Assembly (NCBI GenBank): GCA_004431415.1 | Contig: QPMI01000618.1 | Span: 1 to 64,000, forward strand | DNA from: Cyanophora paradoxa CCMP329 | Lineage: Eukaryota > Plantae > Glaucophyta | Length of the DNA: 64,000 bases | Direction: 5' to 3' | Shown here: one piece after another, positions 1 to 64,000 of the stretch | Layout: each line of letters opens with the position of its first letter | Position numbering within the stretch: position 1 is the stretch's first letter | Notes under the pieces: model-generated | What the model was told of the DNA's origin: nothing | What the model saw: the letters and a program-made list of their open reading frames with translations, nothing else | The model's database searches: none | Program-made: the position numbers and the translations under genes

Positions 1-226
1 CCCGGCAAGTACAAACCTCTCGAGCTCTTGGCACCGCCAGCCGCCGCTCTGACGACGCCTGCTGAACCCGACCCCCCCCCCCCAACCACCCATTCCCGGC
101 TCGCTGAGTCGACGTCCCCCTCCCTCGTCGACCCAGCCGACACCCCAAACCTTGAACGACCCTCGACCATCCTCGTCCCTCCCCAGGCCTCGACCGACCC
201 CAGGCTCCGGATCCGGCCCCCACGCC

Positions 227-349
227 GGCTTCGGCCACCCCTTTGGCTTCGGCCACTAGTACTCCCCCGGCTTCGGCCACAATCTTGGCCTCGGCCACCC
301 CTCCGGCTTCGGCCCGGCTCTGGCTTCGGCCACCCCCCGGGCTTCGGCC
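227..349 (+). repeat. Seven GGCTTCGGCC motifs (one variant GGCCTCGGCC) with short spacers, present in every array unit
   Basis: Read directly. Periods are mostly 18 or 24 nt and translate as PASATP/LASATSTP/PASATI/LASATP. Confidence 0.9.
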
Positions 350-1339
350 GACCCTTTCCGACCCTCGCGGCCCGCCTTGCCTCCATGCTCCCAGCTCTCT
401 CAGAGAGTCTGCTCCGTCTGCAATTGTCCGCGCTCTCTCCACTCGGTCGTCTCCGCACCCCTCCCCGCCCCGCCCCGCATCCGCTGCCCACCCCGCTACT
501 GCCTCTGCGCACTCCCTCTCCTTCCTCCTCTCCTCCTACCACCTCCTTCACCTTGACAAGACAGGGCACGGACTAATCCGGGCCCTGGGGCGCAGGTGAG
601 GCGGAGTAGGGACCCGGAAGGCGGAGGAGTGGTGGTGCGGCGGCAAGGGAGGGCGGCGGACTGCGGGACCTTTCACTTCCAGGGCTCATGAGGGATGGAG
701 GAGTTGATCAAGGGGTGGGCGCGTGGGACTGGTTACGGCTATCGATATCCCCGAAAACCATGTCTCCCCCACTCAGGCGATCGCGAACCTCCATATTGAG
801 CGACCCAAGGCCGGCAACTTGCTAACACTTCAGCTAGATAGTCGACCGGTCGGAAGGGCACGTCACGTAGAACATTGCCCAAGTTGATACATGTGCCGTG
901 GTTTATCAATGCGACGTCCATCTGTGCAAACAAAGGAAGGGGGGGGGGGGGGCGGCGAGTATGTCAGGGGCTCATTTACGATTGATCATGATCTTGTTTG
1001 TTTTGAATTCATTAATTGCAGATGACAAGCTTAAGGGGGCCACGATTTCAGCGCGCGAGTGCGTGCGCGAATTCGAGTGCATGACCGAAAAGCATGCATT
1101 GCAACGATCGCGAACGTTCATGATCATGTTCGTTTGTGAAGGGGCGGAATATTCGCGCGCACGATTGCCGCCTGACCCGCCCTGAACGAAATGCATGCAT
1201 TGCAATACGACCGAGGCAGGAGCGCTCCTGATCGTGTTCGTTCGTGAACTTCTTTGTTTGCGCGTGCACGAATGGCCTGAACCGCGCGCACGCGATGCGC
1301 TAATGAATCGCTTTTGTTTTTCATTAATTCATTTGAAGA

Positions 1340-1453
1340 GGGGCCGACGATTTAAGGACCGACGATTTAACAGTGCGCGCGCGTGGTGCGTGCGCAACTT
1401 CGTGCCTGACCCGCGATGCGCTAAGGTCTGCGGTCTTTAAATTGTCGCGCCCC
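1340..1453. repeat. ~115-bp segment bounded by ~22-bp imperfect inverted repeats (MITE-like relic) in each unit
   Basis: GGGGCCGACGATTTAAGGACCG (1340-1361) versus the reverse complement of CGGTCTTTAAATTGTCGCGCCCC (1431-1453). No target-site duplication seen. Confidence 0.45.
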
Positions 1454-1536
1454 GGTATGTACTTGCGCAAGCAAGCTCAAGCAGCGGTTAAGATCTGCAA
1501 GGATCGGCGAATTCAATTAAGGCCCCCGCCGAGGGC

Positions 1537-3042
1537 CCTTCTTTCCCCCAATGCAAAAACCGGCTCTCTTTCGCCCCATCGGCCTTCCGATGCGACACGG
1601 AAAATACTCCCCTTCCCCGCCCAGCCCTCCTGCGCCCACAGCACACCTTCTGCACAGCCCTGGGCATCAACAAGACCACCACTTCATCCATCCAAAAGAC
1701 CTCGCGCTGCTACTCGACCATATCTCCGAGCAATCTGGAGGGACCGTCGGACCGATGCGCCCGCAACCATTCCTGGGAAATCCGACAAGGCATCACCGAT
1801 AGGACCAAACGTAGATTTCGCAGCGGAAGCGGAAGCCGGGTCCCCGCCCTCCCCGGCCCCCCCCCCCCCCCCCCCCCCGCCCTCTCCCCTCTCCCTTCAC
1901 AATACCATTTGCAAAAAAAACCATCGATATCCGCCGGTTGCGTCCTCTCCGCCTCCCACCCCGCCTCTCCGCCGGTTGCGTCCTCCCTCCCATCAATTGC
2001 ACGCAACCCTCAATTCTTCGCGGGCCGCACGCTTGCAGCCCCGGTCCCTCAGACAGCAGAACAGTAGACGCTAATTATAAAGCTAAACGAGAGCCTAGCG
2101 GCCAGCACCCTGCCCACCCCGTCCTCAGGGTCCAACCCCTTCTTGCAACCGTCCAAACGTCCCGCTCCCCCCCCCCCTTGCCCTTCCAAGCGCGCGTGCC
2201 CGTCCCCCTCTCCACGCAAACGAGCAGCTGACGCTCTTCCCGGGCCAGTCCCTGACTCCAAACGCTCGCGTCCCGTGGCCCCTACCCCTCGAGCTCCCGC
2301 CCCTCCGCCCGCCTTATACATATAATTACCTAAACCCACGACTAATTATATATAAAAGGACGGCGGCCGGCCGCAAGACGATCAAGCGTGTAACCAAAAA
2401 CTTTTTAAAGCGAGAACGGTGCCCGCAGGACACCTCACTTTCACGTCCCTTTTCGCACCCGGCAAGTACAAACCTCTCGAGCTCGTGGCACCGCCAGCCG
2501 CCGCTCTGACGACGCCTGCTGAACCCGACCCCCCCCCCCCCCCAACCACCCATTCCCGGCTCGCTGAGTCGACGTCCCCTCCCTCGTCGACCCAGCCGAC
2601 ACCCCAAACCTTGAACGACCCTCGACCATCCTCGGTCCCTCCCCAGGCCTCGACCGACCCCCAGGCTCCGGATCCGGCCCCACGCCGGCTTCGGCCACCC
2701 CTTTGGCTTCGGCCACTAGTACTCCCCCGGCTTCGGCCACAATCTTGGCCTCGGCCACCCCTCCGGCTTCGGCCCGGCTCTGGCTTCGGCCACCCCCCCG
2801 GCTTCGGCCGACCCTTTCCGACCCCTCGCGGCCCGCCTTGCCTCCATGCTCCCAGCTCTCTCAGAGAGTCTGCTCCGTCTGCAATTGTCCGCGCTCTCTC
2901 CACTCGGTCGTCTCCGCACCCCTCCCCGCCCCGCCCCGCATCCGCTGCCCACCCCCTGCTACTGCCTCTGCGCACTCCCTCTCCTTCCTCCTCTCCTCCT
3001 CCTACCACCTCCTTCACCTTGACAAGACAGGGCACGGACTAA
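1537..3042 (+). pseudogene. Decayed, 5'-truncated reading frame in the repeat unit (helical segment, NLS-like stretches, Pro/Ser/Ala-rich tail); one unit shown
   Basis: Protein-like pieces recur across copies: HTFCTALGINKTTTSSIQKDLALLLDQYLRAIWRDRR, PSPRKRAADA..SKRSRP, PASAT repeats, ending TLTRQGTD*. The frames are broken, including a shared shift within the PASAT repeats. Confidence 0.4.
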
Positions 3043-6000
3043 TCCGGGCCCTGGGGCGCAGGTGAGGCGGAGTAGGGACCCGGAAGGCGGAGGAGTGGTG
3101 GTGCGGCGGCAAGGGAGGGCGGCGGACTGCGGGACCTTTCACTTCCAGGGCTCATGAGGGATGGAGGAGTTGATCAAGGGGTGGGCGCGTGGGACTGGTT
3201 ACGGCTATCGATATCCCCGAAAACCATGTCTCCCCCACTCAGGCGATCGCGAACCTCCCATATTGAGCGACCCAAGGCCGGCAACTTGCTAACACTTCAG
3301 CTAGATAGTCGACCGGTCGGAAGGGCACGTCACGTAGAACATTGCCAAGTTGATACATGTGCCGTGGTTTATCAATGCGACGTCCATCTGTGCAAACAAA
3401 GGAAGGGGGGGGGGGGGCGGCGAGTATGTCAGGGGCTCATTTACGATTGATCATGATCTTGTTTGTTTTGAATTCATTAATTGCAGATGACAAGCTTAAG
3501 GGGGCCACGATTTCAGCGCGCGAGTGCGTGCGCGAATTCGAGTGCATGACCGAAAAGCATGCATTGCAACGATCGCGAACGTTCATGATCATGTTCGTTT
3601 GTGAAGGGGCGCGAATATTCGCGCGCACGATTGCCGCGCCTGACCCGCCCTGAACGAAATGCATGCATTGCAATACGACCGAGGCAGGAGCGCTCCTGAT
3701 CGTGTTCGTTCGTGAACTTCTTTGTTTCGCGCGTGCACGAATGGCCTGAACCGCGCGCACGCGATGCGCTAATGAATCGCTTTTGTTTTTCATTAATTCA
3801 TTTGAAGAGGGGCCGACGATTTAAGGACCGACGATTTAACAGTGCGCGCGCGTGGTGCGTGCGCAACTTCGTGCCTGACCCGCGATGCGCTAAGGTCTGC
3901 GGTCTTTAAATTGTCGCGCCCCGGTATGTACTTGCGCAAGCAAGCTCAAGCAGCGGTTAAGATCTGCAAGGATCGGCGAATTCAATTAAGGCCCCCGCCG
4001 AGGGCCTTCTTTCCCCCAATGCAAAACCGGCTCTCTTCGCCATCGGCCTTCCCGATGCGACACGGAAATACTCCCCTTCCCCGCCCCAGCCCTCCTGCGC
4101 CCACAGCACACCTTCTGCACAGCCCTGGCATCAACAAGACCACCACTTCATCCATCCAAAAAGACCTCGCGCTGCTAACTCGACCAATATCTCCGAGCAA
4201 TCTGGAGGGACCGTCGGACCCGATGCGCCCGCAACCATTCCTGGGAAATCCGACAAGGCATACCGATAGGACCAAACGTAGATTTCGCAGCGGAAGCGGA
4301 AGCCGGGTCCCCGCCCTCCCCGGGCCCCCCCTCCCCCCCCCTCCCCCGCCCTCTCCCCCCCCCCCTCCCCTTCACAATACCATTTGCAAAAAAAACCATC
4401 GATATCCGCCGGTTGCGTCCTCTCCGCCTCCCACCCCGCCTCTCCGCCGGTTGCGTCCTCCCTCCCATCAATTGCACGCAACCCTCAATTCTTCGCGGGC
4501 CGCACGCTTGCAGCCCCGGTCCCTCAGACAGCAGAACAGTAGACGCTAATTATAAAGCTAAACGAGAGCCTAGCGGCCAGCACCCTGCCACCCCGTCCTC
4601 AGGGTCCAACCCCTTCTTGCAACCGTCCCAAACGTCCCGCTCCCCCCCTTGCCCCTTCCCCCAAGCGCGCGTGCCCGTCCCCCTCTCCACGCAAACGAGC
4701 AGCTGACGCTCTTCCCGGGCCAGTCCCTGACTCCAAACGCTCGCGTCCCGTGGCCCCTACCCCTCGAGCTCCCGCCCCTCCGCCCGCCTTATACATATAA
4801 TTACCTAAACCCACGACTAATTATATATAAAAGGACGGCGGCCGGCCGCAAGACGATCAAGCGTGTAACCAAAAACTTTTTAAAGCGAGAACGGTGCCCG
4901 CAGGACACCTCACTTTCACGTCCCTTTTCGCACCCGGCAAGTACAAACCTCTCGAGCTCGTGGCACCGCCAGCCGCCGCTCTGACGACGCCTGCTGAACC
5001 CCACCCCCCCCCCCCCCCCCCCCACCCCCCCCCCCACCACCCAATTCCCGGCTCGCTGAGTCGACGTCCCCTCCCTCGTCGACCCAGCCGACACCCCAAC
5101 CTTGAACGACCCTCGACCATCCTCGGTCCCTCCCCAGGCCTCGATCGACCCCCAGGCTCCGGATCCGGCCCCCACGCCGCTTCGGCCACCCCTTTGGCTT
5201 CGGCCACTAGTACTCCCCGGCTTCGGCCACAATCTTGGCCTCGGCCAACCCTCCGGCTTCGGCCCGGCTCTGGCTTCGGCCACCCCCCGGCTTCGGCCGA
5301 CCCTTCCGACCCTCGCGGCCCGCCTTGCCTCCATGCTCCCAGCTCTCTCAGAGAGTCTGCTCCGTCTGCAATTGTCCCGCGCTCTCTCCACTCGGTCGTC
5401 TCCGCACCCCTCCCCGCCCCGCCCCGCATCCGCTGCCCACCCCCTGCTACTGCCTCTGCGCACTCCTCTCCTTCCTCCTCTCCTCCTCCTACCACCTCCT
5501 TCACCTTGACAAGACAGGGCACGACTAATCCGGGCCCTGGGGCGCAGGTGAGGCGGAGTAGGGACCCGGAAGGCGGAGGAGTGTGGTGCGCGGCAAGGAG
5601 GGCGGCGGACTGCGGACCTTTCACTTCCAGGGCTCATGAGGGATGGAGGAGTTGATCAAGGGGTGGGGCGCGTGGGACTGGTTACGGCTATCGATATCCC
5701 GAAAACCATGTCTCCCCACTCAGGCGATCGCGAACCTCCCATATTGAGCGACCCAAGGCGGCAACTTGCTAACACTTCAGCTAGATAGTCGACCGGTCGG
5801 AAGGGCAACGTCACGTAGAACATTGCCAAGTTGATACATGTGCCGTGGTTTATCAATGCGACGTCCATCTGTGCAAACAAAGGGAAGGGGGGGGGGGCGG
5901 CGAGTATGTCAGGGCTCATTTACGATTGATCATGATCTTGTTGTTTTGAATTCATTAATTGCAGATGACAAGCTTAAGGGGCCACGATTTCAGCGCGCGA

Positions 6001-9000
6001 GTGCGTGCGCGAATTCGAGTGCATGACCGAAAAAGCATGCATTGCAACGATCGCAACGTTCATGATCATGTTCGTTTGTGAAGGGGCGCGAATATTCGCT
6101 GCGCACGATTGCCGGCCTGACCCGCCCTGAACGAAATGCATGCATTGCAATACGACCGAGGCAGGAGCGCTCCTGATCGTGTTCGTTCGTGAACTTCTTT
6201 GTTTCGCGCGTGCACGAATGGCCTGAACCGCGCGCACGCGATGCGCTAATGAATCGCTTTTGTTTTTCATTAATTCATTTGAAGAGGGCCGACGATTAAG
6301 GACCGACGATTTAACAGTGCGCGCGCGTGGTGCGTGCGCAACTTCGTGCCTGACCCGCGATGCGCTAAGGTCTGCGGTCTTTAAATTGTCGCGCCCCGGT
6401 ATGTACTTGCGCAAGCAAGCTCAAGCAGCGGTTAAGATCTGCAAGGATCGGCGAATTCAATTAAGGCCCCCGCCGAGGGCCCTTCTTTCCCCCAATGCAA
6501 AACCGGCTCTCTTTCGCCCCATCGGCCTTCCCGATGCGACACGGAAAATACTCCCCTTCCCCGCCCCAGCCCTCCTGCGCCCACAGCACACCTTCTGCAC
6601 AGCCCTGGGCATCAACAAGACCACCACTTCATCCATCCAAAAAGACCTCGCGCTGCTACTCGACCAATATCTCCGAGCAATCTGGAGGGACCGTCGGACC
6701 GATGCGCCCGCAACCATTCCTGGGAAATCCGACAAGGCATCACCGATAGGACCAAACGTAGATTTCGCAGCGGAAGCGGAAGCCGGGTCCCCGCCCTCCC
6801 CGGCCCCCCCTCCCCCCCCCTCCCCCGCCCTCTCCCCCTCCCCTCCCTTCACAATACCATTTGCAAAAAAACCATCGATATCCGCCGGTTGCGTCCTCTC
6901 CGCCTCCCACCCCGCCTCTCCGCCGGTTGCGTCCTCCCTCCCATCAATTGCACGCAACCCTCAATTCTTCGCGGGCCGCACGCTTGCAGCCCCGGTCCCT
7001 CAGACAGCAGAACAGTAGACGCTAATTATAAAGCTAAACGAGAGCCTAGCGGCCAGCACCCTGCCCACCCGTCCTCAGGTCCAACCCCTTCTTGCAACCG
7101 TCCAAACGTCCCGCTCCCCCCCTTGCCCCTTCCCCCAAGCGCGCGTGCCCGTCCCCCTCTCCACGCAAACGAGCAGCTGACGCTCTTCCCGGGCCAGTCC
7201 CTGACTCCAAACGCTCGCGTCCCGTGGCCCCTACCCCTCGAGCTCCCGCCCTCCGCCCGCCTTATACATATAATTACCTAAACCCACGACTAATTATATA
7301 TAAAAGGACGGCGGCCGGCCGCAAGACGATCAAGCGTGTAACCAAAAACTTTTTAAAGCGAGAACGGTGCCCGCAGGACACCTCACTTTCACGTCCCTTT
7401 CGCACCGGCAAGTACAAACCTCTCGAGCTCGTGCACCGCCAGCCGCCGCTCTGACGACGCCTGCTGAACCCGACCCCCCCCCCCCCCACCACCCATTCCC
7501 GGCTCGCTGAGTCGACGTCCCCTCCTCGTCGACCCAGCCGACACCCCAAACCTTGAACGACCCTCGACCATCCTCGGTCCCTCCCCAGGCCTCGATCGAC
7601 CCCCAGGCTCCGGATCCGGCCCCCACGCCGGCTTCGGCCACCCCTTGGCTTCGGCCACTAGTACTCCCGGCTTCGGCCACAATCTTGGCCTCGGCCACCC
7701 CTCCGGCTTCGGCCCGGCTCTGGCTTCGGCCACCCCCCGGCTTCGGCCGACCCTTTCGACCCCTCGCGGCCCGCCTTGCCTCCATGCTCCCAGCTCTCTC
7801 AGAGAGTCTGCTCCGTCTGCAATTGTCCGCGCTCTCTCCACTCGGTCGTCTCCGCACCCCTCCCCGCCCCGCCCCGCATCCGCTGCCCACCCCCTGCTAC
7901 TGCCTCTGCGCACTCCCTCTCCTTCCTCCTCTCCTCCTCCTACCACCTCCTTCACCTTGACAAGACAGGGCACGGACTAATCCGGGCCCTGGGGCGCAGG
8001 TGAGGCGGAGTAGGGACCCGGAAGGCGGAGGAGTGGTGGTGCGGCGGCAAGGGAGGGCGGCGGACTGCGGGACCTTTCACTTCCAGGGCTCATGAGGGAT
8101 GGAGGAGTTGATCAAGGGTGGGCGCGTGGGACTGGTTACGGCTATCGATATCCCCGAAAACCATGTCTCCCCCACTCAGGCGATCGCGAACCTCCCATAT
8201 TGAGCGACCCAAGGCCGGCAACTTGCTAACACTTCAGCTAGATAGTCGACCGGTCGGAAGGGCACGTCACGTAGAACATTGCAAGTTGATACATGTGCCG
8301 TGGTTTATCAATGCGACGTCCATCTGTGCAAACAAAGGAAGGGGGGGGGGGGGGGCGGCGAGTATGTCAGGGGCTCATTTACGATTGATCATGATCTTGT
8401 TTGTTTTGAATTCATTAATTGCAGATGACAAGCTTAAGGGGCCACGATTTCAGCGCGCGAGTGCGTGCGCGAATTCGAGTGCATGACCGAAAAGCATGCA
8501 TTGCAACGATCGCGAACGTTCATGATCATGTTCGTTTGTGAAGGGGCGCGAATATTCGCGCGCACGATTGCCGCGCCTGACCCGCCCTGAACGAAATGCA
8601 TGCATTGCAATACGACCGAGGCAGGAGCGCTCCTGATCGTGTTCGTTCGTGAACTTCTTTGTTTCGCGCGTGCACGAATGGCCTGAACCGCGCGCACGCG
8701 ATGCGCTAATGAATCGCTTTTGTTTTTCATTAATTCATTTGAAGAGGGGCCGACGATTTAAGGACCGACGATTTAACAGTGCGCGCGCGTGGTGCGTGCG
8801 CAACTTCGTGCCTGACCCGCGATGCGCTAAGGTCTGCGGTCTTTAAATTGTCGCGCCCCGGTATGTACTTGCGCAAGCAAGCTCAAGCAGCGGTTAAGAT
8901 CTGCAAGGATCGGCGAATTCAATTAAGGCCCCGCCGAGGGCCCTTCTTTCCCCAATGCAAAACCGGCTCTCTTTCGCCCCATCGGCCTTCCCGATGCGAC

Positions 9001-12000
9001 ACGGAAAATACTCCCTTCCCCGCCCCAGCCCTCCTGCGCCACAGCACACCTTCTGCACAGCCCTGGGCATCAACAAGACCACCACTTCATCCATCAAAAA
9101 GACCTCGCGCTGCTACTCGACCAATATCTCCGAGCAATCTGGAGGGACCGTCGGACCGATGCGCCCGCAACCATTCCTGGAAATCCGACAAGGCATCACC
9201 GATAGGACCAAACGTAGATTTCGCAGCGGAAGCGGAAGCCGGGTCCCGCCCTCCCGGCCCCCCTCCCCCCCTCCCCCGCCCTCTCCCCCCCCCTCCCTTC
9301 ACAATACCATTTGCAAAAAAACCATCGATATCCGCCGGTTGCGTCCTCTCCGCCTCCCACCCGCCTCTCCGCCGGTTGCGTCCTCCCTCCCATCAATTGC
9401 ACGCAACCCTCAATTCTTCGCGGGCCGCACGCTTGCAGCCCCGGTCCCTCAGACAGCAGAACAGTAGACGCTAATTATAAAGCTAAACGAGAGCCTAGCG
9501 GCCAGCACCCTGCCCAACCCGTCCTCAGGGTCCAACCCCTTCTTGCAACCGTCCAAACGTCCCGCTCCCCCCTTGCCCCTTCCCCCAAGCGCGCGTGCCC
9601 GTCCCCCTCTCCACGCAAACGAGCAGCTGACGCTCTTCCCGGGCCAGTCCCTGACTCCAAACGCTCGCGTCCCGTGGCCCTACCCCTCGAGCTCCCGCCC
9701 CTCCGCCCGCCTTATACATATAATTACCTAAACCCACGACTAATTATATATAAAAGGACGGCGGCCGGCCGCAAGACGATCAAGCGTGTAACCAAAAACT
9801 TTTTAAAGCGAGAACGGTGCCCGCAGGACACCTCACTTTCACGTCCCTTTTCGCACCCGGCAAGTACAAACCTCTCGAGCTCGTGGCACCGCCAGCCGCC
9901 GCTCTGACGACGCCTGCTGAACCCGACCCCCCCCCCCCCCCCCCCAACCACCCATTCCCGGCTCGCTGAGTCGACGTCCCCTCCCTCGTCGACCCAGCCG
10001 ACACCCCAAACCTTGAACGACCCTCGACCATCCTCGGTCCCTCCCCAGGCCTCGACCGACCCCCAGGCTCCGGATCCGGCCCCCACGCCGGCTTCGGCCA
10101 CCCCTTTGGCTTCGGCCACTAGTACTCCCCCGGCTTCGGCCACAATCTTGGCCTCGGCCACCCCTCCGGCTTCGGCCCGGCTCTGGCTTCGGCCACCCCC
10201 CCGGCTTCGGCCGACCCTTTCCGACCCCTCGCGGCCCGCCTTGCCTCCATGCTCCCAGCTCTCTCAGAGAGTCTGCTCCGTCTGCAATTGTCCGCGCTCT
10301 CTCCACTCGGTCGTCTCCGCACCCCTCCCCGCCCCGCCCCGCATCCGCTGCCCACCCCCTGCTACTGCCTCTGCGCACTCCCTCTCCTTCCTCCTCTCCT
10401 CCTCCTACCACCTCCTTCACCTTGACAAGACAGGGCACGGACTAATCCGGGCCCTGGGGCGCAGGTGAGGCGGAGTAGGACCCGGAAGGCGGAGGAGTGG
10501 TGGTGCGGCGGCAAGGGAGGGCGGCGGACTGCGGGACCTTTCACTTCCAGGGCTCATGAGGGATGGAGGAGTTGATCAAGGGTGGGCGCGTGGGACTGGT
10601 TACGGCTATCGATATCCCGAAAACCATGTCTCCCCCACTCAGGCGATCGCGAACCTCCCATATTGAGCGATCCAAGGCCGGCAACTTGCTAACACTTCAG
10701 CTAGATAGTCGACCGGTCGGAAGGGCACGTCACGTAGAACATTGCCAAGTTGATACATGTGCCGTGGTTTATCAATGCGACGTCCATCTGTGCAAACAAA
10801 GGAAGGGGGGGGGGGGCGGCGAGTATGTCAGGGGCTCATTTACGATTGATCATGATCTTGTTTGTTTTGAATTCATTAATTGCAGATGACAAGCTTAAGG
10901 GGACCACGATTTCAGCGCGCGAGTGCGTGCGCGAATTCGAGTGCATGACCGAAAAGCATGCATTGCAACGATCGCGAACGTTCATGATCATGTTCGTTTG
11001 TGAAGGGGCGCGAATATTCGCGCGCACGATTGCCGCGCCTGACCCGCCCTGAACGAAATGCATGCATTGCAATACGACCGAGGCAGGAGCGTCCTGATCG
11101 TGTTCGTTCGTGAACTTCTTTGTTTCGCGCGTGCACGAATGGCCTGAACCGCGCGCACGCGATGCGCTAATGAATCGCTTTTGTTTTTCATTAATTCATT
11201 TGAAGAGGGGCCGACGATTTAAGGACCGACGATTTAACAGTGCGCGCGCGTGGTGCGTGCGCAACTTCGTGCCTGACCCGCGATGCGCTAAGGTCTGCGG
11301 TCTTTAAATTGTCGCGCCCCGGTATGTACTTGCGCAAGCAAGCTCAAGCAGCGGTTAAGATCTGCAAGGATCGGCGAATTCAATTAAGGCCCCCGCCGAG
11401 GGCCCTTCTTTCCCCCAATGCAAAACCGGCTCTCTTTCGCCCCATCGGCCTTCCCGATGCGACACGGAAAATACTCCCCTTCCCCGCCCCAGCCCTCCTG
11501 CGCCCACAGCACACCTTCTGCACAGCCCTGGGCATCAACAAGACCACCACTTCATCCATCCAAAAAGACCTCGCGCTGCTACTCGACCAATATCTCCGAG
11601 CAATCTGGAGGGACCGTCGGACCGATGCGCCCGCAACCATTCCTGGGAAATCCGACAAGGCATCACCGATAGGACCAAACGTAGATTTCGCAGCGGAAGC
11701 GGAAGCCGGGTCCCGCCCTCCCCGGCCCCCCCCCCCCCCCCCCCGCCCTCTCCCCCCCCCTCCCTTCACAATACCATTTGCAAAAAAACCATCGATATCC
11801 GCCGGTTGCGTCCTCTCCGCCTCCCACCCCGCCTCTCCGCCGGTTGCGTCCTCCCTCCCATCAATTGCACGCAACCCTCAATTCTTCGCGGGCCGCACGC
11901 TTGCAGCCCCGGTCCCTCAGACAGCAGAACAGTAGACGCTAATTATAAAGCTAAACGAGAGCCTAGCGGCCAGCACCCTGCCCACCCCGTCCTCAGGGTC

Positions 12001-15000
12001 CAACCCCTTCTTGCAACCGTCCAAACGTCCCGCTCCCCCCCTGCCCCTTCCCCAAGCGCGCGTGCCCGTCCCCCTCTCCACGCAAACGAGCAGCTGACGC
12101 TCTTCCCGGGCCAGTCCCTGACTCCAAACGCTCGCGTCCCGTGGCCCCTACCCCTCGAGCTCCCGCCCTCCGCCCGCCTTATACATATAATTACCTAAAC
12201 CCACGACTAATTATATATAAAAGGACGGCGGCCGGCCGCAAGACGATCAAGCGTGTAACCAAAAACTTTTTAAAGCGAGAACGGTGCCCGCAGGACACCT
12301 CACTTTCACGTCCCTTTTCGCACCCGGCAAGTACAAACCTCTCGAGCTCTTGGCACCGCCAGCCGCCGCTCTGACGACGCCTGCTGAACCCGACCCCCCC
12401 CCCCCCCCCCCCCATTCCCGGCTCGCTGAGTCGACGTCCCCTCCCTCGTCGACCCAGCCGACACCCAAACCTTGAACGACCCTCGACCATCCTCGGTCCC
12501 TCCCAGGCCTCGATCGACCCCAGGCTCCGATCCGGCCCCACGCCGCTTCGGCCACCCCTTTGGCTTCGGCCACTAGTACTCCCCGGCTTCGGCCACAATC
12601 TTGGCCTCGGCCACCCCTCCGGCTTCGGCCGGCTCTGGCTTCGGCCACCCCCCGGCTTCGGCCGACCCTTTCCGACCCTCGCGGCCCGCCTTGCCTCCAT
12701 GCTCCCAGCTCTCTCAGAGAGTCTGCTCCGTCTGCAATTGTCCGCGCTCTCTCCACTCGGTCGTCTCCGCACCCCTCCCGCCCGCCCCGCATCCGCTGCC
12801 CACCCCCTGCTACTGCCTCTGCGCACTCCCTCTCCTTCCTCCTCTCCTCCTCCTACCACCTCCTTCACCTTGACAAGACAGGGCACGGACTAATCCGGGC
12901 CCTGGGGCGCAGGTGAGGCGGAGTAGGGACCCGGAAGGCGGAGGAGTGGTGGTGCGGCGGCAAGGGAGGGCGGCGGACTGCGGGACCTTTCACTTCCAGG
13001 GCTCATGAGGGATGGAGGAGTTGATCAAGGGGTGGGCGCGTGGGACTGGTTACGGCTATCGATATCCCCGAAAACCATGTCTCCCCCACTCAGGCGATCG
13101 CGAACCTCCCATATTGAGCGATCCAAGGCCGGCAACTTGCTAACACTTCAGCTAGATAGTCGACCGGTCGGAAGGGCACGTCACGTAGAACATTGCCAAG
13201 TTGATACATGTGCCGTGGTTTATCAATGCGACGTCCATCTGTGCAAACAAAGGAAGGGGGGGGGGGGGCGGCGAGTATGTCAGGGGCTCATTTACGATTG
13301 ATCATGATCTTGTTTGTTTTGAATTCATTAATTGCAGATGACAAGCTTAAGGGGACCACGATTTCAGCGCGCGAGTGCGTGCGCGAATTCGAGTGCATGA
13401 CCGAAAAGCATGCATTGCAACGATCGCGAACGTTCATGATCATGTTCGTTTGTGAAGGGGCGCGAATATTCGCGCGCACGATTGCCGCGCCTGACCCGCC
13501 CTGAACGAAATGCATGCATTGCAATACGACCGAGGCAGGAGCGCTCCTGATCGTGTTCGTTCGTGAACTTCTTTGTTTCGCGCGTGCACGAATGGCCTGA
13601 ACCGCGCGCACGCGATGCGCTAATGAATCGCTTTTGTTTTTCATTAATTCATTTGAAGAGGGGCCGACGATTTAAGGACCGACGATTTAACAGTGCGCGC
13701 GCGTGGTGCGTGCGCAACTTCGTGCCTGACCCGCGATGCGCTAAGGTCTGCGGTCTTTAAATTGTCGCGCCCCGGTATGTACTTGCGCAAGCAAGCTCAA
13801 GCAGCGGTTAAGATCTGCAAGGATCGGCGAATTCAATTAAGGCCCCCGCCGAGGGCCCTTCTTTCCCCAATGCAAAACCGGCTCTCTTTCGCCCCATCGG
13901 CCTTCCCGATGCGACACGGAAAATACTCCCCTTCCCCGCCCAGCCCTCCTGCGCCACAGCACACCTTCTGCACAGCCCTGGGCATCAACAAGACCACCAC
14001 TTCATCCATCCAAAAAGACCTCGCGCTGCTACTCGACCAATATCTCCGAGCAATCTGGAGGGACCGTCGGACCGATGCGCCCGCAACCATTCCTGGGAAA
14101 TCCGACAAGGCATCACCGATAGGACCAAACGTAGATTTCGCAGCGGAAGCGGAAGCCGGGTCCCCGCCCTCCCCAGCCCCCTCCCCCCCCTCCCCGCCCT
14201 CTCCCCCCCCCTCCTTCACAATACCATTTGCAAAAAAACCATCGATATCCGCCGGTTGCGTCCTCTCCGCCTCCCACCCCGCCTCTCCGCCGGTTGCGTC
14301 CTCCCTCCCATCAATTGCACGCAACCCTCAATTCTTCGCGGGCCGCACGCTTGCAGCCCCGGTCCCTCAGACAGCAGAACAGTAGACGCTAATTATAAAG
14401 CTAAACGAGAGCCTAGCGGCCAGCACCCTGCCCACCCCGTCCTCAGGGTCCAACCCCTTCTTGCAACCGTCCAAACGTCCCGCTCCCCCCCTTGCCCCTT
14501 CCCCCAAGCGCGCGTGCCCGTCCCCCTCTCCACGCAAACGAGCAGCTGACGCTCTTCCCGGGCCAGTCCCTGACTCCAAACGCTCGCGTCCCGTGGCCCC
14601 TACCCCTCGAGCTCCCGCCCCTCCGCCCGCCTTATACATATAATTACCTAAACCCACGACTAATTATATATAAAAGGACGGCGGCCGGCCGCAAGACGAT
14701 CAAGCGTGTAACCAAAAACTTTTTAAAGCGAGAACGGTGCCCGCAGGACACCTCACTTTCACGTCCCTTTTCGCACCCGGCAAGTACAAACCTCTCGAGC
14801 TCTTGGCACCGCCAGCCGCCGCTCTGACGACGCCTGCTGAACCCGACCCCCCCCCCCCCCCCCACCCATTCCCGGCTCGCTGAGTCGACGTCCCCTCCCT
14901 CGTCGACCCAGCCGACACCCCAAACCTTGAACGACCCTCGACATCCTCGGTCCTCCCCAGGCCTCGATCGACCCCAGGCTCCGGATCCGGCCCCCACGCC

Positions 15001-18000
15001 GGCTTCGGCCACCCCTTTGGCTTCGGCCACTAGTACTCCCCGGCTTCGGCTACAATCTTGGCCTCGGCCACCCCTCCGGCTTCGGCCCGGCTCTGGCTTC
15101 GGCCACCCCCCGGCTTCGGCCGACCCTTTCCGACCCCTCGCGGCCCGCCTTGCCTCCATGCTCCAGCTCTCTCAGAGAGTCTGCTCCGTCTGCAATTGTC
15201 CGCGCTCTCTCCACTCGGTCGTCTCCGCACCCTCCCCGCCCCGCCCCGCATCCGCTGCCCACCCCCTGCTACTGCCTCTGCGCACTCCCTCTCCTTCCTC
15301 CTCTCCTCCTCCTACCACCTCCTTCACCTTGACAAGACAGGGCACGGACTAATCCGGGCCCTGGGGCGCAGGTGAGGCGGAGTAGGGACCCGGAAGGCGG
15401 AGGAGTGGTGGTGCGGCGGCAAGGGAGGGCGGCGGACTGCGGGACCTTTCACTTCCAGGGCTCATGAGGGATGGAGGAGTTGATCAAGGGTGGGCGCGTG
15501 GGACTGGTTACGGCTATCGATATCCCCGAAAACCATGTCTCCCCCACTCAGGCGATCGCGAACCTCCCATATTGAGCGACCCAAGGCCGGCAACTTGCTA
15601 ACACTTCAGCTAGATAGTCGACCGGTCGGAAGGGCACGTCACGTAGAACATTGCCAAGTTGATACATGTGCCGTGGTTTATCAATGCGACGTCCATCTGT
15701 GCAAACAAAGGAAGGGGGGGGGGGGGGGGGGCGAGTATGTCAGGGGCTCATTTACGATTGATCATGATCTTGTTTGTTTTGAATTCATTAATTGCAGATG
15801 ACAAGCTTAAGGGGCCACGATTTCAGCGCGCGAGTGCGTGCGCGAATTCGAGTGCATGACCGAAAAGCATGCATTGCAACGATCGCGAACGTTCATGATC
15901 ATGTTCGTTTGTGAAGGGGCGCGAATATTCGCGCGCACGATTGCCGCGCCTGACCCGCCCTGAACGAAATGCATGCATTGCAATACGACCGAGGCAGGAG
16001 CGCTCCTGATCGTGTTCGTTCGTGAACTTCTTTGTTTCGCGCGTGCACAAATGGCCTGAACCGCGCGCACGCGATGCGCTAATGAATCGCTTTTGTTTTT
16101 CATTAATTCATTTGAAGAGGGGCCGACGATTTAAGGACCGACGATTTAACAGTGCGCGCGCGTGGTGCGTGCGCAACTTCGTGCCTGACCCGCGATGCGC
16201 TAAGGTCTGCGGTCTTTAAATTGTCGCGCCCCGGTATGTACTTGCGCAAGCAAGCTCAAGCAGCGGTTAAGATCTGCAAGGATCGGCGAATTCAATTAAG
16301 GCCCCCGCCGAGGGCCTTCTTTCCCCAATGCAAAACCGGCTCTCTTTCGCCCCATCGGCCTTCCCGATGCGACACGGAAAATACTCCCCTTCCCGCCCCA
16401 GCCCTCCTGCGCCCACAGCACACCTTCTGCACAGCCCTGGGCATCAACAAGACCACCACTTCATCCATCCAAAAAGACCTCGCGCTGCTACTCGACCAAT
16501 ATCTCCGAGCAATCTGGAGGGACCGTCGGACCGATGCGCCCGCAACCATTCCTGGGAAATCCGACAAGGCATCACCGATAGGACCAAACGTAGATTTCGC
16601 AGCGGAAGCGGAAGCCGGGTCCCCGCCCTCCCGGCCCCCCCTCCCCCCCCCTCCCCCGCCCTCTCCCCCCCCCCTCCCTTCACAATACCATTTGCAAAAA
16701 AACCATCGATATCCGCCGGTTGCGTCCTCTCCGCCTCCCACCCCGCCTCTCCGCCGGTTGCGTCCTCCCTCCCATCAATTGCACGCAACCCTCAATTCTT
16801 CGCGGGCCGCACGCTTGCAGCCCGGTCCCTCAGACAGCAGAACAGTAGACGCTAATTATAAAGCTAAACGAGAGCCTAGCGGCCAGCACCCTGCCCACCC
16901 GTCCTCAGGGTCCAACCCCTTCTTGCAACCGTCCAAACGTCCCGCTCCCCCCTTGCCCCTTCCCCAAGCGCGCGTGCCCGTCCCCCTCTCCACGCAAACG
17001 AGCAGCTGACGCTCTTCCCGGGCCAGTCCCTGACTCCAAACGCTCGCGTCCCGTGGCCCTACCCCTCGAGCTCCCGCCCTCCGCCCGCCTTATACATATA
17101 ATTACCTAAACCCACGACTAATTATATATAAAAGGACGGCGGCCGGCCGCAAGACGATCAAGCGTGTAACCAAAAACTTTTTAAAGCGAGAACGGTGCCC
17201 GCAGGACACCTCACTTTCACGTCCCTTTTCGCACCCGGCAAGTACAAACCTCTCGAGCTCGTGGCACCGCCAGCCGCCGCTCTGACGACGCCTGCTGAAC
17301 CCGACCCCCCCCCCCCCCCCCCCCCCCCCCAACCACCCATTCCCGGCTCGCTGAGTCGACGTCCCCTCCCTCGTCGACCCAGCCGACACCCCAAACCTTG
17401 AACGACCCTCGACCATCCTCGGTCCCTCCCCAGGCCTCGATCGACCCCCAGGCTCCGGATCCGGCCCCACGCCGGCTTCGGCCACCCCTTTGGCTTCGGC
17501 CACTAGTACTCCCCCGGCTTCGGCCACAATCTTGGCCTCGGCCACCCTCCGGCTTCGGCCCGGCTCTGGCTTCGGCCACCCCCCGGCTTCGGCCGACCCT
17601 TTCCGACCCTCGCGGCCCGCCTTGCCTCCATGCTCCCAGCTCTCTCAGAGAGTCTGCTCCGTCTGCAATTGTCCGCGCTCTCTCCACTCGGTCGTCTCCG
17701 CACCCTCCCCGCCCCGCCCCGCATCCGCTGCCCACCCCCTGCTACTGCCTCTGCGCACTCCCTCTCCTTCCTCCTCTCCTCCTCCTACCACCTCCTTCAC
17801 CTTGACAAGACAGGGCACGGACTAATCCGGGCCCTGGGGCGCAGGTGAGGCGGAGTAGGGACCCGGAAGGCGGAGGAGTGGTGGTGCGGCGGCAAGGGAG
17901 GGCGGCGGACTGCGGGACCTTTCACTTCCAGGGCTCATGAGGGATGGAGGAGTTGATCAAGGGGTGGGCGCGTGGGACTGGTTACGGCTATCGATATCCC

Positions 18001-18046
18001 CGAAAACCATGTCTCCCCCACTCAGGCGATCGCGAACCTCCCATAT

Positions 18047-18162
18047 TGAGCGACCCAAGGCCGGCAACTTGCTAACACTTCAGCTAGATAGTCGACCGGT
18101 CGGATGAGCGACCCAAGGCCGGCAACTTGCTAACACTTCAGCTAGATAGTCGACCGGTCGGA
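18047..18162. repeat. 58-bp tandem duplication private to the terminal array unit
   Basis: TGAGCGACCCAAGG...GACCGGTCGGA at 18047-18104 and again at 18105-18162. Confidence 0.95.
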
Positions 18163-19148
18163 AGGGCACGTCACGTAGAACATTGCCAAGTTGATACATG
18201 TGCCGTGGTTTATCAATGCGACGTCCATCTGTGCAAACAAAGGAAGGGGGGGGGGGCGGCGAGTATGTCAGGGGCTCATTTACGATTGATCATGATCTTG
18301 TTTGTTTTGAATTCATTAATTGCAGATGACAAGCTTAAGGGGGCCACGATTTCAGCGCGCGAGTGCGTGCGCGAATTCGAGTGCATGACCGAAAAGCATG
18401 CATTGCAACGATCGCGAACGTTCATGATCATGTTCGTTTGTGAAGGGGCGCGAATATTCGCGCGCACGATTGCCGCGCCTGACCCGCCCTGAACGAAATG
18501 CATGCATTGCAATACGACCGAGGCAGGAGCGCTCCTGATCGTGTTCGTTCGTGAACTTCTTTGTTTCGCGCGTGCACGAATGGCCTGAACCGCGCGCACG
18601 CGATGCGCTAATGAATCGCTTTTGTTTTTCATTAATTCATTTGAAGAGGGGCCGACGATTTAAGGACCGACGATTTAACAGTGCGCGCGCGTGGTGCGTG
18701 CGCAACTTCGTGCCTGACCCGCGATGCGCTAAGGTCTGCGGTCTTTAAATTGTCGCGCCCCGGTATGTACTTGCGCAAGCAAGATCAAGCAGCGGTTAAG
18801 ATCTGCAAGGATCGGCGAATTCAATTAAGGCCCCCGCCGAGGGCGCGATGGAGATCGGGAATGTGGGATCCGGATGCATATGATCGAAAAGGAATGAGGG
18901 GAATGAAATGAGGGGAGAAAGGATCCGGATATCGATCGAGGGAGAATCGTTAATTAAGATCAGCTCGAGCGCATCAATCCGCGACCCGTACCCGCGGCCG
19001 CATTCATGTGCATTTTCCCTCGCGATCGGGCCATTTCGGCGCATTTCGGAATTTAATATCCTCTCTAGCTCCACTCCTCTCGATTCTAACTCCTGACGAT
19101 GTCCTGACGACTCCTCTCGATTCTGAATCGTCGAATCGGCACGCGACG

Positions 19149-20653
19149 ATGTCCAGCGCTCCGGCGAAGAACGGCGAAGGCGGGCGCCGCCTCTCGTTCG
19201 CGGAGCTCGCCCTCTGGCTCCCGTTCAACCTCGTTTTCGCGATCGCGCCGTATCCGTGGATCGCGGCCTGGACGGCGGGACTCCAGGGCCCGCGCTCGAC
19301 CTGGCTGCCCTTCGCCTCGCAATTTCTGAAGGCCGCACAGCCTATTTCGCGGGCGTGCGGGTGCGCCCTGCGAATTTCGCGATGTCGCGAAATCGGTCTC
19401 TGAGCCGAGTACGACAGAGACCTCGAGCACTACAGCTGCCCGGGAGCTTTTGCGTGGGATTTCGCGCTCTTCATGGCTTTCGGCGCCCTTCACTCGTTCA
19501 TGGCTTCGGTGAGCATTTCAATTTTCGCAGGTCCTGGCCAGCGAAATAGTATACGTACGTCGAATTTATCTCCCGGTTCGCGGTCTCGACAGGCGACGGG
19601 GAAGGCCCTCGTGCGCTCTACTGTTCCGCCGCAGGTGCAGCCGACGATTTTCGCGGCCGTCTCGAACGCCGCCGTCATTTGCGTGGCCGCCGCCTGGGCC
19701 TCGTGCCCCGGGGCCGTCTGGGAGGCCAAAAGCGGGGCGCTGCGCGTCGCGCTCCTCTCCGGCAAAATCCTCGCAATTGTGGCGGATCTGGTGCAAAGAA
19801 TAGCTGTAGCTGCGAAACCTAGATGCGCAAACTAGCTTATCTAGATCTCTTAGCTCTTGCCAGTCGCCTAAAATTCGTTGGTTTAATTCGCTTGCAAGTT
19901 GCTTATCATAGTATAATTAGCGATTAGCGTAAAAATTCCTGCTTACATTATTTGCCTCACGTAATTATATAATCTCCTGCCAGTCGTTCAACTTTCATTT
20001 TCCGGCCTGCGATTGCGAGCGGCAGTTTCACACGTCCCTCTGCGGCTTCGACTCGCTGGAGCTCTTCGGGACGTCCGCCCTCTTCCAAACGGCGGAGGAG
20101 GCCGCCGCCGCCGCGGACTCGGCGCCCGCGCGAGACGGCCACGAGCCGACCCTGATAACCACTGGCCTCTTCCGCTTCGTGCGGTGCGTGATCTCTTTGA
20201 TTTGATGCGCGAGCATAGCTGCAGCTCGCCTTTCTAAAATTTGTTACGCAAACATAGCGGCAGCTTGCTACTCATGCCAGATTAAATTTTTACTCCCCCA
20301 TGCACACGCAGGCATCCGATGTACTCCCTTCTGCTTCTTCAGGCGCGCCTCAAATTGTGCATGAGCCGATCCGCTCATGTGATCAGCGGCTATTGATGAT
20401 GAGAGCTCCATGGCCAGATTGTTCTGGAGCCCTCGATGACGATGGATCGGCTCTACTTCTTCATCGCCGCCCTCGCTTACATCTCCTGGGGTGAGGCCCT
20501 GCGCTGCCTTACCTTCTCCATGATCAAGGTCTAGATCTGTAAGCGGTTCGAGCAGGCCACAGGCTGGAGGACCGGAAGCTCGAGCGGAAGTTCGGTCCCG
20601 CGTACAGCGCCTACCGCGCCCGAGTCGCCGCCTTCATCCCATTTCTCTTTTAG
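19149..20653 (+). CDS. Nurim / MddA-like (ICMT/PEMT superfamily) integral-membrane methyltransferase, ~8 exons
   Basis: Spliced motifs: WDFALFMAFGALHSFMAS-ATGKALVRSTVPPQVQPTIF; WASCPGAVWE; FDSLELFG; LITTGLFRFVRHPMY; PSMTMDRLYF; GHRLEDRKLERKFGPAYSAYRARVAAFIP, stop TAG 20651-20653. The first acceptor and the exon at ~19835-19900 are uncertain. Confidence 0.85.
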
Positions 20654-20735
20654 ATTCAAATCGAGCTGCTCGCTTCAATTAAAGACATCACTCATTCACA
20701 GCAGCACTGACAACGTTAACAGCACTGTGCCTTAT

Positions 20736-20834
20736 TTGCACGTTCACCATCCGCCGCCGCTGCGGGCGCGCGCCCCGCCCCTCCTCCCCTCCCCCCTCCC
20801 CCCCCCCCCCTCGTCCTCGAACTCGACGCGGTAC
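20736..20834 (-). pseudogene. Orphan degenerate copy of the 3' end of the coiled-coil gene (27995-28084)
   Basis: TTGCACGTTCACCA.CCGCCGCCGC.GCGGGCGCG...TCGTCCTCGAACTCGACGC.GTAC occurs at both loci in the same orientation. Confidence 0.85.
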
Positions 20835-21044
20835 TGATTACGTAAATGACGGTATGTAATTTCGTCAAATACGGAAAAATCAAACTTGTCGAAAATATGC
20901 TACGAAAATATCGGGCGGGGGCGCGCTCTCCTTATAAAAATCATGTTCACAATGGGGCGAGGAATATAGAGCGGCTCGCGAGCTCGAAAGCGACGTACTC
21001 ATCGAGCTCGCTTTCCGTTATCGATGTATCTATCGCGATCGATA

Positions 21045-24000
21045 TCACGCGTCCTGCGCGGTCTCGCGCCCGGACCCGACGTCGTCGGAGACGTCGACGT
21101 CGCCGGCCGCGGCGCCGGCCGCGGCGTCGGCCGCCCCCCGCTGCAGGTGGGCCCTCAGCATCCCCTCGAGCCGCGCGAGGCGCTCCTGCGCGGGGGGTGC
21201 GCGCGGGGGCCGAGTCATGATCAGGGGGCCCCACATGGACATCCGGGGCGGCAGCGGCAGCCGGCCGGGGGGCCTAGGGCGCTAGGGCGCTAGGGCGGAC
21301 TCGCCTCGAGGGCCCGCTGGCCCCGCAGGATCTCCGGGTGGGGCCCTGCCCACGGGCCGCCCCCGGGGTCGCTCCCCTCGCCCGCGCCCGCTTCCTGCTT
21401 GTGCTTGACGCCTCGGGGGCACGCCGCGGCCGGTGAGCCCTCATCGAGCTCCCCCACTTCACCTTCGCTCGAGCTCGCCCCGCTGCCGGCGTCGCTCGCC
21501 GTGGGGCGCGTTCGCCGCGCGATTTGGCCCGCCCAGCTGGCGAGGGTGGCCGCGGCCGCGGGTCTTGGTCTCAGACGACGGCCGCGGGTCGAGCTCGAGG
21601 CTGCGGGGGGCGGGGGGCGGGGGCGGGCACCGGTACGCAGCGTTCTCCGGGAGGCCCGGATGCCTCGCGCGGAGCGCCCTGCAGCGAGCGCGCCGACGTT
21701 GATGCATGTCAGCGCAGAGACAAGTACTGCGAGAGCCGCTGAGCGCGCGATGCGTATGCACGCACCTGGCGACGTCGCCGCCGCTGACGAGGCGGCTCCC
21801 GCCGGCCGCGGGGCGCGGCTGCATCCCGCGCAGCACCTCCCACACCTGCGGCGGAGCGGAGAGTCGAAATTCGAGTTCGGTGCTGCGCATCAAAGCCATT
21901 CGAGATTCGGTATTAAATATTCGCCTGGAGGTCGGTGAGGAGGCGGGCAGGCCGGCCGCGGCCGAGCGCCCTCTCCGTCTTCACGGCCGCGTTCACCGCC
22001 GAGATCCGCGACATCTGCCGCCGGCGTCGGCCGCGCCGGCGAACATATATACCCATCGATGTTTAATTTAGCGCTGGCTCCAATAGTACTCCGGCCCGAG
22101 CGCACGTCGGCGAGCTCGGAGAGGAAGCTGCGCCCGTCCCCGACCTCCTCGCTGACCTGCGCCCCGTTCCCGATCGCGACCGGCCAGTGAGAAACCGAAG
22201 CGGGACCAGCTGCAGCGCCTCGCGATCTCGACTGGGGGGCTCACCGACGCGTACTTGTCGCAGATGATGCTGCTCAACGTTAACGGTTGGGAAGCATTTC
22301 AGCTTCCGCAGCTCGCGCGACCCGAGTCTAAATAAAGACTCTTGGCGCACGCGATGAACTGCGAACAAAGCCTCAGGAATGGCCGTAGTTAAAGGCATTG
22401 GGGGCGCGAGGGAAGCTTAAGTGGGGCGCACGATGTTGATGAGGGTGTACGTCGCAAGGAGGTTGAAGATCCAGTAGAACTGCGGGGGGGGGGAGGGGGG
22501 GGGGAATGAGCCCCGGGATATCGATGCGAGGACTGCAAAGCAAGCGGGGCGGGAGGGGGGGAGGGCGAAGGGAGAGGGGGGGGAGGGGGGGGGGCGAGGC
22601 GCAGGGGGCGGACCAGGACTCGGAGCGCGTTGTCCTTGAGGACGATGCTGCGCAGGGAGCGATTGATATCAGCACCGCGGCCGGCGACAGCGACGCCGGC
22701 GCTCTTCTTCGCATCTTATAATCAAGCTTCGAATTCGGCACTAAAGGTTCCGATCCGCTGCATGGGGCGGGGCCGGAGCCACCTGCTGAGGTCGACCATC
22801 TCGCTCATGAGGAGGTGCTCGCTTAACTTCGCGAGCGAGATGCCCTGCCGCAGTGCCACGCGCGCGTGCACGTGTGCACAGTTAGTATATATATCGAATC
22901 AGAAGTGAGGAGACGGCGCGGGGAGCGGTATGTGCGAGAAGTCGGGCGGACCAGATCTGCGTAGTAGATCTCCGAGGAGCCGAATAGCACGTTACTCTGC
23001 GGCGCAGCCGCGCGCGTAAGCGATCGATCGAACTATAAGTATTTTTCGAGCGTGTGCGCACCATGCAAGCTGCCCAAGAGATGGCGGGATACGGAGAAGA
23101 GAGTGTAAGCGCGTTAAACTTGAAACGCAAAGAAAAAGAAGGGAAGCCGCCAGCCGCAGGGACGGCGCTGTTGCGAACCAAATACCTGCAGAGCAAGAAT
23201 AATAGTTCAAACGGTTGATAATCAGCTGCAGATCGATATCCCGCCCCGGGCCCTCGAGCGAGCCGTGACTGATGGATGTGTATACTATTATGATACTCGC
23301 GGGACGCGCACGATGAGCACGATGAGGACGAGTGCCGCAAGATGGAACAAATCCGAGGAAGACTGCACAAAAGGCGTCGCGATCAGTGCGTGTGACTGGG
23401 TCAGATATCGATCGTGATGGCGGGCGTGTGGCGCACGCGAACGAGGGTTCGCGTGAGCAGTCCCATCCGCCCCTGTCGAAGAAGTACGTGAGCGCAGCGA
23501 CCGATAATTATAAATTATGAATTAAAAGGTCCAGGGGCACCTGAAAGTGAAGGAGCTTGAAGATGCGAATGAGCCCCAGAAAAAGGTCTGCGAATGTCGG
23601 AGAATCACGCGCCGCTACAGTCGCACGCGTACGTGCCCCGGGGCCCGTGACGCACTTATGGCGGTGAGGACGTGGTACGTCCTGAAGAGCGATGCCGCCC
23701 TTAGGCAGCTGTCGTACAGCCTCTGGGCATGACGTGGCCCAGAGCCGGCGCCAACCATCAGAGAGCGCAGACGACGACCGAAGTCGAACGCGTTTGAAGG
23801 TGGCGGCGGCACGCACGCCCAACAAATTCACATCCTCTGCGACGTCATAGCTGTCGAGGAGCTGCGGGATAGAAATTCAGAGAAATGCTCGAAATCGAGA
23901 AACGCAATGCGCATGGCCAGCACTAGTTGATTCAAATTCGGCGGGACGCACGTCGGGCCTCGGGGCGGGCAGGCCGCTCTGGTTGCTTATGATGACGCCC

Positions 24001-27000
24001 CAGAACGCGATGACGGCGACGAAGAGCAGCTGGTCGAGGAGGTCCGCGAGGAACTGCCGGACCAAAATATATATGAATTCGAAGTTCCGGAACCGCTCGT
24101 TCGTTTGCTTTAGAGATCAAGCGACGCGCGCAAGCCAACGTTCGCGACGGCAACAGACCATTCCTGCTGCAAGGGTACGAAGGAATCGGCGCTTCCTACG
24201 TGCTCGCAAGAGGTGCATTCCCGTATCGACCAGGCTGCACCGCCGTCGCGCGCGTTAATCACAACCGTTGCGAGGCTCGTACAAACGTTTCGAAACCGCC
24301 GGACGCATGCGCACCGAACCAGAACGCATACGATGACAAAGATCTCCAGAGCCTGGCGAGATGATGCGGCGTCATGCAAGCGATCGCCGACACTCTGAAG
24401 GGTTCAAAGCTGTACATGCGCGCACCAGGCGAAACATGTCCAAGCTTGTCGAATACCTGTCACATCGCATCGATATCAGACGCAGGATCGCGGGGGGAAG
24501 ACACAGCACAGCGAGAGTGCGCAGCGAGAGTGCGCACAGCTCGACGCGGAAAACGTCGACGGAGATGTGCGGCTCGGGGCTGCCTCCGAGCGGCAACGAA
24601 AGCATCACCTGCGTGCACGGGTGCGGCGTTAACGTTATTGAAGTAACATTAACACAGGGAATTCGAAGTTGCGTCGATCTCTACCGTAGAAAGAGCGAGC
24701 GATGGCCAGGCGAAAGGGGCACGCCGGGAGACCAATTGCAAGGAGACGCACCTCCGTGAGGGCCATCATCCGAACGTGGCCATTGTAGGTCGCTGGAAAC
24801 CGCGCGCGATCGCGAGCGTCGCGATCGTGCTCGCGATCGTGCGGCCGCGCGCGCGGGGCGAGCGAACCGAACTTGACGGAAATCGAGCGCGTGCTGCGGC
24901 CGACGATGTCCATCATCTGCAATCGCACCAAATCAAATTGAATTCGAAGTTGGTTGAATAATCAAGAATGCGAATTTTCGCTGATGTATACGTACCCTCA
25001 GAAACTCGACTTGAGCGAAGGCCGTTTCCCGAGACACGTTGAAGACGGAAATGAATCCCGCTGCCCGAAGTAGAAACTGAGCTCGAGAGCGATCTCGCGA
25101 AGCCGGATGGACTGGCCATGGCATGAGCCGCACCGATTTCGCCTCCGGGGAAGATGCCGTGGCCCGCCCTGGTAACGCTGCACCGGACATGCATGTGAGA
25201 GAGCGCCGACGCCGACGCCGGCCGTGGGCGACGTCGGCGGCGCGAAGGCCTAGGGCGGCGGGGCCGGGCCGGGGCGCGCACTTCTCATACACGCTGACGA
25301 GGAAGCCGCCGAGCTCGAGCTCGGCCTTGGTCAGCCCGGCGAGCGGCGAGCCCGAGCCCGCTTCCTCGGGCGCCGCGCCGCCCGTCTCGGCGCTGCCCTC
25401 GCCATCGCTCTCGGCGGCGGCGGCTGCTGCGGCGCCTGCGGCGCTCGCGGTGCCGTTTCCAGCAATGTCCGCCCCACCCTCTGCAGCGGCAGCCTCCTGG
25501 AGGCGTCGGTGCTGCCTCCTCGCGGGCTCCCCGGCACTCGTTCGCGAGGCCCCGGACGCGCCCCCGAGGTCGAGGCCGGTGCCGGGCAGCCCGAACATCG
25601 TCCGCACGATCTTCCTGCGCCCGGAGCCCGCGTGAGGGCGGCGCGGCACGGGGGGGTGGCGGAGTGGGCGAGGAGCACACATGACGCGAAGAAGGGTCTC
25701 GCCGTTCGCGGGGTCCGTGTAGTCCAGCCGGAGCAGGGGCGGCGCCGGCTCGAAGATGCTGGGGCCGGTGAAGCACTCGGGGTACAGCTGGCCGCGGCCG
25801 CCCGCGACCGATCAAGATCGACTCGTGATCTGCAGCTGGCGCGCCCAAGCCAAGCGCGGGCACCTTTTGGAAGCGGGGCTGGCCTCGGCAGCTCTCGTTG
25901 GCGCGGCGGTCCTGCGCCCGACCGTCGATATCGATTGGGGCGCGGGGCGGACGGAGTGGCGTGGAGGGGAGGGGGGCGGCCGCGGGCGCCTGCAGGACGA
26001 GGATCGCGCCGATGATGCGGTTGTGCCGCCCGAGCATCCCGTCGGGGTACCGGAACGCGAAGTCCAGCAGCGGGCCTGCCGACCGCGCGCGAGGGTGCAC
26101 TCAGCGAGCCGAGGGCGGGCCGGGGAGGGCTCGGGGAGGGGCCGGGCCGGGCGCGCCGGCGAGCCAGTCGAGGAAGCCGCGGGCGTCGAGCACGCCGGCG
26201 ATACCCGTCGCCTCCAGCTCCCCCGACAGCGCCTTCTGCTCCACCGCGACCAGCATCATGATCAGGCCGCGGAGGGGCGCCGGCGGGATGCGGGCCGGCG
26301 AAGGGGGGAGGGGGGCATCAGGGGGAGAGGGGGGGGGGGGGGGGGGTTGTGGGTAGGGGGGTGGGAGAGGGGGGGCGGGGGGCGGAGACGGATTCGTGGA
26401 GCTTGAGACATCGGATTCGAAAGTTAGCTCTAGCTACGGGCGGGGGCGGCTCACCTGCACTTCCCACGCGGCGCGCGTGTCACGCTGCAGAAAGAGGACC
26501 CCAATGTAGACCTGCCGGGGGGCGAAAGGGGCGTCACGGTCGGACCCGCCCCCCGGGCCCGGCGGTGAAGCTCTAGCTCTCGCGTCGCCCTCACCGAGTA
26601 GAAGACCACGAAGGCGGCGAGGCGGCCGTAGTGCCGCAGGCTCTTCCGGTCCTGGCGCAGCGCCTGAGGGGCGGCTCAGCGTGAGGCTCCCGGCGATAGG
26701 CCGCGGGGGAGGGAGTGCGCCTCGAGGGCCCGGTCGAGGGGGATGGCGACCAGCTCCTCCTTGCGCGGCGCCGCCGGCGCCTCCACACTCTCCTCAGAGC
26801 TCGCCGCCGCCGCCGGCGCCGGCGCCGCCGCCGCCGCCGGCTGCACGAGGCGCACAGCCCACTGCGTCGGACCCTTGTGCGCGCTCACATCGGCCGCGGA
26901 ATCGTCGCTGCGCATGCCGGTCGCAACGTCGGGCACATGCATGGCCGGCGCCGTTGCAGAACTCGTGGGCCCTGCGGTCGGCGGCCGCTCGAGCGCTTCC

Positions 27001-27161
27001 ACGACGTCGATAGCGTTTGCTATAGCAGGCGTCGCGTGCAGGCCTAGGGCTGATGGCTCCGGGTGCACGCGCCCGCGGCCGGCTGCAGCTGCAGCTGTGC
27101 ATGTATGCTGCTCATGCATGCGCGCGCGCGTGGCGCCGTGCGCGGCGGCGCCGCTGAGCAT
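21045..27161 (-). CDS. PKD2: Polycystin-2 / TRPP-like cation channel, about 36 exons
   Basis: Spliced product has S1 (YGRLAAFVVFYSVYIGVLFLQ); TOP domain (FLDWLAGPLLD; NRIIGAILVLQDRRANESC; GFISVFNVSRETAFAQVEFLRMMDIVGRSTRSISVKFATYNGHV; LPLGGSPEP..FRVELY); S4 (NLFLGLIRIFKLLHFQGRMGLLTRTLVR); S5 (DLFHLAALVLIVLIVFACMSNVLFG); S6 (FYWIFNLLATYTLINIFIAIICDKYASV); C-terminal coiled coil (LEERLARLEGML). Start and stop are less certain than the core. Confidence 0.9.
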
Positions 27162-28002
27162 GAAGAGGCTGCTGGAGGGCTATAGCTAGCTCATGATCAG
27201 GCATGCGCAACGCTGGACGGCCGGCCGCGGCCGCGGCGCGCGCCGGCAGCTGCTCGAGCCCCCCCGGCCGCGGCGCCGGCCGCAGCCGGCCGCGCGCGTG
27301 CCGCGGCCCTAGGCCTCGCGCTGCGAGCCTGCGACCGGCCGCGGTCACCCGTATGCGTTCCCGTCGCCGGGAGGCACGCTATAGCCTATAGCTAGCACGC
27401 GCGCTAGGCGCCGCTAGCGCTTGCAATTGAGCTGCTCCTAGCCGTGGAATCGGCCGGGCGTGGATCCCCGGACCCGGGATATCGATCGTGGTCCGCACTG
27501 ATTCCGCAGGCAGCGGCTGCCGCTTCAAGGCTTGCAGAAATCGAAGCAGCTGCTAGCTGCAGGCTGCACTCACTCCTGGCTACATCGTAGAGTACCCCTC
27601 CACTCCAGCCTTCCGGATCCGCTTCGAATTCGAATTCCGGATGATCATGAGAAGACTTGAAGACTTGGAGCTCAAGGCTTGAGCTTGACGGCTTTACCGA
27701 AGTGGACGACCTATAGCTAGGTGAACTTTAAGGAGAGATGTACATGTCTGCCTTCCGGAATCCGGATGCTCAGCCTGGCAGTATGCTTTTCGTCTTGCAA
27801 TTGCAAGTGGCAGGTACGAGTTCCATGGCCAAGCTCCGAGGCTCGCGCCGCCTAAACTCTAGCTAACCGTTGAACCGCCGCCGCGGCACGCGTACGCCGC
27901 CGTACTAGTGCTCGCCGCTCGTGCTCTTTGCGACGCCCTTTCTTCGCGCCCCTCTCCTCGCGCGCCGTGGAAATAGCATCGCGCCGTGTTTGCATTGCAC
28001 GT

Positions 28003-31000
28003 TCACCAGCCGCCGCCGCCGCGGGCGCGCCCCGCCCCCTCCTCGTCCTCCCCCCCCTCCTCGTCCTCGAACTCGACGCCGTACCCCTCCTCATCGTCCG
28101 TGACGACGTCCTCGACCTCGTCCGCCTCGAGCTCCACCGTCGGGCCCCGCCACCGCGGGCCCCCCTCCACCTAAAAATAGCCAGGCTCAGCTGAGCTGGA
28201 CGGGGGGGGGGGTACGGGGGAGCGCGCGCCTCGCCCTCGACGGCGGCGTCGGCCTCCTCCTCATCGCCGCCGTCCTCCGAAGCGGCGGTGGAGGGCGCCG
28301 GCGGCCCCGAGCGCGCCCGCGGCGACTCTTCTTCTTCGCCCGCCTCCGTTTTGCCCTGGCCTTCGCGATCGGCCTCGGGCCGCACGGGGAGGAAGTGGCT
28401 CGTGCCGGGGGCCGGCGCCTGCAGTCGGGGATCCAGGCGTGGGCCGCCCGCCCGCCCCGCGCACAAGCGCACGCAGGGTGGGCGCACCAGTGGGTTTGAG
28501 GAGGAGACGCGCTCCGGGCTCAGGAAGCGCTTCCCGGTTGGCTCCGGCGCGGAAGGAACGTCGCCGGCCGACCCGCCCTCAAAAGGAGCAGCGGTGGCGG
28601 CGGCGGCGGCGGCGCGGGCCTCGAGTAGCTCGCGGCGGATCTCGTCCGCCTCCGCCCGCGCCACCCGCGCCTCGCCCCGCGCCTCCTGCGGCCGGGTCGC
28701 GTCAAACGGGGCGCACGGGCAGGGCGGGCGGCCGAGGATTCAAGGTGAGAGTAGTACTGCGCGAGCCCTCTAGTAGTGGCCTCTTGCTGGCGGCCCGAGA
28801 GGGGCCCGAGAGGGGCAGTGGAAGGGGCGGGGCGGGCGGCCCGATGTTCTAAGGTGAGAGAGCCCGCGAGCCCTCTAGCGGCCCCTTGCTAGCGGCCCTC
28901 TAGCGGCCCCTTGCTAGCGGCCCGAGAGGGGCAGTGGAAGGGGCGGACCTCGCCGCGGGCGTCGGCCTCCGCCTCAAAGCGCCGCCGCATCTCCTCCGCC
29001 TCCCGCCGCGACGCCTGCCCCGCCCGAAGACAAATGATCGATCCCGTGCGGCGTACCCCTGGAAGAAGAGGGGGTACGGGGTGGGGACGCACGGCGAGCT
29101 CGGCGCCGAGGCGCTGCTGCAGGGCCGCCGCCTCTTTCTCCGCCGCCCGCGCCCGCGCCGCGTCCACGCGCGTCTCCTGCGCCCAAAAGGGATAAGAAGG
29201 GGGGTACGGCGAGCTCGGGGGAGGACGGGGGGTACGGCGAGCTCGGCCTCGAGGCGCAGGCGGTCAGTCTCGGCCTCGCGCCGCGCGGCGCCGAGCTCCA
29301 CGCGGGCCGCCTGCGTGCGGGCGCCGTCAGCGGGGCGGGCGAGGAGAGAAAGAGGGAAGAAACGGAGAAGGGAAGGGGGGGGGGGGGGGGGGGGTAGGGG
29401 CGCACGGCGACGTCGGCCTCGAGGCGCTGGTGGACGGCCTCGAGCTCCCGCCGGATCCCCGCCGCCTCCCCGCGCGCCGCCTGTGCCCTCCGTGAGCGAA
29501 GCGAGCGAAGGCGGGGGCGGGGGCGAGGGCGAGGGCGGACCTGTAGGTCGGCCTCGAGGCGCGCCCGCACCGCGCGGGCCTCCTCCGCCGCCGCCTCCGC
29601 CTCCGCGCGCGTCGCCTGCCGCAGCTGAGCGCCCCCAGGGGTGCCAGGGGTGCCCGGGGCGCCCGGGGCGCACCTGGGAGTCGACGGCGGCGCGCTGCTT
29701 GGCGAGCTCGGCCTCGCCGCGGGCGGCGAGCAGCATCTCCCGCGCCGCCTCCTCGCCCCGCGCCGCCTCGTCCGCCTCCCGCCGCGCCGCCTACAGAGAA
29801 GAAGATGAGAAGATGAGAAGAAGGCGGAGTGAGAGTGTAAAAGAAAGCGGAGGGCGGACGGCGAGGGCGGCCTCGAGTCGCTCGCGGACGAGCTCGGCCT
29901 CGAGCAGCGCCTCCCGCCCCGCCGCCGCCTCCCCGCGCGCCCCCTGCGCCGGTGAAGCCGTTGAGAGACAGAGAAGGAAAGGGGGAGACGAGGGACGGCA
30001 GCGGCGCACGGCGGCGTCTGCCTCGAGGCGCTGGCGGATGGCGTCGGCGTCGCGCCGGGCCGTCGCGAGCCGCTCCCGCGCCGCCTCCGCCTCCGCCCGC
30101 AGCGCCTCCGCCTCCCGCCGCGCCGCCTGCCGCGCGGCCCGGCCGGGGACTCAGGCGGGCGGAGAAAGAGGGAAGCGGCGCGGGCGGGAGCCGAGGCGGC
30201 ACGCGCACCGCGAGGCCGGCCTCGAGCTGCCCGCGGACGTCTGCGAGCTCCTCCCGCGCCGCGCGCGCCTCCCCGCGCGCCCCCTGCACCGCCGCCTCAA
30301 AAGAAGGCGAAGAAGAGAGGGGCGAGTGGAGGGGTACCGCGATCTCGGTCTCGAGGCGCAAGCGGATCGTCTCCGCCTCGCGCCGCGCGAACTCGGCCTC
30401 CGCCTTGGACGCCTGCGGCGAAAAGAAAGTCGGGTTGGGTCGGGTCCGCGCCCCCGGCAGCCGGGCGGCCCGAGCGAAGGGCGCGGGCGGGCGCCGGGCG
30501 CACGGCGGCGTCGGCCTCGAGCAGCTGCCGCGCGGCCGCCGCCTCCCGCCGCGCCGCCTCCACCTCCACCCGCGCCGCCTGCGCGCCGCTGAGCGCCGCG
30601 GAGCGGAGCGGGCGGAGCGGCGGGGCCAGCGCACGGTCGCCTCCTCCGCGTGGGCCCGGCGCAGCGCGTCCGCCTCCCGCCGCGCCGCCTCCGCCGCCGC
30701 CTCCGCCGCCTACGCGCGCGCGCGTCGGAGGCGGCGGGGCGGGGCGGGGCGGGGCGGTGCGTGGCGGGGCGCACGGCGGCGTCGCCGCGGAGGGCCGCCA
30801 GCGCCACTTCGGCCTCCCGGCGGGCCCCTGCGCCCCGGCTCGGCTCGGGCCCCGCGCGGGGCCGCGCGTGCGGGCGGGGTGTAGGGCCTACGGCGAGATC
30901 CTCCTCGAAGCGGCTGCGAGCCTCAGACGCCTCGCGCCGCGCCGCCTGCAGGCGCCGGGGCCTCAGCTGGGGCGGGGCTGGCGGGGCAGATGGGGCGGGG

Positions 31001-32779
31001 CGGGGCGGGGGTACAGCGCGCCTCGGCGTCCGCGGACGCCTGCGCGAGCTGCGCCAGCAGACCCTGCACCCGAACTCGCCACGAGACCCGAGGCGGGGCG
31101 GGGCGGGGCGGGGCGGGGCGGGCGGGGCGGCGCGGGCGGCGCGGGCGCACGGCGCTCTGCTCGCGGGCGCGGCGGGCGGCCGCCTCGGCGTCGGCCAGGC
31201 GCGCCTCGGCCGCCTCCGCCGCCTCCGCCGCCGCCCGCATCCGTTCCAGCGTCGCCTGCGCGGGCGCGCGTCAGACGCGCTGGGCGCGCCGGGCGGCGCG
31301 GGGCGGCGCGGGCCGCGGGCGCGCCTGCCCGTCTGCGCGGAGCCGCTGGTTCATCTCAAGGCTGCCCCGCGCCTCCGCCTCGTGCCGCGCCGCCTTCTTC
31401 TGCGCCGCCTGCGGGCCGGTGAGGGCCGAGCCGGGGGGGTACAGCCCGCCTGTCTGCCTCGGCGCACCTCGCACTCGGCGGCGGAGCGCTTCGCGCTGGC
31501 CTCCGCGCGGGCCGCGGCGCCGTACGCCTCCTCGAGCCCCGCCCTCAGATCCTACGGGGTACGTCAAACAGGGCCGGGGTACGTCGAACTGGGGGAAGGC
31601 GCGCCTCGGCCTCCTCGGCGGCGGTGCGGGCGGAGCGCATGGCGGCCTCCATGCCCTCCGAGAGGCGCGCGCCGACGGTCCGGAGAGAGTCCGCCTCGCC
31701 TCGGGCCCGGTCTAGAGCCGCACGCGCCGCCTGCCGAGGGCTCAGCAACGCTTAGAGCGCAGGCGGGCGGGCGGGCGGGCGGGGCGGGCCTGCAGCTGGC
31801 GGCGGAGCGCGGCGTTCTCCTGCCGCAGGCGCGCCGCTTCGGTCTCCTGCCTCAACGACCGCCGCGCATCGATCTGCCGCCACCCGCATCGTCGGCCGCG
31901 CCGCGCCGCGGGGGCGGGGGCGGGGCACGCGGCGCGCACGTCACGCTCGGCGGCGGCGACGGCGGCGGCGCGGGCCTCGTCGTCCTCGCCCGCCGCGGGA
32001 GCCTCGGCCGACGTCGCGGGGTCGGCGGGCGCCTCGGTGCGGCCGGCGCGGGCGGCGCCCGTGGCGCCGGCGAAGAGCGCGCGGCGGCGGGCGGCGTCGC
32101 CCTCCGGGTCCCGCGAGCACGAGCGGAGCATCGCGTCCGCGCGCTCCAGCGCCCGCAGGCTCTCCTGCCACAGCTCCTCCGACCACGCCGCCCGCGGCCG
32201 GCCCGGCAGCTGCTCGCCGCGTCAGCCACGCCGCCGCGTCCGCGGCAGTCAAGGGACGCGGGAACAACCGTAACGCACGCGAGAAGCGTACGCCTCGTAC
32301 TCGAAGCTGGCGTCGAGGGGGATGGGCGAGACGGGCCGGGGCTTCTCGTCGGGCGACTCGGCCTTGTAGACCGCCGAGGGCACCTCGTCGACGGCCGCGG
32401 TGTAGGTCGGCCGCGGGGCCTCGGCGCGGTACATGACCGGCGCGTCGCCCGGCCGCCACGGAGCCACGATGCTGGTCCTCGTAATGCCGCGGTCGGTCGA
32501 GCGCGAGGGCATCAGCTGCCGGTCCCGTTGCGGGAGCGGGTGGTTGAATCGGATGGTAGCCACGAGCGGCCCCTGCGTCTGGGGCGCTGCCGGAGTCGCG
32601 CAGGTGCCGGCATACGCGACGGAGCTCGCGTCGGAGCTGCTCGCTGCGGCCGCGGTCGTCCTCCGAGCTGGCGGCTTGACAGGAGGCGATGCGCTGCGCA
32701 GGACGCGGGGCGGCAGCTTCTTCTCCGGCACTCGCACGCCGTAGCGCGCGAGCAGATTGTCCTCCGCGCTCGGCGGCAT
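28003..32779 (-). CDS. Ala/Glu/Arg-rich coiled-coil protein built from repeated phase-0 exons, unknown function
   Basis: ATG at 32779 (MPPSAEDNLLARYG). Exons include AARGEAAGIRRELEAVHQRLEADVA, AARVELGAARREAETDRLRLEAELA and ASKAEAEFARREAETIRLRLETEIA. Last exon is acidic (EDVVTDDEEGYGVEFEDEE...GGW*), TGA at 28003-28005. Confidence 0.7.
28742..28947. repeat. Diverged ~110-bp tandem duplication inside an intron of the coiled-coil gene
   Basis: AAGGTGAGAG..GCGAGCCCTCTAG..CTTGCT.GCGGCCCGAGAGGGG..CAGTGGAAGGGGCGG occurs twice. Confidence 0.75.
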
Positions 32780-32838
32780 CGCGCAGGGAATGCGAACGAA
32801 GCCGCACGTGTGTACCCCCGGGCAAAACAACTCGGCGC

Positions 32839-32861
32839 TTCTCGACGCTTCTGGGCGATTC
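32839..32861. promoter_or_regulatory. Candidate step-type heat-shock element in the 207-bp divergent promoter
   Basis: TTC at 32839, 32849 and 32859 (TTC-N7-TTC-N7-TTC), ~130 bp upstream of the Hsp101 ATG. Confidence 0.45.
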
Positions 32862-32986
32862 CCGCGAGCGCATTTAACCTGTGCGCCGCGCTTGGACCTC
32901 ACTTTCGCTTTAAGCTCGGTTTTACTCGCGCACGCACAGCAGACCAAGCAGATTGATCAGAGCAAACAGTTGCAGCAGATCTAGGG

Positions 32987-35032
32987 ATGTCGCTGAACAG
33001 CAACGCGTACACAGACAGGGCGTGGACATGCGTGACGAACGCGGTCGACATCGCCAAGGAAGCGGGCCACGTTCAAGTGCGCTCTAGATCTCGCGGCCCC
33101 GCATGCGCAGCGCGCCTCCCCCGGCCCGCAGCGGCTGGCGTGCGTTCCAGCTGCTGATTGGGTCTTGCGGCTGTCGTGCAGCTCCGGCCAGCGACGCTCG
33201 CCGTCGCGCTGGTCACAGAGGAAGGCGGGCTCGCGCGGTCAGCCATCACAAAGGCGGGCGGGGACGCGAAGGCGGTGGAGCGGAACCTTCGCGCAGAGCT
33301 TGCCAAAGTGCGCCGTGCCGCGTTCAACCCAGACGCCGCAGCATGAAGGCCGCTGATCATGGCGCCCGCAGATTCCCTCGCAGCAGCCGGCGCCTGAGAT
33401 GCCCTCGCCGACGCCCGATCTCATGAAGATTCTGAAGCGGGCGGAAGAAATAAAGGTGCGGGCGAGCTATGCGGCTTCATCCAACGTGCCCGCAGGGCTC
33501 ACCGTCGCTGCAGAAGAAGCACGGGGATTCGCTGATCTCGGCCGACGCGCTCCTCTCTGCGGCCCTGGAGGATAAGACCGTGCGGGCGGCGTTCGCGGAG
33601 ACTGGTGCGCTCACGTGGCGCATCCTTTCCCCGCGCGCGCGCGCCCGCCGACTGCCGGCGCCGCGCAGGGATTCAGATGGTGAAGCTTGAGGCGGCGATC
33701 AAGGACATGCGGGGGAGCAAAGTCGTGACCTCGAAGTCCGCCGAAGACACTTTCGACGCGCTGAACAAGTACGGGCACGACATGGTCAAGCTCGCCGAGG
33801 GTGATTGGAATTCGATCCGCGCCTCCGATTTGATCCGCCGCGCACGGGCCGGCCCGGCTGACGGGCCCACTCGGCCGCCGCAGAGGGCAAGCTGGACCCG
33901 GTTATTGGGCGGGACGACGAGATCCGGCGCGTCATACGCGTCCTCGCCCGGTGCGCTCCGCAGTCGCGCGGCCCGCCCCGCCGCGATCCGTATCCGCGTC
34001 CGCGCCGCTGACATGCGCCGCGCCTCGCCCGGCCCGGCGACAGACGGACGAAGAACAACCCGGTGCTGATCGGCGAGCCGGGCGTGGGCAAGACGGTTCG
34101 CCCCGCTCCGCCCAGCTTCGCTTCCCTTCCTTTCTTTCTCTGAGGCGGGCGGGCGGGCGGCCGCGGGCAGGCGATCGTGGAGGGGCTGGCGCAACGGATC
34201 GTGCGCGGGGACGTGCCCGAGTCGCTCAAGTGCCGGCTCTTCTCGCTCGACATGGGCGCCCTCGTCGCCGGCGCCAAGTACCGCGGCGAGTTCGAGGAGC
34301 GACTCAAGGTCCGCTCTGCTTCGCTCTGCTCCGCTTTGCGTTCCGTTCCTGAGGCGGCGCCGCGCGCTCGCGCGTGCGCAGGCGGTGCTGAAGGAGGTGG
34401 AGGACGCGGAGGGGACGGTGATCCTCTTCATCGACGAGATCCACCTCGTGCTGGGCGCCGGCAAGGCCGAGGGCTCGATGGACGCCGCCAACCTCCTCAA
34501 GGCACGCCCCCGGCCCGCGCCGTCCGATCGCGCGGATCGAATTCGAACCCGAATTTGATCCGGCCCGGCCCGGCCCGGCTCGCAGCCGATGCTGGCGCGG
34601 GGGACGCTGCGGTGCATCGGGGCGACGACCCTGGACGAGTACAAGAAGCACGTCGAGAAGGACGCGGCATTCGAGCGCCGCTTCCAGCAGGCGCGCCCGC
34701 TCCCCGCCCCGCCCCTTTGATTCCCGTCTGCCGCGCCTTTCTGGCTCTAAGCTTCTAAGGCAGGTGTACGTGGGCGAGCCGACGGTGGCGGACACGATCT
34801 CGATCCTCCGCGGCCTGAAAGAGCGCTACGAGAGCCACGTGCACCCTGCCCCGCTCCGCTCCGATCCCCGCGCTGGCCTCCCTCACTTCTTCCTCCTCCG
34901 CCCTCGCAGCACGGGGTGCGGATCGCGGACGCGGCGCTGGTGACGGCGGCGCAGCTCGCTGGGCGATACATCACCAACCGCTTCCTCCCCGACAAGGCCA
35001 TCGACCTGGTCCGCATTCTCACTTCCCGCCCG

Positions 35033-35067
<35 letters not shown>

Positions 35068-37908
35068 AGCAGCGCCGCCTCGTCGGCCGTGCCAACCGAC
35101 GCTCCGGGCGGCCGCAGATCGACGAGGCGTGCGCGAACCAGCGGGTGCAGCTGGACTCGCAGCCGGAGGCCCTGGACGCCATGGAGCGCCGCATCCTCCA
35201 GGTCAGCGAACGCGAGCAAGCGCGAGCCGCCTCGTACACTAGGTTGGACCCCTCCTAAGCAGCGGGCTCGCAGCTGGAGGTGGAGAGGACGGCGCTGGAG
35301 CGGGAGAAGGACGCGGCGAGCAGGGCCCGCCTCGACGACGTCGCCGCCGAGATCGACCGCCTCCGCGACGTCCGCCCTTCTTCTTAGCGCTTCTTTCGTC
35401 TTCTCCGCCCTGACGGGGACGGTGCGGGCGGGCGGGCGGGGCGCAGGAGCTGGCGCCGAAGAAGGCGCGGTACGAGGAGGAGAAGGGGCGCCTGCAGGAG
35501 ATCCAGAACCTCCAGCGCAAGGTCCGCCCCGCCCCGCCCCGCGCGCCCCGCCCCGCCCCGCGCTTCGGGATCGAACGAATGCGGTTCGGGATCGACCAAC
35601 GAGCGAGCTCACGCGCCGGCGCAGCTGGACGAGCTGCGGAACAAGATCGCGATGGCGGAGAACAGGCGCGACCTCGCCACCGCCGCCGACCTCCGGTGCG
35701 GCCCGTTTCGGGATCGAACGAACGCGCCCGCCGCGTTTCGGGATCAAACGAACGAGCGGGCAGGTACGGGGCGGTGCCGGAGGTGGAGAAGCGGCTGCGG
35801 GAGGTGCAGGCGGAGGTGCAGCGGACGGAGGGCGAGCGCATGCTCTCCGAGGTCGTCGCCGTCGAGCAGATCTGCGACGTCGTCTCCCGGTCCGCCTTGT
35901 CGGCCCCTCAAGCCCAAGCTTAAGCCTGGCCTTAGCCGTGCCCGAGCCATCTAGTTTAGGCCGCGCCCGCCCCGCCTCGTCCCGCGCGGTCCGCCGGGCG
36001 CTGAAGGGCGACGCCCGCCCCCTCGACTTCCCCGCCCCGCCCGGGCCCTTCAAGCTTGGCGCCATCTAGTCTTAGCTAATGTTCCCAATCCGCCTCGCCC
36101 CGCGCGGTCCGCCCTCCACCTCCCCGCCCCGCCCGCCCCGCCCTCAAGCCTTGGCCGAGCCATCCAATCTAAGCGGCGGCCGACCTACTGTCCCCACCCC
36201 GCCTCGCCCGCCCCCTCAAGACTCGCCGAGCTGACGTGGGGGGCGCGTGCTTCGGCTCTCAGGTGGACGGGGATCCCCGTGACGCGGCTGAACCAGTCCC
36301 AGCGCGAGCGCCTCCTCAACCTCCCCAAGGCACGCAGAAAGTCGCACCCGTCGTTCTAGCCAGCCACCCTCTGAGGCTGACCGACCGACCGGCCGACCGC
36401 GCCGCGCCTCCCGCACGCAGGAGCTGCACCGGCGGGTGGTGGGCCAGGACGAGGCGGTGGACGCGGTGGCCGAGGCGGTGCTGCGCTCGCGGGCCGGCCT
36501 GGCGCGCGAGCGGCAGCCGCTCGGCTCCTTCCTGTTCCTGGGGCCGACGGGCGTGGGCAAGACGGAGCTCGCCAAGGCCCTCGCCGCCGAGCTCTTCGAC
36601 GACGACCAGCACATCGTGCGCCCCGCCCCGCCCCGCCCCGCCCGATTCTTCGGGATCGAACGAACGCGGTTCGGGATCGAACGAACGAGCGACCCCGCCC
36701 CGCCCCGCCCGCTAAGACGCTTAAGACGCCGTCGTAGATCTTTCAAGAGCCCGTTCCCGCCCCGCCCTGCCCCGCCCCGCCCCGCCCCGCCCCGCCCCGG
36801 CCGGTGAAGGAGCGCTGAGCTGAGCTGACGGCCGGGCGGCGGGCCGGGGGCAGGTGCGGATCGACATGAGCGAGTACATGGAGCCGCACAGCGTGGCGCG
36901 GCTCATCGGCTCGCCCCCGGGCTACGTCGGCTTCGAGGAGGGCGGCCAGCTCACCGAGAAGGCCCGCCCGCACGCCCCTTCTTCTTCTTCCTCCTCCTCC
37001 CGCCCGCCCCGTCGGCTTCTTACCGCTCCCTTCTGACCCCGTCGGCTTCAGGTGCGGCGGCGGCCGTACAACGTGGTGCTGATGGACGAGATCGAGAAGG
37101 CGCACCCGCAGGTCTCCAACGTCCTCCTCCAGGCGCGCCCCCGCCCGCCCGCCTTTCTCCCGCCCTTCTCTGACTGACAGGCCGCCGCGCGTGCCCTCCT
37201 CGCTCGCTCGCAGGTGCTGGACGAGGGGCGCCTGACGGACGGGCACGGGCGCACCGTCGACTTCTCCAACGTCGTCGTCATCCTCACCAGGTCCCATCCG
37301 CCTCTCAGATCCGATCTGATCCGATCTGACCTGATCTGAACTGATCTGACCCGGCTGCGCACAGCAACCTGGGGGCGGAGCACATCCTGACGGGCGTGAC
37401 GCCCGAGGGCCACCTCACCTCCGCCGCCCACAACCAGGTCCGACGGGCCTCCGCCCCTCCTCTCTCGCCCAACGCTCCGGTCCTGCCGCCCGCGCCGCCG
37501 ACGCCGCCGCCCGCGCAGGTGATGGCGGCGGTGAAGCGGCACTTCCGGCCCGAGCTGCTGAACCGCCTGGACGAGGTCGTGGTCTTCGCGCCGCTGAAGC
37601 CAGCGGACCTCAAGCAGATCGTCCACCTCCAGCTCGCCGGCGTCTCGAAGCGCCTCGAGGGCCGCGACATCGCGCTGAGCATCACCGACGCCGCCGCGGC
37701 GCTCGTGCTGAAGGAGGCCTACGACCCGGTCTTCGGGGCGCGCCCGCTGAAGCGCTACCTCGAGAAGAACGTCGTCACGCGCCTGAGCCGCCTGCTCGTC
37801 TCGGGAGAGCTGGAGGACCACATGGCCGTCCGCGTCGACGCCGAGGACGGGCGCCTCGCCGTCCGCCCCGAGGCCCGCTCCCCGGGCAAGCGGCCCCGCA
37901 CCTCCTAG
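32987..37908 (+). CDS. HSP101: Cytosolic Hsp101/Hsp104 (ClpB) AAA+ disaggregase, 24 exons
   Basis: Starts [13 protein letters not shown] with no transit peptide. [15 protein letters not shown]; [15 protein letters not shown]; LFIDEIH; IGATTLDEY; [10 protein letters not shown]; M-domain; WTGIPV; [14 protein letters not shown]; RIDMSEY; GSPPGYVG; GRTVDF; [11 protein letters not shown]; GARPLKR. All 23 introns splice in frame. Confidence 0.97.
37308..37352. repeat. Degenerate (GATCY)n pentamer run in Hsp101 intron 22
   Basis: GATCCGATCTGATCCGATCTGACCTGATCTGAACTGATCTGACC. Confidence 0.8.
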
Positions 37909-38538
37909 GCCCCCGGCCTCCCCCGCCCTGGCCTGGGCTCCAGATCGAGCTTCGCTTGGACCCGACCTCTTGCTTCTAATTATTTATTCGAATTCATCTC
38001 TTTGGGCAGCCCTTTTAGCTAGTCAGACGCTCGGCAGCTCTTTCTCCGATCCTGCGTGTTTGATTGCATTCGAATTCCCTGTAAATAGACGTAGATAGTG
38101 TTGCGTAGACGTAGACAGTTTTGTGAAGTCGATTCTTACAATAGCTGCATGAAACGGCCAAAGTTCGTATACATAAAGCTTAAGTCGATATTAATCTGTG
38201 CCCCTTGACCCCTGGAATTAACTAAATACAAGTAATCCAAGGGTGCATTCTTATGAAAGAGTCGTCGGCGTGTCACAGTGTGCCTCATCGTTGCGATGCT
38301 GCTCGCCGAGTCGGGAGGGATCGTGTGAGCTTCATCAACATCTCATCAACATCTGTCACAGTGTGGCTTCTTCCACGAATCACGTTATATAATTATAATT
38401 ACAATCTTGCCTGGGCGAGGGTGGCAGGGCGAGGCGGGCGGGGTGGCGAGGCGGAACGAAAACGATGAAGTCTACGCTAGGTTCTGCTTATAATAAATTC
38501 ATGATTACGTATACTCTTCACTGTAAACAGATCTAGAT

Positions 38539-41326
38539 CTAATTAGATCCAATGCGAGAGAACACGTCTATACTATGATATATACCGCGTGGGGGCTCGG
38601 GGGGCCTCCCAGCCGGCGGCTTCGGGGACGACGCGCAGCAGAAGAGGAACGCGAAGAAGCCGCCCTCGCGGCGGCCCCGCTCGCAGCAGCCCTCCCCCCC
38701 GCGATCGAACTGGTAGTCCTCCCCGAGGTCCAGCTCCAGGTCTGGCTCGGGTCCCAGCTCCAGTCCGGTTGGCTCCTCGCCCTAGAAACGAACGTACGTT
38801 TTAACTCGGCACGTTCAAATCAAACATGGAAAAAGAAGCCGAATGAAAGGGCGCACGGGGCTCGCGGCTGCTATGAACTCTTGCGCGATTTCTTCCTCAG
38901 TGAAAGGCCCGTCCAGCACTGCGTCCTCTGCAGGAGACGGCGTCACGACAAGGAGGCGCCGCGCGCGCCGAGAGACATTAAGTGTGGAATCAGCTTAAGA
39001 GATCTAGAGTGCTGCGAAGTCAGACTGGGTAAAGCTTGCGGCGCACTGAAAGCGTCGGGGAGAACGAGGGCGCGGAGGGCGAGCTTGATGCCCCCGGCCA
39101 CCCCGTGCCGAACCACCTCTGCGAATCGGAGGGCCGATTGTAATCAATGCTTCTGCGCGAGATCGAATATTCGAATCTGAGAGGGTCCGCTCGCTCACTC
39201 GCAGAGGCCTGCTTGGCGAGATGCCTTCCCTGAAGCAGGCCGAATATTACTAAGCTATAAAATTAGATCTGGAGGCCATGCGGAAAGCTGATGATTATCG
39301 AAGTTCAATCTTATGATCATGATCAACGCGGAACAATTATTTAGATCTAGAGGGACCCCGGGAAGGGCGGGCACGAAAAGGGCCGCGACGTCGGACGCCT
39401 TGAGTCCCCCCGACCGGAGCTGGTCGATGCCGCCCCGCGCCTCAAAGTCGGCCTGGCTTCCGGAATTAGGGCGGCCCGGCGCGCGGCCGCTGAGCTCTGG
39501 ATCGGATGTAGAAGGGTACGTATACGTGCCGCAAAGTTCTTGGCAGCTTCTGCTGCGACCTCTGCCGCGCCCTGCCGCGCGCGGTATTAGTCAAAGCATG
39601 CATGCACGTCGGCTCATGATCAAAACTGAAAGGCTCGCCTCGCCGATCTCCCAGATGCCTTCCGCTCTTGGCTTGACGGGCAGAGCAATCATGAGCAGTT
39701 CCAGCGCTAGTCTGCGGTCCGGGCCGCAGTCAGTTGGCAGATCTCACACATGTGCAGGAGATCGCACATTCCGCCGTGCTTTGCGATAGCCTTTTTGTCT
39801 CTCGCCTGCGAGGCGATCGCGATTCGCGTCGTGTCCCAAATCGAAAATTTTCTCCAGATCTAGGTAGCCTATATATAGCTGTATGTAGGCACCTTTAATG
39901 CGTGCTCGAGGCCGAGCGATGCGCCGGCGATAGCTGCGGCCGCGGGCGACTCAGGATGAAAATCTGGAAGGGATTAAGGTGAACCGTGAACGGTGCTGCG
40001 CACTCCCAGCGAAAGGCAGCTCAGCGAGTTTCTGCGAGGGCTTTCAGCTCAGCTCGATTAATTAAGCTTCAGTCCGCTGCACGAAATAACTGAACGAATT
40101 TAAAAGCGAACTTGCCTTGGTCATCTCGTACCGGCACTTGTTCGCGACTTTCCCGAACTGCTTAATGTCACCCTGGAACGCCGCCTCGAAGCCGCCGCGG
40201 AGCCACTTCTCGAACCTGCGCGCAGTCGGAATTTAATCATGTGTGCTCTATAATTATATAAATAGATAGTAGCTGTAAAATCCTAATTATATAAAGAGGC
40301 GCGGCACGCACTCTTCGACGAGCCCGGCGTAGGCCTGAAGGGACTTGTTGATCCTCTCTCCGATGTAGGGGACCTGTACGAATAATATAATAATATCGAT
40401 ATCCAGAGCGAGCCTCGGACGGCGTCCGGGGCGGTCGCTATAGCTATCTTAAACGCAGGCCGAAGTCGCTGGATGTTTTATTCGGTTTATTCGCTTGAAC
40501 TGGAGGGCAAGCTTAAGCACCGATGCGGCCTTCTCGCCGAGGCTCTTGGCACCCACGGCGCTCAGCTCGATGACGTCTTTGGCTAGGCTAACGTCCGCGA
40601 GAAGGCTAATGGCCTGCGACATCGCATAATGAGCGCGAATATTTAAACGCTTTGAAGAACAACGTCGAATTCGCGCGCATGTTTGGCCACCATGATCTTC
40701 TGCTCCTTAGTCTCCGCCTGCCTCGCCAGTTGGTAGTTCTGCGCACGCGGCCTTTCCATGACTTCGCAGAAGAAGAGCGCGAGGTGAGATCTAGAGGACA
40801 AGGTCGTCGACGCACCCTCGCGGCCTTTTTCGAGATTTGATCGCCCCTCTGCAGAGACGGAATATTAGTCAGCTGGGAAGTTTATGAGGTCCGCAGACCC
40901 CGGCCCGGGCCCGGCATAGCTCGCGATTGCGAGCTCGCGCTCGCCTCTGCGGCATACTCGTATGTAGAGTGAGCGACCTGAGAGAGAGGGGGGGAGAGAG
41001 ATTAGGGCGGGGACGGGCTAACTGAGAGATCTGCAGGCTCCAGGCGAAGGGGGGGAGGGGGGGGGGGGGGGGGGGGCAGGGGGGGCGGGGAGGGAGGCGG
41101 GGCGGGGTGGGGGGAGGGGGAGGGCTGTTCAAACCTTCCTGGCGCCCTTTTTACACTACGCGGCACGCGTGCGGCGGGCAGGCGTACGCGTCAGTGGCCG
41201 CAGGCCGGGCGCCGACTATATATCAAATCATCGGATTATGTATGCAACACACGCCGCGACGCATACGCATTAGGAACGACGCCCGCGCCGACGTCGCCGC
41301 CGCACCTTGGAGAAGCAGTTGGTCAT
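38539..41326 (-). CDS. Hypothetical multi-exon protein, no recognised family; both ends uncertain
   Basis: Splice-bounded exons: AISLLADVSLAKDVIELSAVGAKSLGEKAAS / VPYIGERINKSLQAYAGLVEE / FEKWLRGGFEAAFQGDIKQFGKVANKCRYEMTK / ADFEARGGIDQLRSGGLKASDVAALF / KVVRHGVAGGIKLALRALVLPDAF / DAVLDGPFTEEEIAQEF / GGFFAFLFCCASS. Possible starts at 40759 or 41326. Confidence 0.6.
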
Positions 41327-41858
41327 TTCGCGCCTCCTCGCGCTCAGAGTCGGCGTTCACGTCGACGTCGCGCCTATAGCTAGCTAAAGGCCGAGGCCTG
41401 CATGCACGCGTACGCCCAGCTCCGCAGCCGTATAAATGCTCAGCAGGGTCTACTAGCTATAGGCTAACCCAAATTGGAGATGGCAGCGACGCTTAGCGTC
41501 TGTGTTTGTCTTAAAAGCTTGCAGGCCGCGGCCGCGGCCGGTCGCAGTTGCCGCAGTGCAGGCTCGCAGCTGCCGAGCCTTCGAATTCCGACGTCGACAC
41601 CAGAGCTTTTGACCGTCGGACACCCGGTGAGCAGCGCTTAGCGCGGCTAGCGCTGCATCTGCGGCCTAGGAGTCCTACTCCGCCAGCGGCCGCGCGCGGA
41701 TGATCCCGGACGGCGACGGCGGCGGAGCTCGAACCCGCGCCGCCCGGCCTGCGGTCCAGCTGCTGAGTCAGTGCTGACTCGCCGCGGCGCGGCCCGCGCG
41801 GGTCCGCTCACTGAGTCAGCGGCTGGCCCGCCGCTGGAGGCGGCTGGAGTCGCTGGAC

Positions 41859-41993
41859 CAGGCTTCAACGCGGCTTGCAATTGCACTTCAAGGTTTGTAC
41901 CACTCAAGGGGTACCAGTATCTTCAAGGCTGCGGCCCACTCAGGCTTCAACGCGGCTTGCAATTGCACTTCAAGGTTTGTACCACTCAAGGGG
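41859..41993. repeat. 53-bp exact direct repeat in intergenic DNA
   Basis: CAGGCTTCAACGCGGCTTGCAATTGCACTTCAAGGTTTGTACCACTCAAGGGG at 41859-41911 and 41941-41993. Confidence 0.95.
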
Positions 41994-43382
41994 GCCCAGC
42001 CGACGGCGCCGGCCGTCTCCCGCCGTCGACGTCGGGCCGCGAGTCCCCGGCGCCCGGCTCCGAGGCGAGTTCGCGATCGCGAGCCTCCGAGGCTCCGGAG
42101 TCCGGAGTCCGGAATCCGGATCCCGGAATCATGAATCATTTTGAATCATGATCAGCTGCAGCTGCAGCCTGCAGGCTGCCACAGCCTGCCAGGCTGCAGC
42201 GGCTTGCAAGTTGCAATTGCCGGCGCATTCTTGCACATGCGCTTGCAGGCCTAGGCCATTAAATATTGCAGGCTAATTATCATGACTGCCCGCGGCCGGG
42301 CTAGCCTGTGAGTCAGAGACAGCGTATACGTAGTACGTACGCGTGCACCGCCGTGCAGACCGTCGGACGGCGCGCGCCCGGCCCGGCCCGCGCGCGCGGC
42401 GCCGGCGAGTCGGCCGAGCCCGGCGGGGCGCTCCAAAGCCGCGCCTGCGCATGCTGCGTGACTCTGCGTCAAATTCAATGATTCGAGATAGTACGTAGCT
42501 AGTAGGCTTCAAGGCTTATCTAGTAACATTCTAGTTTAATTTCGCGGGAAGCGGCCGCCGCCGGCCGCGGGCCCGCGGCCCGCCGCCGGCCGGGAATTCG
42601 AATCCGGAACTTTCGCCTGACCGAGAGTCGAACTTGATCCGAAAGTTCCGAAACCGGGGTACCATTCTATTAAGACCACTTCTTCATGATCATCATCAAG
42701 ACTTCAACGTTAACGGCTGCGTCTCCTCGAGCTCATCGATATCACTCAGTCACTCCGTGACTGGCAATCCGTGTCCCAGACTCCCAGTGTACAGTGTACT
42801 GCGCCAACTAGTACTCTAAATCTGCGACTCTGCTTAGAGTCTGCTGCGCCGCGCGGCCCGCGGCCGCCGCGCCGGGCGCCGGGCCGAGCGCGTCCGACGG
42901 TCCAGACTCCCGACAGCCGCAGCTCATGATCAGCGGCTTCAGTCTAGCCGCTGAGCGCCGCACCAGCCTGGCAGCGCAGGCACATGTACCGCGGCCGGTA
43001 CAGCTGCAGCTGCAGGCACCGAATTTGAATTCGAAACCGTCACGTGCACGCTGCTGCATGTGATTCATGATCAAATATACGCCAACGGTACGTATACGTA
43101 CTCCCGCGCACGGACGCCGGTCAGCGCAGGCTGCGCTGCGCATGCCGCCGCCGCCGGCCTGCCGCCGCGCATGCCGCGGCCTTCCGGTCCGATTTGAAAA
43201 TTTAAACTAACGGCCGGTCGCCTACGTACAGGCCTAGGCCTAGACCTCATGCTAGGCCCGGCCCATGCATATGCGCAGCGATTGCGGTCATGCGTATGCG
43301 TAGGCACATCCGCGCGCACGGGCTTCAGACTTCATGATCACCTCCGAGGCTCCCTGATCATGAGCGCAGCAATTGCAAGTTC

Positions 43383-44379
43383 ATGGGCCGCGCGGGCTCT
43401 GCTGTGACGTGCGCGACCCGCAAGCTGCCCGCGCACCGTGCCATTGTGGCGACGTCGACTGATCATGATTATCGGATCATGAAGCCCCGCTTAATGTTAT
43501 CCTGCCCCGCAGATCTAGACCGGCGGCCAAGCTGGCGAGGCCGGATCCTGAGCGGCTCGAGCTCGCCGCGGCACTCTTCTTAAGCTTGGCCTTCCTTGTT
43601 GCCCTCTCGTCCCTTCCCGGGGCCGCCCTCGCACGCGGTTCGGCCTTCGAAAATTCCCTCCGAATCCAGATCCATGGCTCCGGCAGGCAGGCTGATCACG
43701 AGGCGCCCCCGCAGGCGCAACGCTTTCGTACCTTGGCAACCTGACAGTGACGGCCCTCCCAAACCCCCCCGGCGCCCCCGGCGTGCGGCCTGAGGTGCGA
43801 CGCTGTGTTGAAAGAATCACGACGCCTCGCCCCGCCGCCCGCCCGCGGCCGGCCCTCTCAAAACGTCGGGCCGCGCCGCGTATCCCGGACAGAACCGCTA
43901 CGCCGCGGGAGGGGCGCTCTCCTACAACCTCACCGAGCTCCGAGCCGGCGGGACGCCCCGCGTGGGCTTCTTCACCGGTGCGTGCTGCCCCTAGCCTAGG
44001 CCTACAGCTATCAGCCTCAAGCACAGATGCCGACCGCGGGCGTGGCTGACGTGGGGCCGCGGGCCGGGCCGGGCCGGGCCCGGGCGCGCAGTGGGGGGCC
44101 TGCAAGCCCCGGAGAGCGTCGTGCGGGAGTACCGCCTGAGCGACCCGAGCCCCGCCAACGCGCTCAAGTGGAGCGCCACGAGTGTCGTGCGCCCCCCACG
44201 CCCCACGCCCCGGCCCACGCCGTCTTCGTCCCTTGCGAGGGACATCTCGCTCGCGCAGGGCGCCTCGACGACGCTCTTCGGGTGGGGGGTCGTGAGCGTC
44301 ACGACGGGGGAGGAAGATGGTGCAGCTTCGAGATTCTACCCCCATACTTCTCCCACCAGCCCCCCCCCCCCCCCCCCCC

Positions 44380-44418
<39 letters not shown>

Positions 44419-47400
44419 GCACCCCTTCCCCGCCTTCCCCCTCCGACCCCCGCCTCGCCCTGCCCTTCCCCCTCCCCCTCCCCCCACCCAGCCCTCCCCC
44501 CTCCTTCCCCCTCCAAAAAAAACCCACCCAACCCGCGCCTCGCCTTGCCTCCCCCGCCCGCCCCGGCCTGCCTCGCCCGCCCCTCCACTCAAACTCCCCT
44601 CCCCTCTCCTCCCCTCCCCTCTAACCTCTACACCACGGCCCGCCCTCCCCGCTCCGCTTTTGCCGACTCGCCGTGCTCTGCAGGCACGGTGTACTTCATC
44701 GGCGGGGCAGACGACATCGGCGGGGCGCAGAACGGCAACGACTACCGCAACCCACGCAACCGGTTGACCCGCTTCCGTGCGCCCGACCTCGAGCTCCACT
44801 TTCAAGTTTCCCTTCGCATATTCGTCCCTGCGTTTACCCCCTACTCTTCAATCCTTCCCCTCCCCCGCCCCTCTCCATCCCTCCCCTTTTCTGCCCCTCC
44901 CCGCCGCCCCCCCGCCCCCCCCCCCCCCCCAAAAAAAAGGCATCTCCGCACCCGGCCCCGACGCCCGCCAAAACGGTCCGTCGTACAGGCAACGGAGTGT
45001 ATGCGGCGCTGGCCGGCCTGCCGCGCCCGGCGGTCTTCTCAGCGGCCGTGTACGACCGGCGGCGCCAGCACATCGTCGTCCTCGCCGGCACGCCCTGCTA
45101 CGCCGACAACCGCCAGGCCCGCGCGCCTCTCCCCTCGGCAGCTGCAGCGCGCCTGACGGTTTCGCCCCGCGCAGTACGGGCTCGAGACGCTCGTCGACCC
45201 GCTTAGCTTCGTCTATAACGGGTGCGCCCTCCGGATCCGTAGCCGCCCTTCTTCCCCCCCTTCGTCTTCCTCCCTCCCTCCCCCCCCTCCCCCCCCCCCC
45301 TTCCCCTCTCTCCCTCCCTGAAGCGCTCCCCGCCATTTCTGCCGCTGATCATGACCTGGCTCCCGCGCGCGCAGGTGCAACGATATCCTTTATTACTCGG
45401 TGGAATCCAACGCCTGGACCCGCGCCGTCGACCACGATCCCTCGTGCGCCCCGCCTGCCGTGCATGCGCCCCCCACGGCCAGCGCATGTGCGCTCGCCCA
45501 CCTCTGACCGGGGCCGCGACGTCGACACGGGCAGGCACCCGTTTCTGAACGGGAAGGGGCTGCGGTCCCCTGTGGCGGCCATCTACGGCGACCGCGTCTT
45601 CCTCCACGGCGTCCGCCCCGCCCCGTCTAAGAATTATACTTCTACTTAAGCCTATCGAGATTGTTTTACGTCTTATTAACCCAGCCTCGGCGCTCTATCG
45701 TCTTCCCGTCCTCACCTCGCCCTCTCATTTCCCCGCAGGGCTTCCTGGGGGACTTCGCGACGCTGGGACACGTCTCGGCTCAGGTCGCCTTCGCCGATCT
45801 CGGCGACCTCGCCGCCGGCTGGCGCCAGGCGCGACCCGGCCCTCCGCCCCCCCCCCCCCCCCTCCCTCCCCCCTCCCGCCTCCCCCCTCCCGCCTCCCCC
45901 TGCCCACCTCCCCCTGGCCGCCCCGGCCCACATTTGCAGCAGCTTGGCTTTGGGCTCCAAATTCAAAGCTGAGACGTTTGCGGCAGGTTTCGGTGGCTGG
46001 CCCCCAGAAGCGGGGCGTCGTGGCCTCCTTCGTCTGCGGGCGCTTCTTCTTCTCCATAGGTCTGAGCCGGGCCCCAGAGCCATGACCAGGGCCGTCCGCC
46101 CTCGAGCCTTTACGATTCGATCCTTCGCTGAGCGCGCGGGTCGCGATCCCCCGCGACGGGCTGCGCAGGGGCGCCGCCGCCGGCCTCGGTGCTCCCCGCC
46201 GGTTCCTGGGGCATCTCCGCCACCGATATCGGTGCGCGGCCCCGCCAACCTCGAATTTTCAGGGAAATGCTCGCACAACGTTAACGTACAGGCTAGCCAG
46301 CGCGCCTTTCATTTGATTTGATGCGCGTATATACGTACAGGCTACAACGAGACGGGGTACAGCGACGCCGCCTTTCTGGACCTTTCGTCCCTCTCCAACG
46401 ATGGCGGCACCTACTCCCTCGCCCCATGGGGCCGCCTCCCCATCGCCGGCGACCCCGCAGACCTGGTCCGAGTCTCTTGCGGCTTCAATGTGCGAAATAA
46501 GATGTTCGATGAACGCGCCGCGCCCCAGTTCATCTTGGAGCGGGCGTACGCGACGGACTCGCGGGAGCCGCGGGGCTTCTCGGGGTGGGCCCCCCTCCCT
46601 GTCGAGCTGTACGGCAAGTGCGGGGTTCGCGCGCTTTCCTCCCTTCTTACCTTCGCGCGGCGCCTTTAGGCTTCTCCGGCTCTGCAGCCATCTGAATCGA
46701 TGTATATTGGATCCGGCCAGATCCTAGCGTACTCGAACCAGGACGTGATTCTCAAGGTGGCGACCATCACCCTCGAGACGCCCTCCGGCTCCGGCTCGGG
46801 CTCCTTCGGTCCGCCCTCTTCTAGAACGCTTTTGAACTCTAAACCGCGAGCCTGTCAGGCGGCCGCGCTAAATTATACGTATACTATGATATACGCCCTC
46901 TGATAAATTCTGTTTTTTAAACGTGTTTGAACGCTTTCCTGTTGAATTCGCAAACCGGCCGCGCGCCTGGCAGGTTGGGGGGCCCTCGACGCGACGTCGA
47001 CGGTGGCTTGCCAGACCGTGCAGGTCTACCGCATGGCCAACTGCACCTTCGCACCGCGGTGCGTCTCGAGCTCGAGCTCGCCTTCGCAGTCTCCGATCGC
47101 GACGCCATTGGCACTGGTGGGTTCGCAAACGCAGGAGCGCGGGCGCCGCGATTTCGTACCCGGCTCAGTCGGTGCGGCTGGCGTACGAGGTGCACCCGAC
47201 GGGCCTCAATGCGACGCGGCGCCGGAACGTCATATGGGGCGAGAATTCCATTTCCCAGGCAAGCCGGCCGCCCGGTCTGAGACCGGTTGTGGGCGCCCCA
47301 GGCCTCCGAAGTAATCGTGAGCCGCGCGCAGGCTATCCCCTTCCAGTTCTGGACGGGGAGCTCTGTCGGCACCGGTGCGTGTCCGCTGCTTTTGCAATTA

Positions 47401-50400
47401 ATTTGGGTTTGGGTTTGAATTCAAAATCATGATTACGGGCTTTGCTGATATATATTGATGGACTCCGCAGCACGCTTCTTCCTCGACGGCGCCAGCCTCG
47501 CGTCGGTCCCCATCGTCGCGAACCCCGCCCCAGGCGCGCCGCCTTCTTCAAATTCCTCGCTTGTCATTAAATGCAAGGTCTGAGCGCGGCCGGCGAGCAC
47601 AGGCCCAAACGGGACGGCGGTGCAGGGGATGCTGACGTTCCACACGCTCCCGACGGACTCGGGCCCGAACCTGCCCTGGCGGCGCGGCGGCGCCGGCGCG
47701 GCCCTCTACTACAACCGCTCGGCCGCGGGCGGGTCCGACGAGCCCCGCCTCGGCGTCTATGTCGGTGCCCGCTTTCCCCTCAGGCTCTGGAATAAATACG
47801 AGGGCCTGCCCAGACTGCAGCTGACGCCGGCGCCGTAAATGTCCATGCGCAGTCGGCGGGTCGCAGCAGATTCCGAGCCTGCCCTCCCACCTCCTGCAGA
47901 GTGACCCCCTCATCTACGAGTACCGCATTCCTGGTAACCGAATTGCAAATTCGTTTACGGCTCACCTCGCATCGCTCAAGAGACCGCGCGCTCGGCCGCA
48001 GACCCCGCGGCGCCGACGAGCGATCCGGGCCCGGGGTGGCAGGCCCCGTACACGGGGCAGGCCGCCGCGTTCGGCTTCGCGACGACCGGCGTCTCCGCCG
48101 TCGACGACGAAGGCACCGTCTACTTTGTGGGCGGCTCGACCATGCACAGGTGACCCCTTTTCGGCTTGGTTTGGACAGGATAAGGCACTTCAATTTATAT
48201 CTTGTTTGCCATGGGCACGCCCATGTGCAGCTCGACCCCCAACAACTGGCTCGGGAGAGTCCGTGCGCACCCGCGGCCGCCCTCGAGCTCGAGCTCGTCA
48301 CGATCGTCCGCCCTGCTGATCATGAGGCGTGAGCAGGGAACGGAAATCTGACGATGCTGCCGACGATGCCGCGCATCTCGTTCTTCCACACGGCCCTCTA
48401 CGATAAGAAGCGGAAGTGGATCCTCGTCGCCGCCGGTGCCGTCTGCTACGACGGTGCGAGCTCAAGAAAGGACCGATCGCAAGATCCTTCGGCCAGCGCG
48501 CTCACGGTAATTCGAATTGCATGGACAGGTAATCCAATGTACGCCCCTGGCTACGTTGACCCAGCGTACGAGGACCAGAATTTCAACACGTGCGCTTTTC
48601 TTTAGTAATATAATTAGCTAATTAGCTTCCATTCCGCGGGGCGCACCGCTCTATTCCGCGGGGCGCACCGCGGAACTCGTGATCACGTTCGATAAGAGCT
48701 GGCGCTCTTAATTATAATGAGCCGGCGCCAGGTGCAATGACATCATGCGATTTGACGTGACAAGCAACGCGTGGGACGTTCCGTACCCCCACAACCCGTC
48801 CGGGCGCATGCCGCCGCGCCGCAACGCACTCGGTGCTCTCTACAACGACCGCTTCTACATTTTCTCCGTGCGGCCCGACGTCGACCGGCCTGCATTTGCG
48901 GTCGCATTTCCGCTCAAGCTGACTGCGATTGTGATATCCGGCAGGGCTACCGGCGAGATCTGCCGTGGACCGACCTTGCCTTGGCTGATCTGTACTTCGC
49001 CGAACTCTCTGACCTCGCCGCCGGCTGGCGCAAGGTACTTGTTGAGAGAACCGTGTTCAGATATCGATATCATTATATATACCGCGCTCGCTGATTAATC
49101 CGGATCCGATGATCTGCCGGGCGCTCGAAGGTGGCGATCTCCGGGCCCCAGAAGCGCGGCGTGGACGGCGTCGCGTTCATGTGCCGCTCCTTCTTCGTCG
49201 TGGTCCAGTCTCCGAACCCCGCAGGGGCCAGCCCCGGCGAGATCGGGCTCGGGGAGAGCCCCTGGCGCCACGCCGTCTACCTCGACCTCGACACCGTGCG
49301 GCCCAACGCGAACGCCTCCGTCGACGGAAACTACACCGTGCCCGCTGCTGTTGACGTCGATTATAGCGTGTCGATCGCTTAAACCTGAAGGCCGCACAGG
49401 TAAACGGGTGGGGTCGCATACCCCTCGTACCACACGACGCGGCGCCGGTGTGGCAGACGGCGCACTGGTACACCTCCACAGATACCACTTCACGTACGCC
49501 ATCTTTTCCCTTCTCGTCCAATGAGCGGCTTTCGTTGTACCCAATCGCTGAATCTCGCCGCAGTGCCGCCGCGGCCCCGCTCCCAGATCTAGATGACCGC
49601 TGCGGCGTGCGCAAGAGCTTTCGAAATCATTCGAGCTGTCCTGTATTTCTTGTTGATAGTCCGTCGCAGTTCTTTGCGTTCGCGCACTTCATCTACAGCT
49701 ATATGGTCCCCGTCCCCATCAACGTTCTCGCGGTGTACATGGGCGAGATAGAGCCATCAGACCTCCGTGAGCTCAATTTCGTAGCTTCCTGGCTTTCCGC
49801 ATGTTTCTGATCATGACGCTTTAATGTTCGCAGCGTACACGAGTGCGCGTGAATTGATTGTCATGAATATCTGTGCATGCGCATACCCCATAGCGTCCCT
49901 TGCGCTCTCTAGATCTCTGACGTCCGCAGAGCTCGACGGGACCTCGGTGGTGGCGTGCCCAGCAAATGCAATTGCGCCCGGCGGCTCCCTCACGTGCACC
50001 TTCATCCCGCGGTCAGCGCGTCTCCCTTCCTTTGAATCTCTCTACGTTCGCCAGCCTCCAATTCTAATCGATTTCTCTGCTCTGCACAGACGCCTTGGCG
50101 TGTCGACGTTCTTCGCCGAAGGGCGCGCCAACCTCTCGCTCGCAGTCGACGGCGGCGTGCCCATCAGCGGCTCGAGCTCTGGGCGCCGCCTCGCCGCCGC
50201 CAGCTGCGGCTACGTTCCACCCATCGTGTCTTCCACGCAAGCCTCCCTCTCGCCCTCGCAAGCAATTACCAGCGTGCGCCCTCTGACCTCGTGCACTTAA
50301 TTTTCCAACTGGTCTCTTTGCCCCGTTTATGATTTCGATCGCAGTCGTTCAACTTCACGTACGTTGCTGGGACGACCCCCGGCTGCGGTCGGCGCTGCCT

Positions 50401-53400
50401 TGCGTCTGCGCATGCAAGCCCTTTTATCTTATTATTGCTGAACTCGTTTCGCGCAGTCCGGATCTACATCAACGGCGAACTGATTCCAGAGTCGAACGGC
50501 GGCCTCATCGCCGTTGGAAACCGTACGCTCTTTGCGTCCTGCGTCCTTGCCGCGTCCACCGCTTTCTAAGTACAAGCTCCCGCGGGTCGTCAGAGTCCTT
50601 CACGTGCACGCTCCCCCCGCCCTGCGGCACCCCAACGCCCTCCCCGTCTCCCTTCGCCTCCCCGTCCACGTCCCCTTCTCCGTCACCCGTGCCGCCCGCT
50701 GCCCCCACGCCTTTGCCGCCCGGCCCCACGGTTCCGCCAAAAGATCCGACCCAACCTGCGCCCGTAAACGATACCCTCTCCGAATCCGGGGTGACGCCCA
50801 CCCCGCCCGCCAACGCCTCAAACGCGAGCAAGCCGGCACAACCGATCGAGATCGCGATCCAGCGCGGTGCGGTCGCTTCCGCCTCCGCCAGCGCTCGCCC
50901 GCGCGCACGCCCATGAGTTCGGGACCCCGCGCGCAGTTGTAATCGCGCGGGAGTCCGTCGTCGTTCGGATCGTCGCCGCTGCGGCGGCGTCCAATGGCAG
51001 CCCCGGCGGCCCGCCCTCCTCCGGCCTGCCGCAGGCCATGCTCGCCGGCTCGACTCAGGTCATGATCACTGAGCCAAATACGATGCATTTCGAAAATTCA
51101 AAGAAACTTACGATTCGAGCGCGCGCGCAGACGCTGGCGCTGCTGGTGTCGGGCCTGCCGGACCTCTCCGCCGTGGCGGCGCTCCACACGCCGTCCAGCC
51201 CCGCATTCCGCGTCGACGGCGTCTTCCTCCTCGCGCGCGCCTCCGCACGCACCCCCGTCGCGGTCCGCTCATTCAACCGCGCCGGCCCCATATGCATCCA
51301 AGCCCTGTGCTTCGTGATCGCACGTTTTCCATCCGTCTGACCTGTTCCTGCGCATGCGCTTCCGCTCTGTGTCTCCAGACGGTGCCGGTGCGGTCCGAGG
51401 TGGGCCGGTCGCTCCCGAGGAACGGGGCGCTCGCCGTGAGCTTCGACGTGCCGCGGGGTCTCCCCGCGGATGCCTACTACCTCGAGCTGCAGGTCCGCCG
51501 CTGTCCGCTGGCCTCCGCCGCGCGCCGCCATAATCTTAGGCTTTAATTTGATTCCATACCGAGTTTATTTTATTTTCACGTCGTCCGTGCAAACGCATGT
51601 CGTAACCTTGCATGCGCAGCTCATGGGCCGCTCGGACGCGGTGGAGGTCGTGCGCATTCAGGCGTCCGCCGCTACGGCTGCGTTGGCGACGCCTACACCG
51701 GCACCGCGGCTGACGCCGACGCCGACTTCGAATTCGAATGCGACGCAGCGGGCGATCCCGTCGGCGTCGCCCTCGCCTTCGCCCATCTTCAATCCGCAGC
51801 AGCGGCGGCGGCGGAGCCTGCGAGGCCTCCGCCAGTCGGGATCCACCCCCTCGACCCCCTCCTGGCTCGAGATCGCGTCGGATCGGGCGGGCCCCTTCCG
51901 CGTCGCCGGCCCCGGTGCGACCTCCAGCGCTAGCTCCCTCCCGTCCAAAGTCAAAACCGTCGTCCAAGAAGCAGCTCGAGCTCACGTCGGGTGGGCGGGG
52001 CGGCCGTAGGGGAGGACACGGCGCGGAACGTCGGGGCGGCGATCACGACGGTGACAGCGGTGACGATCGCCGCGTCGCTGGCGGCGGCGGCCGCCGGCGC
52101 CGGCTCGGGCCAGGGCGCCATCCAGGCCCTCAACAGTGCCCAGTTCATGGGCGCGCCCATATATACTCCAGCCGTTCTTATTACTACTTAGTCTTTAATC
52201 CTTCGATCATATGCATTTCGCTTTGGTGGTCTCGTATTTGCGACTCTGCGCAGCGTACTCCGGGTACCTCGGCGGCTCGGGCACAGCGTACTCAAACATG
52301 AGCGCCGGCGTCCAGTGGGCCCTCGGCTACTTCCCCACGCCGTAAGCTTTTGCGAAAGCTTTTTGTTGATATCGATTTCGATTGGTGACGACCTTCGCGG
52401 AAGGTGGGGCCAGGGTCCCATGAACCGGGGCGCCAGCAACGGGGGCGGCCTCCGCTTCCGGCGCCTCCTCCTCGGCGCCCGCGACATCGTCGCCTCCCAG
52501 GTGCGAGGCGCCGCGAAATGCCGCAGAACGCCGCAAAACGCCGTGACCCCTGACGTCCAACGTCAACACGCCCTGAACGGTTTTCACTCGCCTCAGAACG
52601 CGGACTTCGCCGTAGCTCACTTTCAGGAATCCCTCTTCTACACCGCAATCTTTCTCATCGCGGTAATGATGGACCCTTAAGCTTCTTCGCTGAGATAGTT
52701 ACGAAACTGCAATGTGCGAGGTCGTCGGCGTCCGCAGGCGGCGCTGCTGCAGACGCTCGGGGCGTGGGCGTTCTTCGGGCGGAGCAAGAAGCCGCGCGTG
52801 CTGGTCTTCCCCCGCCTCCAGGCGCTCCTTCTCCTCCTCACTAAAGCCTTTATAATTAATTTGCTTGAAAGTTTTGTCTTATGTATTCGGCACTGAAGGT
52901 CATTTTCCTGTACATCTTCTTCGAGGGCTTCTGCATCGCGGCCGTCGCGACAGCCACCCTCGCCGACGGCATGTGGTCCGTGCACGTTTCGTCGATCCCG
53001 AACGTTTCGTCGATCCCGAACGTTTCGTCGATCCCGAACGTTTCGTCGATCCCGAACATTTCGTCGATCCCGAGCGCCCTCGCCGCAGGTCGGTGGTCGC
53101 GGCCATCCTCTTCTTCGCTTTCGGCGGGTTCGCCGTCATCGGCACGGGCTTCGTCCTCGTCGTGTCCGCTCCCTTCGAAATCGCCCGAGCCGTCCTTAAT
53201 TTTGCCTAGACTCTTCTTACGGCCTTTCGATTTTGCAGGTTCCTGTACCGGCGGGGCCTGGTCGGCTACAAGGTCGACCCGGAACCCGAGCCCTCCTGGG
53301 ACGACCGCCTCTACGCAGCCGCCCTCAAGCGCGGCCGGTGGCTTAATTTCGTGACAAGCTTTTAAGTGAGGTTTCTTAGATTAATTAACGCTTTGTTGGC

Positions 53401-55654
53401 AGTTACGAGGAGTCGGTGGTGGGCCGGCCCGCCGGGGCTAGGGGCGACGTCGCCCTTTACGGCGGCGGCTCGAAGGCTGGAGCGGGGGTGGGCCCAGCTG
53501 CAGGGGCTAAGTACGCGGCTCCGACGGAGGTGCGGCTGGACTTCAGCGGCGGCGCCGCAGCCCTCGACTCGCCCCGTCGCCTCGCCAAGCTTAAGCCCGC
53601 TGGGGCTGAGGGGCCGGACGCGCTCAGCGCCGACGCCGTCACCGTGCGCCCCCGCCCGCCCGCCCGCCGCTTTGCTCTCCACATGTTTCGCCTCCGCTCT
53701 CTCTCTCTCTATTAGACGTTAGCTCCAATAACCCTCTGCATTTAATAGAATCGGTGCGGGGCGCCGGGCGCCGGGCGTCGCGCGCGCAGGTGGAGCGGCG
53801 CTTCTCGATCTCGCGCGGGAGGCTCGCGCTGGTCTACCTCGAGGCCGCCTGGCGCTGGCTTTACTACGAGTGCGCGGGGGCGGGAGGGGTGGGGGGGGTT
53901 GGGGTGGGGTTGGGGGTTGGGGGTTGGGGGGGTTGGGGGGGGGGGGGGGGGGGGAGGAATGTGAAGAGGGGCGGGGCGGGGGCGGGGCGAGGGCGGGGTG
54001 GGAGAAGGGTTGGGGGTGGGAGAAGGGGTTGGGGAGGGGGGACTGGGGGGGGGGAGGGGACTGGGGGTGGACTGGTGGGGGGGGGGGGGGTCGCGATCAG
54101 TTTAGTTTCCGATGCATCCCAAATATGCATCTCATAGGCTCACGGCGGGGCGGGCAGGGACGGGGAGTGGGTGGCGAACGTGGCGGACGGGTACGAGGGG
54201 CACGACCGGCGCTTCTTCCTCTCCCGCTTCCGCTTCCGCCACGCCTTCGGCATCCTCTTCTCCTGCTACGTGCGCCCGCTCCCAGATCGATATCGCGATC
54301 CTCCCTGCCCGATATCGATTCGAAACACTTGCACGTGATATCGATGTCCTGCCGATGCTGTATCCATATCTGATCCGCTACGGTTCCGCAGCGCTTCAAC
54401 GCCGCTTCGTGGCTCTTCGGCTTCTGGTGCCTCGTCCTTACAGCTTCCTTCTATACAGCGCGTCGTCAAGTTTTAACGCGCAGGCGCGCGCAGGGATGTG
54501 GTGAAGAAGGTCCTCGTGGCGCTCGTCGTGAGCCTCATGGTCACCGACGACAACGGCTCCAGCCTCGCCACCGGCCAGGCCCGCGCCACGCCTGACCGGG
54601 CGCTTCTTCGCAAGCGCACCGGGCTCTCACAAGCTGACCGTCGACGCGGGCGCCGCAGACGGCGCTCGCGCTACTCTTCATCGTCGTTGAGCAGATCTGG
54701 GTCGTCTTCGGACGGCCCTTCCGGTGCGGCCCCGGCGGCTGCGGACATTCCTTCCCATTTCTTGATATCGATGAGCGACGACGATGTTGATCGGCCCGCG
54801 CAGGTCGCGGTACGACAATATCATGACGTTCATCCTCAACATCCTTCAGGTTTCTGATTTATATTTATTGCAACCCCGGCCGTTCCTTCGCGCCCCGCTC
54901 AGCCAAGCCATTCATATCCATTTACTAAACACTAAACAGTTCATCGTGGTGGTGCTGGTCCGCGTGTCGGGGGCCATGGAGCTCGAGGAGCCGCCGCACC
55001 CCCGCGCCACCCAGGCGAGCCCACGCGTCAATCCGCGGCTGTCATCATCTCTTATGATTCAATTTTTCTTTCCCGAGCGCCTGACCGCGCCGGCCGGTGC
55101 CGGTGCCGGGCCGGGGGCGGCAGGTGGTGGAGGCGGCGCTGGCGCTGAACCTCGTCGCGACGGCGCTCCTCGCGCTCGACCAGATCGTCGCCCTTGTCCC
55201 CGTCCTCCAGGCCCGCCCAGGCTTTGCGAGCCGCTTAGCGACCCACCTGAGCGCTTTCTTGGGTGCGCAGGCGCTGGTGTCCGGGGCGAAGGAACGGCTG
55301 GCGGGGCGGCCGCGGGGCGCGTCGGCGGCGGACTGGCCGGTGCAGGACGGCTCGCCAGCGCGGCAGTCCGCGCGGGCCATCCAGCTCTCGCCCCCGGCCC
55401 CCTCGCCCGCGGCCGGGCCCGCGGCCGGTCCGGCGTCGCCCCCCTCGGCCTCGCAGCGCCCCGGCCCCAGCTGGAGCCCGCTGGCCCCGGGCGTGCGAGG
55501 CCCGAGCGGCGGCGCCAGCGCCCCAGTGCCCTGGGGCCCGGCGCCCTTCCCCGGCGCCAACCTCTCGCCGCAGCCGTCCTTCGTCGCGAGCGTAACCAAC
55601 AACGATGTCTCGGACCGCGGAATCGAAAGCAGCCTCCAAACCTTCTACTTTTAG
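43383..55654 (+). CDS. Large surface membrane protein: signal peptide, two kelch-like propeller + beta-sandwich modules, Pro/Ser/Thr stalk, C-terminal TRP/Flc-like multi-TM domain
   Basis: Signal ELAAALFLSLAFLVALSSLPGAALA. Duplicated motifs GTVYFIGG/GTVYFVGG, CNDILYYSVESNAW/CNDIMRFDVTSNAW, FADLGDLAAGWRQ/FAELSDLAAGWRK. Stalk PTPSPSPFASPSTSPSPSP. TM region GAIQALNSAQFMAYSGYL..YSNMSAGVQW, FPRLQVIFLYIFFEG, FGILFSCY, GRPFRSRYDN. Stop TAG 55652-55654. Single-gene status inferred from the absence of an internal stop or second signal peptide. Confidence 0.75.
44383..44416. repeat. (AC)n microsatellite in an intron
   Basis: About 17 AC units read directly. Confidence 0.95.
52985..53073. repeat. Five-copy 18-bp intronic minisatellite CGTTTCGTCGATCCCGAA
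   Basis: Read directly; fills most of the intron between GGCATGTG|gtccgt and ccgcag|GTCGGTG. Confidence 0.95.
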
Positions 55655-56257
55655 ACCTCGTTGCCGATTCAGGGCTTGCAATTGTTCTATCATATATAGT
55701 AGTACGCTATTCGACTTCCTCTCGCCTGTGAATACCGAATGTGAATTTCTAGAGAAATTGTGTTGATTAGGCCTTCTATTTGTATACGTAATCATATAAT
55801 TCGTATATGCAGTTCATTTTGAGATTAAGAGTCGCTTCCGAGATCCGCTCTCGAGCATTCAAATATTAGCTTCCGAGAATCTCTTAAGAACATTTGTGCC
55901 TAGAGCTACAGTCGGACTTTCATCATAGCTATAGTTGCATTTTATTTACGCGATTGAACGATCGCGAACCCAATACGAACCGCAAGCTCTGCGAGCTGAA
56001 TCGCTTTAGCCAATCGCGAGGCCACCCCCTATCGCCCCCCCCCCCGCCCCCCCCCCCCCCCCCCCCGTATACGTACACACACACTCCGCACCCCCCAGAC
56101 CCACCGATATGCACAGCAAGGCGATATATTAAATTATTTTTGTTACTATAGCTACTGCTCCCCAACAAGGCGGCCAGGCCGCCGCGGGTCCGGGCGCTTC
56201 CGAGTTCCCGATCGCGACCGCAGCTCTCGGCGTGGCCCGCCCGAGCCCGGGCCCGGC

Positions 56258-57675
56258 TCAGAGGAGGTGCTCGGCGGGGGCCGCGAAGGGGAAGGCGCCG
56301 GCCTCGTCGCCCGCCACCGCCCCCTCCGCCAGCGCCCCCTGCCGGGGGGAGTTAGGGGGAGGGGAAGGGGGGGGGGGTGGGGGGGGGGGGCGGGAAGCGG
56401 GCGAGGGGAGGAGGGATCAGCAGACCCCCCCCAACCTCTACCCCCTCTTCTCTCAAGCTAGAGCTCAGGCTCCCCTGTTTGTGTAGCCCCCGCCCAACCG
56501 GCGCCCGGCACGCACCTCGCCGCCGAACGCATGCGCGTCGTCCGCCCCCGCGGCGTCCGACGGGCCCGCCGCCTCCGCCGCCTCCTCGAAGCCCGCGCCC
56601 TCGTCCGCCGCGTACGGTACCACGTCCAGCTGGGGGTACGGCTTGAGAGAGGCGGGGGGGGGGGGGGGGGGGGCGCTCGGAAAAGAAGAAAAGCGGACCT
56701 GGAAAACTTTGGCGTACCCCGTCATCTGGGCGCCCCGGCCGATCGCCGAGCCGAGCACGCCACCTGCTGCCGCGTCAAGCGAGCCTGAAGCGGGGGGAGG
56801 GGGAAGCTGGAGGGGGGTACCGTAGCAGCCGGCCTTGTACTTGGCCATGGCGTCGTAGCGGTCCTGTTACGGGTTCAGGCGGGGCCGGTCGCGGGTTCGG
56901 GTCGCGGGGCGCGCGCCCTGGGGGCGGGGCCCGAGCAGCAGTGGACGTTGCGGAGCTGCGCGCTCGCGGCCTCAGCTAAGCGGGCGACGTGGAGAGGGGC
57001 GGGCTGGGCCGGGGTCCGAGCCGCTGAGCCGGCCAGCGCGCGGGCCGATTCCGGCCCGGCTCACCGTGTCCTGGTTGAAGTCCAGCTCGATCTTAGCGAC
57101 CGCGTACGTCGAGTCTGGCGCAGACGAGCGATTAGGGCGCCGCGGGCGGAGAGCCGCGGGGCGCCCGGCCGCACCGGCCGGGCAGCAGTAGGTCTTGCCG
57201 TCGGGGCTCCCGGGGACCTTCCCCCCAATCGATCCCTGATGCTCGCCCCACATGTCTCTGCACGCGCCCGCACGCGCACAGGTCACGGGAGCCGAGCGCG
57301 CGAGACATGTGCGTGTACACGTGGCGGCAGCGCACGTGTTTTCGGGCTTCATCCATCCGTGCGCGTTCTGGATCAGGTTCGCGGCCGGCTTCGTGTGGAA
57401 CTGTGCATGTGGTCCGCTGCGTCAGCTGCAGTCGAGCACTAGTACTAGGGCTAGGGAGCTCACCGCAAGCTTCCACGATGGGAGGTCGAGGACCTGCGGG
57501 GACGAGGCGCCGCGGATGTCAGCGGCAGCTCGCTCAAGACGTTGACATGCATGTGGACAGCTGCAGACGCGGCTCCGCGGCGCACGTTGATCAGCCCGCG
57601 GGACCTGCAGACGCCGGTCGCTGCCTCCGGCTGGTAGCCGTCGGCGATGTTCCGGGCTTGTGCCTGGATGCTCAT
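56258..57675 (-). CDS. Hypothetical protein with Cys-Cys motifs and acidic tail; 5' end uncertain
   Basis: Consistent spliced chain: TGVCRSSTSHRGSLRGPHAQFHTKPAANLIQNAHGWMKPENTDMWGEHQGSIGGKVPGSPDGKTYCCPADSTYAVAKIELDFNQDT / LRNVHCCS / DRYDAMAKYKAGCYGSLD..GYAKVFQ / ..AEHLL*. TGA at 56258-56260. Confidence 0.55.
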
Positions 57676-58047
57676 GACCTTCGCCGGCCGCGGGCGTCAG
57701 GACGCTTAAGTGGGCCCGGGCACGAAGCGTTCTCTGCAGCTAGCTGCACGGGAAGCGTTCTCTAGGGCCAACTCGCTGTAGCTAGAGGCTAGAGCACCAG
57801 CGCTAGCGCTAGCACGCGTGCTCGCTTCGCGGCGCCCTGGAGCACGTACGTATATCGATGTGCTGCTGATGAAAATGTTGGCGACGTACCCCCCGCGGAA
57901 GATTCCGTACCCTTCAATCTTTCAAAAAATTGCAGAATTCATGCAGCATGCGCAAGATCTAGCTATAGACTGCCGAAGAGTAACAGCAGCGGCAGAAGGG
58001 AAGAGCCCGGGCCGGGTGCCCGCCGGGCCGGCGCGGGGGCTACTAGG

Positions 58048-61000
58048 CTATTTGAAATCGAAGACGAGGACGGGGGAGAAGGAGTCCGGATCGGCGGCGT
58101 ACCCCTCCGCGCGGGCGAGCAGCAGCGCCGTGGGGCGGTCGTCGGGCCACCGCATGCGCAGCGCGGCGAGTCGACCGGCCGCCTCCGCAGCGCGGCCGGC
58201 CCACAGCTCCCGCAGCGCCCCCTCGTACTCGCCCCAAGCCGGCCCCGCCGGCCCCGCCTCCGAAATGGCGTACAGGTCCGTCGCGACCGAGCGGCCTGCG
58301 CACGCGCCCCGTCTGTTATGAGAGGAGGGATCTCGATCGATGGAGAGCCGGGAGGGGGTACTTGCCCTTGGCGACGACGCGGTCGAGGAGGCGGGCGGAG
58401 GGGGGCGCGGGCCCCGGGCGCCCGTCGGCGGTCGGGAGGGCCGCCACTAGGTCCCCGCTCGCCAGCACGGGTACGCCGTAGTGCTTGCAGAGCGACTCCA
58501 GCCGCGAGGCCAGGTTGACCTGAGCACGCGAAAGGGGGGAAGAATGGGGTCAGGTGAGGCGGAAGGGGGTACAGGTGGGGCGGGGGGTACCGAGTCGCCG
58601 ATGGCGGTGAAGGCCATGCGGTCCTCGGAGCCGACGTTGCCCACGAGGGCCGTACCCGTGTGCAGCCCGATGCGCGCCCGGAAGCCCACTCGCACCGGCC
58701 GCCCATCTGAGCGCGAGGAGACGCAATGTCAAAACTCGGCTCGAGAACGGTCTTAGACGTCAGCCTCTATAAGCTTCTTAAATGCGAGCTTGTCAATCTC
58801 AGATCTAAGTTGCAAGGCCCCTGACCGTGGGCGGAGAGGTCGAGGGAGAGGCCGGCGAGGGCGCGCTGGCAGGCCAGCGCCGCGCGGCACGCCAGCAGCT
58901 CGTGCCCCGCCACGGGAACAGGCGCGTTCCAGATCGCCATCACCTTGGGGGGGAGGGAGGGGAGGCGGTCAGAGGGGAGTGGTGGGGAAGGGGGTGGGGG
59001 GGGGGGGGGAGGGATAAGGGGGAGGAGAATAGAAGGGGGGGGGGGGGGGGGAGGAGGGGGGGGGACCTGATCGCCGGCGAAGGAGTCGACGGTGCCCTGC
59101 GGCCAAGGGCGTCAGCGGCGAGCACGCGGGGATGCGGGGAGGGGTACGGGGCCGCGCCTCGTGGCCGGTGATGGTTCGGATGCAGACGGTGAGGAAGTAC
59201 TGCAGGTACACCGCCATGCTGGGGTACGCAATTAGAGATTGAAGGCGCGAAATGACATGGGAGGGGGGGGGGCGGACCTTGAGGGGGATAACTGCTCCGT
59301 CAGAGTCGTGAACCTAAATGGGGGAAAAGAAGGTTGGAGGGGGTACGGGTAAGGAGGGAACAAGGATAGGGTACCCAACGATGTCGATGAAGAGGATCGT
59401 GACTCGAGCCTGCGGGGCGGGGGCGAAGACGTGTCGGGGAGGGGTACGGGAGAGGGCGCGAGGGGAGGGGGTACGCGCCTCGGAGAGGCCGAGGCGGCCG
59501 AGTCGGCCCGCGTCCATAAGGCTCGTCACCACCTCCCGTGCCAAATACTACGGGGGGAATGAGCGGAGGGGTACGGGATTGGGAGGGGGGGCTGTTGCCT
59601 TGTGGAGGGAGTCGAGGCCGACCCGCATGCGCTCGAAGCCTGTGGGGGTACCGCACGTGAACAGCGGGCAGGGGAACGGGGCTGGACGGGGTGGGGCGGG
59701 GGAAAGGGGAGGGCGGGGGCGGGAGGAGGGGGTGGGGGGCGGGAGGGGTGAATAGCCCACTCTGCTGCATCTCGTGGATCTCGCGGATGAGCGACCCGCC
59801 GGCGCCGGCCTTCCGCCGCCGCCGTTGCGGGGCCGCCGCCTGCGGCTGGCGCCGGGTCGGCCGGCGGCGCGCGGCGGTCCGGAGGAGGCGTGCACGCTCA
59901 CTGCCGCATATGCATGGGAGGCCAGCGCAGCGGATCCGTCCGATTCGACAGAGAGGCGCTGCTGCGGCGCGGCGCGCGCCGCCGGCCTGCCGGAGCGTCA
60001 CTCGGCGCATCAGAGCGGGGCGGGGCGGGGCGGGGCAGGGCGGTTCTGTGGGCGCCGGGCGCACGGCTCGGTGGGAAGGGTCGCGAGGGCGGCGGAGCTG
60101 GGGGCGCGGACGCTGCCGACGTCGCTGCCGCCGGGGAGGGAGGGGAAGGAGGCGGGGGCGTTGGGGGCGTTGGGGCCCGGGAAGAGAAGGGATGACATCG
60201 ACTCCACGACGCCTCGAGGGGAAGGGGCGCGGCGCAGGCCGGCGGCGCCGCTCCCGCCGCCGCCGCCGCCTCCGCCACCGATGCCAAAGACGGCTCTGCT
60301 GCTGCCGCTGCCGCTGCCGCCACCGGCGGTGCCGGTACCCCCGCCGCCGGTCTCGTCTTCCGAGAGGGGTAGGACCTCGGTCACCCCCCCCGCCCACGCC
60401 TCCGTGCCCCGCCGGAACAGCCCAGCGCTCGGATCTGAGCCCGCGGGCTCAGATCTGAGGAAGGGGTTCGAGCTTGGGATCAGGCGCGTGACGTCAACGT
60501 CCATGGCAACGCTGTCCAGGGGCCCGTTGAGGGCGCGCTTGGAGGGGGCGCCGGCTGCGGGCGCGGGCGCCGGCTTGGGGCTGGGCCGCGCGGCCTCCTG
60601 GATGGCGGAGGAGAGGCGGTGGGCGAGGCGGGGGTCGAGGAGGCCCCGGGGGCGCCGCGCGGCGCCGCGGCCGCTCTCGGGCCGCTCGTCGAGCTTCAGC
60701 ACCGCCGCCATCTCCCGCGTGAGCGCCTGCCCGCCCGTGAGCGCCAGAAATCAAGGGCGAGGCAAAGATGGGCGGAGTGGGGAGGCCCTAGGGGGCGGAC
60801 GTTGAGGGGGCGGGTGACGAGGAGGGCGGAGAAGGCGGCGCCGACGACAGAGACCGCCACCAGCGCCGCCGCGCCCGCGATCGACCAGAGCCCCGCCTGA
60901 TCATAAGGGGCTCAAGGCAGGTGGCCATGGGGGAGGGGTACGGGGCGCGCCTGCTGCCAGGCGCGGGAGAGGTCCGAGTCGGGTACGGCGACGAAGAGCA

Positions 61001-62981
61001 GCAGCGTCACGCCGAGGTCCCCAGCCAGGTCCCTTCGGCGCTATTTTCAGATGCGGGGAGGGGGAAGAAGCGGGCGGGGGGGGGTACGCGGACTCGACGG
61101 TGACGTGGACGCCGTCGGTGGAGGAGCCGACGTCGAAGTCGGCGGGAGGGGTACGGCCCCGCCGCTCGAACTCGGCCACGGACGCCCGCACCAGAGCGCT
61201 CGGGCTCTCCCTGCCGCCCCCAAGGGTGGGTGAGCGGGGCCGAGGGGGGGTAAGGAAGCAATAGAGGGTTCCGCGCTCCGCGCACCGAGCGAGCCAGCGT
61301 GTACCCTCGTTCGGGTCCCGAAGCACGGGCGCGTCGGCGGCGTTCGATGCCACCATGTACCCTGCCGAAATGTTCAGTTCCCCCGGAGGGGGGGAGAAAG
61401 GGGGTAGGGGCGCGCCCTGGATGTCGACGACCCAGGCGAGGGTGTTGGGGGTGACGCGTACCCCCGCCAGGCGCGCCGGCACGTCCCGCAGCGCCGTGTC
61501 GGCCGCGAAGACGACGCGCTCGCCAAGGGGCGGCCCGCCGGCGTGCGGGGCCGAGGCCGGCCGCCCGCGCCCCCGCGGGAATGGGAGCGAGAGGCCGGGC
61601 TGCGCGTAGCGGACGGCGGGCGCGACGGAACTGTTGACCGCCGCCTCGATCGCGTGGGTCACCATCAGCAGCTCGGGGTTGCCCCAGTCTGCGCGCCGGC
61701 CGGCGGGCCGGCGCCGAGTCGGCGGGAGGAGGAGCGGGCGGGCCGGGGCCGAAGGGGACGCGCGCACCGCTGTAGACCGGGGTCCACGCGGGGGCGCCGG
61801 CCTGGGCCCGAGCCGCCTTGAACCACGGCCGCGATCTCGGGTCTAAGGGGGGGAGGGGGGGAGGCGTTGGAGGGGTACGGGTTGGCGCGAGGGGGGTAGT
61901 GGCTCCGCGGACCGTAGCTCTCCTTCAGCGTGTACGCCGCTGCAATGGCGCCGTCCGCCGCCAGGGGGTACTCGAAGGTCTCGAAGGGGTACGCCGGGTC
62001 CGCGATGGAGAACTGCGCGGCCGGTGAGGGGGTACGGGCATCCGGAGGGGGTTACATCGATGCCCGTGCCTTCCACGTCGCGAGGGACCCGTTGGGGTGG
62101 TTGATTCGGTTGGCGCCCCAGAAGTATCCTGAGGGGGGTACGAGTACGAGCGCGGTGGGCGGTGGGGCGAGAGCGGAGGGAAGGGAGGGTTTGGGGCGCT
62201 GGTACCCGAGTCGGTCGCGACGTAAATCCAGTAGAGTGTGGGAAGGTCCGCCATCACCGCAGAGAACATGCTGCGGGGGCGCGGCGCGGCGCTCAGCGGC
62301 TCAGCTGCAGTGCAGCGTGCGCCGGCGCAGCGAGGCGGGGCCGGGGGCCGGGGGCCGGGAGGGGCCGGGAGGGCCGGGGGCCGGGGGCCGGGGGCCGGGG
62401 GCCGGGGGCCGGACCTGACGAGCTCGTCGGGGCGGGCAGGGAGACGACGCCCGCCTCGAACGCCGTCGCCGCGAGCCGCACGGCGCGCGCCATCGGCTGC
62501 AGCACCTCGCTCCGCACCGCCGACCGCACTGCCGCCGGCGCGCGCGGGCGTCGGCGCGACGGCGCCGCCTCGGCTCGCCTAGGGGCACATGTACAGGCCT
62601 AGGCCTAGGCCGGGCCGGGGGCGCACGCTCGGAGACGTAGCCGCCGCGGGCCGAGGTCGCCGTGTCCTGGATGACCTGCCGCGACAGCTGCGGAACGCGT
62701 CCCCGCGTCAGCGCGCCGAGGCCGAGCGCAGGGCGCGCGTGTGCGCAGCGTGGATGCGAAGCGCTCACAAGATAAACGATGCAGAACACGGCTCCGCTCG
62801 CCACTAGGATCTCCACGGCGAAGATGAGTGCAATGGCGACCTTAAGGCTGATCCTGAGCTGCCGACTCGGCTTGGCGGCCGCGGGCGCAGCAGCTGCAGC
62901 TGCAGGAGGCGCGACATGATGCGCCTCCTGGTCTCCGTGACCGGTTTCGAAGTCGGCGGGCGCAACCGACGAGGGCTGCAT
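58048..62981 (-). CDS. Receptor-type class III nucleotidyl cyclase: TM-dCache-TM-HAMP-cyclase with bacterial-type helical C-tail
   Basis: TM1 LKVAIALIFAVEILVASGAVFCIVYL; dCache motif LDPRSRPWFKAA..WTPVYS; TM2 then RPLNALTREM; cyclase [72 protein letters not shown]; tail PDDRPTALLLARAEGY..PVLVFDFK*. Confidence 0.92.
62337..62412. repeat. (GGGGCCG)n-like GC-rich repeat in a cyclase intron
   Basis: About 10 imperfect units read directly. Confidence 0.8.
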
Positions 62982-63304
62982 CTTCTCAGATGCAGGCCGG
63001 ATGGCTCGCCGGGAGCCGCCCGCACGCCCCAGCTCCGAAACGGCCGCGGTGCCCGGCACGCGGCTGATCCGGATGGATAGGGTTGCTAGGGCAGGGGTCG
63101 CCGACGCCGGGTCGAGCAGCTCTGGCCCATCCGCAAGCGATAAGCCGAGCTCCGCTGCCGCGCGACCCCAGCCGCCCACTACTGCTGCTTCTGTCGCGTA
63201 CCCCAACAGGAGGAGAAAAGGCGGTGCCATTCTGTGTCCAGGAGCTCGATCACACGCTCGGACTCGCCTGGGAGATCAAACAAGGACTAGCGAGCCGACA
63301 GGCG

Positions 63305-64000
63305 ATGGCGGCCGCTTTCGGGTCTCCCGCGTGCGTGCCAGGGTCGGCGCTCTTCCGATCGCTCAGCACACTGCAAGCCACTCCGTGCCAGCTTGTTTCG
63401 ACGGCGCTGGCCCCGGCTGCGCGCGCGTGGCCGATCGGACAGCGCGCGCTGACAGCATGCGGAGCGCGCCGGCATGCAGCAGCGAGGCCCCCCTGCTCGG
63501 GGCGGGCGTTTGAAGCGCCCCGCAGGCTCCCACGGCTCACGAGCGCATGGCTCGCTGGCGACGGGCTGCGCGCCCCGCGCCCTCGAGCTCCCGGGGCCGC
63601 GGGCGCGTGCCCGCCCACGGCGCCGCCGGCGCCTGCTGCCGCCGCTGCGGCGCCGCCGGAGGCACAGCCGGCGGAGCGCTCGCCGTCGTCGTCGGCGGGC
63701 GGCCTGCAGCCTTTCGACTTCACGGCGCTCGCGGCGGTCGTGCACGAGCTGCGGGGCGGGTGGCTGCCCGCGCGCTGCGACAACGTCGTGCAGGAGGACC
63801 CCTTCACGCTCAAGCTCTGCCTCCGGACGCTCGAGCGGCGCGAGTGGCTCACCATCTGCTGGCACCCGCAGGCCCGCCCCCCCGCCCGCCCGCCCGCCCG
63901 CCCGCCCCCACGCCCGCCGCCCGGCCCGCCGCCTTGAGCTGCGCCTCTGAAGCGCTCGCGCGGCGCAGTCGTGCCATATGGCGATGGGCCCTGCGCCGCC
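63305..64000 (+). CDS. rqcH: Plastid-targeted RqcH/FbpA (NFACT) ribosome quality-control factor, 5' part (runs off the window)
   Basis: Ala/Ser/Arg/Pro-rich leader starting MAAAF, then LQPFDFTALAAVVHELRGGWLPARCDNVVQEDPFTLKLCLRTLERREWLTICWHPQ, which resembles the cyanobacterial NFACT N-terminus. A GC-AG intron follows, then SCHMAMGPAPP. Confidence 0.85.

What the first reader, a model, noticed from the sequence alone, without database searches (positions are those of the whole stretch)
22245..23185. Three 7-8-nt micro-exons build the S5 and S6 helices of the channel
Seen on the minus strand: cag|GTATTTG|gttcgc (23185-23179, 7 nt) and cag|CTTGCATG|gtgcgc (23069-23062, 8 nt) together encode VFACM in S5; cag|TTCATCGC|gtgcgc (22358-22351, 8 nt) plus a 25-nt exon (22269-22245) give FIAIICDKYAS in S6. 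None is a multiple of three, so each pair must be co-included. Skipping both S5 micro-exons removes 5 residues in frame. Such exons require intron-definition splicing, and gene predictors would likely miss them and call a pseudogene.
Basis: partly seen in the sequence, partly recalled or inferred. Interest (0 to 1): 0.75.

Follow-up and report, generated by a model that had tools for sequence, protein, structure and literature searches.

The report
Tiny exons hide an algal channel
Three exons only 7-8 bases long appear in spliced transcript assemblies of a predicted polycystin-type ion channel gene of the alga Cyanophora paradoxa; the public gene model misses them and cuts the protein short before its pore, but exons this small are already known in plants and algae and these are likely routine, always-included ones.

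Summary
Confirmed, and ordinary in kind. The 7-, 8- and 8-nt exons lie exactly where stated. Spliced contigs from two studies carry the joined letters: the S5 pair in 3 of 3 RNA-like runs laid on the gene, the S6 exon in 2 of 3. Only one AG/GT-GC parse gives those letters. They belong to a 36-exon, 880-residue PKD2/TRPP-like channel gene of Cyanophora paradoxa. None of 146 homolog rows has an indel in S5 or S6, so inclusion is probably constitutive. The public model stops in the intron before the 7-nt exon (487 aa, no pore); a 45%-identical paralog model breaks at the same codon. The S6 exon encodes the equivalent of PKD2's gate residue L677. The title overstates: the three exons supply about eight residues. 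Paired co-inclusion is unremarkable (21 of 34 internal exons are not multiples of three), and intron definition is inferred, not shown. Frame-shifting, mis-annotated micro-exons are documented in plants and Chlamydomonas (PMC8831610); my searches found no glaucophyte report. The scan earlier noted a 3-nt protist exon in another genome. Side finding: the RNA carries an in-frame 90-nt duplication upstream that the window lacks.

The parts
21045..26942 (-). PKD2/TRPP-like channel gene, 36 coding exons, 880 aa; introns 57-219 nt (median 81), 30 GT and 5 GC donors, all acceptors CAG; start codon inferred
   Evidence: model length matches the X1 contig except for the 90-nt extra; Pfam on the public part-model
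23312..23362 (-). 51-nt exon, first part of S5
23288..23311 (-). start of the 126-nt intron into which the public model (g20816.t1) reads before stopping
   Evidence: the protein ends in the translation of this intron start
23179..23185 (-). 7-nt micro-exon, S5 (V589, F590, first base of A591)
   Evidence: (X1, X3, X7)
23062..23069 (-). 8-nt micro-exon, S5 (rest of A591, C592, M593)
   Evidence: (X1, X3, X7)
22952..22996 (-). 45-nt exon, end of S5 and start of the pore loop
22614..22844 (-). 62-nt and 34-nt exons, pore helix and filter region
22432..22479 (-). 48-nt exon, first part of S6
22351..22358 (-). 8-nt micro-exon, S6 (F657, I658, two bases of A659); aligns with PKD2 F676-L677-A678, the hydrophobic gate
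   Evidence: (X1, X3)
22245..22269 (-). 25-nt exon, distal S6 (C662 aligns with PKD2 N681)
23750..23839 (-). 90-nt unit that the RNA contigs imply is tandemly repeated in the sequenced cultures (not in the window); adds 30 in-frame residues in the S3-S4 loop

Best explanation
Three 7-8-nt exons are spliced into the transcript of a Cyanophora paradoxa polycystin-2-like channel gene, and they are likely constitutive by-products of very dense, short introns that are likely recognised across the intron and removed one after another. Shown: the exons, their junctions in spliced contigs of two studies, the open 880-residue frame, and the truncated public model. Inferred: U1 and the 3'-site factors pair across each 65-126-nt flanking intron; once one neighbour is removed the tiny exon is part of a longer one, so its own size matters little; losing any one exon shifts the frame and removes the pore or the gate, so selection keeps inclusion near 100%. 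The product would be one subunit of a tetrameric cation channel (from PKD2 knowledge; untested here).
For: Junction letters in X1, X3, X7; unique parse, null 0 and 2 of 20,000. Introns 57-219 nt, median 81; those flanking the micro-exons 65-126; genome mean 86 bp and 9.2 introns per gene (PMC6704402, passages); introns under 200 bp are more likely recognised by intron definition (PMC2397502, passages); retained introns in Cyanophora are shorter than spliced ones (PMC6142364, passages). Single skips stop at residue 590, 591, 682 or 779. 0 of 146 homolog rows have an indel in S5 or S6; the in-frame skips lower the profile score from 129.1 to 110.0 and 92.7, below the homolog range 129.5-221.3. 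Random placement of 35 introns in 2,643 nt gives 3.4 exons of 8 nt or less on average (P of 3 or more = 0.70). Micro-exon acceptors score 9.5, 10.0 and 6.3 bits against a median of 6.2; donors 6.3, 9.5, 6.2 against 6.5. Plant micro-exons: about half are not multiples of three, most are highly included, flanking introns are removed consecutively (PMC8831610, passages and section 7).
Against: Random placement also predicts about 5.9 exons of 9-24 nt and there are none (P = 0.001), so short exons are depleted in general and the three are not simply the tail of a free distribution. Two neighbouring genes checked against RNA have 0 of 31 internal exons under about 28 nt (Fisher P = 0.24 against 3 of 34, not significant). 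All runs are kept as contigs and only guessed to be RNA, so inclusion levels, minor skipped forms and the order of intron removal are unmeasured. The filter region is divergent (S where 122 of 146 rows have G), and the full model scores at the bottom of the homolog range, so channel activity is not assured.
Confidence: 0.85

Rival explanations
1. The micro-exons are regulated switches: joint skipping of the S5 pair (minus 5 residues) or of the 8+25-nt S6 pair (minus 11) makes a non-conducting or dominant-negative subunit, or single skipping sends the mRNA to decay.
For: Both paired skips keep the frame (875 and 869 aa). The 8-nt S6 exon carries the gate-equivalent residue. Three such exons fall in the pore domain of one gene while 0 of 31 exons in two neighbours are that short.
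Against: Only the included form is assembled in every run that covers the sites. No homolog tolerates such deletions (0 of 146). Ten adjacent exon pairs in this gene sum to a multiple of three, so the paired arithmetic is common. Exon skipping is associated with long flanking introns (PMC2397502, PMC6142364, passages), which are absent here.
Confidence: 0.08
2. Exons of 7-8 nt are handled by a dedicated micro-exon route (a helper protein or intronic enhancer), distinct from the bulk route that disfavours exons under about 25 nt.
For: Gap in the size distribution: three exons of 7-8 nt, none of 9-24 nt, P = 0.001 under random placement. Two of the three acceptors are the strongest in the gene (9.5 and 10.0 bits; a 34-nt exon also scores 9.5). 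Plant micro-exons have enriched intronic enhancers and dedicated factors (PMC8831610 section 7; PMC10808074 seen in a search listing only).
Against: Three exons in one gene chosen for having them; no enhancer motif was tested; a 9-nt candidate exists in a neighbouring gene (not RNA-checked). Compatible with, and not needed in addition to, the best explanation.
Confidence: 0.12
3. The gene is a truncated or decaying copy and the micro-exons are chance AG..GT matches read into it.
For: The public model ends before the pore; loose AG-N(1-15)-GT matches are frequent in this GC-rich window; the filter is divergent.
Against: The junction letters are in spliced contigs of two studies, parse uniquely and restore gap-free homology through S5, pore and S6 to the C-terminal tail.
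Confidence: 0.01

Closest known systems
Small (1-15 nt) coding microexons of plants and Chlamydomonas (Yu et al. 2022, PMC8831610; passages and section 7 read)
   Same: Internal exons of 15 nt or less, often not multiples of three, inside conserved domains, missed by annotation with truncated models as a result; adjacent pairs are described (5-nt and 12-nt in a rice gene). Chlamydomonas: 337 microexons, 2.59% of genes.
   Different: A glaucophyte with GC-rich introns of about 80 nt, which that survey did not include (0 hits for 'glaucophyte'); a channel gene; three in one gene, two of them consecutive.
Neural microexons of animals (SRRM4/SRRM3, RBFOX, PTBP1 regulated)
   Same: Size class.
   Different: About 80% of human ones are multiples of three and are switched (PMC8831610, passages); these are 7, 8 and 8 nt, with short flanking introns and no sign of switching.
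Polycystin-2 / PKD2L1 (TRPP) cation channels
   Same: Pfam PKD_channel (35.0 bits, cut-off 22.4) and Polycystin_dom (30.1, cut-off 23.6) on the public part-model; the complete paralog P0002 matches human polycystin-2 by sequence (E 4e-21) and by predicted fold (Foldseek E 4.9e-19, target TM 0.82); S5 and S6 align without gaps.
   Different: About 19% identity of the paralog to PKD2 in the fold match; the usual filter glycine is serine here; an Ala/Gly-rich insertion in the S1-S2 domain; nearest relatives are three Cyanophora paralogs, then unnamed or transcriptome proteins of Tetraselmis, Palpitomonas and metagenomes at about 30%.

Membership tests
Small coding microexons (plant/algal type, PMC8831610) | internal exon of 1-15 nt between GY-AG introns | tested here: met
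   7, 8, 8 nt; CAG acceptors, GT donors
Small coding microexons (plant/algal type, PMC8831610) | both junctions present in transcripts | tested here: met
   table 5c; runs are contigs guessed to be RNA but are spliced at canonical sites
Small coding microexons (plant/algal type, PMC8831610) | included in the major isoform (high percent spliced in) | tested here: inconclusive
   only the included form assembled; contigs drop rare forms, no counts possible
Small coding microexons (plant/algal type, PMC8831610) | U-rich or G-rich enhancers in flanking introns; delayed removal of the upstream intron | not tested
   five flanking introns are too few; no nascent-RNA data
Small coding microexons (plant/algal type, PMC8831610) | position conserved in relatives | not testable with these tools
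   no genome held; paralog model P0005 breaks at the same codon, a hint of a shared intron only
Neural microexons (SRRM4 type) | frame-preserving length (multiple of three) | tested here: not met
   7, 8 and 8 nt
Neural microexons (SRRM4 type) | regulated inclusion | not testable with these tools
   no raw reads listed
TRPP / polycystin-2 channels | PKD_channel and Polycystin (TOP) domains | tested here: met
   both above Pfam cut-offs on P0001
TRPP / polycystin-2 channels | six-helix TRP fold with the large S1-S2 domain | tested here: met
   tested on the complete paralog P0002, not on the joined model: pLDDT 77, top Foldseek hits all PKD2; the model aligns to P0002 through S6
TRPP / polycystin-2 channels | S6 gate motif (LLNMFLAIIN in PKD2) | tested here: met
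   LINIFIAIIC in the model; N, A, I columns conserved in 143-148 of 154 rows; PMC5998024 passages
TRPP / polycystin-2 channels | Gly-acidic selectivity filter (its role is recalled) | tested here: inconclusive
   S-E where 122 of 146 rows have G; the loop has a one-residue insertion, so the register is uncertain
TRPP / polycystin-2 channels | C-terminal EF hand and coiled coil; cation conductance | not tested
   a short heptad-like stretch aligns with a predicted helix of P0002; nothing was scored or assayed

The most novel reading that the evidence does not exclude
Cyanophora splices exons in two size classes, about 7-9 nt and over about 25 nt, with a forbidden zone between them; the tiny class is common enough to have hidden the pore domains of several of its polycystin channels from annotation and is handled by a dedicated, possibly regulated route that could tune channel output by dropping the gate-bearing exon.
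Probability: 0.1. Interest if true: 0.6.

Novelty: new member of a known kind. Interest (0 to 1): 0.27.

Why it matters
It corrects an annotation: a complete polycystin-2-like channel is on record as a 487-residue fragment without pore or gate, and a paralog is cut at the same codon, so counts of intact calcium/cation channels in glaucophytes based on the public proteome are probably too low. It extends frame-shifting micro-exons to a glaucophyte. It does not reveal a new splicing mechanism. The 90-nt duplication seen in the RNA, if genomic, would be a ready natural test of intron definition, because the donor nearer the acceptor is the one used.

Tried and rejected
No whole genome is held, so no genome-wide exon count and no look at the paralogs' DNA. 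No run is on record as RNA and none is kept as raw reads among those listed, so no inclusion levels. A second read-laying over 43600-63500, meant as a survey of micro-exons in three neighbouring genes, was crowded by chance 21-letter joints (37 joints and 20 rows of table 5c hidden); only record lengths and the listed joints were usable, and the large gene at 43.7-55.6 kb gave nothing usable. A length-constrained splice parser was ambiguous; a small ab initio gene finder reproduced the channel model but was trained on it and invented tiny exons inside long ClpB introns, so neither was used for counts. A motif scan for AG-N(1-15)-GT gave many hits on both strands and in repeats and is no evidence alone. 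A search for a separate public model of the 3' half found none, which is weak. Back-splicing or trans-splicing as the source of the 90-nt extra was rejected: no donor/acceptor pair gives the junction, which has one non-matching base. The joined protein was not folded; the complete paralog was folded instead. Rfam found nothing in the window. Paper searches: 'Cyanophora paradoxa' + 'microexon' gave 0 papers; searches listed none on glaucophyte micro-exons; two searches listed none on Cyanophora TRP channels. The library lacks most subscription papers, including the 2012 genome paper, and I did not read the supplements of PMC6704402, which could mention short exons.

Full report
Source and gene. 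The window is eukaryotic, GC-rich DNA with dense short introns. A search with the longest exon found one protein, 100% identical, labelled tig00021365_g20816.t1 of Cyanophora paradoxa. The finding lies in a minus-strand gene that I model with 36 exons from 26942 to 21045, coding 880 residues in one open frame, with 35 introns of 57-219 nt (median 81), all ending in CAG, 30 starting GT and 5 GC. The start codon is inferred. The genome paper reports a mean of 9.2 introns per gene, a mean length of 86 bp, and warns that the models need manual curation (PMC6704402, passages).

Observation. Of 21 runs listed, 10 hold part of the stretch; none is on record as RNA, seven holders are guessed to be RNA. 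I laid three of those seven and one other run on the gene. X1, X3 and X7 skip the modelled introns at canonical ends, so they behave as cDNA; X8 is colinear with the window. At the S5 joint all three spliced runs have 12 letters that fit neither side, and at the S6 joint X1 and X3 have 8; X7 does not cover S6. With the genomic flanks these give exactly the two junction sequences named in the refutation test. Only one parse with AG acceptors and GT/GC donors yields them; shuffled gaps gave a parse in 0 of 20,000 and 2 of 20,000 trials. Record lengths agree: 422 of 422 letters between anchored pieces, and 2,653 in all against 2,563 modelled, the difference being the 90-nt extra described below. 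These are two studies (P1, P2), as contigs, so presence is shown and rare skipping is not excluded.

Protein. The public model carries Pfam PKD_channel and Polycystin_dom above their cut-offs. The complete paralog P0002 matches human polycystin-2 by sequence (E 4e-21) and by predicted fold. The model aligns to P0002 and to 154 library rows through S5, pore and S6. After dropping 9 of 155 rows (the model itself, its truncated public form, the truncated paralog, an isoform and redundant cluster members), 0 of 146 have an indel in S5 or in S6. The 7- and 8-nt exons give V589-M593, near the end of S5. The 8-nt S6 exon gives F657-I658-A659, which align through P0002 with PKD2 F676-L677-A678; L677 is the single-residue hydrophobic gate of PKD2 (PMC5998024, passages). 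The 25-nt exon carries C662 at the N681 place. The filter is divergent: serine where 122 of 146 rows have glycine, with an uncertain register.

Annotation. The public protein is 487 residues, reads from the 51-nt exon into the next intron and stops: no pore, no S6. It also lacks the modelled N-terminus and S1. The closest paralog model, P0005 (45% identical), ends at the same codon with the same Val-Arg read-through, which suggests a shared intron and the same failure; its DNA could not be read. P0002 is annotated complete.

How it likely works. Shown: inclusion in the assembled transcripts. Inferred: with flanking introns of 65-126 nt the spliceosome would pair splice sites across each intron (short introns favour intron definition, PMC2397502, passages) and remove them in turn, as reported for plant micro-exons (PMC8831610, section 7). 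Skipping one exon ends the frame at residue 590, 591, 682 or 779; skipping either pair keeps it but drops the profile score from 129.1 to 110.0 or 92.7, under every homolog. So inclusion is probably constitutive. The pair arithmetic is not special: 21 of 34 internal exons are not multiples of three and 10 adjacent pairs sum to one.

Is three many? Random placement of 35 introns gives 3.4 exons of 8 nt or less (P of 3 or more = 0.70). Against that reading, it also gives 5.9 exons of 9-24 nt and there are none (P = 0.001). In two neighbours checked against RNA there is no such exon: 23 internal exons of a cyclase-like gene, smallest 30 nt, hand-parsed with sums matching the contig's 475, 371 and 945 letters after allowing for aligner slips and one assembly deletion, and 8 of a small gene, smallest about 28 nt. 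The contrast of 3 of 34 with 0 of 31 is not significant (P = 0.24), and this gene was picked for having them. One further 9-nt candidate lies at 49834 (+) without RNA check. Micro-exons here are thus present but not in every gene; the genome-wide rate is unknown.

Comparison. Yu et al. found 2,398 exons of 1-15 nt in ten species, 337 in Chlamydomonas; about half are not multiples of three, most coding ones are in the major isoform, adjacent pairs occur, and missing them yields truncated models (PMC8831610, passages). This case meets the size, splice-site and transcript tests of that class and fails the frame test of animal neural microexons. Micro-exons are also reported in a dinoflagellate (PMC12584245, passages). 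I found no paper on glaucophyte micro-exons or on Cyanophora TRP channels, within a library that lacks most subscription journals.

Side finding. In X1, X3 and X7 the contigs differ from the window at 23723-23749 while X8 does not. The listed differences are reproduced exactly if the RNA holds 23861-23750, one non-matching base, a second copy of 23838-23817, and then the next exon; the copied stretch occurs once in the window. That adds 30 residues in frame to the S3-S4 loop, absent from the paralogs. The simplest cause is a 90-bp tandem duplication in the cultures behind those runs (or one collapsed in the assembly), with the nearer of two identical donors used, which is what intron definition would predict. 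This is inference; no DNA showing the duplication was seen.

Verdict. Real, well supported, a new member of a known kind; useful as an annotation fix. Interest 0.27.

Noticed in passing
window 23723-23861 (-): RNA contigs of three runs (two studies) carry 90 extra in-frame nt: 67 nt of the intron, one non-matching base and a second copy of the last 22 nt of the exon; the unspliced run X8 matches the window. Likely a tandem duplication in the cultures, with the nearer donor used.
   Followed up: partly
protein P0005 (tig00021537_g22326.t1): Closest paralog's public model ends at the same S5 codon as this gene's model; P0004 (tig00001535_g9284.t1), another paralog, ends after S3. At least four such channel genes in this alga, three of the four models truncated.
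   Followed up: partly
window 22783-22844 (-): Filter region has Ser-Glu where most homologs have Gly-Asp/Glu; paralog P0002 also lacks the glycine. Selectivity may differ.
   Followed up: partly
window 49834-49842 (+): Candidate 9-nt exon with strong sites in a large (about 60 exons) gene at 43.7-55.6 kb that seems to encode a secreted or membrane protein with an internal repeat; no RNA check.
   Followed up: partly
window 1-18844: Tandem array of a unit of about 2.46 kb, at least 7 copies at about 98% identity; no Rfam match.
   Followed up: partly
window 27995-28084 and 20736-20834: A 99-nt direct repeat (82% identity) brackets the channel gene; it is the 3' end of the upstream coiled-coil gene.
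   Followed up: no
window 28000-32800 (-): Coiled-coil protein gene built of repeated exons of 75, 84 and 117 nt (ab initio model).
   Followed up: no
window 33100-37900 (+): ClpB/Hsp101-type chaperone gene (Pfam ClpB_D2-small on the last exon).
   Followed up: partly
window 57900-63200 (-): Spliced gene with an adenylate/guanylate-cyclase-like C-terminal part (recognised from recalled motifs; a 39-residue exon gave no Pfam hit).
   Followed up: partly
window 56136, 56239, 56254, 62438: All four RNA-like runs have one extra base at these places: probable single-base deletions in the assembly; the one at 62438 breaks a reading frame.
   Followed up: no
window 21045-26942 (-): 5 of 35 introns start with GC; GC donors are frequent in the cyclase-like gene too.
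   Followed up: no
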